Assembly (NCBI GenBank): GCA_002633005.1
Contig: NMRA01000018.1
Location: 1,766,427-1,830,426, forward strand
From: Phoronis australis
Taxonomy: Eukaryota; Animalia; Phoronida
DNA: 64,000 bases
Direction: 5' to 3'
Positions 1 to 64,000 of this stretch are shown piece after piece. Under the pieces are notes generated by a model. It saw only the letters and a program-made list of their open reading frames with translations. It searched no databases and had not been told where the DNA came from. The position numbers were made by a program, and so were the translations under genes. Every line of letters begins with the position of its first letter. Position 1 is the first letter of the stretch.

Positions 1-199
1 TGAAATCAGGTAGAACTAAAAATTTGGATTAGTTTTGTATGAGATATTCTGCCCCCTTTCGGCATATCCAGTCCCGTGGAACATCGGCACAAGGCAATGC
101 GCGTTTATTTACAAAGTCACAGCATGATCATGAAGTTGGGTGTATGTATACAATGCAGTACACTGACTATTAACCTTGCAAACCCAATTACTTTGAATT

Positions 200-1020
200 T
201 TTAAATATTATTTTCCATAATGATTAAGTTAATATTTGATAAAACATAAAATAGAAATTCAGCGAAGCAGATGTTACTCATGCACTAATTTCTAAAAGTA
301 TCAATAAAAACGTTTGTTAACATACCGTATTGTGATCAAAATATCAATATTGAATGGGATCAGTCATTGAGTACAAGTGTGCATCCCTAAATATTTAGAT
401 TTAATAATATGAATAATTATCAGTCGCACTATTTCACCCAGCATACTTGTTTGTCCTTTAACACAACCCAACACGTAGTACACAAGGCTGCCAGTAGGTG
501 ACGCCCCACCTGTATGGGTCACCAACACATCATTTACACGATACCTCTTTACCCATAAAAGAACATTTACAAATATCACTTTATGCAAAATAGGGGTGGT
601 TCATACTGATAAGTGCCCCTATTGTGATGAGTATCAGACTCTATTTCATATGCCATTGTTTTATTATTGCACATGTGTCAGGACATTCTGGGAATCAGTG
701 GAAACACTCTTAAATAAAGCCCTAAATACCCAATACATGTTTACGATGTGGGACACATTAGATTCTATTAAAAACCATAATACAAACCACAAATTAATTT
801 GCAATACCATTAATACACTTGCGCTTTACTTCATCTATCAGTCATCAAAGGTAGAAAAGCCTCTCCTTTTTAACGATTTCAAGTTGAAATTACAAACTTT
901 TATAAACACAATTTTAACAGATACCTCAGACACAAATGTGGATAAATGGAGAGGTCTGCACGCATGCTTTTAATTAGTATTCTAGAAATGATCAAAGTTG
1001 TACTGTTATTTATGTTTGTA
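200..1020 (+). mobile_element. Degenerate L1/Tx1-type LINE ORF2 3' fragment (zf-RVT-like zinc knuckle)
   Basis: ORF 596-973 has CPYC..QTLFH..F..C..V..FW and terminal KW; upstream part interrupted by stops. Confidence 0.7.
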
Positions 1021-1048
1021 CAGAACCTAATTTCTTCAGACATCATTN

Positions 1049-1298
1049 GACTTTTGAAGATACAAAGGTAAGCGTAAAAAACTAAAATTGCCACTAGGGG
1101 GCACACCGGTAGTCGGATCTGTCCGAAAGTTCGCACATGCCGTCCCATTCATGAATGGAACATATGTGCCAAATTTCATGAACGTATGTCAAAGGGTTTT
1201 GGAGATAGAGCAGCGGACGCCGGACGGACGCCGCCCGGACGGACAGACAGAGATGACGGCATAATGCGTCCACATATAAATATGTGGGCGCATAAAAA
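1049..1298 (+). mobile_element. Helentron/DINE-like non-autonomous element, end bearing the hairpin (young copy)
   Basis: Near-identical to ~10247-10509; GGAC microsatellite then hairpin ATGCGTCCACATAT-AA-ATATGTGGGCGCAT followed by A run; truncated by the N at 1048. Confidence 0.8.
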
Positions 1299-1699
1299 AA
1301 AGTTTACATGGCATGCATTACCCTGGCCAAGTACACATTACACACGGTGAATGGAATATGAGCCGACAGAAGCATTCAAACCTTCATTACGTGATCAAGC
1401 TTTGTTACAATAGCTACCAACAGACAATTTACAAAAATTGTGGACATTCACAGCAATGCTAGAAGCCCTCGAAAAAAACAAACAGAGCAATTTTGGTCAG
1501 AAATTGATGAGATTTTACCAAAAGGAACGAGATGGGACCAGATCCTAATGGTCAGAGCCTTCAATCAAAAGTTAGGTTAATTGTGACAGAAGGCATGTGT
1601 GTAGCTGCTTTGAAGTATAAGTTGCAGGCTAATTCCTTATCTCTGTGATTTCTTGACCAAATTAAAAACACAACATATAGCAACGATGTGTACATGAAG

Positions 1700-2040
1700 T
1701 AGGATGAAAATTGCCAAATGTTTTTAAAAACGAGTTCCTGGCGAAAATGATCCGCCACAAATCACTCAACCATGTCCAGTAAGTATCGTGGCATGGCGTT
1801 GGGGAATAACACCGCATAATGCTAGCTACGTAAGCCCCCAGGGTACGTCATAATTGCAAAGGTTACTTATTTGCAGAATTTTTTGTTTTCATAAAATTAT
1901 TTACAAGCTGCCATTGAATACAAATAATACACATTGTTTAACATAGTATTACTTAGATAAATGTTCATTCCAAAAAGGATTGTCGTTTAGTTCTTGCAAT
2001 AAACTGCCAAAGTTAGGAGCATGCAAATTCTCTTTAAAAG
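1700..2040 (+). repeat. Interspersed repeat shared with ~37990-38310
   Basis: Both contain TCCAGT.AGTAT.GTG.CATGGCGTT.GGGAATAAC and end AGTTAGGAGCATGCAAAT...TCTTTAA. Confidence 0.65.
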
Positions 2041-2117
2041 AAATTGAATAAAAACAACTGTTAGGTTCAAACTGACAAAATAAAAGTGTGCTATAACTGA
2101 TACGTGTTTCTACTTAC

Positions 2118-2184
2118 ATTTGTTAGGAACACAAAATGTTTTGTCAATAGGCTTTGGCCATCCGTTGCCAGCCACAAGTTCAAC
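2118..2184 (-). CDS. ILEI domain 2, exon f (VELVAGNGWPKPIDKTFCVPNK); gene probably continues left of the window
   Basis: GWP......C.P domain-end motif; TTTCAG acceptor, GTAAGT donor; 67 nt, phase 0/1; no stop. Confidence 0.88.
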
Positions 2185-2835
2185 CTGAAAGTGATGATGT
2201 GTTAATCAGACAGCAATGAACCTTGAAGAAAATCATTCAAAACGTGCTGCCAATAAATTTAGGTCATGAACTTTTTAAATAATGAATTTATACAAGTTTG
2301 ACACAGCAAAGCAGCAGTTATTGTGATTATAATTATTTACGTAATTTTTCTATTCAACTACTGAGGAGATTGAACCTGTGCTAATCAACAGTTATTGACA
2401 ACTTTGATGAAAAAGACATGTCAATCAAGCACTAAAACATTATGTACAAAATACTAGCTTCGCACAAATTTTAGTTAAAGACCACACTACACACCTTCAA
2501 ATAAAATTCAAGATGTTCACATTCATACAACCAAGACCAGTTCACAACACACTACTCACAACTTTAAAAGCACCCAGGCACAAACTAAGTAAAATGAACA
2601 CGCTTCCAGTGTCGTGAATGGATCACCTCAAATGCCATTAGCTTGTCTGTGTCATTAATTGGCACTGACATTTCACAGCAAAGGGCATTCAACAGTGTCC
2701 AAGACAACTGACCGTGCTCCCAAATGAGCTGACAAATACTTTTCAATGGCGAGAGCGTTTTTTGTTGGCGTAAAAGCCAAAGCCAATGCGACCTTTGACC
2801 TCATAAACTACTACCAACTACAGTAATGTTACAAT

Positions 2836-3320
2836 TTAAGGCTATGTGGGACCCCAGAAAAATTCCAAACTTTTAAACTTATCTCAGAAATGTCCGAGCA
2901 GATTCACACAAAACTTCTGTATGCTATGCCTAATGCAATGCTCATCAAAATGCTGTTAGAAATAACATTGTTTTTAAATGTTCAACTTTTGCAGAGGGGC
3001 CATCAAATATAGGACTTTTTGGCTTTTAAGAAAAACTCAAACGTTGCATTGAATGAACACGAAATGAAGTTTTAGATGACTGTACAGCGTTTCTAAGATT
3101 TCATTCAGAACATAAAATTATTATATAAAATTAATCAAAACTTAAAGAAATTAGACATTTCATTGTTTTGCTATGACTATAGCTCATTTTCTTTAATGAC
3201 AAATTTGTGGTGAAGAAGTTAAAAATCAATGACAAAAGGCTTTCTTTATACTTATACAGAGTTAATTTGTAGATATTTCGTTCAGTGCAGACTTGCCAAT
3301 AAGGTCCCACACGACCTTCA
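2836..3320. mobile_element. MITE with TTAAGG-type ends (Kolobok-like)
   Basis: TTAAGGCTATGTGGGACC ... GGTCCCACACGACCTT inverted ends; related ends at ~23160 and ~6320. Confidence 0.5.
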
Positions 3321-4885
3321 CCTCAAACAACAACTGATGAGTCATAACTAGCTAGCACAATTCACCATTTACAAGAGTTGGCAAAATCAGCAAACCAATT
3401 CTCGTCTTCCGCATTCATCGCTCTCTCTCTCTCATATCGTGTGGTATGAAATGGAGGCGCACATCCAGGCAGGTCAGCAGCCTCACTTTCGCTCCTGGAG
3501 ATTCACATGTTAGCACGTTTTCTGAATACTTTAATATATTCTATATCATGTTTAAGTCATACTGGGGAATTATTACTGCTGTGTCATGGGCTGCAGAGCC
3601 GATTCAAGGAAGTGGGACAAGCTGGATAAATATCCATGCATGTAGAATGTCACATTTCACCCCTTCCCGACGGTTCTGAAGGACAAGAGACGGCACAGCT
3701 CCACCACTGTACAATCAATATAATCTTACGTCACGGCCGAGGAGAGCGGGAGTGCGGAATACGGGAATTGCAAAGCTTTGGGTAGTCCAGCATCTTACCC
3801 AAACCTAGTAAAAAGCTACAAAAACTGAAAATGAACAACACCGATCAAAAACATGCCTTCACATTGGTAGAAGATCTTCAAAACCACGTAACCATGAATG
3901 AATGTACCGCAGGTCAGTAGAAAGTGTCTACTGTACTCGTTCGGCTTAACAACAAGGGCAGTCAAATTGGGGAGTCTAAAAAATCAGCAGACGGGTGTGG
4001 ACGTTTAAACACGATAGATTTGGAAAACCAAGGATGGACGAAAGGTTGATTCACTCACATAAACCCCGTCACCATTTTTGCATGATAATAACAAAATGCC
4101 ATGAACAAAAGAACACTAGAATTTCATGCTCCCTTTAGTAAATACCGTTAATACTCAGAGGTAAAGTTACCTTTTATGCACATTTAGAGAGCACTGATTA
4201 TCGTACGGCAAATATTCTTAAGGACAGTGGCAATTTAAGGAAGTGTTAACTGTATAAATTGGGGCTGGGCATTAGAACGAGCATGGCAAGATTAAGGAAT
4301 TTTGGGGTTGTCATTATGCCAAACATGAGAGTTAACCCAAACGAGTACAGTGTAGCTATGCCACAAGCATAAATGTCGTAACAACAAAGGAGCATCCCGA
4401 CACACACGCAGGGATTCACAGAAGCGCTGTACTGCGAAGGCACCAACAATGTAAAAATATGGTAATTGTCCACTAACTTCACACAAAACAATTATTGTCA
4501 AAATAGTTATTTTTTTCATTTTTCTAGAAACTTTACCAAATATTGTTTTAATGACATCCACATAATATAACCTACGTTAGTGAGAGACAACAATTTTCTT
4601 AATTTTTATTTTTTTGCCAAAATTCAACAAAATAGAATTTCACGTGTCGCCCATATCGCGTGTGCTAAATAAAATTAATGTAGAATTACCACACAGTTCA
4701 AACATGCCAGTCAAGGTGCACGTGTGCAAGGCAATGCACCACGCAGACCACAGTGCCGACAATACCCAGAGAATGATTCTACGAAGCAGGCAGATAAAGG
4801 TGAACCAGGGGAGGTCATAGGTTTGCAGACACCATGCTCAAGGGCTTACAATATACCGGGGAGGAGTATAGCATGCCTGAAATAC

Positions 4886-5012
4886 CTGCTCTATGTCACT
4901 GAAGCCCTTGATTCCTTTTTGCCCGACAAAAACCAAGAGGTCGCGAAATTTGTAGTTTTGTATATGGTAACTTCCCAGTTCCATGAACAGAGCCCGAGAA
5001 TGAGACGATAGT
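4886..5012 (-). CDS. ILEI domain 2, exon e variant B (LSSHSRALFMELGSYHIQNYKFRDLLVFVGQKGIKGFSDIEQ), candidate mutually exclusive exon
   Basis: CAACAG acceptor, CAG|GTATTT donor; 127 nt, open, phase 2/0; LGS..I....FRD...FVGQKG motif. Confidence 0.88.
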
Positions 5013-6032
5013 CTGTTGCAAACATTAAAAAATGCAGGGCTTAACATGAGTGGATAATGGAGAGCATACAGGGTACTAGCAATTATCATGCAACGTATAA
5101 AACTGAATAACAGTTTGAAAACCCCTTAGATCAACTTAAGGTGACAGAGGACGGACGGTCTCCCAGAAATGATCATTACGGAACAAAACCAAAACCAACA
5201 TTTGTACCGTCTTTGTAGTCTCATTTCAACTGCTGCATCAAGACCTCCTCATTTGTTTTCAATATATAAACTACTGCCTCGTTTCTAAAATCATGTTAAC
5301 CTGTAAACAACGAAGATTAAACTGACATATCATGAAAACATGTTCACTAGTCTCCGTTAATGACTGACATTTGTAAACTTTTTTGAGTCCAATCAAATTT
5401 CAGGACAATGTCAAAGGAGACCCAGGCTCAACATTGAGATATATCTCATAACACATGTCGACGAATGGAAACCAAGTCTGGCTTGATAACAAGTTCAGCT
5501 TAAGTAATGGATCATACTGGACTTCAGACAGTAGACATTTTCACGCAGAAATATTTTTTATGAGGTCATCACTAAGAAGCTGCAAAGATAAACGTGCCAG
5601 TGATTACATGACTCTCATACATCAGCGCCATCTGATGTGAAGGTAAGGACTGAAAACAAAGTAAAAACAACAAGTCAGAAAAAAATCAAATTATCTCCTC
5701 GGGTTTGTCATCTGTGACGAGGTTCTCTGAAAAACACTGCATACATGAAGCATCCAATCACATTCAAGCACAACTATGATGCGACGGTCCACTCATGAAC
5801 ATCAGAAACAAGAATATAGGGCTCTACTTCTCACTAGCACTCATGCACTGCTATGTCTAATTATGGTAAAGTCAGATAACACTGCATGCACTTTCATGCC
5901 ATTCAAACTTCTACACCCCGCGCATGTACCCAGACACAAGGGCGGAAACAGCCTAATTTTCGTAAACTTCACACGTTAGTCCACTTAGGATGTTTCACAG
6001 CCTGAAACTTTAGCTTGTCTATGTATAAGAAC

Positions 6033-6159
6033 CTGTTCTAAGGTTGTAGATCCCCTGATGCCTTTCTGTCCAATAAAGAACAAGCTCTCGCGAATGCCTA
6101 ACTTGGACACAAGAGACGAGCCGAGGTCGGTCATAATTTTTCGGCCGAGAGGATGGAGG
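6033..6159 (-). CDS. ILEI domain 2, exon e variant A (LHPLGRKIMTDLGSSLVSKLGIRESLFFIGQKGIRGSTTLEQ), candidate mutually exclusive exon
   Basis: TTCCAG acceptor, CAG|GTTCTT donor (weak); 127 nt, open, phase 2/0; homologous to 4886-5012. Confidence 0.8.
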
Positions 6160-6861
6160 CTGGAATCAAGAATTCAGTACAAAAACGTGAGGCTAATAAA
6201 CGGCAGAATCGATACTCACTAGGTGGGGCTAGTGTAGACAGGGAGCCTTACTTTTATCAGCTTTACAGATTGCAAACATAAAATTTTTAACAACTATGAG
6301 AGCGGTCGAGTGATAAGGGTCCCATGTGACCCTTGAATGATTTCTGAAGGAGTGACCATTTGTTTACTAGCGCCACATAGTGAATGTCGAGTTCTTCATT
6401 ATCAGGTGGTGAGGGACAAAGAAATTAGGTCTCTGCAAAGTTGCCAAGCAGCATTTTTGAAAAACATTAAAAAACTCATGCACAATGATAAGTCAGCTCA
6501 GCAATATTTCCCTAAGAATCAAAAATAATTTCATGCAAAAGCGATCATGAAGAGACAGGTCAAAGGAGGCAAACTAACAGGGTCCTCTTCAGTAGCTTTG
6601 CAACCTTCTGAGATAACTCGGAATCAATTACAGCTTTCCTGCCTCCTGCTAACACAACAGAGGGAGCTGTTACTTAAGTCAAGCTGGACATTTCACAATA
6701 TAATCACTCAGTGAGCTTCAAACAAAATATGGACAGGTGTGTAAAGTATGCAACGAAAAAGTAAAAAACGAGAGCAATTACTTACTAAAGGACTACAAGA
6801 ACGTTTCAAACATGCAGCTCAGGCCTTTGACCACAGATGCTGTTGATGGGAGGAAGTTGTA

Positions 6862-6945
6862 GACCCTGGACAGGGTTAAGTGGAGGGAGACCCTGGTCAG
6901 GGTTAAGTGGGGGGAGACCCTGGTCAGGGTTAAGTGGAGGGGGGG
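6862..6945. repeat. 27-bp tandem repeat x3
   Basis: GACCCTGGTCAGGGTTAAGTGGAGGGA units. Confidence 0.9.
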
Positions 6946-7449
6946 TTTGCACTGTTTAAGGTGTTCAACAATGGTGGGAAGATCAGTCGTGTGATCAGTC
7001 ATGTGTTCGAAGGCTTGAGCTTCAGGCATGAAATGTTATACTTACCCAACTTATAGTCTTCTAGTAAGTAACTTCTCTCGTTTTTACTATCATCACAGAA
7101 GACAACGATGAATTATGAAGACTTGTAACACTAACGTGTTACTTGTAACGTACTGCATGTACGCACGTATGTATGTAATACACTATTCTATGTATCCCAC
7201 AATTCATTGGGCAGGTGACGTCTTGTTATTCTAACTTGAATTATTTATCATTTAAACATTATGTCAACTGTTCAGAAATCAAGATGTGAGTTCTACAAAA
7301 CCCCACAAATTCATCAGATATGCTTGGTCAGCAACAGAGAGGACCTTTGCTCAAGTTGCCATCAAACTTGGGATTGGATATTGCAATAGATTCACAGTTT
7401 GGCAGAAGATCTTCACTCAACAACAGGTGTAGCAGAAGGGGGGTTTGGT

Positions 7450-8711
7450 ATCATAACAACGGCCATTAGATGGCGCAGAATGTGTCAAACCCATCTGAAT
7501 TGAAAAGGTGGTACTGTCTCTGTAGTACTGACAACTATTTGCCAAATTTCATGAAAAATAAGCCAAGGAAATAAGATAGACAGGCAAACGTAAAAAAATA
7601 TCCAATTGGTTGAAAACTAGCTGTTATCTGTTGTCATCTCTACAGGAGCCCATCTGCCAAATTTCACAAAGATCCTTCAAAATGTTAGGAGATACAGCCA
7701 CAGATGCAAAAAAGCAAAATTGCACCAACAGGGCGCCAGCATAGTCCAAAACATCAAAAAATCAAAGTCAGCCGGAGTTTTCACATCAGGAATACAACTA
7801 ACCATAAGTTTTCATAATGACCCTTTGAGTGGTTTAACATATTGAGAGACAGACGTCAAAAACCTACACAAACATTTTTAAATGACCACCAAGTGGCACA
7901 GAAAATGTCAAGTTCGTACGAAAATGGGAAGGTGTTGTTGTCTCCTTGATAGAAACCTATCTGCTGAATTTCTTGTAAATAGTACATTCATGAACGCTGA
8001 AGGTAAACAAGGTAAACAACTTTGTTACTAGGGGGCACAGGTATTTGGATTAGTTCGACGCTTGTTGCGACTTATCGTCGGCTCAAATTTCACAAAGTTC
8101 CTTCAAAGGGTTAAGGATATTCCGTTGCAAATGCAAAAAAAAACAAAATAGCCACTAGGGAGTGTCACAATTGTTGGACCCATCCAGAAGTAAGCGTCAG
8201 TCGACGTCTTCTCATCTGGAACACATCTGCAAATTTTCATAATGATCCGTTAAGCGCTATGGCAGATAGAAAGGCAGACACCAGAAAACGGACCGAAAAA
8301 TAGCAAAAATGGCCACCAAGTGGCGCAGAAAACGTCAAATCTGTCCAAAAATGGAAAGTCGTTGTCATCTCCTTAATAAAAACCTATTTGTCTAATTTCA
8401 TTAAAATACATTCAAACTCTGAAGATAAAAAGAATCCTTCCGAAAATGAAATGGCAATGTCACCTTCTTCTTAAAAACCTATTTGATGAATTTTACGAAA
8501 ATACATCAAGAAACTCCAAAGATACAGAAGCAAATGTAAAAAGTGAAATCGCCACTAGGGTGCACAGCGGTTTCCGATCGGTCCAAAACTTGTGCCAAAT
8601 ATCATCATATAAGCCTGCAAGGGGTTTAGGAGATACACCCGTGAACGCCGGATGCCCAGACAGAAATGACGGCAATATGCACCCACACATAAAGATGTGG
8701 GCACATAAAAA
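7450..8711 (+). mobile_element. Older, diverged copy of the same element
   Basis: Repeated GCCACTAGG/AAATTTCA modules; ends GACGGCAATATGCACCCACACATAAAGATGTGGGCACATAAAAA. Confidence 0.7.
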
Positions 8712-8789
8712 CATTACCACAGTTTTTGTCGTATCAATGACATGCTGTAGCAACGTGACGCACATCTCAGCGATCAAACGTCTACTTAC

Positions 8790-8874
8790 TTCATGGACGC
8801 ATCATCGTGTGTGACCACAACGACAATTTCACCCTCCTTCACGGTCTCTAGGAAGATCTCCAGACCACTGCTAT
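8790..8874 (-). CDS. ILEI domain 2, exon d (SSGLEIFLETVKEGEIVVVVTHDDASM)
   Basis: L..FL.....G.IV....DDAS motif; TTCCAG acceptor, GTAAGT donor; 85 nt, phase 1/2. Confidence 0.9.
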
Positions 8875-9096
8875 CTGGAATGGGCATGGACAGGGTAGTG
8901 AAACAACTCAACAGCTGCACTCAATTAGTACAGTAATACAGTAGGCCTGGACAAAAGAGAATGTGAAGACATGCAAATTTGGGAATTTTGACCCATATCA
9001 AAGACCATTATTAATTTCGGTTTAAATTGAATTATAGCCAAATTGGCCCAGCAAGGTTAAAGCATATTTCATTTACTTTTCACCACCGCTATATCG

Positions 9097-10509
9097 AACA
9101 AGAGCAACGCGGAGCGTTGAAATGCGCCCACAATTGCACCGCATACGGTATCCTTCTAGGGTTGTTTATTGGTACCATAAAGTGGCCAGTAGAGGGCATA
9201 CTTTGCAAAATGGAAAGGCATGGTCATTGTCTCCTCAATAGGCTAGGGGCAAAATGTGAGTAATCTTCATAATACAAGCACATCCTATACACCAGTTGCT
9301 TAAAGCACNNNNNNNNNNNNNNNNNNNNNNNNNNNNNNNNNNNNNNNNNNNNNNNNNNNNNNNNNNNNNNNNNNNNNNNNNNNNNNNNNNNNNNNNNNNN
9401 NNNNNNNNNNNNNNNNNNNNNNNNNNNNNNNNNNNNNNNNNNNNNNNNNNNNNNNNNNNNNNNNNNNNNNNNNNNNNNNNNNNNNNNNNNNNNNNNNNNN
9501 NNNNNNNNNNNNNNNNNNNNNNNNNNNNNNNNNNNNNNNNNNNNNNNNNNNNNNNNNNNNNNNNNNNNNNNNNNNNNNNNNNNNNNNNNNNNNNNNNNNN
9601 NNNNNNNNNNNNNNNNNNNNNNNNNNNNNNNNNNNNNNNNNNNNNNNNNNNNNNNNNNNNNNNNNNNNNNNNNNNNNNNNNNNNNNNNNNNNNNNNNNNN
9701 NNNNNNNNNNNNNNNNNNNNNNNNNNNNNNNNNNNNNNNNNNNNNNNNNNNNNNNNNNNNNNNNNNNNNNNNNNNNNNNNNNNNNNNNNNNNNNNNNNNN
9801 NNNNNNNNNNNNNNNNNNNNNNNNNNNNNNNNNNNNNNNNNNNNNNNNNNNNNNNNNNNNNNNNNNNNNNNNNNNNNNNNNNNNNNNNNNNNNNNNNNNN
9901 NNNNNNNNNNNNNNNNNNNNNNNNNNNNNNNNNNNNNNNNNNNNNNNNNNNNNNNNNNNNNNNNNNNNNNNNNNNNNNNNNNNNNNNNNNNNNNNNNNNN
10001 NNNNNNNNNNNNNNNNNNNNNNNNNNNNNNNNNTCCTCTACATAGTAAGCACATACATGCCAATTTTCACAATCATCCTTTGAGCGGTTTGGTTGATAGA
10101 GGGGTGGAAGCACAAAAACAGACTCGAAAACAGTAAAAATGGCCACTAGGTGGCGCAAACTATGTCGAATCCATCCGAAAACGGCAGGATAGCGTCATCT
10201 CACTACTAGGTGCCTACATACCAAATTTCATGAAAATCCGTTCAGGACTTTTGAAGATACAAAGGTAAGCGTAAAAAACTAAAATTGCCACTAGGGGGCA
10301 CACCGGTAGTCGGATCCGTCCGAAAGTTCGCACATGCCGTCCCATTCATGAATGGAACATATGTTCCAAATTTCATGAACGTATGTCAAAGGGTTTTGGA
10401 GATAGAGCAGCGGACGCCGGACGCCAGACGCCGGACGCACGCCGCCCGGACGGACGGACAGAGATGACGGCATAATGCGTCCACATATAAATATGTGGGC
10501 GCATAAAAA
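9097..10509 (+). mobile_element. Helentron/DINE-like element, probably full-length, spanning the N gap
   Basis: Starts AACAAGAGCAACGC...ATGCGCCCAC, inverted to terminal GTGGGCGCAT; internal GCCACTAGG/AAATTTCA subrepeats; microsatellite and hairpin. Confidence 0.75.
9309..10033. other. Assembly gap (725 N)
   Basis: Run of N. Confidence 1.
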
Positions 10510-11038
10510 TGGAAGAGAGATGTGAGCTGGGCACGATTGTTTGCTTCACATATTTACAAACTCACTATTAAACAACAATCTCATGAACTCGGTAATAGGT
10601 CAACAAAATGCAGCCCATATACCTGGCAAAGGTACAGAATACGGTATGATGTAAACACTTATATTTAATCTTTTATTTGCTAGTGTGACCGTCTACATCC
10701 ACATCTAAAAGCGACATCACCATGCATAAAGTATGACAATTGCGTAGATTTGTCAACATGGAGATCACAGGAATACCCGTTGCTTGAATATAATTAACTT
10801 TAAAGAAGTTGGCTGATTTACTGTCTGTCCCATTAGTGGTAATTTAAACCCAGCCAAGGAACACTTATGACTGAGCTGAACTTTAACCACTCTACGCAAA
10901 GAACTCTGAACATGTCCAATGTTTAGAGATTGGAAAGTGATCCTGTGAGAGCTAATACTCCTTTGTTGTTGATCCCATGGCCAGCAACGCATTGCTAGAA
11001 CACAGCCATGTGCCAACATAATGACAAGCCAAACTCAC

Positions 11039-11148
11039 CGATGGCATAAGTATCGAATCTGCCAGTCTTCAAAACTGCTTTCTCCATGGGGCTGTAAAGC
11101 ACAATATTGAAACCGCGGCCACCTTTGTTTACACTATCAGATACAACA
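11039..11148 (-). CDS. ILEI domain 2, exon b/c (VVSDSVNKGGRGFNIVLYSPMEKAVLKTGRFDTYAI)
   Basis: GRG.N and FDTY motifs; 110 nt, phase 2/1; TTTCAG acceptor, GTGAGT donor. Confidence 0.93.
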
Positions 11149-11331
11149 CTGAAATGGAAAAATGTGTAGAATGCAACCACAGGTTACTGCACACATTCCA
11201 TACACTGATATCCAACGACTAACTTACATTATGTAACCACAACAATACTAAAAGCAAACGTTAACTTTTTCCACTTATAGACACACTGGCGTAAATACAC
11301 AATGTATACAGTATAAATGAAAGATACTCAC

Positions 11332-11512
11332 TAGTTACTGTCGACACATATGGAGGGTCCAATTTTATTGGGCATGCCCGAATAAACATGGACAGCGAAA
11401 TGGTCAAGCGGACAAGCATCCTTCATACCACAGTTCTCAACACGACTTCCCTTCAACTGGGCTCCCATGGCAACTTGATCGCGCTCAACATCGATTTTAG
11501 TGATCTCGCCCA
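11332..11512 (-). CDS. Linker plus ILEI domain 2, exon a (GEITKIDVERD...ENCGMKDACPLDHFAVHVYSGMPNKIGPSICVDSN)
   Basis: CG....CP..HF....SG.....GP.IC motif; 181 nt, phase 1/2. Confidence 0.92.
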
Positions 11513-12467
11513 CTGAAGATGGAAGAATAGCATGGGGTGACTGGGGCAAATCCAAAATGGCTGCAGGTCACATGGAACTAATGCCATCTGGTGGCGAAAG
11601 TAAAATAACAGCAAAGTACTTCTGAGCTTAATAACTTTCTTTAACAGCCGCATTTAACAGGCGAATAACACACCTACAAGCAGACCTAAATTGTCTAATC
11701 GGTTTCTTTCCATAAGACCAATTTTCTGGTCTAAAACAACAACAGATGTTGCTCATTACCTCTGGCAAATGAAAACAACATACCTCTGGAACATGACTAC
11801 AAATTTTGAGTATTACCTTCATCCGCGACTACAACTCATGTTAAACTTGAGTTGAATCCAGTGAGACTGAATGAGTACATAAGTCCCGAGTCTGTTGGAT
11901 TACAATTTCGCAGACTGGTTCTAGTACCCAGATCTAATCTTTGTATTCGAAATCGAAATTATGTTCGGCATTTTCCACTTTACTTCAGAGTTAAGTCAAG
12001 ATAAGTGTCTATTGTTTTGTGCTTGAGTGCATTGTGGTCTATACATACGAGTTTAGGTCAAGTTTGTACTTGATGACCGCTAGATTCAAGCTACCAACTC
12101 AAGAAAATAATTGAGATTTTGAGAAAAAATTGAAAACACGAGTTCAGACTCAAACTTTTAGCCAAGATGGTGAGGTTATCAAGAGCAAACTAGAATAAGA
12201 CAATTATTCACAGAAGACATTATGTACTGGACCATAGAATAACTGACAATTATCTAGAGCTCGCACACTTCAATGGAAAATGCAACATGAACTTCCAGTT
12301 TAAATTCGAGTAAAAAGATTAGACACCAGGTCCTGGTTTGCAAACACAATTCTGACCAGACTCGCACGTGTTTGCAACAAACATCTGCATTCAAAATGTG
12401 AGATAAATATTTGGTCTTAACAAGGCAACCGGTGATTGTGACATCCCTCCTGGCAGATCATACTCAC

Positions 12468-12537
12468 AAGGCACAGACAGACATCCCTGTATGCTGGCTC
12501 TCCCGGGAAAGGGTGAACCCTCTTGCTTGGCTGTTAT
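12468..12537 (-). CDS. ILEI domain 1, exon f (ITAKQEGSPFPGRASIQGCLSVP)
   Basis: Terminal GC..P of the domain; CTAG acceptor, GTGAGT donor; 70 nt, phase 0/1, bridging both neighbours. Confidence 0.82.
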
Positions 12538-13813
12538 CTAGCGGAAAGAACATGGGATTCAGTTTTCAATAATGCCACTCAAAGTTTGTTGACATTTGAG
12601 TTATGATAGCTGGTCATTTACCAACAAGTATCACAACCAGAAGTTCAAACTACCTCAAGTTATGGGCCAGTCAATTTCCTGTAAAGTGTCACAAGACTAA
12701 AAGATGCATAGTCTCATAAATTGTGAATATGAAAATTAAATTATACGAAACTTACAAACAACCCCGGGTCCTCCAGTATGCCGGAAACCATCAGAGAACC
12801 AGTTACCAAAGATTACAATCTTGCGAAAGTCTCGTTTTGCGAGACCACTTTTATGTAAATAGATATCAGGGGTATTATTTTATCATTACGACCCTAATGA
12901 AACAAGGCAAAGTTTTTACTATCCGTTATCACTATAAAATAACAATTGTGTAATATTTGTAGTTACTAAGGGTTTTTAAATTTTATGTTAACACTTGTTT
13001 TTATGTGTATCAGTTGTAGTGGCTTTTTTAAAACCGCACTGTTTCTTTTTTGTTCACACGGTTCTCCAGGAAGTCACTAGGTGGCGCTTGCTATAAATTT
13101 AAATATTCTCGATATAATGAGACATACAATCTTTAAGCCAGAAACTTTGTCGTAAGATCCACACAATTATTTCTGAAAAATATTAATTAAATCTCACTTG
13201 AGCAAAGCACAAGTTGTTCAAGAATGAGCACACTGCTAGTTACCGAGACAATATTCATGAATTATTTTTAGATTCTGACATGTTCACAATGATTACAAGA
13301 CTAAATCCTTACTCAGCAATACTATGGGGAGCCCAAGACCACATTTCTGCCTTCAGTCACTTTTCCTGAAACTGGCCCCCTGGTCAACCTTCGATAAGTC
13401 CATTCTTCACCAAATAACTTGATAAATGTTCATTTTCAACTCATAAACGTACACGTTTCCACATCCCATGTACTAAAGAGCACACTAAATAGGTTACAGC
13501 GGCAAGAAAATGAAAAATAATTGAAACCGACAGATGTCACCTCAAGCAACTTGTATATTTGGAGTACAAATGATGTTGAAAGAACTGCTATGGGTAACAA
13601 CGGAAATTAAGATAACATCTGGAAAAGAATCTTCTGAAGGTTGACGATTACCTTAAGAGGAGTACAATGATATCACCACAAAACTGCTTCAGAATCTGAG
13701 AACGTTTATTTGACAAAGCTCCATTATTTATATCTCAACCATGCGCATAAATTCATTGCATCTTTCACTATCGCAGACCTACTCAACGCCCCCCACATCG
13801 CCTCCAATCTCAC

Positions 13814-13940
13814 CATTTCTTTAGCCTTGCCACTAGTCAGGCCCCTCTGACCAACCATCACCCAGCTGTCACGGAACTTGAGCTGGTCAATCCGACCACT
13901 GCCATATTTCTTCAGCCATTCTTTCTCATCCTTTGAAAGA
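13814..13940 (-). CDS. ILEI domain 1, exon e (LSKDEKEWLKKYGSGRIDQLKFRDSWVMVGQRGLTSGKAKEM)
   Basis: GS..I..L.FRDSW..VG..G ILEI motif; 127 nt, phase 2/0; TTACAG acceptor, GTGAG donor. Confidence 0.93.
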
Positions 13941-15346
13941 CTGTAAAACAAGTGTAAATTAAATGTTTTGCAGTATCTGCCGTCTGATCACGATCTCACC
14001 GACCTCGATAAAAGGAAATGTCCAGCAGAGACAACCTGGCTTTCGCTATCAGGAATTGACGTTCTGGGCTTGGTTATTCAAAACCCATAAGGGTTGATAA
14101 AGCAATTATCTTCTCAGCCAGGACTATAAACCCTTTGTCAAGCTGTGTTTACTTACACAAGCCAACTGAAGCAGGTGAAAACAGGGTTCACAAAGAAATA
14201 CTTTCACTGAAATTGCATGCCAATTTCAAATGGCCTATTATCTGGTCGATACGCAGAATAATGACAAGTGGGATGTATTCAGTTGAAGTACGTTTTGTAT
14301 TGATCCCATACCCTATGAATGCTTAAGTTTATTGTTTTGGCAGATTTTTAAACACTTCACCTAGACTGCACACATGGCGGATCACAACCTATAGCACACG
14401 TACTTGTGCGTTAAGTTAGAAGTTTACAGACTAGTAAAGGAAACAGTATTACATGTAACGAATTATTACTTGAAAAGAGATAAAAACGTCGGTTAATTAT
14501 GAATTGAACTTGCCCATTTTTGTAAATAATGAAATTACAAGAACATTGTAGCTAATGAGGAACCGCCACGACCCGAGTAGCAGACAATAATATTTTAACA
14601 AATAAAATTGTTATGTTAATGACATGATTGCATGTTGAGTGTTATTCATACTGCTGTCACTTAATTACTTTTAGGAAGTTTGAAGTGACTGAACCGAGTA
14701 GCGATGTGGAATTGACATTGACATAACTTTTGTCCTGCCCATGTTAGAGTACAGAAGGCACTATTAAAAGTAGTCCCGGCAGTAGAATACTGAAAACAGT
14801 ACCATATGGCCGTATTGCACTCGCAACTTAGTCACTTGCGTATGGGATAATCCATTTTATGTAAAACAAGCATATGATATCTTCATGATAGCAACAAGCA
14901 GCATATGATGATAAATCGGCTTGACAGAAACAACAAGGGAGCTGAAAATCCGTGACGCTCTACACATCAATTGGTGCAAGCCCAGTCTCAATAGGCAACT
15001 GGCACGCCACCTGTTGTCACTGTTAGTCTAGTCTATTGTTACTCCTCTGTAACGGACTGTGTCTTTGTATCATTACTTGTTGTTGGGCCAAGCAAGGTGG
15101 ACATTGTTTTTGTTTCTGAAGATGGTGTTTTAATAAAGGGTGAAACATGTCAAGTCGATTTAAATCCATCCTTGTTTTTATAAGCATGTCACACGTGATT
15201 AACAATTATACCAATGTTGGAAAAATAAGTGATTACAATTAAAAAACTAAATTCTCCCGTGCAATTGCAAATCCAGTTTTTTTGGAGTTGAGCGTGTAGC
15301 GTATGATTGATCACAACAGTGTGGAGGTGAGTTCAGCAGACCGTAC

Positions 15347-15431
15347 CTGGCGACCATTTCATCCATACTGGCCATAAGCACGATATAGCCATCAAAGACA
15401 ACCAACTTGAGATACCTGAGTAGCTTACCAG
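15347..15431 (-). CDS. ILEI domain 1, exon d (GKLLRYLKLVVFDGYIVLMASMDEMVA)
   Basis: G.IVL.AS.DE motif; TTGCAG acceptor, AG|GTACGG donor; 85 nt, phase 1/2. Confidence 0.88.
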
Positions 15432-15440
15432 CTGCAAGTA

Positions 15441-15650
15441 ACAAGATATCAAGATACTAGTATGAACTGTATACGTACGGACCATAAAATCACAAGATAT
15501 GAACATTGATACTAGTATGAACTGTATACCTATGGACCATTAAGTCACAAAATATCAACATTCTAGTATGAACTGCTTACGGACCATAAATTCACAAGAT
15601 ATCAACATACCCGCATTAATTATGTACAGAAGGACCATATAATCGCAATA
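15441..15650. repeat. ~50-bp degenerate tandem repeat x4, abutting the acceptor of exon 15347-15431
   Basis: CAAGATATC...CTAGTATGAACTG...GGACCAT..A.TCA units. Confidence 0.8.
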
Positions 15651-15739
15651 TATAAATAAATATATACCTTCAAGTTCGGAATATACCAGAATAGACCATA
15701 ATAATAATATGGACAAGGAAATTTTCACCAAATCTAATA

Positions 15740-16410
15740 ATATAGACTGGAGTAATAGTAAAGACTGAATAATAGTGTAAACTGGAATAATAGTACAGAG
15801 AGGAATAATAGTATAGATAGTGTAGATTGGAGTAATAAGTGTTCACTGGAATAATGTAGACTGGAATTAATCGTGTAGTAGTATAAATAGTGAAGACTGG
15901 AATAATACGTGTGAACTAGAACAATGTAGACTGGAATTAATAGTGTAATAGATAAGTATAGATAGTGAAGACTGGAGTAATAAGTGTACACTGGAATAAT
16001 GTAGACTGGAATTAATCGTGTAATAGTATAGATAGTGAAGACTGGAGTAATAAGTGTACACTGGAATAATGTAGACTGGAATTAATAGTGTAATAGACTA
16101 AGTATAGATAGTGAAGACTGGAGTAATACGTGTACACTGGAACAATGTAGACTGGAATTAAAAGTGTGATAGTATAGATAGTGAAGACTAGAGTAATAAG
16201 TGTGAACTGGAACAATGTAGACTTGAATTAAACGTGTAGTAGTATGTATAGTGAAGACTGGCGTAATAAGTGTACACGTCTGGAATGATAGACAAAGTGT
16301 ATACTGGAATAGTACAGACTGGAATAGTGCAAACTGGTTAGTATATAGTGGAGTAATAGAATATACAATGGAATAATAGTATATATAGATCGGAATGATA
16401 GTGCAGACTG
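15740..16410. repeat. Compound minisatellite (~60-bp higher-order unit built from AGACTGGA subunits)
   Basis: Repeated GTATAGATAGTGAAGACTGGAGTAATAAGTGTACACTGGAATAATGTAGACTGGAATTAA. Confidence 0.9.
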
Positions 16411-16504
16411 GCAAAATCTGTCTTATTAAGGATGAGTTTAGTTTATGAAAAAATGACAAGATACCAAATGCACACTGGACTATCAAATCACCATAACTAC
16501 TCAC

Positions 16505-16555
16505 TTTGCTCGTAAGTGTCAAAGGTTTGCCGGTCAATCACAGCTTTGGTCTTAT
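16505..16555 (-). CDS. ILEI domain 1, exon c (KTKAVIDRQTFDTYEQ)
   Basis: FDTY motif; TTTTAG acceptor, GTGAGT donor; 51 nt, phase 1/1. Confidence 0.88.
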
Positions 16556-16805
16556 CTAAAACAAAAACAAAATCTAATACCAGCTCTGAGTAAACAATAA
16601 ACACTAACAAAAATAGCAATACATACATTTTTAATGTCGTTTTTATTATTACTGTGACTGGCATCAGTTTATTACCACTTCAGACATTAGGAAAAAGAGA
16701 AGTCAACACAATTTCAGAGTAATTTTATAGAAGTACATTCAATTAAAAGAACTTTAACAACACAGCCCGCTTTGCGGGTTATTAATGTTTCATGAGGGCT
16801 CTCAC

Positions 16806-16867
16806 CACTTATTACGACTACATTGACTCCTCTGCCAAAGGTCGAGTTATCGTTGGGGTCCACGACA
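16806..16867 (-). CDS. ILEI domain 1, exon b (VVDPNDNSTFGRGVNVVVIS)
   Basis: GRG.N motif; TACAG acceptor, G|GTGAG donor; 62 nt, phase 2/1. Confidence 0.88.
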
Positions 16868-17633
16868 CTGTAAGAGACAGTAATAGAACATCAGAATGAC
16901 ACAACACAGGCATTTTCCAGGGTAAGACTTCACATAATGTAACATGTGACTTCATGTCATACAATAGAGAGAAATTTCATGTTTCCATTGAACGCATTTG
17001 CTTCAAGCATACTTGTGAACCCTAATGTTTCATCACGCAGAGCCACATTCAAAAATCATGGTTTTGTCTAAAAAGTGGAAGATGGGTGGATGCTTTTTGT
17101 GATGCACCAGGCTTGCTGATGCCACAGAGAAGGGATCGTTACACTAAACCACTGGTTATGAACCATGCGAACCGTCAGTGAGGGGTTACTCAAGGGTGAA
17201 GTCTGCTAATCTGCCCGTTTCTCTCATGGAACAATTTTCAAAGTAGTCAATTCCCTGCAGACAAATTATGTGTCCATTGAGTAGAAGGAAGCTGTTTTGC
17301 ACAGAGTAAACTTGGGATATTTTTTAATCCTAGTGTTTCACATACTATGGACCAAGTAAACTTTCAGGTTTGCACTATTGTTATGGCAACTGCGTCACTA
17401 TATTCAGAGAGCACTTGCCTTGGTTGCTGGACAAAACACTACTTTGAGAATCAGACGAACAATAGCCCTGCTAATGTGTCATTTTTACAAGGTTTACACA
17501 ATAGCATGGCACTTTGTCTAAAAGGTATACATGCTTTTTACACAGATTGTACATTTTGCCACATTTTACACGCTTCGGCAACGTAATATGTGTAAAACTC
17601 TCACCTGGATAGACTTATATCCACAACACTTAC

Positions 17634-17736
17634 ATGTTTCCATCAAAACATATGGTCGGGCCTTCATTGGTCTTGTGCCCAGATATCACGTCGTACGAAT
17701 ACGTTCCAACAGTACACTGCACTCCACACTTGGGTT
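17634..17736 (-). CDS. ILEI domain 1, exon a (PKCGVQCTVGTYSYDVISGHKTNEGPTICFDGN)
   Basis: KCG..C......SG.....GP.IC is the FAM3/ILEI N-terminal motif; CAG acceptor, GTAAGT donor, phase 1/2. Confidence 0.9.
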
Positions 17737-20303
17737 CTGAAGACAGGATATGATAACGGTAATCCAATATCCAGATGGACAACAGCAAAAACAATATGAC
17801 TGTCTGTCTGGCCAATTAAATGACCATAATGAAATGAAATTAGTTTACTGTTACAGTAGCAAATATGTACATAACAGAATATTAAATTATCAATTTACCA
17901 CATATGCACTGCACCAGGCCATCAAGTGTTATTTAAAAAAAAATATTACTTCGCTTAGTGATGACGCGTCAGCCAGTATTGTGACAAGATTTGGACCCAC
18001 AATGCAGCCACATCCCATTTTCGAAAAACCTGCAGGTCTGCAGATATTTTTCCAATTCGGGTAACCAGGAAGGCACTTATTAATGCTTGTAAATTTTCCA
18101 CAATTATGCGGTCACATTAATCAGTATTCTCTGACAACGGTTGTACTCATTTTATGCTCCCAAGGAGTTGGGACAGATCAAAATTGATGCAGTCCACAGC
18201 CAGGTAATAATTTTCAAAGTCCCTATAGTAACACACAAGGATAATATAACTCTGGGTTACCATCATGCATTTCATTTTGTCATTTTAATTTTAATTTGAC
18301 TGGGTCCAAATCGTCCCAATGACAACACACTAAATAAGAGAATTCAATCTCACAAAGACCAAGATGACAAAGATTTGATTGTCCTGACTTTAATTCAGGG
18401 CATACAACTCATGTTCACAACACACAAACAGAAACAATAAATAAGTGACAACTGGTAACAGCAACCAAAGAACCAATAACAAGAATCTAGTGACTCAGAA
18501 CACAATGTCAGACATCTGCCATGCCAGTGATTAGAGAACAATGACTTCTTATAATTAGGAGCAACATAAATGATGAGAGATGGAATTCTAAGATAGCTCT
18601 ACATTCCAGGGCTGCATTTAGTACACATCAAACTCATCAATCATGCAGACTCATTGAAGAAAGCAGCCCAGACAATTACAGGCTTTGAATTTAATACATT
18701 CTCAAACATATTTTGCTATTATCACGTTAAACCTATAAGCAAAATTGAGAGGCTAAAAGCTATAATGCTCCTTGTTTCAAAGTTTACAAGCAAATTTGAC
18801 AAAACTTGTGGGATTATAGCCCTTAGCTTGTGGACAGTGCACTGATGTCTGTAAATCGCATTCAACCCATGAGGTTCAATGACATCACTGTCCTAATGTG
18901 CAGGTACACATTTCATATCAATAATTATTAATACCCATTGTTACATAATCCACCCATGATTATCGACAAAAGACTTAGATAACAATTTTCTGTACGTCAC
19001 AGGAACTACAGACAACACGGAATGTCAAACTGGGTTTAGTGAAAACATCTCACTATGTTCAAGTCAAACATTGCAGAGCTCACATACCACAGTTCGTAAA
19101 ATTCACAGGCATTCACCTCGTGTAAATTTGACAGCACAACAAATTGAAGAGACATTGAAAATGTGAGCTCTGACAATTAACCTAGTGCAAACTCCGCCCC
19201 TTTGCGAAATGTCGACAAATAAACAATAAATTTCACTAGGAACCGAGTAGTTTGTCAGGTAAAATGGCAACTCGGAAATGAAGGTGTGTTAAGAATGCTG
19301 CGTTATGACTGGTCAGTTAAGCCGTCACTCAAACTCCTGGCAATAGGTCAATTGTTGGTGTAATGTACACTTTGACAAATGAAGAGGGTGACAAGGGTTG
19401 CCTGAAATCCCCTTTTCCCTGTCAGACATTTTCCATTGTTCCTCAACAGGAATCATAAAAGAACGTTTTGTTTGGCAGAATTCCAAGTGCTAAGAAACTA
19501 GATCTAAAGAAGATACCATATGATTATAAAGTGGTGCATAGTGTAGGGGTACTGTTTGTCTCTTCCACCTCATTTCTGGGTCACATCTACTTGGCGTCAC
19601 TTGAAAAAGACTAATACTATGGTTCAGTACTCACTCTGGTTCAAAAGAACCATCATGTGAGGCTGGTGATCATACTATGCACGAAATCAGAACGCGTAAG
19701 AAATATCACATAAAAACTGACACAACCGATGTAGCCATTCAGCTTATAAAAGAGTTTGAAAGTTAACCATGAATATCCAAAATTGGTAATAATTTTCAAG
19801 TTTCATTTTTGTCTGTTACAACAGAAGGCAATAAAGAATGAAAAGGTAAAGAGCACTAACTGTCTTGTTTTACCCTATTTCACAAAGCATTTAGAAACTT
19901 AAGGTAAAGAGTATTTGCATTACCCTATTTCACAAAGCATTTAGAAAGATAAAGAGTACTTGGTTTACCCTAGTTTACAAAGCATTTAGAAAGCTGTTTT
20001 TTCGACAGATTAAAAATTGACGAATTCGGTACAATGAAAGTATGGAGTCTCAGATCAACTATGAACAGGCTACACAAATAAACATTCAAGCTGAACAGTA
20101 AAAAGTGCACACACAAACACACACATGCACAACACACACCTGGTATGGTTGGCATAGCAACATGCCTAGCAGGCAGTGAGGTGACAGCTAGAAGAGAGAG
20201 ACAGACACACAAGAACAAGCTTGGTTTTACACATGAAGTTCTTGGATGATACGCTTAGAAGTGCCGCATACAGCATTGTGCGTCAGGTCGAACACAAGAT
20301 TCT

Positions 20304-21180
20304 AACAAAAGCAACAGCGATGACATGCGCCCAACATGTGCGTCACATACTGCACAGATACACGAGATGATCATCGTTTTAACATTACCGCTAAAGGGAG
20401 TAACATTAGTAAAGTCAAAATAGCCTCTAGGGGGCGCAAAGCTAGTCAGCAATGCTACCCTCAATAGGAACACACCCGTCACCTTGCATCAGGTTTTTTT
20501 CAAGAAGTTTGGATAAGGAAGCTGACAACAAAGAAGACAGAAACATAACAAAAAAGCTACAAGTGAAGCTACATTTGTCAAATCTGTCTGGAACGGGGTA
20601 CGTGATGTTGTGTACATGACTGAAACTTATCTGTCAAATTTCATGAACAACCATCCAGGAGATTGGTTGTTGTCCAGACAAATGCAAAGAAAACAAAATT
20701 GCCGTTAAGGAGTCCCTGAAGGTGTTAGACTAGTCCCAGTTCCACTCTCAGTAGAAACATATAGCAACTATGAAGAATCATCAAGGAATCTGGGAGAAAT
20801 TGCACCACAGGCAAAAAATACCATTATGAGGTCAGAGACATTATTGAAAATGTGATCCTTAGAATGGTTTGACGGACTATTAGGTACAGCAAACGGATCT
20901 TTCCAACGCGCTCTATGGTGAACTGGGAAATAAAATGCAGATTTCTCTGGTGAATACAGCGATTGGCAATACAGCCATCAGAATTTGAATATTGTGGGGC
21001 TGCTTGGACAAAGTCCGTACAAAAATTCAGTCCAACCCGTCCGATCCATGATAGCAGCGTGTCTGCAAAATTGCACATTCTATTACGGGGCTTTGGAGCT
21101 ACAGCAATGTATGCTGGCTGAATATCGGACAGGGATGACAGCATAATGCGTCCAAATACATTATATGTGGAAGCATAAAA
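20304..21180 (+). mobile_element. Diverged copy of the same element with both ends
   Basis: Starts AACAAAAGCAAC...ATGCGCCCA; ends GCATAATGCGTCCA...ATATGTGGAAGCATAAAA. Confidence 0.65.
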
Positions 21181-21415
21181 AGAAAGCGCAATCTGTCCGG
21201 AATGGACCATCTCAGAACAATGCCTGACGGCAAAGAATGGGAGGAAGTGTGTGGTGTAAAAGACAAGCACATAATAAAACCATACAGGTAATAAGAAGAA
21301 ATGCACTTAAATGTCAAGTCAATGTCGGAAGTGGTAATTAGAATATGTCTTCATAACAATGGACAATAGTCAGACATAATAATAGGTAAATATGATTTTA
21401 ATACATTCATTATGT

Positions 21416-21535
21416 ACGGTTTGCAGAAGGTCCCGGGTTCAAGTCCCAGTTAGGGCAGAAAATTTTTCAGCCTTACGTTCATTAACTTACACGTGATGTG
21501 GCCAACAGGTGGCGTACTAACCAGACTTAGGATGT
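21416..21535 (+). mobile_element. 5'-truncated copy of the same tRNA-derived SINE
   Basis: B box GGTTCAAGTCCC followed by the shared body; no complete cloverleaf. Confidence 0.6.
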
Positions 21536-21764
21536 TTGCGATATACACCTCCATGTCAGTTTAAGATTAAATGTTTATATGTTTATGTCATTATGAAATG
21601 TCTTTGAAATCAAAATGATCACTTGTGTCATATGACTAGTGATTTAGCTCGGGCTCAGTGTATATGGAGAGCACCAACCTTGGAGATGACAGGCAGCTAA
21701 AAGTTGAATGTAGACACAGACAGCTACTCACTGAGAGTAGACAGACAGGTACAAGCTCATTGTA

Positions 21765-22025
21765 GACTGAGAGCCACAAGCTCAGCTTAAACAGAGAGCC
21801 ACAAGCTCAGTGTAGACAGAGAGCCACAAGCTCAGCGTAGACAAAGAGCCACAAGCTCGGCCTAGACAGAGAGCCACAAGCTCAGTGTAGACAGAGAGCC
21901 ACAAGCTCAGCCTAAACAGAGAGCCACAAGCTCAGCGTAGACAGAGAGCCACAAGCTCGGTCTAGACAGAGAGCCACAAGCTCAGCATAGACTGAGAGCA
22001 ACAAGCACAGTGTAGACTGAGAGCT
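21765..22025. repeat. 25-bp minisatellite, ~10 copies
   Basis: ACAGAGAGCCACAAGCTCAGTGTAG units. Confidence 0.92.
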
Positions 22026-23821
22026 ACTACCAGTTCAGTGCAAACAGAGTTACAACTCAAGGTCAGCTGTGTGCCTCAAGTGAGAGAAAGTTCACCTTAC
22101 AAGCTACTCACAAACAGGGAGGAAAATGCCCAGTAAAATATTGTAGTTGCCCCAGTCCATTCAAATGTTGTCTTATTTTTCACTCTACGCATGAAATGAA
22201 GCAAGCATTTCACAGTGCTCCCTGTGCACTACAGAACCCCCTCAGGAAGGTGCCATTACGATGTCGAGTTATTGACTCACTTTCAATGCCCAGTCAAGCA
22301 AATCAACCAGGGTCTTTTGTAGCTCATGCCATCTGGCTCAAAATAATGATTTGGGTAGGCAAGGTGAGAAATCTAATAATTGAGATATTCACCTCGCTGC
22401 CTCACAAGGCAAAATCCTCACAGTTTCAATTGGCAAAAGATGCAAGCCATGAGGTGAACTTGGGCGCATAGCTCTCTGTCTACACTGGGCTTTACAGACT
22501 AGATTGTCGTTTAAACTGTGCTCATCGCGTACACTATAGGGAACTATAGATTTCCTCCATAATATACCACAGAAGCAGCAAACAGCCAAACTTCTATTAA
22601 TCAGAACAAATTAACAAAAAACGATCAGAGAGCACAACAGCTATATGACCAGCTTGTTAGCATGACATCTGCATTTTAAACACATGCGAAACATACAACA
22701 TGCTAATGTTAGGAGCGGCCCTAGCAATATGCCTGAAATTTGGCTAACTTCAGAACATCATAAGTCAGAGATGGCTGGTCACGATACAATGACGCTTTCA
22801 GATAATGCACGTTGGATTTAATGTGTTCCACTGTGGGCTACTGGAACATTTAGAACTACAATAAAAAATTACCTACATTGCACGGAATGAACTTGAAAGG
22901 ATAATTCAATGGAAAATTGTAAGTTTTTGATCTTGAATATTGTTCGCAAGTGAAATTTGATCATGGTTATTTACACTTGTTTGGCTATGAATGTAATTTT
23001 TTCTTGGTAAATCCCTACAAAAAGACATAGCAATGCGACCCGCTTAATGGCACATTGAAGTTAAAGTAAAGGATACTAATTTCAGAACCAGTATACTTCT
23101 ACAAACTAGTCAACTTCCATAATTTTGCAGATATTTAGCTTAACGCACGTACCAGTCAATAAGGTCCCACGTGATATTAAACGGGAAATCAGCAGTTTTC
23201 GATGTTACCTTCGGTAAAAATACGGTTAAGCCAAAAGAGAATTAGGTGATTATAGTATGCTTTTTTTTAAAATCTTGTCAGTGATGCGGTAAATGATGAT
23301 CAAAGTTTGTTGCTTAGAACAACAGATTTCGCCATCAGAGAGATTAAAAGATTCTGTTAAATGTTTAATGAATAGAATGTTACAGCCAACACTGCATAGT
23401 CTCGCAACAGCCACCTGGAAAGGAGCTGTGTGCACTTACAATAATTAACATGTGGCATTCAAGGTACCCTATGCCAAAGTGCACCGAATACCTTCGATGA
23501 TTAGACAACGTTGTGTTTATGCAGTTGTCTCAGAGACGTCGGCTAGTACATACTGTTTGTATTTGTTAAAAATTAGCACACCGAGTGCGTTACATTCTGC
23601 TTGGAAAAATACAAATCATTCAGTTTAAGTTGAATTTTGAACTTTGTTTCTATTCGACAAACTTCTCTTTGACATCAACTTTAACCCCCCCAACATCTTA
23701 AACGGATGTATGATCACCTGCCAAAGTTGCTCATATATTGAGACGTTTACGTCAAATTCTATTGTTCCACGGATCATACAGATACCCCATGGAACCAGTT
23801 ATCAACACCCAAAATGACTGT

Positions 23822-23973
23822 CCAAGATGAGGCCAAATAGCATGAATGGTTCATTTTGATCTGTAGCCTGGCCAAGATGAGGCCAAATAGCATGAATGGT
23901 TCATTTTGATCTGTAGCCTGGCCAAGATGAGGCCAAATAGCATGAATGGTTCATTTTCATCTGTAGCCTGGCC
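23822..23973. repeat. 50-bp tandem repeat x3, near perfect
   Basis: CCAAGATGAGGCCAAATAGCATGAATGGTTCATTTTGATCTGTAGCCTGG. Confidence 0.95.
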
Positions 23974-24853
23974 GATGTTGACACATTCTAGTGTTCCCTT
24001 GACAACAAATTAACAGCACGGGAGCAATAATGAACACGGAAAATGCATCTCCAAGGTAACTAGGGATTTACATGCTTATTGAAAGTAACATCAAATATCA
24101 AATATCATAATGGTTGCATTCCCATTTAAGGTCATGGGTCACACACTATATGTTGTTGCATGCAAGCTGTCTTGGCAGCCGTATCTAGGATTTGGCAAAT
24201 CTAACTAATCGGAACTGAAATTTGCTAAGTGACTACATGATTCATGAATCATGATTCATGGATCCAAGAGCGCAACTCAAGGAAACTGAGTTGACTTCAG
24301 AAAATCATAGTTACAAAGTCGCATGCCTCACGATATACGCTAAACATTCAAGTGAATCTATCTACAATTCAGAAAACTTAAAAAACAACATGAGTTCATC
24401 TAAAACTTCTGTGTTGTGCTAAGCATTAGTAATATATCAGCCAAGGTTGCAGGAAGGAAGCAGTTGTCGGTTAGCTGTGAGCCAAGAGAAAATAAACTGG
24501 AGAGCAAAGTTAGTAACCATGAATAAGTTGACGAATGAGTCATAAGAAAGAGCCAATCATCCGCATTGTGGTATTAGTACTCAGAAGTGATTGGTTGGCT
24601 GAATCAGACAATGACATTAGTAATTCACCAGTGACTGGTATACCTTTGCCTACTGTCAAAACCCACATAACCACTGTCTGCTGTTAGTACCCAGCATTGA
24701 TTGGCCAATTGTGTCACAGTTTAGAGCCAATCAAGTGATGTCTGCTGTTAGAACTCAGCATGGATTGGTCAACTGTGACACAGCTTAGAGCCAATCAATG
24801 GATGTTTGGCAATAGCAACTGAACAGGACAGAAACGGCATAGCCATTAGGTAC

Positions 24854-24940
24854 CTTTAACACTGTGTTGTGAGTTCATAGCAACTGTCGTCAGGGCGACG
24901 TGTCCATTTTGATGGACATCACCAAAAGCCTGATTCTGAA
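24854..24940 (-). CDS. ILEI-domain gene: probable stem exon (QNQAFGDVHQNGHVALTTVAMNSQHSVK)
   Basis: Strong pyrimidine tract ending TTGTAG, AAG|GTACCT donor; 87 nt, open, phase 1/1. No motif support. Confidence 0.55.
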
Positions 24941-26480
24941 CTACAACGGAAAATACAAAATGTGCAGCTCATATCCTAGAGGCCAAAAATGCAATTCATG
25001 CATCGATATATTGTGACTTTTTAAATTCCGTTTGATTACAACACAACTGCTTTGAGAAAGACCTACTTAATAACAAATAATAATTTCTAGTTGCGTTTCT
25101 ACACAAGTTATAAACTAAACTTAATAGGAAATATAGTTACACAGCCTACCATATGTTTTACTTCTGAAAATTTCAACTCTTGCAGGCAACTACACAAGGG
25201 GGGGGGCGCTACTGTATCACTTATTAATAAGCTTTAACCACTCAAATGTCAATCACCATCTTAGTTGACTAAAATTTGAGCCAAGGACAAAAAGATGCTT
25301 CGTAACCATACAAAGGCTCACATAAGGACATGGTGCCTGCGCCTTGAGAATTTTCTCAATTCAGGAGAGACTTCCTCCCCGCTCACTTCACGTCATTATG
25401 TTTCAAAAACAACATGGGCACTTGAGACTGTGAAATGGACACTTTTGAGTAACAGTGTTGCAGTATTCTGAAACCGATTATAATTGAAAGGTCAAGTAGC
25501 GAACCTTTCAGGGGACTTTCTACAGGTGGTGAGGGATTTCAACTTAATCTAAAAAAATCACAGAAATTTTAAATTCATTTCAGAAAGGAACAGGGGTGAT
25601 AGTTGGTCCCAATAAATCATGACATTGAGAGCCTTGCCATATGACATTTTTTCTTAGTTTCGATGCAGCTGCTCTCTACTGCCAAAACACCATCCGAGAA
25701 TAAGTCGTCTTAATCAATCAGTCACTTGATCTCATCCAGATAGGGGTATACCATTGAGTTTGTGTACTGGTAAATATTGCTGAATTAGCCAGGTTACTTT
25801 TTTCAAAAACACTAAAACAAGATTAAGAAGAATATGTTAATCCAGTATCTCATCAATATCATTGCTTATAACATGTTAATGAATTCAGATTAACATAACT
25901 AAAAATGTTTATGTAAACTTACCTAGTAACCGACATGTCGAATAAATATACATTTTACCCATTTTACATCTGTTTTAAACCAAGCGTAAATAACTAATTT
26001 TCACATATCAAGATTTGCCATTCCGCAATAATAATAATAATAATAAGCTGTTAGTACTTTTCCAAGATGGCAACTGTTCAGAAGCAGGGTCGAACAAGTG
26101 ATTGTTATGTCGCGGCAGCCCCAATGGTGCATAGAGAGCACTTTGTTTCACAACAGCTAAAGTTTGCCTACAATTTAGATTTTGCTACAAGTTGTACAAG
26201 TAGCGAGTTAACATGAATCACTAATGTTGAAAAAATAAATTATTTGTATATAACAGTTTTCAAAGAAGCTGATTTATCTCACTGAACTTGCTGAGTTTCA
26301 TTGGAATTTTGGCATAACATGCAATGAAAAACTACTAGAAATTTTAAAAATTGTAAATTTTCAGTCAAACATTTCCCCTCCAGATTTAATCAATTTTTCA
26401 AATTAGCATACCAAGAACATGAACTTGACAACATTTCCACCAAGTTCCGGCTTCATGAACCAAGCAAGTAGTTGGCTTAC

Positions 26481-26564
26481 CTTGCAGAGGTGCTGTCAGG
26501 AAAAATGAGTTGAACGCATACATCAGCACCGCGGCACCAATCACCATCAGCAGAATGTGGCTCA
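26481..26564 (-). CDS. ILEI-domain gene: membrane-anchor exon (SHILLMVIGAAVLMYAFNSFFLTAPLQ)
   Basis: TTGTAG acceptor, AAG|GTAAGC donor; 84 nt, phase 1/1; hydrophobic stretch typical of type II Golgi proteins. Confidence 0.7.
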
Positions 26565-28489
26565 CTACAAGGTCAAAGGTTAAATCCATTACCACCCAGG
26601 GTGCTCAAGACAAAAATGATGGAGGTGGCCTGATACCACCAGCTGTGCACCAAACTTGACTAGGCCACACAATTGGGTCCATTGTACTAATCACCTGACT
26701 CACAGGGATCCCTTGGCATGGAGTTTCTCGTGAGTGAAGTCTTCTAATCTTCCCTTTTTTTTTTCAGGTCGTTGTACTCGCACGATCTGGCGATTTCTAC
26801 CAGGCAAATTGTATGCTCTTCTAGCCGAAGACGGCGAAAACCACGATAAGCAGGGCAAATTTCCACTAATTGTTGGGGAGTCTTAACTTCCTAGCCATGC
26901 TGAGAGCAGTTTGAACAGGCCACGTGACCTGTGATGTTTCAGTGACAAGTATTTACTTAGACAAACTACCGGATAGCCAGCCTATCTTGGCATAAGGGTC
27001 TGCTGGAGCCTCTTGGCTCAACAGGACTTGGAAAATAAATTGTGTTTGTACGCAAGTGGTGCCAATGCTCCATGGATCTGCTGACGATTTATGCGCAGCC
27101 AGCTAACACTAGCAAACTGTGACAAGTAGCTGTGTGACCTTTTACATAAACTTCAAGAGCAATTCGATTCCAGAAATTCAACGTAGTTCAAACCAATCCC
27201 AGAAAATAGATTATTTCAGAGCAATGAACCAATCTAGAGGTGTAGCAATTTTAAATAAGAGTCCAGTCGTAACCTCCTGTAACACTTCAAAACATCACAT
27301 ATCTGCCAAAAATAAAAAGAATAGACACAATTTCCAAAAACCTGTTTTACCAGAGCACTGCTTCACTGTCCTGCGGAGTCCTCTAGACATCTTCAACTTT
27401 GTAGAGTTTATACTTGTATCTACATTATACAGCTAGTGGGCTTGTTGTAGTCACATTTTCAAATGCACGAGGTAGTCTGAAATGAGATGACAATACTTGT
27501 AATCAAGATAAATGCGACAAATATTAAGCTTTCAGGCATCAGCATTCTGTTAAACATACTTGCACTTACATGGACTATAAGAGCAACAGTCATTGTCTGC
27601 AATGCAGCAGCGCCCTCTCTGATTCTGTGATATTTACCCACAATGCTTTGCATCTGAGGGGAACCTGGTCCCCAGATGTACACTGTTGCCATTCTTATTA
27701 CTAGTTTACATTAAGACTAGTAAGCGATTTGTCATTCTCACTTGAAGTTTTACTGTTGCACAATATTGCCAGGGTGAAGAGAACTAGACCGTGTGTTCAG
27801 TCAAATGGAGCTTTTTTACTCTTTCAAGTCATCTAAAGTAAGTAATTTGCAAACATTAGAGAATTAATTTTATTAATTCCTTTAGACACGTTTTAAATTA
27901 ATAAACCTCTGTTGTTTCAGAAAAGTGGTAACAACATGGCGCAGTTAGATTGGTACGACGAGGGTGGCACCGAAGATAGGGCAGTAGAAAAAGTGATGAC
28001 CACAGTGTGGCCAAAATGACGACTGACAAGAATGGGCCTCATTGTTATCTTCCTCCCCAAGCCACAATAATGCTTGCTAAACCACTTCACACATATGATA
28101 ACTATTAGGAGTTGAACGTGAATTCGCGAGTCAGAATTTTACAATGCACATACTATTACACATGCTTCCTATCAAAGTAAAACGAAGGTTTGTGGGAAAA
28201 GAAACGCTGCGTGAGAACAGATTTGCAGTACAAGAAGAAACTTTGTCACTTTGAAAGGGCTTTGGAAATGTACCGTTTAATACCAAACTTGCCATAATGA
28301 CGTATGCGTGCAGTGCTTATCATGACTGCTAATTACAGTGAATTCAATCATTCTTTAACCAGTTATAAGACAGCACACTGTATGTGCTCTGCATTTTACA
28401 CTTTGGTATCTGTATCGATGAAGATAATTAGCTTTTAGAGAATTCCAAATGCTTTGTAGTTCACTGTGTTTATTTAATATAAAAACTAA

Positions 28490-29350
28490 AACAAGAGCAA
28501 CGCAAAGCGTTGACGTGCACCCACCGTGTGCATCGCATATAGCACAGATACAAGGGATGATTTCCACTTTAAACACTGCAACTAAATGGAGCAACGACAG
28601 CCTCTAGGGGGCGCATAGCAACTCCGCAATGCTCTCCTCAATAGGAACACACCTGCCAAGCCCGTAAAAAAATAAAAACTGGCACTAGGGGCACACTGCA
28701 AGTCAGATGCACCCAAATGTCATCTGTAGTCCGGTTCAAAGAAATACAATTGCAGGGAGAAACAGCTAAGGATGCGAAAAAATCAAACTGCCACTAGGGA
28801 GTACCACAGTAGTTTAACTGTACAAAAATCGTCACCCATGCTCTTCCCAGTAGGAACACATTTACGAATTTTCGTAACGATTTATAGAATTGTTTGGCCG
28901 ATAGAGAGATGGACGCCAAAAACGGACTAAAACATGATAAAAAACAGCCACTAGGAGGCGTTCACTACGTCAAATCCATAAATCTATTTAAAAACAAAAA
29001 GATGTCATTGCCTCATTAATAGAAACTTATTTGTCAAACTTTATAAAAATCCATCAGGAAACTCTAAAGATACGGAAGAAAACGAAAAAATTAATAAAAT
29101 TACCAATAGGTGGCACAGCAGCTGATGGATAAGTCCGAATGTCGTCATCCGTTACAACCTTTATACAATTACACTTGCCAAATTTAACAAAGATCCTGCA
29201 GACGTTTTAGGAGGTACACTCACGGCCGCAAAGAAAACAAAACTGCCACCAGGAGGCAAAAATCCGTCCAGGAACTACAAACATACAGAGGATAACAGGA
29301 AAAAATAAATTTGCCACTATGAGACATAGCAGTGGTTAGATCTGTCCGTG
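28490..29350 (+). mobile_element. Diverged copy of the same element (start plus internal modules)
   Basis: AACAAGAGCAACGCAAAGCGTTGA start; shares GCACAGATACA.G.GATGA and GCCTCTAGGGGGCGCA with the 20304 copy. Confidence 0.65.
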
Positions 29351-29399
29351 GCTACCATGTCTCCTGGGGCCAGCAGTGATGGCGGCACTGTCTAGGCCT

Positions 29400-30116
29400 G
29401 AAGCAAAGTGATATGTCTTCTGACAGCAATGTAAGGAGTTTGCATATGAAAACAATGGTTCGATCCACCTTGGAATACGCTTCTACTGTTTGGTACCCCA
29501 ATACCTACACTATACTGCTGTAGAAAAAGTATAGAAGAAAGCTGCTCATTAGGTCACGAGACAGTTCAATCGCCTATCCTCTGCTGGGTCATCTGTACCT
29601 TAAACTTTCTCACCCTCAGCCATAGACACACAGCTACAGGCACAAATCTGTCGGCTGAAATTGTTTTATAAGTATGGTAATAAGTCGGTGATCATCAACT
29701 CTGATGTTGCCCCCGTTGCCGATTCTGCTTTCCTTGGCATCCGTACCAGAAGGTCATCAAATTATAACATACCAATAATTAGGACAGATTACAAGAAAGA
29801 GTTTCTTTCCTAGAACAGCCTCGCACTGAAATACCTTGCCGGGCTACATTACAACAGCCCCACCTCTTGGTTTGTCAAAACGCTATCTGCCTTCCGACTA
29901 TGTTACTTCAAAGTAACATAGTCGAATGCCTCCATCTGGGGCACCCGCTTACTGTCTGCCCAATAGGTAAATGACCTAGCTATGTTAACCAATCTCTCGT
30001 CCCCTAAGTATAAATCTTTAAACTTGTTATAGTTGTTTTTGTCTTTTTTATCTTCATTGTTATACTGTGACATAATACTCTGAAGAGAGTGTGGTCACTA
30101 GAACCAAGAAGAAGAC
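29400..30116 (+). mobile_element. Degenerate CR1/L2-like LINE 3' end
   Basis: Translates TMVRSTLEYASTVWYP (cf. LVRPxLEYxSxVWxP) and later FFPRT..LP with frameshifts; ends in an AAG-rich tail. Confidence 0.75.
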
Positions 30117-30414
30117 CAAGTTTAGAAAAAAAGAAAAAAGAAAACTGAAGTTTGTAAAATTTTAATACCTTAATTTTCTCTTAAGTGACACCATTCAAAA
30201 GCCCTGGAAAATATGTTTTATAACACTGGGTAAAATGTTGAAGAAGTATTTAAAAGTATTTATACGGATTACATCCAAATTATGTGAGAAGACTGAACTC
30301 TGAAGTGAAAAGGTGACAAAAATGGGTAGCCCTACCTGGCCCCTATGCTTAACTAAACTAGCTCTAGACAGTGACTGCCGTCTCTAACTGGCCTCAGGAG
30401 ATGATGAAGCATCA

Positions 30415-31938
30415 TACGCCAGAGGCCTTCACTGGCTTCAGCGAATTATGTCTCACACTGATTAAAACATCAGTGTACCTTTATATTGTGACACCTTCGG
30501 AGGCCGTCAATGTTTTTAATGCCTTCCAACTAGAACACATACTCCCGTTATCAAACTTTTTCTTCAAGCAGTCCTTCATTCAGTTGCCCAACTTGGAAAC
30601 TGGCCTCCTATTTTTAGTCATAGTGTATATCCGCCTGGAGAGCGTGCAGTGTTACACATGGCCAGTTGCCGATTTGGGCTACGACGAGTTGGAAGGAATT
30701 AAAGACAAACACGGCACCGTCGCCAAAAAGATGTTCATATATGCACAAAACGTAATTAAAACAAAGTGAATTTAATATTTTTAACCAGTTTGAGGCACAA
30801 TTCGCTGAAAAGCTTCCGGCGTATGAAGTTCGTACTTCACTCTCTCTACTACTAGTATACTGGGGAACCCAATGTTCGTCCGCCTAAGCATAAAACCGAC
30901 TTGCTGTTGTACTCACCGAATTATTTCACTTCAAAGNGCCGGAAGCTTTTCGGCGAATTATGCCTCGCACCGACTAAACCATCAAAGTCACGTTGTTATA
31001 AATACCTTTTGCGCATAGAGGAACACCTGAGGAGGTTGTCGATGTGTTTAATTCCTTCCAACTCGAACAAATACTCCCATTATCAAACTTTTTCTTCGAG
31101 CAGTCCCTATTTCAGTTCCCAAAATCGTGAACTCACCATTTTTATACTGCGCACGCTAGGTGATGTGAATTCATGACCTCAATCTTTAAATAGCCCAAAG
31201 GTGAGCCATTGCGGTCTTGTCAGTGAAATGTTCGTTTCCAAAATGCCACCACATATACTTGTCTTTAATTGGCGTTACTTGAAACTGATTGTATTTCAAT
31301 GAATCATTGTTTGTATTTGACAAAAATAAATGCTGTTGATATGACATTTAATAGTCTTTGACATTTTAATGTTTAACAACACGGCAAATGCACGGCTGGT
31401 TCCCGGGAGCACGTACGCGAAGGGCGGGAACTTCAGCTTTCAAAGTTCGCCGGTAGGTCCGCAACTTCTGACCTTCGGCCTAGTTAAAAAAATGAAAAAG
31501 TTGATTTCACAATTTTGGGAACTGAAATAGGTACTGCTCGAAGAAAAAGTTTCATAACGGGAGTATTTGTTTGAGTTGGAAGGAATTAAACACATCGACA
31601 ACCTCCTAAGGTGTTCCTCTATGCGCAAAAGGTATTTATAACAACGTGACTTTGATGGTTTAGTCGGTGCGAGGCATAATTCGCCGAAAAGCTTCCGGCG
31701 TACAGAGCGTCTATAGCCTCTGCATCGCCTCTGCTTCGGGCCAACAGAGGCGATGGTCATTGTCTACCGCCAGGAGAGCGTTGCCGATTTGGGCTACGAC
31801 GAGTTGGGAGGAATTAAAGACATACACGGCACCATCGCCAAAAAGATGTTCATATATGCACAAAACGTAATTAAAACAAAGTGAATTTAATATTTTTAAT
31901 CAGTTTGAGGCATAATTCGCTGAAAAGCTTCCGGCGTA
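30415..31938. mobile_element. Cluster of related fold-back/MITE copies (30415-30823, 30938-31702, right end ~31770-31938)
   Basis: Long inverted arms ending GCCGGAAGCTTTTCGGCGAATTATGCCTC / GAGGCATAATTCGCCGAAAAGCTTCCGGCGTA; the mirror ORFs 30901+ and 31440- are by-products. Confidence 0.8.
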
Positions 31939-32154
31939 TGAAGTTCCTACTTCACTCTCTCTCTAGTCTCTGGAGTCTGGGCAGGGGCAGTGCCATGGGA
32001 CAGCCCGAGAACGATGGTCACTGTCTAAACTGTCTCCAACTACACTCGAAAGTTACACATAGTGGCGTGACGTTCATAGTTTAGCCTTGGTTTAGCATAC
32101 TTTGAGGTAAAACTCATGGCGTACAGGATGGGATATGCCACCGCCTATTCTTAC

Positions 32155-32187
32155 CCTAAAAACAAGACCTAGTTGTCGAAACGACAT
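32155..32187 (-). other. Candidate first exon or uORF of the minus-strand ILEI gene (MSFRQLGLVFR)
   Basis: ATG...AGG|GTAAGA in CpG-richer DNA 163 bp from the DSTYK ATG. Its phase 0 does not match the anchor exon (phase 1), so the link is unproven. Confidence 0.35.
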
Positions 32188-32350
32188 ACTTCGGCGTCGA
32201 CCATGATCACTTTCCGACCAATGAAACTTGCTTTTTCAAATATAACATGTACTCTTATCTATCATCTGATTGGTTTAATTCTGCGATCGAGACATTCCGC
32301 TATTTTCACCGGAGTTAGCCGGGAAGGACCAGAGTGAGATGACTTCCGCG
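32188..32350. promoter_or_regulatory. Probable (bidirectional) promoter region
   Basis: Oppositely oriented CCAAT boxes (CCAAT ~32218, ATTGG ~32269), ETS-like ACTTCCG (~32342), no TATA box; lies between divergent genes. Confidence 0.5.
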
Positions 32351-32474
32351 ATGGCTGCTAACTTGCCAAACGAAGTTAACAAATTTTGTGCAAATTTGGC
32401 AAAAATTAGAAGAAGCTTAAACGAAACTAAAAGTTGTTTTAGTGACATAAGCGCGCACGGGAATATAGGTGCAG
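32351..32474 (+). CDS. DSTYK: DSTYK exon 1 (MAANLPNEVNKFCANLAKIRRSLNETKSCFSDISAHGNIGA)
   Basis: ATG in GCGATGG context; ends CAG|GTAAGT; 124 nt, phase 1, matching exon 2. Confidence 0.8.
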
Positions 32475-32562
32475 GTAAGTGGATTGAGTTCAAGGTTGTT
32501 TTAGCAGTGTTAGTCGTTTGTTTGGTTGCTGACATACTGTCTGTGTTGTGTTGTTGTGATGA

Positions 32563-34108
32563 AGTAACTCACACAGGCATCTTCAGCTTCTGATTATCCC
32601 CAATACACTATATAATACTACAAGGTATGACACTCCGGACAAGAAATTCCACGGGTGCTTCACTTCAGTCGTCCATAGCAAACACAAATCTCAATAAATT
32701 TACACAAAACAGGTTCAACAAACCATGAGGAATTTTTCTCCCAACGAATATAGTCCGGTTACCTATTGTCGTCAGGCTCCAAAGGTCGTCCGCCATCTTG
32801 TTTCGCGTGCAGCGCAACCACGCGGGACTTAGCGTTCCAATTTGGAGTGCTCGTGTGCACGTTAGGTACTAACTTATCGGAATAGACACTCATCAAAGTA
32901 ATGAGACAAAAATCGGTGAGTTTACCGATTGTTTTTTAAAACCACTTAAAAATCAGTAGATTTTACTAATACACTTTTTTGTGCGTTTTCAGAAGATGTT
33001 TTCGAATTTAAATTTTCTTCCGACGGGACACAAAACATGATCCAGGGTTTGTTTATGCAATGTATCTGTTTGTCCCAGGCACTAGTAGGATCTAGAAGGC
33101 CAAAGGAAAAATCCGCAGACAAATGCGATACGCTGGGTTCTTAACATTTTTGCCTCACGCATTCACCATTAAACTGCATTGAAATGTTGTCCAATTGGCT
33201 TTTATTGGAAACCACAGTGCAGAGCTCAACATCAAAGCTTCAAATCGAGTTTATGTCAATAAAAACAGGCTGTTGCAATTTTCATTACTTCGTTGGCCTT
33301 TTTCTGCATGTTTCTCAGTTTTTACAAAAGGGGGCAGCATATGACGACCTTAGGTGTCACAATAAAATGGCTGCCGAAGGCAGTGCACATTTGAAATAAC
33401 TCGGCACAAATTAAAGAAAACTTCCGAATCGATGAATGCGGTATATCTGTGAGAGTTAAATCGAATCCTATTCAGATCATAACTTTGAAGTGGAATAATT
33501 CGGTGAGTACAACAGCAAGTCGGTTTTATGCTTAGGCGGACGACCATTGGGTTCCCGAGTATACCATATAGGCATATACGATGTCCTGCTTCACCCAGTT
33601 CGATAGAAATTCGTGGTTAAAGCTCAAAAATGTTTGCAAAAAGCCCGTCCGGAGATACTCCTTTGTAAATCAGACTATACGGAATTGTCCAATGAGTTAC
33701 GAATGAATGGCAATTGCCGATTTGTCACAGAAAAAGTTATTTAAACCGTGACTAATCGGCTATTGACGTTCATCCGTAACTCATTGGATAATTCCGTAAT
33801 AATCGCTCTTGACCTCGATTTACAAAGGAGTTTCTCCGTACGGAATTTTTGGGAAGATTTTTGTGCTTTGATCGCGAATTTCTTGTGAACTGGGTGAAGC
33901 AGGACACCGTAAATGGTATTGGGAGAAAGAACAATTCCTCATGGTTTGTTGAACGTCTGTTTTGTGTAAATTTATTGAGTTTTGTGTTTGCTATGGATGG
34001 CTGAAGTGAAGCACCCGTGGAATTTCTAGTCCGGGGTATCATACCTTATTTAGACCTATGTGTATTAGGGACGATCAGAAGCAAAGGATACCTGTGGATG
34101 AAGTTAGT
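32563..34108. mobile_element. Inverted-repeat element (arms ~32563-32745 and ~33918-34108) with nested elements at ~32764-33563 and 33577-33911
   Basis: Arms are reverse complements (AAGGTATGA...GAAATTCCACGGGTGCTTCACTTCAG); inner palindrome TACGATGTCCTGCTTCACCCAGTT / AACTGGGTGAAGCAGGACACCGTA; middle element has GGTCGTCCGCC / GGCGGACGACC ends. Confidence 0.8.
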
Positions 34109-35109
34109 GTTAACAAAAAGAAGCCCTGCCACTCAGCCACCAGGGGGTGAGACCATCTGATCCATCAGTCAGCTCACCTGGAATTGCCAAACAACATTCT
34201 GTGAGTCTCCTCCAAATAGCTTGGCGAAAAGACAAATGTTATTACAAGACAAGGAATCAAAAAAATGAAGCTAGGCCAAAGTCCCTAGACTAGCCTAGTG
34301 ACGCCTAGCAGGGATAGAGTTGTGTTATCGAAAGCTACCCAGAATTATTCTAGAAGAATATCCTGGCCTCTTCCATAGGCCCTGGTGCAAAGCCATCGTT
34401 GAGTACACTAAATTAGTAACTGGTGCTAAAATATCATGACTTCAACATCTGGCACCCTGAACATCAAACCAAGAGAAGTGCACCAAGGAATCAGTCAAGC
34501 AGTCTGCACTAAATCAGAAAATCTTGTTGCGAACGTAGTGCTCTCTTGTTGGCGTTATTTGGTGCTGTCGGTGTTCATCCCTGTGTGTGTGTTGTTTTCA
34601 TGGTGAACCTGAATATTAGTCAATTTGAACGCTGTCTTATGGGTACACCTCTGGTCTGTGAAGACATACTATTCAGAGTGTCCTGGCTTGAGTCCATTTG
34701 CGCATTACTTAAGTGAAGTCTGAAGGCTATAAGTCCAGTAAGTCTATCTCTTTAACTGCCTGCTTGCAGGCGGCGTGTACTATAATCTCGAGTAACTTGA
34801 GAACAGAAAGTCATAGAGAGCATTCAATGAGACACTGTACATATGTGTCTTAAAGAGATTCGTCCAGGTACCAAATTTCCAAAAGATTTTCTCAAACCAT
34901 CACGAAACTAGAGCTCCAAAAGCAATTTTTTGAAAAGAGGCTATCACAGACCCACCTAAAAACAATGCTAACTGTGAAATTGACAGCAGGCTTTTTCTTT
35001 GTTACAAAGTGGTAGAGTATACTGTACATAAATGGTGTTTATGACAGTAGAACCATTTCCTAATTTCGAGAAATAACTATTATCTAATTTGACCTAATTA
35101 TGCAGCCAC

Positions 35110-35860
35110 ACACACCTACGCACAGACATATGCCATCACCCCTGTTTATCCGACATCCATTGCTGTTTCTCTAAAACCCTTTGAAGGATTTTTGTAAAAT
35201 TGTTCCTAGAATCTGACGACTGCTGTGTCTCTTAGAGAGATAATTTTAGTTTTTTATGCTTTCCTGTTTTCGTAACGGTTTCTTGACATATTTTCATGAA
35301 ATTTTACAGCACTACCTTCCCATTGTCTAGTGGATTCAACGTTTTATGTGTCACCTTGTGACTATTTTTACTATTCTTGATAGTATTTTTGGTACGAAAT
35401 TGCTCAAACAAATACATTCTGACCTTCGGTAGTTGCGTTCCTGCTTAGAAAAGCAGGGTTGAGTTAAGCTTTGGATGGTTGCAACTTCTCTGGCACCTCC
35501 TATTGCCATTTTTTACATCTGTGGCTGTATGTCCTAAACCCCTATAGGATCTTTAAACAAGTTAAATTTCTGTGGATGTGGCAGAAGATGATGGTGACAT
35601 TCAGATGAAGCTGATTACCTCTGGGCTGCTAAGAGACAATCGTAGTACTTTTACTTTTTCCTCGGAATCTTCAGAGTTCCTTGTCAAATTTTGATGAAAA
35701 TTGCCTGCATAGCTATCTGTTACGGAAACACTGTACCTTCCCATTTTCAGATAGATTCCCCATATTTTAGACCACCTTTTGAGGCTTTTGTTATGTGCCT
35801 TTAATGGCCAACAGTTTTGAAGGTCATTATGAAAATTGGCATATCGTTCTTTCTGTGAAG
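35110..35860 (-). mobile_element. Highly diverged reverse copy of the same family
   Basis: ATGCCATCA...CTCTAAAACCCTTTGAAGGAT and repeated ATGAAATT modules resemble 52770-52860. Confidence 0.45.
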
Positions 35861-38800
35861 ACTGCACAGTGACAAAGATTTTTGCATGCCAATTGGTACT
35901 TTATCCCATTGTTGGTGAAACGATTTTTTGAGCATGTGGCTCTGAATCATAGGACACTCTTCTAGGTCACTCCATTTGCCTCTTGTTTACAGCATCCTGT
36001 CAGGTATCTCTTTTGAAAACATTGGTTCTATTAAGTGGGCAATACACAATGCTCAGACCTTATTGTCACCTGTAGTTGAAGAGGTATTTATTTATATAGG
36101 AAATTACACTTGGGCTTTATAATTGATATTTTCCAAAGTGTTAAATTGAGTGTGCGATTTAAGTGAGGCAAGCAGTTTCCAGCCTCGTACAAATAAGTTA
36201 GAGAAAAGTATGAATTTTTCCTAACAATTTTGGATGTGCTAAATGAAGTGAGTATGCGAGATAAGTAGAGAATTACTGTCATATAAAATTATGCATTTAG
36301 AAACTAAAGTTATAAATAACCTAATTGACATGTATGCGTATTTAGTGAAACTTCTACATAACGTTAGATTTATTTGTTGACAGCGGACCGTCATTAGAAT
36401 TTTTATTTTTGACTTTATACAAATGTGCCATTAGTTAGGTCACGTGAATGTCTTCTCAGTAGAAATTTGTGAAAAAGAAATATACATTGGTATCAAAATA
36501 ATTGCACCAATCACATGACCAAATTTTGTTTACTAAAAATGTCAATATTTTCTAAATTGTTTCGGTATCCTTTTTGTTTCATGCGCGTTTTAATTTTTGA
36601 TAAGAATCGATGAAAGTCCTAATTTTTGATAACCCTTCATGCATAAGTGAAAATTTCGAAAACACTTCCTGTCAGCCCTTTTGGGAACTGTGTATAAAGT
36701 ATAGTGTCTGAAAGTTTCCTTGGAAACCGATCAGCCATTTCTGAGATATGCCATTTCGAAGTTTGCCAGATTTTCACATTCTTGTGTGGCCCCACATAAT
36801 ATTAACCAATCAAAATGTTTCCCATCCATCAATAAAGACAGGTGGTCCCTTCTAGTTCCACTTTTTTCTTCTCATTACTCCATGGTAACCATTTTTGCCT
36901 ATGTCAAATTTTTCCACGAATGACATAATTAAAAAGTTAAAATTTTGTCTGATTATTTTTGCTATGTACTGCAGCTGAATATAAAGAGTTAAAATAAAAT
37001 TCATCCTAGAAAATATTTACCAAGACAAACGTGGCGTTTACTTGATTGCTGTTTTTAGCTTTTGTATCAAGATCATTGGAAGCAAAACTGCTCTGTTGTA
37101 GGACAGTTCATTTTTTTACATTGTGTTTCATTATGTTGCCTTTAAACGGATTTAAAACATGTTCTTTATTTTTACTGATCTAATATTTAATTTAATTGTT
37201 GTATTTACTTGTTTTTAAGAACTTGCTTCTGAGGCTTTGGAGATTGAGGACTCGACTGGTGAAGAAAATGGTTATTTTTCTATAATACTTAATAACTTTC
37301 AATAATGTCAATTAAACTATGTACTCTTGCAAAATGGATGTCAAATTCTCTGCATCAAAACTTCCTTGGAGTTGTGTTAAGTCTATGATTTACTGGTGGT
37401 GCACTGTAGGTCCTTTTGATGGTCCCTGGTTTGAGAAATGGTGACATCTGTAACTCAATAACTGGCATTGTTCAGTGAATGCCAGGTTCTCAAAGCCAGG
37501 GACTACGAGGAGGCAATAATAAGCGCAATGCTCAGCTTCTTTTCAATGTTTAAGTTAAACTTTTTAAAAATCAAATTTAAATGGAGACTATATTACTTCC
37601 ATATCAGCAAGTGACATTTTATTCTGAATTACAGCACAAATCACTGCCTGCGTGGAATACCCTGCAAGAATCTATCAAAAACTGACATATAGCATAATTC
37701 GTCATGTGGTTTTATTTGGAATTGTTGGCTCGTTCTGCGCTCTGCTCTAGCAAGCACTCTCTTTCTCCTCTTCTTTCCAAGGCAATTATTGTATGCATGT
37801 GGTCCATGTGATTTGCATTCTCTTGTATTGTTGAACGTGATCACTGGGTGGTTGCACGACACACGTTCCTCTCCTGACAATGTTCACTCCAACCTGAATT
37901 TTTGTAGATATTTGTGGCACTTTTTTTTCCTGTAAGTGGAAATAGCAGCCGAATTCCTTATCTCTGGGGTTGTTTGGCCACATAAGTTAGAAATACCACA
38001 CATATCGACGATGTGAATACGAAGTAGCTTCAAAATCGCCATTGTTTTTTAAGAACGAGTACAATTCCGTGTCCAGTGAGTATTGTGACATGGCGTTAGG
38101 GAATAACATTGTATGATACAGGCCGTGTGAGCCTGCAACATATGTTATTAGCGAATGCAAAGGTGACCCGCAGAATTTCTTATTTTCACCTTACAAGTTG
38201 TTAATGAATACAACTGCGCTTTTTTGCATAAGTTATGTTAAAATAGCATTGTTGTTTAGTTCCTGCTATACATTAGCATAGTTAGGAGCATGCAAATACA
38301 TCTTTAATTCAGTCCGTTCGTATGTTCTTCTCAATACTTATAGGAGGGTACCACGCACATTTTGTTACTTACAGCAACACACAGTCTACAATATTAGTAG
38401 AGCTGGACTGTTTGAGTTTTCTAAAACTTAACACAGTAAATTGCTAGTGCTTGATGTTTGGATTAAAGTCAACACAACCTATTGTACATAGAAATCTTTG
38501 CAACATGTGCCAATTATTGATGTTTCTATTTTGATTGTATTTTAGACATCTTGCAAGTGACATGTGTTACATTATAAAGTGGCACTAATTTACCTGTCAG
38601 CCTTTTTGGATGATCATGGGATTAGTTACTGACTGTGCTGAAAGGTTGATTTTCAATCTTAAATAAATTAGTGGGAGTTTCCATTTTTCTGCCAAAATTG
38701 ATATCCATCTTCGGGTTTTATAAGGTAAGTGGCACAAGTCTGTGCCAGGTGTCATCACAACTTGCACAGGTCACATGACTTCTCGACTCGTGTCACATGA

Positions 38801-39210
38801 CTTTTTGACTCGGGGGGGGGGGTCACTTGACTTCATGTGTTGTTAAGGAGCAATGTTGTTGACACAACTCAAAAACTGGTCACATGTATTGTGTGGGAAA
38901 CGTGGTCAAAACATGTGAGCGGTGTCCATGTCCATGTTCATCCCACCAGTTAGAATAAAATGTTATCTCTCATTAAACATCCATAACACCTACTCACTGT
39001 GATGTGGTGGTCTGCGTGATGATTAGGTCCGTTATTATTTTAGGTCATGATTTCTTACCAGATTATAAGGAGAAATTGACTGGCAATTTATTTAATTTCA
39101 AAAGGCCCTTTTATTTGAGATACATGAAACAATTTGAAATATTTGCAGGTTTTAAAAGAAGATACCTTTCTTGTGAAAGCGTTTTTATACCCTTACAATT
39201 ACGTTTGTTT

Positions 39211-39336
39211 ATGACCAAGAGTCACATTATGACCAAGAGTCACATTATGACCAAGAGTCACATTATGACCAAGAATCACATTATGACCAAGAGTCACATT
39301 ATGACCAAGAGTCACATTATGACCAAGAGTCACATT
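39211..39336. repeat. 18-bp tandem repeat x7
   Basis: ATGACCAAGAGTCACATT units. Confidence 0.95.
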
Positions 39337-41570
39337 TTGGTCCCAGATCAAGGGTTTATGTCTAATTTTTGGCCACATTCTGATTTAGATTTAGCGCAGA
39401 CGCTACAAGGGGGTGGCGCTTAAATGTGAACACATTGTTACTTGTTTCATTATCGACTGGTCTAATTTCCCCGTGTTGGGAAAATTTTTCATTTACATGG
39501 TTCCTTGGTATAGAAAAGTTATTGACCTTGTTAAATTGTACTTGGTGGTCTACATTCTGTTTGTGCTCTTATGCTGGTTTGTAGTCTGAAGGTTATTTGT
39601 CAAGCTGATGTTACATAACTAGGTCTTCCTGTCTGGTTCCTGGTAGTGTTACGACATCATATTGTTGATTCCCTCTGAATATGGGCAACATGAGGTTATT
39701 CAATATTGGCCCCAGGCCCCAGGCCATGGGAAGCTTGTATTTAACCATTTTGGTGTGATGTCTTTGATATCACAAACCTCTGTCTTGTGTAAAAGAGAAA
39801 AGTCCCCGATCTTTAGACTTGCACATTTCACTTTGGCGTCTGGCAAATTTGACATGAAGTGAGTAGAACACGTTTAAAAATAATGAAATTAGATGTCCGT
39901 GAGGTATGATATCGCAAATAACATTTTCATAAGTTGTATGAAGTCGTAAACCTTGCACATTTATAACAGCTTATAGCTTTAAATTACTTATTCTAATTAA
40001 AAAGACATAGGCAAGAAATGGATTTTCCAGCTTCAAAAGAGGGGCCCCCTGTATTGGTCATCTGGGCCTGGGAAATTGGAGCTGGGGAGGTCATGATGAT
40101 GGCATGGAAGCAATTGAAAGCAATGGAACTGTAACTAACCTGTGAACACTGAGACAGAGATTCCCGAGTCACTCGTTGAGTGGAACATAAAGACACTGAG
40201 AAACGTGGGAAAAGGCTATGTCTTTATAAAACAGAAAATTTTTTTTCTCAAAACTGAATTTAAAATGTTTTTTGCTATGTTAACGGAAATTGTTTGCAAG
40301 TTTGTCTGTTTCGAATTGCAGTCGCTGAGTAGTTGTGGTAACCACATTTAACCAAATCCATGCAAGGTTTAGAACAGTGAAAAAGTCAATTTTGGTTAAA
40401 AGGGGGTTAAATATTTATCTTTCTGGAAGTGTTCCTAAAGGCATTACATACAAGTTGGCAAAAATGTAGAGCTGTGTGTGGAATTGTTAAAATGTGAGTT
40501 TTTACAGTAATGGCAATGTGACAGATTTTTATTTTGTTAAACTTTGAACTTGAATGTCGATGTGCCAAATTTTGGACATTTCCGGGCTGGAGAACTTTTA
40601 GTGTAATGTTAAAAACTGCGGATTTTTCTGGTTCGAAAGTTAAGCCTTTTGCAAGGAAGAAAGTACCTTGTCGTGGGAAACTGGGCAGTAGTCAGATATA
40701 TCGTGCGCGTATTTTGAGGACCAGTTTGATCCTCGTTATTGTGAGTGGAGAAAACTTGTCCTCAAAATTAAAGCACGTTATATCCGACCACTACCAGAAG
40801 CTATGTCCTAAAGTGCAGTGTTTCATTGAAGGGAAAGGGGTGTGAAAGTCTGCCTTCTGAGAACATCCGAGATGAGAATATCACTCTTTGAGTATTTGTT
40901 ATACAGTTGATTGTGGTAATAACACGTTGCATGCTGGGAAATGTACACTACACGCGGGTTGGTCGCTGTCATGATTTTGTTAAATCTAACGTGGCTTACG
41001 GACTACCTTCCATCTCAAGAAACAAGTCTTGACTTTAGCGTTTAATCGTTATTAAATTGTTCTTGCATATTTTATTGGTCAAATCGGAAGAAGTAGCGGC
41101 GTATTATTGGTTGAGATCAAACTCTACGAGATGGCTTGTCACATTGTGTCATTTTATGCACCGAATATGGTCTGAATGAATACGGAGTTGGCAGTTTTTT
41201 TTTGCAAGCGTAGAAATCTTGCATGAGTAAGTAATAGTTTTTGAGACCACTTTGTAACGGTAGGTAGTCTAAATGAGAAGTCCGCTGCTTGGACGAAGCG
41301 CCAGTTAATAGCCACTTTGTAGATTTTGTTGGGTTTTCTATTTAGTAATTTAAGAAATCCAATAAATATTGCATATAATTCACTTGATAATCTGATCGAA
41401 GGGTTGTATGTCGTGATTATAGAAACATTTTATTTTTTTCTGACATCTTACTTTCAATCCTTTCTGCTGCCTGCTCTGAGTGGTGTATTCCTTTGCAACG
41501 AAATGTTGATATTTTGTCTAGAAGTTATGTTGGTATGACCGCTGTATTCACTCAGTCCCTTGTTTTACAG

Positions 41571-42085
41571 AGTTTTCTCCAAGGACACTTCTTGATGAAG
41601 TTGAAAAGACTTTAGAACATAAACTATCCCTTTCACCCACCATTGTTGTACTCGGACAGACATGTTGGGCAAAGGCATACGTCATCAACGAACTATTTAG
41701 TAAACCAGTGCTGCCATCTGTGGAACAACTTGAGGATTCCACCAGCTGGCGTATGGTACAGTTTAAATATGGCAAGAAACAGTCGATTGGACTCAGCCTG
41801 GCTGGCAGCTATGAGCTTGTGGATAATTTAGCAGCGTATAGTAGACGGTGGGACACAGTGCCACTGGAGGATTTAGAGTTGAATTTCGACGAGACAGGGG
41901 ATTCAGCCAACAGGGCGGCGGTGTTGGAAGTGACACTGAACCACCCGCTGTTGAGTAGTGGTGCCTCTGTGATCATGTCTCCTTGTAACTACAATGGAAA
42001 TGCTAATGAAGTCTTTGCTATGTGCACAGATGAGGTGCTACCTGTGGTGATATATGCTGTGGGTAACAACCAGTTGACCATGAAG
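41571..42085 (+). CDS. DSTYK: DSTYK exon 2 (FSPRTLLDE...PTIVVLGQTCWAKAYVINELFSKPVLP...LEVTLNHPLL...QLTMK)
   Basis: TTTTACAG acceptor, AAG|GTGAGT donor, open frame; the LGQ..K..IN.L...VLP and LEVTLNHPLL motifs match the recalled DSTYK N-terminal region. Confidence 0.9.
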
Positions 42086-42654
42086 GTGAGTGCAGTGTTG
42101 TGCGGGTGGACTGCTGAGTGGCAACTCTCACAGATAATGACAAAGTTGTCAGTGTATTTCAAAATTCTCTCTGCCTCTCAAATGAAGAGTGAAATTTCTA
42201 ATATTTCCCAGAAACACAGTGTCTCAAGTCCAAAGTATTTCTAGCATTTCTTGATATTTATTCTTTCTTATTTTGAAAAACTCTCTGCATCATTGCGTCA
42301 AATTGGCTTTGTGGCAACCAGTGCTACATTGGGAATCCACGTGGGAGTTCATGAAATTCATGTGACTGTGAAGTTAGAATTTTTTAAACCATGGTGATCA
42401 TGAGATCTCAGATTCATGAAAATCATGTGATGAAGAAAAGCCCATATCCGGATTCTAAAGTTTTCAGTAAATCACCACATCTCTGTACACAGGGGTATCA
42501 GGTAGCGTATAAAATTACTATGATAACCCTTTACAAGGAACATAATGACACAGGCCTGTTGATTGGTGTCAGCTCCGGTTTGCAGGACGTCTTTGTAGGC
42601 TATGCCAAACACAGAGCTTGCTTGCATACAGAACATCACTGAGTCGTATAAGTA

Positions 42655-42801
42655 AGAATTGTTAGTCTTATTAGTACACACGCCACCTCTTGGTCACATC
42701 ACATGACCTAAGTCTGAGAAGGTCACTGCCCCGACTGGGGCTTGAATCCGGGACTTCCTGCTAACCTTGCAGACAGTCTAGTTCACTTAGCCATCGGGAC
42801 C
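42655..42801 (-). mobile_element. tRNA-derived SINE
   Basis: Minus strand GGTCCCGATGGCTAAGTG (A-box-like) and GGATTCAAGCCCC (B-box-like), then a GTGATGTG.CCAA.AGGTGGCGT body shared with ~21490-21530. Confidence 0.65.
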
Positions 42802-45800
42802 TCTCATTGATTACAGAATGCAAACAGACTAATAAAAGGCATTTTCCCCAAACTTGGGAGTGCATATATCAGTAAATATGTGCTCTTCAAGTCTATTGTG
42901 AACACACTAGTGTGCACTGAAGACATTTTCCAAAGTAGCAGTGACGTGATGAAATACATCTTGATCACTAGATGGCGGTAGGTGATGGACAACATTCTGC
43001 ATTCTGCAGTGGAATATTTTGCGGCGTTTTTGTGAATAAGTTTTCTTCAGCATCATGCTAAGCCATGAGCATTGGTTTGTGAATCAATTGGGACAGGTTA
43101 GTCGCAGTCTGAGTTGGGCATTGGGATAACAAAACCCAAATGTTATCGTAAGAGTTTTCTCGTGAAGTCCTAACTGTGTTTTCAATAGCCAGTTTGTCAA
43201 ACAGGTTGAAATTCGGAGAAGACCTGTGATTAAATTGAAGCTGTTCACCTGTGGCATATCTAATCAACCCTACATGATTTTCTGGCCATTTTGACTCGTT
43301 AAGTCCATGAATGTTCTATGTGGCATTGAACTTGATGTCAGTTTTCATGGCTTAAAAAATTTTGCGACGGATTTAGTTGGGACACAGATTTAAGCTTTCT
43401 TATCAACTATTTTGGAAGACAACATTAAAGTGTTTTAAACTGAACTTTGTTAATTCCTTGTGAATGTCGCTGAATTTTTTTTTTTTTTGACTGTTTGATA
43501 TTTTGCGGCGGCATGAGTCGTCAAACAATGGCAAACACTACTGACTCTCTATCTCTAATGTACTTAGTTATTCGTGTTATATCACTGTTATCGAGTAGTT
43601 AGCTTGTCATTGCGAGATTATTAATTCTAATCACATTAATACATTAATATCAGTTTTGATCTAGAATGTTTATGATGTTTTGTCTACTTGTGATAATACT
43701 AAGAATGAATCTGGCAGGTAAAACACTATTACTTAGTAAAAGATACAACTTGTTTTGTCAAATTTCCTAAACCAGGCCCTTGTGCCAACAACCCCTGGCG
43801 ATGTTTGAACATTTTTAGCTTATCAGGGTCATTGTAAAAGTTCAGTGATTGACATTATTTACTTTATTTTTGTTGCACAAACAATTCAGTATGATAGAGT
43901 TCGCTGAACTTCTGCATTTATAGAACAGAACTGAAAATTCTATGGGACACTGGGGACAGTGAAAATTTATTTTTGTTAGAAATTCAGGTGTTTTCCCAGA
44001 TTTTCGAAAGTCGATGTTCGAAATGGAAGAATCTCAAAAATGGTAAAATTTTAGCTATAGAATCAATAATTTTAGAATATCTTTTCGTATATACGAACGC
44101 CTGTCAATAAAGTTGATCTTTGATGGATGCAATTGTTATCCTTTGAGTAATTTTGAACTTGTTGTTTTCATCGTTAGTTCTTGAATTCAAAATAAGTGCA
44201 CTTTGGTAACATAACGACGAACACTAAATGACCGAGGTTCACTTCATCGGATAATTAGAAATTAGGTTTTGATTGGGCTACAACAGCCAGCAGATGATTT
44301 TTAAAACTATTCTGCACTCACTGGCAAATGTTATAACAAGAAATCAATGTCCAGCAAAAGATTGGCAATTCTATTTTTGTTGAAGAGGGGTCTTGTCAGG
44401 TGCTTACCTTAGATAAAGTCGGACTTGCTGTTGTCAAATCGAAACCATTTGATTCTAGTGTAGAGTGCGACAATCATGTCGAATCACAAGGAACATAAAG
44501 TTAACATAATTTTAATGGCAATATTTTGAAAATAAACTTCCCTGGTCAATAATTGTCTTCAATTTGGTTAAAGATGTATAAGACTGTTATTTGTCCTGTT
44601 TTCTCTCAATATTGAAACATTTCATGCGCTTCATTAATCAGTATCACTTGTTGAGCGATTTCGCCATGATCTTCAAATGAGATGGACGTTAACATTCATT
44701 TAGCGTCGGAGAAATCCGTAACTTAGCTTCTGCGTTAATCAGTTTTATTCCAGATTTTAGACAGTATTCGATAAACTAATCCTTTTCAATAAACTGGTTC
44801 TCAGCAGTTATCAAAGTGCGAAAATTTGATAAAAGTGGCATGTTTTAGGGTGACGTTTTGCATCAATCTGTTGTATAAAAGTGACCCCCCTCCGCTGTCT
44901 AGAATTTCAGGATGGAAGCACGCGTATGCTATCATCCTCTTCTTCAAAACAAAACATTTTTTTTGTTAATTTGAATGTGCTGAATTCAAGACGTTATTTC
45001 CAATTGGAGATTCTGTAAAGTGATGAATTTGGTGCTAATGTCCCCCTTGGGCTTTTTGTTTACCTTTACTGGGTGTGCATCTGTTGAACTTGTCAAGGTC
45101 ACTTCATGTAATATGTAGCTGCAGTAGTGACTGTACCTCTCTATATGCAAAGCCTTTTACAGGTCAGTCTTTAACTTGTTGTGAATCAACAAGGTTGTTT
45201 GTGCAACTCAGTCACCTTGTCCAGATCACCTTTTGGCTGACCCAGTCTAAAGTCTAGTGTGGAAATCCTGCCCCTGTGTTGAAGTTAAATCTTTGCTTTG
45301 GTATTTGTTGTTGTAAAATCCCTTCATGTTAATTCTTACTAAAATAGAAATGGACTCAAGATTACCTGAGTGCAATTCCATGAAAAGGTCAAAGTTGTGA
45401 TTATGGTAACATTTCTGGTCTCATCTGAAAGCCCAGTCTCTCTAGTGTCAGCATCCACAATTTGATGTCCTATAAGTTTCAATTTTTTTGCCTACATGGA
45501 CCCATTTTTGGGGGTCTCTTGACCCTAAAAAATTAGCTCGATTTTCATGTGTGTTGTTAATTATTGACATAAATAAGCTATTTTTGGGTATTTCACTATA
45601 CTATCAAATTTGTGCAATCACATGAACCCAACCTTTATAAAAATAACATTTCAACTGTGGGACACCATTGACCTCTTGGGATCAAAGGCCAACCCCTGGA
45701 TATCTTGGTGCCGTACATCCATCACCAAAAAGTGCCAAAAAGTTTAGTTACGTAAAAAATTTCAATCAAAATTAAAAGAATTTCAGATTCTCTTTAACTT

Positions 45801-47137
45801 GTTACTTAATACTTTTGCCCAAAAATTTTCGATCCTTGGGATTATTCATTAAGTCAGAAATTTGCGTGACAGACGTACGGCAAATTTGTGCGTCCATCAT
45901 GTGCATCACACCCATGCTATTTACAATTTTCCAGCCAATAAAAATAACCTTAGGTCATCTAGTTATTTTCTCAGTACAATTCAACTTATTAAAATCAGAT
46001 AGTTGGACCACAACATAAAATGTAAATAATACAAAATGCTTAATTTACTAAACTTTTTCTGTTGGTACCCCATGTTTGTAGAGAAATGCTTAGCGTTTGG
46101 AAAATTCAAGATGCAAAAATACTCATACAAAAGAATTCCTAAGCTGCTCTAAAGTATAAATAACAAGAGATCTAAAGGAATACATGTTGCTGTTTGTGCT
46201 AAAATCAACATGTTATCTCTGCTCTGACCTGCTATACTGTGTTTTGTGTTGAAAAAGCCGATGGGCATTTTTTAAGTGATAGCAACCCGTCATTTACTTA
46301 TTTGAGCATTTTTGTTGCACCCTCACTGACCGTAGTCACTCTTTTTTTGTGTTTTTCAGTATCATGGGTGGCTTGTATGAAATGATGGATTAGTAAATGA
46401 TTACATTGTCTCATCTTGCATGTTTTTGATCCCGCAATTTTTAAGAATTTAGACTAATTTTTTTCTGCTGAGCTTTGAGTTGATTAAACCAGCGTTTAGA
46501 AATGAAAGAGGAGACCCAAGAAGAACAGATGCAACTAAGAGAAGAATAAGTATCTGCCGGAATATCCTCTGAAACTTAAAAAATGCCAATTTGGATCAAG
46601 AAATTCATACTGTACTTGCATGTTCTGTCATGTGACATTATTTAACACCTCTCTTTAAATTTGAAAAGAAGGCATGAGTGTAAGTGCTGCATGAAAACCT
46701 AATCATACTAATCACTAAATAGAAACCAACATATCATAAGTTAGTTCTACATATTCCTATATCATAATCCTAAATGCAGTTAATTTAAAATATTTTATTT
46801 TCACACTGGAAGACAGAGTGGGTGATTTGAATCAATATATAAATGCCAAAAGTAGATGCTGTCAACTAACCCATGCTTCACATTTTGTTTTAGGAAATCT
46901 GAAGTCCTGTTACTAATACTTTTAAAACATTACCTTTATTATTTGTATTGGCATGCATTAGAACTATTAAAGATATGGCCTAGAGAATAATTTTGTGCAA
47001 GCTTAGAGCGAGTTCTAATTTAACAAACAATTAATTAGATGCATTTTATGACAGCGATTAGTAATGTTTTAAACTTTATTTTACATTTTATATTTTGACA
47101 GTCACATTTACTTCTTAGATTCGAATTAGTACTCTAC

Positions 47138-48586
47138 TTAAAAGAGGCCGGAACTACGTGTTTCAGCATTTTAATATGAATTTTGAAAGTATGAAGATTG
47201 GTTACTGGCATCCACATATTCCTAAATAGTGCACAGTATTTTTCTTTTTTACTTTGAAAAGTAAAAATTTATTAGTTCCGTAAAGCCCCATTGCAAGCGC
47301 TGGTTTTCTTGGCGTCACTGAGGCTGTACGGCACAAAGAGATAATATTATAGCCAGGTCATTAGCCGTGCGAGTACGTAGTCCAGTCGATAGATCAACAT
47401 GTGCACACTCACAACCTTTTTCGTTTTTCTTTCCTGTGACTTTTATTCATCGAAGTGCCTAGCCAGTCAGCTAGCTGTATGACGACTATCTTCAAAATAC
47501 AACTAACTACCAGTAGCAATGTGTGTTGAGCTCCGTTAGACTCCGAAATTTCACATAGCCCTGGTTGTTCTGCTCGCCATCTCGTCGCAAAACTTGTATC
47601 AACATGTAGAGTTCTAAACCAGCAGGGGATCGTGCAAATATCTGGTGTCAACCGACACTCACCTTGCCCGCTGGAGCCATTTAAGTGAAAAACAATCCAT
47701 TTAACGTTATTTTATTTCATAATTCTCAGCCTTTTGTAACAAAGAAAACAGTACGCTCAACACACGCTATTTTCTAAAATTTTGCGACATCTGTCGGGAA
47801 ATGATGACAGCTTCGTAGGAGCAAATTTTTTTATGAAATTCGGTTTCCTGGTGTTAAGATACTAAAAACTTATAAAGAAATGAAATCAGCTCTAGTAATT
47901 TGTTATGCCATATACACAACTTCGAAGAACAGTTCCATCGCTCGGAAGAAGAACAACTCGGGGAACGAAACTGGCCAATAAGGCAACAGGTGATGGCGCC
48001 GAAAGCCGATCTTAAAAGAGCGCACCCAAATTTTAACAGCAGAGTGAACGGTATAACGCCAATATTTTCAACACCAGTCAAGTTTGCTCAAGGAAGAGTG
48101 TAATTTTTAATAACATTTTGTGTCAGGTTTTATTTGATCAGTTTTTAACCACGTCGGTGCAACGGCCGCTGTACATTTACTATACAGCTTGCACCAAGGC
48201 AAGGCTACGCAGTCGGGACCCTTTCCTGGCCCGTGTCGAGAACGGCATCGTTCCACTTATAGTCATCTCTACACGGCAGTAAACTTGTATTATGAACTTT
48301 CGAGAGCCGAGATCGAAGACGAATTATACACACTAAGCACAGTTCTGTAGCCGAGAGGCATTCAAACAATGAGATATACACGATAAGCTTGATTTATCTT
48401 ATTACCTTCACCCACGGTACAGCCTCAGTGACGTCAGATGCGCGTTAGCCCATAGGAATTAACATTAGAAAAACGCTTTTTACAAAAATGTGAAAGAGTA
48501 ACAAAGATGTGATTTCTGATATAGATTTTATTCATCAATTAAATTACATTAAAAATGCATTTTATTGTACTTCAGGAACCTTTTAA
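47138..48586. mobile_element. Probable TTAA-flanked non-autonomous DNA transposon
   Basis: TTAAAAGAGGCCGGAACTAC ... GTACTTCAGGAACCTTTTAA imperfect inverted ends; CpG-richer interior. Confidence 0.45.
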
Positions 48587-49327
48587 CCCATAACAGTTTT
48601 TCTGATAACTAACAGCTGTCAAATACAAAAAGACTTATCACTCTCACTACCATCTATGTCAAAATGTTCTCTTATTGTACCTCCCTCACAAATGGAATTG
48701 TCCCTAAATACAATTTAAGACTGATATCTAAAACACTGAAATTGTTAGATGATTTGCTCTAGAATTGCAGTGACCTGAAGAAGCTCTAAGGTTATTTGTG
48801 GGGTCAAAGGTGAGAGTTGGTAGACAATTGACATTGTCTACTTGGAATACTTTAAAATTTCACCAGTTTCGAGAAAATTAATTGCCAAAAGGTCTTTTTT
48901 TCTCAAAACATTGTCTGCTATATAATTGGTATCTGCATACAATTTGTAGTTTTTATAAAAATATGAAGTGAAATTTCATTTGTGTGCCAGATTGATAATT
49001 ACATCATTTCTGGCCATAGTAAGATTAAAATACGGGCAATTGCTGCACAAATAAAAAAGTTCACGTTCCTTCAATGTTTCGTCTATTCATATGACATCAT
49101 CAGGATAATATATACAATTAGACAGCAGTATCGAATACCAGTCAAGTCACCTTCATTGGCCATATTGAGATTGTGAGCTCTTAAAAACTATTTATTTTTC
49201 TTAAGCAGTTCTGCATAGGATATGCAGCAACCCAGACAAAGGGTGCCTCCTTGTATGAAAATTATAACCTGGACCTCAGATATATACAAGTTTATCTGAG
49301 CCTGGACATAGTGTGCCACACTGTATG

Positions 49328-50340
49328 AAAATTATGGTCTTGATACAATGTAAACAGTGCTGCCTGTGGATTTTGAACAATGGAGCTTATCCAGGCTTCA
49401 ATGACACACTTTACAAATGGACCACTGAGCTAACTAGCTTTTTGTGGTCTAAGCTTTTTTCTCCTTGGTGATCCTAACAATTGTCCATCTGTAGAGGTAT
49501 TTTGAGTGTTGCTTTAACCTCTAGTTGATAGATGAGTGCCCTTTTCTTGCCATTTTCCATGATAAAACTGTCAACTGGGCTTCGCAACTGTTCTGTTCAG
49601 TGCAGATTGTGAGTTCATGTTGGGTGGAAATCTGGGTTGTGACTCATGACTCACTGGCTATTGGGACATTCTGATAAGAAAGTGTCATCCAAGCCAATCT
49701 GACAATGTATCACCTGATGTGCTTGAAACATTCTGCAGAGAAAGTTGGCAACTTCACTGACGAGTAATTGATTGGTGTCAGTTGACTAGTCTTGAGATCG
49801 GAAGCAATATTGAAAAATTTGATTTATCAGTCTNAAAATTATGGTCTTGATACAATGTTAACAGTGCTGCCTGTGGATTTTGAACAATGGAGCTTATCCA
49901 GGCTTCAATGACACACTTTACTAATGGACCACTGAGCTAACTAGCTTTTTGTGGTCTAAGCTTTTTTCTCCTTGGTGATCCTAACAATTGTCCATCTGTA
50001 GAGGTATTTTGAGTGTTGCTTTAACCTCTAGTTGATGTATGAGTGACCCTTTCTTGCCATTTTCCATGATAAAACTGTCAACTGGGCTTCACAACTGTTC
50101 TGTTCAGTGCAGATTGCGAGTTCATGTTGGGTGGAAATCTGGGTTGTGACTCATGACTCACTGGCTATTGGGACATTCTGATAAGAAAGTGTCATCCAAG
50201 CCAATCTGACAATGTATCACCTGATGTGCTTGAAACATTCTGCAGAGAAAGTTGGCAACTTCACTGACGAGTAATTGATTGGTGTCATTTGACTAGTCTT
50301 GAGATCGGAAGCAATATTAAAAAATTTGATTTATCAGAGT
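49328..50340. repeat. ~505-bp direct duplication around the single N at 49834 (probable haplotype overlap)
   Basis: 49328-49833 versus 49835-~50340 differ by roughly 9 substitutions. Confidence 0.9.
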
Positions 50341-50604
50341 CTGCTGTGGAATACTATAAATTTTGCACTTGGTAGAGTGCAGATAATTATTGATAGTATA
50401 TTTGAAACTTGGCGTAAGGCCGGTCTGGGCAAGCCCAGGTTGGCAGTGTGGAGGAATGGTCCCTAAATGGCGCTTGTCTGAATTTGTTTGAATTTAACAG
50501 CAATCCTGACCACAAATCACTGAAGTTGATTTCAGGAATAATGATATTTGTGTAAAAGTGTCAGTGCTAATTTGACTTCAGTCAAGATACACAACTGTTT
50601 TTCC

Positions 50605-50765
50605 CTGGTGTCCATTGCAATGGTCCTCCTGTGTCTATTGCAATGNCTGTGTCTATTGCAATGGTTCCCCTGTGTCTATTGCAATGGTCCCCCTGTGTCT
50701 ATTGCAATGGCCCCCCTGTGTCTATTGCAATGGTCCCCCTGTGTCTATTGCAATGGTTCCCCATG
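50605..50765. repeat. 22-23-bp minisatellite, possibly collapsed at N 50646
   Basis: CCTGTGTCTATTGCAATGGTCCC units. Confidence 0.9.
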
Positions 50766-51271
50766 TATCCGTGCATGTGCTTATTGAGAATTTACAAATG
50801 GTGCGACCCAAACACACTAGACCAGAGAAAAGATCATAGAATGTAAACCAGGTTATATGTTGTATATCGATAATTGCCAAAAAATATTTGTTGTTTGCTT
50901 TTTATGGTTTCTCCTCAATGACAGTTTGGGCATGTTGTTATAGGGATAAATATTGAGCTAGCGTTATTATTTTATTTCAAGCCATGGGTTTTCTAAAAAT
51001 GTTGTAACATCTTTTTTGGCCTTTTTGGGGGCGTTTTGTAGCCTCACTGATTTTTGGCTTGAAGTGAATTAATGATGCTGTTTCTTAGATCTTTCAATCT
51101 TATGAAAATAAATCTTGTTACAAAAGTTTAATAAATAGTTTTAACTGAGTTGTTCAGATTTCTGTACATGTTACTCTCTGACTTCCATTTTGTGTTTTTA
51201 TGTCTACAATAATTATTTCATTAGACTCTTTTCCCCACTTTGTTCTTAACGTAATCCTTACTGTTTTTCAG

Positions 51272-51953
51272 GATCAGCAGGAATTATTGGAGATCAAACA
51301 AAAGCAGCCTATTTTCTTCGTTCATGTGCCTCAGATGATCCCAGAGAGCGACCTTGACCTCGACCTCACGGAGTCTGGCCGGCATGCCAAGTCAGACTCA
51401 TTTAAGGAGTTCCACTCAACGCCACCCAGTAGCCTCCGATCACTTGATGTCCCTGGCAGTGTACACGCACTAGAGGGCTCCACTGGGCATGTCTTTCACC
51501 CGCACACATCCTCGCTAACCTTGTTTCAACAATTATGCTCGTTGGGATTTCTCAGCATGTTGCCGCGTAGCTCCGACCTTCAGTCGACCTCTGATGACGA
51601 CAGCATGTACACAGTAGAGAGCGAGTTTATCGAGGATTTTCATGACTTTCCTAACTTCCTGCTGTTCATGCGGCGCATCTTGCAGTGCCATCTGGTGAAT
51701 GCTACTTCAGTACTGCATGACGTTCACGATCGCTGCCTAAGGGACTTCATATTGTATGCGTTTGACATGCAGCGAGATATGATGATCACGCCCAAGAGGC
51801 TAGACTTTGCCAGGGAGAAGGAGAACGAGTTGTATAACACACTCATGGACATTGCGTCCAAGAAACAAGTAGAAATTAAAAACCTAATTGGTGAAACTTT
51901 TGCCCAAATCAAGGAAGAGCTCCTACAGCGGGCTGTTGATTACGACTTCATTG
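51272..51953 (+). CDS. DSTYK: DSTYK exon 3 (DQQELLEIKQK...LFQQLCSLGFL...AFDMQRDMMITPKRLDFAREKENELY...DFI)
   Basis: TTTTTCAG acceptor, G|GTGAGG donor; AFDMQRD..ITPKRL...KE.ELY is characteristic of DSTYK. Confidence 0.95.
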
Positions 51954-52270
51954 GTGAGGGTTGGTTATCTTGCACTGTCCTTGACATTTGCTTGAGGAAT
52001 GTTTTTAGACGACCCAATTAAAAACCCATTGTTAAATAGCAGTTCAGACGGAAATTTTCTGCTTGTGGAATTTCTGCTGAAAAATTAAGACTTATGGACA
52101 TGTTGAGCTATGAAAAACGTATTGCCCCATCCACGGTCTAAATACATGTAGCTGGTCATGTGTACAAGGTGTTCGTAATTCTTAGAAAAGTGTGACTTAA
52201 ACTTCGTCCCAATCTTTTGAAGTATTTTGACGTGAAGTCATGTGGCTATTATTCTCTACCTGTTATTCAG

Positions 52271-52423
52271 GTGCTGAGATAACAGAAAGCGGTCAAGCCA
52301 GGACAGCCAAAGATTTAAAAATCTGCACAGGACAAATCCAAGGTCTGATGCTGGGGAGGCTGAACTCAGCTGTAGGCGGCAAGTTGGTAGAATCGGTCAA
52401 TGTTTTACGTGACTCGTTCACAG
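52271..52423 (+). CDS. DSTYK: DSTYK exon 4 (AEITESGQ...GRLNSAVGGKLVESVNVLRDSFT)
   Basis: TTCAG acceptor, AG|GTTTGT donor, phase 1/1; RLN.AV..KL..SV..LR.SF motif. Confidence 0.93.
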
Positions 52424-52735
52424 GTTTGTAGGTCTGCATTGTAAGTCTTTGTGCAGCAGTTACTTTATTAACATCAGAAGGACAATAGCAAACTGTGAAG
52501 AAGTAGGGTAGCAGTGCATGGTTGTGGGACAAAAGCATTGTGGGAAAATGCCACCATTAGCAGATTGAGCGTTGTGGTATTTAAGGGAGTGGCTATTGAA
52601 CTTTGTGCTTTGTGATGATAATTGATGGACTGGCAAATCCGTATTGTTACGTATTTGCCTTGTTATTTTGCTGTCGTAGCAGTCATCTAACAGTTTTGCA
52701 TTCTGATAACCTCATTATTTGTTATTTCGTAGACC

Positions 52736-52936
52736 TTTTTATGCGCCCACATATTTATATGTGGACGCATTATGCCGTCATCTCTGTCCGTCCGTCCGTC
52801 CGGCGTCCGCTGCTCTATCTCCAAAACCCTTTGACATACATTCATGAAATTTGGCACATATGTTCCATTCATGAATGGGACGGCATGTGCGAACTTTCGG
52901 ATGGATCCGACTACCGGTGTGCCCCCTAGTGGCAAT
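52736..52936 (-). mobile_element. Helentron/DINE-like element, hairpin end, reverse orientation (young copy)
   Basis: Reverse complement of ~1087-1298; truncated by the N at 52937. Confidence 0.8.
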
Positions 52937-53792
52937 NTAAATTGTCAACATTGCCGGGGCATCTGGGACAGCGTGGTGGGATTTTCAAAAGCGTCTCATG
53001 TTATTGTTAAGCGCGGCGACAAATATTACCGCTCTGCAGCCAAAAATGTCTGGGTTGGGAGTGGACGGGCGAGCTAAAAGGACGCAGACGCATGCTACTG
53101 ATGTACTGATGGTGGTAACGTTTTTTTTTTAGTCCTCCCGACTTTTGTCGGGGAAAGGTTCACATTGACCAATTCAAGGCTGGTTATCGGCATGATTTGG
53201 GCCATAAAAGTTTCAAAGTTTCCGCGTTTTTTGTCATTGGTCATTCCAAGCCCTGATTAACATCAGAAGGACAATAGCAAACTGTGAAGTAGTAGGATAG
53301 CAGTGCCTGGTTGTGGGACTAAAGCATTGTGGGAAAATGCCACCATTAGCAGATTGAGCGTTGTGGTATTTAAGGGAGTGGCTATTGAACTTTGTGCTTT
53401 GTGATGATAATTGATGGACTGGCAAATCCGTATTGTTACATATTTGCCTTGTTATTTTGCTGCCGTAGCAGTCATCTAACAGTTTTGCATTCTGATAACC
53501 TAATTTATTTTGTTATTTCGTAGACGTTTTTGTTTAAGGCGATATGGTCTGAAAGAACAATACATGCAGTAAAGGTGTATTATTTGAGTAACCTTAATCC
53601 CAGGTTAGTCATTACTAAAGGTTTAGTCATTACTAAAATGTGACTAATATGTGACTAAATTATTAGTCATGATTTAAGTGTGAGTGAAAATTCCCAAGTG
53701 TTGTGTCTCTTGTCATCCATCTCCTATGGAATCATGGGTAATTACCTTTCACATCGTGAACAACATTGTGTATCTCATGTGTTGTTTTACAG

Positions 53793-53875
53793 GAACTCTT
53801 AGCAGGTGCTTGGATTGTCTGGAAAAGGCGGATGCAGAACATTCGGAATCAGCTGCCACAGAGGCCCTGTCACAG
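53793..53875 (+). CDS. DSTYK: DSTYK exon 5 (TLSRCLDCLEK...EALSQ)
   Basis: TTTTACAG acceptor, CAG|GTACCC donor, phase 1/0; GTL.RCL..LE motif. Confidence 0.92.
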
Positions 53876-53998
53876 GTACCCCTCACCTCTTGAAGTTGTG
53901 TTTTGAACACACTCGCCTATTAAAGAAAACAAATCATCACAAGACCCTCTCTCATAGCTTCCCCTATCACTTAGAGCCGTACTTTGAACACACTCCCA

Positions 53999-55594
53999 TA
54001 GACCTAAATCATGCGGCGGACTTTAACATCCAAAGCGAGGCTCACTGCGATAAACAAAGCGGAAATTTACGTTGCGTGAGTTAAATGGCCGGTCTTTCGA
54101 GTCCAACCTGGATATTAAATCTTAAAAATGTGTCGATAATTAACCACAGAGACGTAGAAAAATACATTAGAGAACAAGTCAATGCACCAAAGAGTTGTCT
54201 GACGAAACAGTATAAGTTTTTTTTTTCGGAAAACTAGGTTCGAAACAGGAAAAGTAAATATGACCGAACTCCGGCGATGATCGTCACGGTAGTGTTACGG
54301 ATTAGGTATTATGCTGAATGCAGGGTTACGTTTCTTCGTGTAAATTGTTGATAAAAATGCTTTCTAAATGAACCACGTCATCTGCTTGTATTGTTGATGA
54401 GTTGAAGATATATTTGACAGTGGTAGCTCATCACATTTTGCTGTTATGTGCAATTAGTCACATCTGGTTTAATTAGTTGATCAAAAGTATTGACATCAAG
54501 CATATAGCCTATGTCCTGGTGAGGTAGGGACTACCGGGACTGGCAAGCGATTTGTCATTGATCTGAAAGAATAACTGATGTTATTAAATATGTTTTTATT
54601 AAAATAAAAAACCAGGCTCATAATTGAAAATAAAAATTATTTGACCATTTTTTTTAATTTTGAAAAAAAAATAAAAACAAGCACAGCCTCATAAATCGCT
54701 TTCGCATTATATCCAGGTTCTCATTCTCTCCCTTGCACACATTCACAAGTAATTATTCGACCATCAATTTTGCTTTCTTGATTTTATAATTCTTATATAC
54801 GTCTATTTCATATGTTAGGTTTCAGATATCAATCTGAACCAAGTTGAATTTTAAAATTAAAGCACCTAACTCGTTTGTCCAAAGCATAACCTTGTTTTTG
54901 AGCTCAATTTCAGTTAACTGCACAGTGCAAGCATTTCTTCATGGGCCTCGTTTATCCGGGGAAAGATGCTTGTGTGTCTTCATGAGAGGGGCATTTTTTC
55001 GCCGAGCGAGGGAAAAAATCTACCTCCCGATCATCATCAATAGCACACCTGCCCTGTGCTCTTTCAAATCGTCACCTGTGTGGATACAGAACTACAGAGA
55101 GAACTTTTCAATCCTTAGGGGAATTTTTAGGGCCTAGTGGGGGGAGTTTCGGGGGGATTTTTCAATATTTTTGAGAGGGGAATAGGGCCGATATTCAGCC
55201 CCAAAATCGAGGGATTGAGGGCCCTGTCTTTTTTGGAAAGAAACGTGCATCATCTTTCAACCCGTAGTGATGAAAACACAGCCTGGCTGACCGAAGATTC
55301 TGGGCTGGTCGTTGATATGATGCTCGGCAACCGAGATGTGACAAAATATGATCTAACTTTCCGAAAACATTTATAAATTTTACACAGACACTTTTTCCTT
55401 CGTCACGTGTATGGCAACGACCCAATGTTTCCGAATCTCAACGTCCTCAAGGATTGTAAAACAGACAGTTGAGTTCCGTATTTTTTCTAGCCGTTGGAGC
55501 AACGCGGAATACAATCAATAAGCCGATAAGCCAACTGAGATATCGTAGCGAGCCTCGTTTTGGAACACTCCTCCTGCGGCGTGAATTAGGTCTA
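53999..55594. mobile_element. Non-autonomous TIR transposon (~1.6 kb), TA-flanked
   Basis: TAGACCTAAATCATGCGGC...CCAAAGCGAGGCTCACTGCGATA versus TATCGTAGCGAGCCTCGTTTTGG...GCGGCGTGAATTAGGTCTA. Confidence 0.75.
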
Positions 55595-56249
55595 TTAAAG
55601 CCATCTTGAGCAGTACCACATGTAAACTTGGTTCTTACAGTATGTTAAGGACATCGCTTCGATCCCACCAGTGCCATGAATTGCTAAATGGAGTGAACTG
55701 TGTTGCTTATTGACTTTTGTCTTCGTCACCGCTAGAATCCCCTTTTAATTCATACAGGTTCAAATAACACCCTTATGCACTGATGTTCTATTCAGACGCC
55801 TATTCAATACAACTATTATTGGTCTTTGGTGTTTGTGCTCGATTCTCGCGGTGATGCAATGTGGCACCAAAAGGCGATTTCATCTATCATTTGATGGGGC
55901 TATATTTGAGTGATTAAACTCGCTTTTTCTCATTTTGCTAAGTCTTTGCTAGGACTTTATAGTTGGACCTATACATCTAAACTCTGTTGAAGTTAGGCTT
56001 TAAAGAGAATGAGTTGGTTTTAACTCGCTCATCATAACTAATGTTGTAGTGTATACAAGGAATTTGCAGTAGTCGTGCTATGTTTGATACATCACTGATA
56101 CAACCTACCTTAGATTTCTGTGTCTGGAACACAATATAAAATTTCTGACTTCACCCTAAAGTCACTTAATGGAATGGGCTCCAGGTATCGAATGGAAATT
56201 ATTTCGAAAAACTGACACGTTAAACTCTATCGTGACTCTTTTCTGTCAG

Positions 56250-56333
56250 ATCCTGAATGCAGCGTACAAAGTAGACATCACAGTTAGGGCGGGGTCATCA
56301 TTCGCAAGGATACTGCTAGAGAAGATGAAACAG
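56250..56333 (+). CDS. DSTYK: DSTYK exon 6 (ILNAAYKVDITV...LLEKMKQ)
   Basis: CTGTCAG acceptor, CAG|GTAAAT donor, phase 0/0; ILNAAY motif. Confidence 0.93.
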
Positions 56334-56915
56334 GTAAATATTACCTACAACAATTGAACTGTAGATAAACACGCCAGTGGTGCACAATTAGATTCTAGTT
56401 TGTTGCTTTCGATAGTTCACATTTATTAACTCAAGTTTCAAAAATTTCAATACGGAACTGATAAACAGGTAGTTTCTTATATTGCTCACCTGTGGAGAGA
56501 GACCTCATTGTGGCACACACTTGACACGGTTTGTTCAAAGAATTTATACAAAGTAGCTAATGTAATCTGAGCCCAACATGAGGTCACACAGCGGCTGCAA
56601 TCCCATTTTCTCAACTTTGTTTTTACCTAGTGTTATGCGTAGCTAATATCAATCTGCTTTACGTACATTGTACAGCTTGAGCCTAGGGAAAACTATTAAA
56701 TACTTGTCAAGTTCAGGTTTCAGAGAATCTATCCTAGGTCCTGGTTCCATTTCAAGTTCTTATTTTGACAACAAACACAAAAGGTTATAAGAAGCTGAGG
56801 TTATAGTGGTGTTTGAAGTATACTCTGTTGAAAGTTTTATGGAATTTACACTTTTTGTTCTCAATCCTGAATAAATTCATGATCCCATGTTTTCATTTGT
56901 ACAGAGACATTCTTT

Positions 56916-57002
56916 CTGTCACTCACCTGTCACGCTTTGGTCAGTTGTCACAGTATCTGTCACTCACCTGTCACGCTTTGGTCAGTTGTCACAGTATCTG
57001 TG
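56916..57002. repeat. 42-bp perfect tandem duplication
   Basis: CTGTCACTCACCTGTCACGCTTTGGTCAGTTGTCACAGTAT repeated twice. Confidence 0.9.
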
Positions 57003-58185
57003 ACAGCATGTCAATCAGACAATTTCATATTTTCTATCACAGTCTGTAGGACAATTTCACAACTGTTTTACAAAAATTGCACGATTTGTTTGACTCCACC
57101 TGTGATTACTGCCAAAGTCGGCTGAGTTTCACTTGTTCCTTGTAGGTGCTATGGGACTCAGTATGTATCATTACTAAAACATATGTCTGCATGAATGCGT
57201 GGAATCTAGTAGGTGTTTGGTCTAACACAAGGGTTTGGCCACTCGGTTGTTGATGCGATGGCTCACCTAATTCGCCGTTTAGATTAGTAACATAATAGTA
57301 TTTGTATTTGAATCACATGTTTTCTGCTAGGTGCACACACCAGCAATCAGCTTGTGATTTGAATTCTGTGCTTGGTGTTTGTTAGTGTGGTATCACTAAG
57401 CAGACTGATAACTAATCTTTCTGTTAGTGGATGTAGATCTTTATTTCTACTCACGTGTTGAATAATTCAGCACATCCCGAATACCTGACTGTGTTTTAGT
57501 CTGAAGGATGGAATTGGTATAGTCCAACTTGAAACCTTCGAGGTTCACATAGTTTTTAAAATGTTGGATTTATGCTAGTGTGGTTGTTGTGTTCTTGAAG
57601 ATTTCGTCTTTAAACACTTGCTGCTTTGTTGACATTTCTGATTCGCCTTTTTAACCAAATTTCCCTGCAATTTGCTAATCAATTTTATGTCTAAATTTTA
57701 ATGAACTTTTAAATGTTGAGCATAATGAAGACAGTATGCCAACTTTTGCTCTGTCGCTGCCGATATCACCGTGTTGCATAACTAGAAACTTGCCCGAGAT
57801 CTTTATCAGTTGTGTGGGTTTCCATAATCATATGGTAGACCTTACTAAGCGTCTATGGGGTTGCCCAATTATGTCTAGAAGGGAGATGCTTTCTGATACA
57901 TTAAGTTCTGTTTTGCACTGTCTCAGCTGTGGTAAATTCAAAAGTCTTTTTGATTTGCTGATTTATTTAAATCTTGTGTGTCTAACCAACAAAATTTGCT
58001 TTCGTTGCTACATCTTCATTAGACACTTACCAACACATGCAATTAACTCATCTCGTCTTTCGAACATTCATTGTTTTAAAAATGATTCCAGGCTCACAGG
58101 CTTGGTGTGATCTTGTATGTATTCTACCTTTGGGTCTTCACCGTTTTCAACTGTTTTCCTGAGCTGTCTCTTGTTGTACCTTCAG

Positions 58186-58283
58186 CTGATTCAAGCCATG
58201 CCATGGAGCCAGCCTCCCAAGATTGACGATGAATGGAAGAAGAAAGTGGCAACGGACATGTTGTGCAGTCTAAGTGAAGCCAA
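58186..58283 (+). CDS. DSTYK: DSTYK exon 7 (LIQAMPWSQPPKIDDEWKKKVATDMLCSLSEA)
   Basis: CTTCAG acceptor, AA|GTAATG donor, phase 0/2; joins exon 8 as K-LAKSIC. Confidence 0.92.
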
Positions 58284-59003
58284 GTAATGTATACACGTGT
58301 GGGTTATGAAGTGATTATTGGTAGGGTTGTTTAGTCTTAGTGAAGCTAAGTAATGTATACAGGTGTGGGTTATGAAGTGGTTATTGGTAGGGTTGTTTAG
58401 TCTATGTGACGCTAAGTAATGTATGTACGTGTGGGTTATGAAGTGGTTATTGGTAGGGTTGTTTAGTCTATGTGACGCTAAGTAATGTATACACGTGTGG
58501 GTTAGGAAGTGGTTATTGGTAGGGTTGTTTAGTCTTAGTGAAGCTAAGTAATGTATACACGTGTGGGTTATGAAGTGGTTATTGGTAGGGTTGTTTAGTC
58601 TTAGTGAAGCTAAGTGTATAGACGTCTGGGTTATGAAGTGGTTATTGGTAGGGTTGTGTAGTCTTAGTGAAGCCAAGTAATGTATACACGTGTGGGTTAG
58701 GAAGTGGTTATTGGTAGGGTTGTTTAGTCTTAGTGAAGCTAAGTAATGTATACCATTGTGGGTTAGGAAGTGGTTATTGGTAGGGTTGTTTAGTCTATAT
58801 GACGCTAAGTAATGTTTACACGTGTGGGTTATGAAGTGGTTATTTGTAGGGTTGCTTAGTCTATGTGAAGCTAAGTAATGTATACACAGTGTGGGTTATT
58901 AAATGGTTAATTGTAGGGTTGTGTAGTCTAAGTGAAACTAAGAGTGTGTAGATGTGTGGGTTGTGAAGTGGTTATTTGTGGGGTTGTGTAGCCTAAGTGA
59001 AAA
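58260..59003. repeat. 66-bp minisatellite, ~11 copies; the first copy overlaps the end and donor of DSTYK exon 7
   Basis: GTTGTTTAGTCTTAGTGAAGCTAA-GTAATGTATACACGTGTGGGTTATGAAGTGGTTATTGGTAGG units. Confidence 0.95.
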
Positions 59004-59092
59004 TATTCACGTATAGGCATTCGATTTCGGTCCACTTTTATGATTCAGTTTCTTCCGTTCCCTTTTTGTCTCTTTTTTATTATTATTTTGAC

Positions 59093-60382
59093 TACCGTAT
59101 TAGCCGTAATAACCACCCATTCCCCTATAAGCGCCCCCCCACGCGTTTTCAGACTTTGCTAAAATAAGCGAATCGAAGACTAATAAAAAGCTTGGCCAGT
59201 GTTAAAAGCACATGGCCAGGAAGCGCGTGCTATATACATGAACCTGTCATCAAAGACATTAGTCAGGAACTATCCATTCATGAAACGGGTAGCATAGCAT
59301 CGGCAAGAAATGAATATTGGCACTCATTTCCGACAGTTTCTAATACTATAAAAAATGTTTGCGTTATTTTTAAGATTAATTGTTTGATTAACCATAATTG
59401 GTGTTTTTAAGCCAAATATCTGATAAAATGACCACTGACAGTGAATGCTTACACACCCTTGCACCGAAAAATAACTGTCAGAAAGTCAGGTATGCATCAG
59501 ACAACACGGCGACTAATATGGCCTTACCGAGACAAATGTCTAACGTTTTTAGCACATGAGACCGGCAAGTGCTGAATGAAATGCGCTCTGGTTTAGGCCA
59601 ACTGCTTGTGCAAATTTCTTTTAATAGATACAATGCACATCTAGCTCGTTAGATTGCGTGGCTGTGGCAAATGAACTCTGGTGACACGCACTCGCTCGCT
59701 TACTCACAAACGCAGACAACTTCAAAACAACATGTGTGTTCGTCTAGACATTTTTCTCATGTTGCCGATCATACAATAACATGTAGGTTGCACGATGTAG
59801 CACAGATTTGTACTTAAACCTGTCGTGATCCCGACTCCACGGGAATTTTAGGGACGCTACTTGGAAAACTTATGGAGGATTTCAGGTAATTGCTTGAGTC
59901 GAAACTGAATTTTTATTCAAGCATTCAAGTCGCCATATCAACGATTGCGAGGCAGGCAGTCGGCAAATTTTCGCCCTGGGATTTCTGCACAATTTGCTGT
60001 AAAATGATCGTAATTTAGCAGCAAAGTTTGATAGCAATGCACCACGGTTTTGTAGAAAGTCTTTCATAGATTACAGATACGTCACTGGGCATAAGTATGA
60101 TGAATCTTAGCTTCAGATTTCACCCGTTTCGGAGACCAGGCGTGCGTTCAGTAGATTCTAGGACCTATGCTAGGACCTAGCTAAAACCTAGTCAAAGTCA
60201 CGTGTTCTCAATGACATTTAAAATGCACAGCAATATCTTGCGTAATCTCGAAGTCTTGCTTTTTAGCGAGGTCCTAGCGTTACTGAACGGGAGGCGGGTT
60301 TCAACGGCCTTGGGTTGTAATAAGCCCCCCTTGAAACGAACTTTTCTAAGCGCCCTGGGCGGTTATTACGGCGAATACGGTA
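59093..60382. mobile_element. Tc1/mariner(pogo)-type non-autonomous element, TA-flanked, with a small nested palindrome at ~60138-60295
   Basis: TACCGTATTAGCCGTAATAACCACCC / GGGCGGTTATTACGGCGAATACGGTA TIRs; subterminal TAAGCGCCC repeats. Confidence 0.8.
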
Positions 60383-61131
60383 TTCATACAGCCAAACAAG
60401 CATTTCTTGCAGTTGAATTTTAAAAACTGTCACAAAAAAATATCACATAAGCCTAGTAATTATTTGTGAAACGATACAACAACTAGAAAAGTTTTCCTCT
60501 TTTTTCTCATTCGTCATTCTAAGCCATGTTCTTCGCAGGAGTCGTTCTTCCGAAGCCGTGCCATCCCATTTTTACCTTTTACTTAGTTCCGATGATGTCC
60601 ACAAGGTTTCAGTGCCTTATAATAACCTGCTGTGGCGAACATACTTCATAAGCTTGGTCTGAGGTAGTAATGACCTGTTGGTTCTTTAAAAGCCTAGAAA
60701 TTATTTCCTGTCTGAGGAAGGAACAAGATGAGCATTTAAATCTGAATTCAGAAACAAAATGGCCACCAAATCCACCATCTTGAATCTTATCATGACGAAA
60801 CACAATAGGCTTCCTATTATTCTGGAATAATAAAGGTTGTGTGTGTGAATTTTGTGCTGTTCGGATGAAAAATGTGACCTGTAGAGTGCGAACAAAGGAA
60901 AAAAAACTAACTTTATGTCAGAGCAACATATTTATCGAAAGAATTTCATCAAGTAATGAGACTGATTTTAAATCCCTAAGTGACCCAAATCAAAAGTTAA
61001 TTTTCTGACAGGCTTATTGCACCTTTGAAGCAAAAAGCTCAAAAAGTTTCAAACATGTAGCTTTTCAAAAACTTGTTTAAATAGGACTGTAGTTGTTAAA
61101 TGTGTTTATCACACTACATTTTGTTTTTCAG

Positions 61132-61340
61132 GTTAGCAAAAAGTATCTGCGCTCAATTCAAAGACCGTCTAAGACATTCCCATGATGCTTTCAACGCGGC
61201 ATTGAAACAACTCGAAGTGAAACATAATGGCCGCCTGGAGCGAACGGAGGAACAACGACTGAAGATTCGCAAGTTTCATGCGCCAACAGTAGCCAAGCTG
61301 GCTCTTGAGAGTATCTCACTCAGGGACTATCTTATGTATG
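61132..61340 (+). CDS. DSTYK: DSTYK exon 8 ([13 protein letters not shown]...[21 protein letters not shown])
   Basis: TTTTTCAG acceptor, G|GTACGC donor, phase 2/1; LAKSIC.QF..RL..SH.AF motif. Confidence 0.95.
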
Positions 61341-61894
61341 GTACGCTCTTGAGAGTATCTCACTCAGTACACTTCAGTATTACACTGTACAAAATGGTAT
61401 ACAATTTGTTGTTTTTGCATCTGAATGTTATGAGAATTCAGCGCCACAATAGTCGTTCTCCTTGACAGGGAATAAGGAAGGAAATTTCCGTTAGAGTTAA
61501 CGTTCAGGACAACGCTATTTTATTATCATCATTCTGTCATAACGATGAGCCATCATTGCTAAACGGAATTCTCTACCATGATAGGGGAACTGTATGTTAT
61601 CTGATTATTATTGGTGGGTGCTGTAACCGTGTTTTCACCATCTGTGAACCGGCCTGAATAACAGTGTATCGTGAATTCAACTTCCCAAAAATAAGAAACC
61701 AGTGATTACTGGTTGTTTAGTGCCACAACAGTCTTGGATCCAATTGTTAGGAGTGTCATGTTTAAACTAGTAATTTGGGTTGTTTTTCACCAATTGTGTC
61801 GTTCACGGCTCTTTAATCCAATAAAGAAAGTCATTATAACGCCTTTATACGAATTAAAAATCATTATGTAATCAGCTATCCACTTCGTCACCAG

Positions 61895-62051
61895 GAATGC
61901 CTCAAATGAGTCGTGAAGTAGGGCGAGGTCAGTACGGAGTCGTCTACTCTTGTGACATGTGGGCTGGCTTCTCACCGTGTGCTGTAAAGACTGTGGTGCC
62001 CCCTGATGAGAAGCACTGGAATGACTTAGCTTTAGAGTTTTACTATACCAA
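61895..62051 (+). CDS. DSTYK: DSTYK exon 9, kinase N-lobe ([22 protein letters not shown]...[24 protein letters not shown])
   Basis: CCAG acceptor, AA|GTAAGA donor; Gly loop GRGQYG and the family-typical [16 protein letters not shown]. Not in the ORF track. Confidence 0.97.
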
Positions 62052-62294
62052 GTAAGAACAGGTGTCTTGTTCATTTAATTTGAGCATTGGAAGCTGTTCT
62101 AGGTAGATATCTTCAATTGTTCGCTAATGTTAATGTTCATGAGTTTAATTAGTGTTTTTCAGTTAGTAGGAATATAAAACATCATTTTTTAAAAGTTGGG
62201 AGCTCTAAACTGGCATCTTTTTCGTTTGAAACGTATTCCACATTTTTTGCAATCTGTCATTTTGTCTATTGACATGTTGGCTTTCTTCTTTCAG

Positions 62295-62444
62295 AAATGT
62301 GCCAGAACACGACCGTGTAGTCAACTTAAGGGGTTCTGTCATTGACTCTAATTACGGCGGAGGTCCTGCTGTCTTGCTCATTATGGACAGGCTCACTAGA
62401 GACCTCTACTCAGCGATAAGGACAGGGCTAGACTGGCCAAGCAG
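62295..62444 (+). CDS. DSTYK: DSTYK exon 10 (NVPEHDRVVNLRGSVIDSNYGGGPAVLLIMDRLTRDLYSAI...)
   Basis: TTTCAG acceptor, AG|GTTAGT donor, phase 2/2. Confidence 0.96.
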
Positions 62445-62890
62445 GTTAGTGTATAGGGTCGCTATTCTTAGGATTATCTCCCATGTAACTTTACAGGGAT
62501 ATTTCATCTGTTTAGTTTGGGTGATGTGGAGCTGTGACCATGAAGTAGTAATTTTAGTCTGAACACAACAGGTAAGGTAGTTTTCTAATTATAAAATAAT
62601 TTCAGCACAGCCAATGACAAGTTGACTTACAAACATTTTGAGAACTAGTTTGATGGCTCTTATTCAATGGAGAAAACTGGCTCCGAAAACGTGCGACCCC
62701 TGCAAGCGACTAGTGATGAATATTTTGTATTAATGTATACTTGACACTTTGTCTATTTGGTGGAAGCGATCCTTTCACTTGGTCTTTTCACAATTATTTA
62801 CGTCGGTACATTTCTTCTACGGATATTGCTCTCATTGTTACGATTGGTATTATGTTATACTAATCGTTTTCACTCCTCTTTCTCATGTAG

Positions 62891-62981
62891 ACTTCAAGTT
62901 GCCATAGATGTAGTAGAGGGAATGAGGTTTCTACATAGTCAAGGTCTTGTACATCGTGATATCAAGCTGAAGAATGTGTTG
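62891..62981 (+). CDS. DSTYK: DSTYK exon 11 ([30 protein letters not shown]), catalytic loop
   Basis: ATGTAG acceptor, TTG|GTGAGT donor; HRDIKLKN catalytic loop. Confidence 0.97.
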
Positions 62982-63296
62982 GTGAGTAGCACTGACTCAC
63001 AGGATATCAGACAGAAATATCAGCCTGATATGTGTTCATAGCAACCAAAATGACAGTATGTGGGGATAAAATCAATGTCTTGTTTAAACTGACAAATATT
63101 TTTTGTGGTTTTCTCAAAAAATAGATAAACTGTCAGTCAATGGGTATGTTTTGCCAACTTATTGGACGACATCTTTGTATTGTTTAAGATTACTTGTATG
63201 TTTTTTTTCAACAATCAGTAAATTTCCAGGCTTCAGCTGTTCCTGTATGTAGGACCCATTATTCTGTTATTGTTAAGAAATCTGACGTTCTTTCAG

Positions 63297-63375
63297 CTGG
63301 ACAAGAGAAACCGAGGAAAAATCACCGACCTGGGCTTCTGCAAGCCAGAGGCAATGATGAGTGGGAGTATTGTAG
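63297..63375 (+). CDS. DSTYK: DSTYK exon 12 ([26 protein letters not shown]); gene continues beyond the window
   Basis: TTTCAG acceptor, G|GTAGGT donor; [17 protein letters not shown] motif. Confidence 0.96.
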
Positions 63376-63468
63376 GTAGGTAGTGTCTGGTCTGAGGTAA
63401 CAATGAGTGGCAGTATTGTAGGTAGGTAGTGTCTGGCCCGAGGTAACAATGACTGGCAGTATTGTAGG
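63348..63468. repeat. 46-bp tandem repeat (at least 2.6 copies) overlapping the end and donor of DSTYK exon 12
   Basis: GAGG.AA..ATGAGTGG.AGTATTGTAG-GTAGGTAGTGTCTGG units; truncated by N 63469. Confidence 0.9.
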
Positions 63469-63469
63469 N

Positions 63470-64000
63470 TAGACTGGCCAAGCAGGTTAGTGTATAGGGT
63501 CGCTATTCTTAGGATTATCTCCCATGTAACTTTACAGGGATATTTCGTCTGTTTAGTTTGGGTGATGTGGAGCTGTGACCATGAAGTAGTAATTTTAGTC
63601 TGAACACATCAGGTAAGGTAGTTATCTAATTATAAAATAATTTCAGCACAGCCAATGACAAGTTGACTTACAAGCATTTTGAGAACTAGTTTGATGGCTC
63701 TTATTCAATGGAGAAAACTGGTTCCGAAAACGCGCGACCCCTGCAAGCGACTAGTGCTGAATATTTTGTATTAATATATACTCGACACTATTTGGTGGAA
63801 GCGATCCCTTTCACTTGGTCTGTTCACAATTATTTACGTCGGTACATTTCTTGTACGGATATTGCTCTCATTGTTACGATTGGTATTATGTTATACTAAT
63901 CGTTTTCACTCCTCTTTCTCATGTAGACTTCAAGTTGCCATAGATGTAGTAGAGGGAATGAGGTTTCTACATAGTCAAGGTCTGGTACATCGTGATATCA
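63470..64000 (+). repeat. Near-identical second copy of 62429-~62964 (end of exon 10, intron, most of exon 11 from 63927); probably an alternative haplotype
   Basis: Begins immediately after the single N at 63469; scattered SNPs, a small indel and a synonymous CTT/CTG change. Confidence 0.85.

What the first reader, a model, noticed from the sequence alone, without database searches (positions are those of the whole stretch)
4886..6159. Mutually exclusive exon pair that swaps the putative ligand-binding loop of the second ILEI domain
Seen: two intact minus-strand exons (6033-6159 and 4886-5012), both exactly 127 nt and phase 2/0 with AG/GT ends. They encode the same domain segment (LGSSLVSKLGIRESLFFIGQKGIRG versus LGSYHIQNYKFRDLLVFVGQKGIKG), and I found only one upstream exon (8790-8874) and one downstream exon (2118-2184). 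Including both or neither shifts the frame. Both remain open despite heavy divergence, which implies selection on each. Known (from memory): in the POMGnT1 stem lectin domain the Arg of the (W/F)RD motif contacts the sugar together with the GRG Arg and the DE Asp. Inference: splicing toggles FRD versus IRE and so may tune glycan recognition. I do not know of this being described for ILEI/FAM3/POMGnT1-like genes.
Basis: partly seen in the sequence, partly recalled or inferred. Interest (0 to 1): 0.8.

Follow-up and report, generated by a model that had tools for sequence, protein, structure and literature searches.

The report
Swappable exon in sugar-binding stem domain
An animal gene for a predicted Golgi sugar-transferase splices in one of two look-alike exons that rebuild part of its predicted sugar-binding domain; the same pair lies in two other animal genomes, so it is likely an old, regulated switch that would tune binding rather than turn it off.

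Summary
Exons A (6033-6159) and B (4886-5012) are each 127 nt and bounded by AG/GT. RNA reads show all four junctions to the shared flanking exons (43, 24, 22 and 18 reads) and no A-to-B junction. The A share differs between three samples (82%, 69%, 21%). The gene is FAMP-1/POMGnT1-like: a membrane anchor, two ILEI domains and, in relatives, a GNT-I domain.

Two other animal contigs carry the same A-then-B pair, while three carry B alone. Trees favour one old duplication over three separate ones (AU p=0.008), but that signal rests on three of 42 columns.

The sugar-contacting Arg (POMGnT1 R207) is kept in both exons, and the four other A-type segments read FRD or LRD. The conserved difference lies beside it: B has Gln-Asn and Gly-Phe/Tyr (19 of 19), A never does (0 of 5).

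This is most likely a regulated tandem-exon substitution that tunes the stem lectin. My searches found no description of it for this family. It is a new member of a known kind; interest 0.5.

The parts
6033..6159 (-). Alternative exon A (upstream copy), 127 nt; C-terminal half of ILEI domain 2; keeps the R207-equivalent Arg; lacks the Gln-Asn and Gly-Phe signature; gives Asn at the junction
   Evidence: junction reads 43 (up-A) and 22 (A-down)
4886..5012 (-). Alternative exon B (downstream copy), 127 nt; the family-standard form with Gln-Asn, FRD and Gly-Phe; gives Lys at the junction
   Evidence: junction reads 24 (up-B) and 18 (B-down)
8790..8874 (-). Shared upstream exon, 85 nt; carries the D179-equivalent Asp (HDDAS)
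2118..2184 (-). Shared downstream exon, 67 nt; ends ILEI domain 2; reads run on into a further exon that was not found in the window
11039..11148 (-). Predicted exon of ILEI domain 2 with the R129-equivalent Arg (GRGFN)
   Evidence: predicted from splice sites and homology; no reads laid
11332..11512 (-). Predicted exon: linker and Cys-containing start of FAM3-like domain 2
12468..12537 (-). Predicted exon: end of FAM3-like domain 1
13814..13940 (-). Predicted domain-1 counterpart of the alternative exon, also 127 nt, single copy
15347..17736 (-). Four predicted exons of FAM3-like domain 1 (17634-17736, 16806-16867, 16505-16555, 15347-15431)
24854..27390 (-). Three predicted 5' coding exons (27351-27390 from the ATG, 26481-26564 with the membrane anchor, 24854-24940): type II membrane topology
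   Evidence: open frame, AG/GT ends, hydropathy peak at residues 17-35
4600..6600 (-). Region around the two exons, enriched in GCATG, a candidate RBFOX-type splicing element
   Evidence: 9 of 43 sense-strand GCATG of window 1-27000, 3.3 expected, P=0.0045, post hoc, four motifs tried

Best explanation
The gene splices exactly one of two tandem, homologous 127-nt exons into the second ILEI (stem) domain of a predicted FAMP-1/POMGnT1-like Golgi glycosyltransferase, and this likely old, likely regulated choice would tune the domain's binding while keeping its predicted sugar contacts. Shown: both isoforms exist as RNA, their ratio differs between samples, and all three residues equivalent to POMGnT1's sugar contacts are kept in both. 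Also shown: the same A-then-B pair occurs in two other animal contigs. Inferred: one ancient duplication, with B fixing a Gln-Asn/Gly-Phe surface beside the Arg loop that A lacks. Inferred: transcripts with both exons or neither are removed by nonsense-mediated decay. Inferred: RBFOX-type GCAUG elements help set the ratio. The likely outcome is two enzymes with the same catalytic domain whose stem prefers different glycans or partner proteins.
For: Four junction types in three RNA runs and no A-B joint. A share by reads 0.82/0.69/0.21, p=2e-6; by distinct start places 0.77/0.68/0.29, p=0.002. Relatives have 2 ILEI + GNT-I (5 of the 7 long hits scanned; 15 of 16 rows with GNT-I and 16 of 16 with ILEI), and a relative's model matches POMGnT1 5GGI at E 1e-45. 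L003 (819-945 and 2680-2806) and L008 (605-731 and 1436-1562) each hold two 127-nt AG/GT exons in the same order. In all 3 pairs A starts with a pyrimidine and B with a purine; the Lingula and Ridgeia proteins also have Asn at that junction. All 5 A-type segments lie on one side of a branch, support 81/94 and 92/92 with fish FAM3 added. A tree holding all three within-genome pairs together is rejected, AU p=0.008. Synonymous differences between A and B within a genome are near saturation (0.68-0.88) while both stay open. In the model of relative P0015 the exon spans a helix, a short helix with Gln-Asn, the Arg loop and a strand. PMC9802357 (passages): the second FAM3-like domain of FAMP-1 binds GlcNAc and mannose and is needed for thermotaxis.
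Against: No binding data for either isoform. The tree has 42 columns and no starred A branch. Each within-genome pair tested alone is not rejected (p=0.08, 0.38, 0.18), and A splits when columns 18, 19 and 37 are removed, so long-branch attraction or parallel loss of the B signature remains possible. Lingula and Ridgeia are seen only as A-type proteins, with no genomic view of a second exon. Three contigs (L005, L006, L007) have the upstream exon followed by B with no A, so a single origin needs losses. The three samples' tissues are unknown and differences could be between individuals. Run X1 has 0 up-B but 6 B-down reads, which is unexplained. L008 has no GCATG within 250 nt of either exon. 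The catalytic domain lies beyond the window and was not seen.
Confidence: 0.62

Rival explanations
1. The exon pair is real, but it arose several times. This exon duplicates readily and one copy then loses the B signature, so the A exons only look alike.
For: The A grouping vanishes without three columns. Single-pair AU tests do not reject within-genome pairs. A-to-A identity is low, 13-25 of 42. PMC9741552 (passages) reports that most tandem-exon events shared by human and fly orthologues arose independently (7 of 42 with common ancestry).
Against: The joint AU test rejects three separate duplications, p=0.008. The order is A-then-B in 3 of 3 loci, and the first base is a pyrimidine in A and a purine in B in 3 of 3. 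The window's A is closer to the Lingula segment (20/42) than to its own B (16/42).
Confidence: 0.25
2. A is an attenuator: it makes a stem that binds sugar poorly or not at all, so splicing switches the lectin off rather than retuning it.
For: A segments evolve faster (long branches) and lack residues invariant in B. The window's A changes FRD to IRE. PMC9802357 found that five different point mutations in this domain each perturbed sugar binding.
Against: The Arg and the core (Leu1, Gly13-Ser14, Leu20, Phe28, Gly30, Ile34, Gly36) are invariant in all 5 A segments. Human POMGnT1 and FAM3C, both reported to bind GlcNAc, also lack Gln-Asn and Gly-Phe at these columns. A is the major form in 2 of 3 samples.
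Confidence: 0.15
3. A is a decaying duplicate that is spliced only as noise.
For: Its donor lacks the +5 G found in all 10 constitutive donors checked.
Against: B's donor lacks it too. A has 65 junction reads against 42 for B. It is open at exact length despite near-saturated synonymous divergence, and counterparts exist in other genomes.
Confidence: 0.03

Closest known systems
Tandem duplicated exon substitution / mutually exclusive exons (PMC9741552 and PMC5740500, passages read)
   Same: Two adjacent homologous exons of equal length and phase, each joined to the same flanks, frame-incompatible when combined (the commonest class in human, 377 MXE clusters or 60%), with sample-dependent use.
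   Different: POMGNT1 and FAM3 do not occur in the main text of the human catalogue (supplements not seen). Here the swapped part lies in a lectin-type stem of a predicted glycosyltransferase.
C. elegans FAMP-1/M70.4 and its amphioxus-like homologue (PMC9802357, abstract and passages)
   Same: Two tandem FAM3-like domains ahead of a POMGnT1-like C-terminal part; the second domain is the sugar-binding one in FAMP-1.
   Different: No isoforms are mentioned for famp-1 ('isoform' 0 hits), and it does not appear in the main text of a C. elegans mutually-exclusive-exon survey. Here domain 1 also keeps all three contact residues, unlike Fam3L1.
Human POMGnT1 (PDB 5GGF/5GGI) and FAM3A/B/C
   Same: Same fold and the same R129/D179/R207 positions.
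   Different: One ILEI domain rather than two. At the signature columns they lack Gln-Asn and Gly-Phe like exon A, and fish FAM3 segments fall on the A side of the tree. I recall no duplicated exon at this place in them (recalled, not tested).
FGFR IIIb/IIIc and C. elegans egl-15 5A/5B
   Same: A homologous exon swap in an extracellular or lumenal binding domain under RBFOX-type control (egl-15 from passages; FGFR IIIb/IIIc recalled).
   Different: An unrelated protein family; ligand switching is demonstrated there and untested here.

Membership tests
Mutually exclusive tandem duplicated exons | Adjacent homologous exons of equal length and phase between shared flanking exons | tested here: met
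Mutually exclusive tandem duplicated exons | Each exon is joined in RNA to both shared flanks | tested here: met
   43, 24, 22 and 18 junction reads over three runs
Mutually exclusive tandem duplicated exons | No stable transcripts with both exons or with neither | tested here: met
   No A-B joint in a complete table with a 3-read floor; skip not among 15 shown of 27 joints; both cases break the frame. Depth is low.
Mutually exclusive tandem duplicated exons | Both protein isoforms are made | not testable with these tools
   needs proteomics
Docking-site/selector RNA pairing (Dscam type) | One intronic site complementary to a selector beside each exon | tested here: not met
   0 of 11 flank pairs beat shuffles (best 7 of 60); no shared arm among the five longest inverted repeats per locus. 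Only 150-200 nt flanks were folded.
Steric exclusion by a distant branch point | Branch point within about 50 nt of the upstream donor, with a long AG-free zone before the downstream acceptor | tested here: not met
   A-B introns are 704-1734 nt and AG-free zones 25-32 nt, although CTAAC lies 13-54 nt after the A donor in 3 of 3 loci
FAMP-1/POMGnT1-like protein | N-terminal membrane anchor followed by two FAM3-like (ILEI) domains | tested here: met
   (5' exons predicted, not read-checked)
FAMP-1/POMGnT1-like protein | C-terminal GNT-I (GT13) catalytic domain | tested here: inconclusive
   It lies beyond window position 1. Loose read ends after 2118 translate (by hand) into the family's linker, as in Ridgeia P0037; relatives have GNT-I.
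POMGnT1 stem-type lectin | R129, D179 and R207 equivalents | tested here: met
   present in both isoforms and in domain 1
POMGnT1 stem-type lectin | Binding to beta-linked GlcNAc | not testable with these tools
   needs a binding assay

The most novel reading that the evidence does not exclude
One duplication early in bilaterian or spiralian evolution created a tissue-regulated splice switch in the stem lectin of the ancestral POMGnT1/FAM3 gene. Several phyla still use it to aim a Golgi GlcNAc-transferase at different glycans or partners. Other lineages fixed one exon: B in molluscs, and an A-like form in vertebrate POMGnT1 and FAM3, whose segments lack the B signature.
Probability: 0.2. Interest if true: 0.75.

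Novelty: new member of a known kind. Interest (0 to 1): 0.5.

Why it matters
Tandem-exon substitutions are rare (236 in human and 154 in fly), and few shared ones have common ancestry (PMC9741552, passages). One that recurs across distant invertebrates in the stem lectin of a POMGnT1-like protein marks a surface that selection has kept in two states. It offers a natural pair of variants for the open question of what FAM3/ILEI-type domains bind. It may also show how vertebrate POMGnT1 and FAM3 relate to the two-domain invertebrate gene. The splicing mechanism itself is ordinary, and the functional effect is untested.

Tried and rejected
FRD versus IRE as the conserved switch: rejected. Consecutive domains instead of alternatives: rejected; no hit between A and B, and reads join each to the same flanks. 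An exon hidden in the N gap at 9309-10033: unlikely, because the spliced protein aligns to relatives over about 350 residues across it. A as a copy of the domain-1 exon: rejected; A is 10/42 identical to it and domain-1 segments form their own starred group. Docking/selector pairing and steric branch-point exclusion: not found. Conserved intronic elements between the window, L003 and L008: none beyond short chance matches in the printed BLASTN output. dN/dS: synonymous sites are saturated except between L003B and L004B (pS 0.39, pN 0.01), so no ratio is given. Placing the organism: unresolved; it is 35-50% identical to all 17 relatives and lies outside the mollusc group. Homologue search with the linker exon: nothing by word index or the Atlas. 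A search with the A alignment returned only its two input proteins among 441 candidates. Loci L001, L002 and L004 show B only but lack the upstream exon, so they are uninformative; L009 begins inside B; L010 and L011 are weak partial matches and were dropped. Logan13 was dropped from the trees as a long branch; it lacks Gln-Asn and has Gly-Tyr. L004, L006 and near-identical cluster members were left out as near-copies. No indexed RNA holder was listed; same-species raw reads were used. Run X4 (contigs) did not cover the exons. No whole genome is held. The original structure papers of POMGnT1 and FAM3C are not held, so contacts of W206 and D208 are unchecked. Earlier scan findings: none.

Full report
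Observation. On the minus strand, 6033-6159 (A) and 4886-5012 (B) are each 127 nt with CAG acceptors and CAG|GT donors. Either one joins the upstream exon 8790-8874 to the downstream exon 2118-2184 in frame. With twelve predicted upstream exons from the ATG at 27390, either choice gives 426 open codons; both together stop at codon 443, and neither shifts the frame. In the skip case the next exon, seen only as a loose read end, would begin with a stop codon (read by hand). A and B share 16 of 42 residues and 65 of 126 bases, and both match the C-terminal part of Pfam ILEI and FAM3 structures.

Expression. Three same-species RNA runs, 18-19% of each read, give up-A 20/18/5, up-B 0/12/12, A-down 8/13/1 and B-down 6/2/10 reads, all from the strand expected for a minus-strand transcript. 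A narrower lay listed all 5 joints that passed its 3-read floor, with no A-B joint. The skip joint was not among the 15 shown of 27. The A share is 0.82, 0.69 and 0.21 by reads (p=2e-6) and 0.77, 0.68 and 0.29 by distinct start places (p=0.002). Tissues are unknown, so this may reflect tissue, condition or individual. Run X1 has no up-B read but six B-down reads, which sampling or partly spliced RNA may explain.

The gene. An HMMER search with the linker exon found 30 proteins. Of the 7 long ones scanned, 5 have two ILEI domains plus GNT-I. Named members are POMGnT1-like proteins of Lingula, molluscs, annelids and a nemertean. The window's spliced region is 35-50% identical to all 17 relatives and sits unresolved outside the molluscs, so the phylum is not determined. 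A model of relative P0015 (mean pLDDT 81) matches human POMGnT1 (E 1e-45) and FAM3C. This is the layout of C. elegans FAMP-1, whose second domain binds GlcNAc and mannose (PMC9802357, abstract and passages). The catalytic domain lies beyond the window and is inferred from relatives and from loose read ends leading into the linker.

Conservation. A metagenome scan with 13 B-type segments gave 11 loci from 299 pattern matches. Two hold a tandem pair in the same order as the window, both exons 127 nt with AG/GT ends: L003 (819-945, 2680-2806) and L008 (605-731, 1436-1562, followed by the downstream exon). Three (L005, L006, L007) have the upstream exon followed by B with no A. L001, L002, L004 and L009 do not reach far enough upstream, and L010 and L011 are weak matches. 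The Lingula and Ridgeia proteins carry A-like segments with Asn at the junction. In all three genomic pairs A begins with a pyrimidine and B with a purine.

One origin or several. The five A segments lie on one side of a branch, 81/94 or 92/92 with fish FAM3 added, never starred. With domain-1 segments included, only two of the five group, next to domain 1. Forcing the three within-genome pairs together is rejected (AU p=0.008, LG+G4), but each pair alone is not (p=0.08-0.38), and A splits when columns 18, 19 and 37 are dropped. I put a single old duplication at about 65-70%. Convergent duplication is common in this class (PMC9741552, passages).

What changes in the protein. Counting along the 5GGF alignment, R129 is the GRG Arg, D179 the first Asp of KDEG and R207 the WRD Arg (with residue names). 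In the window the first two lie in shared exons and the third is in both A and B. The Arg is invariant in all 24 domain-2 segments; the other four A segments read FRD or LRD, so IRE is private to this lineage. The conserved difference is Gln18-Asn19 (19 of 19 B, 0 of 5 A) and Phe/Tyr37 (19 of 19 B, 0 of 5 A); the groups were defined partly by these features, and one long-branch segment with neither pattern (Logan13) was left out. In the model, Gln-Asn sits in a short helix four to five residues before the Arg. Human POMGnT1, FAM3 and six of seven domain-1 segments have neither Gln nor Asn there, and the seventh has only the Asn. B is thus the specialised form and A resembles the general family state. 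That the difference tunes glycan or partner binding is inference.

How exclusion likely works. No docking/selector pairing was found in 11 flank pairs or among long inverted repeats. Steric exclusion is unlikely, given 704-1734 nt introns and AG-free zones of 25-32 nt. Frame incompatibility with decay of wrong products is the likely safeguard, as in 60% of human clusters (PMC5740500, passages). Both donors in the window lack the +5 G present in 10 of 10 constitutive donors checked. GCATG is enriched around the pair (9 of 43, 3.3 expected, P=0.0045, post hoc; 11 versus 4.6 over six alternative exons, though none in L008). This is the RBFOX element implicated in nematode clusters (PMC4165533, passages), and it is a lead only.

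Novelty. Five literature searches (listings and abstract starts only) showed no paper on alternative exons in FAM3, POMGnT1-like or famp-1 genes. Word look-ups in the main texts of three papers also found none. Supplements and subscription papers were not seen and could list it. The scan's earlier findings held nothing.

Verdict. A real, expressed and probably ancient mutually exclusive exon pair in a lectin-type stem domain: a new member of a known kind. Interest 0.5.

Noticed in passing
window 32279-63041, + strand: A multi-exon protein kinase gene runs on the + strand away from this gene. An ORF at 62745-63041 matches Pfam Pkinase (E 1e-8); the large exons at 41522-42244 and 51182-52021 have no Pfam match. 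It looks like DSTYK (name recalled, not tested).
   Followed up: partly
window 30491-34047: A nest of long inverted and direct repeats upstream of the gene (arms of 208, 105, 99, 91 and 82 nt at 83-96%), probably fold-back transposon remnants, overlapping the likely shared promoter region.
   Followed up: partly
window 4984: All 31 reads covering this base in exon B differ from the assembly (T>C on +), which by hand count changes Met to Val at a variable column; an allele or an assembly error.
   Followed up: no
window 9076-9300 and 7400-8700: Intronic repeats that attract very deep RNA coverage (about 750-880x at 9076-9300); an abundant transcribed repeat family.
   Followed up: no
window 5979; L003 958; L008 760: A CTAAC motif lies 54, 13 and 29 nt after the exon A donor in all three tandem loci; possibly a STAR/QKI-type element (recalled), post hoc.
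   Followed up: partly
L006 3758-4073: Several short tandem copies of a piece of the exon after domain 2; a local duplication or an assembly artefact.
   Followed up: no
window 15760-16400, 21760-22080 and 58191-58895: Tandem repeat arrays inside introns, seen by eye.
   Followed up: no
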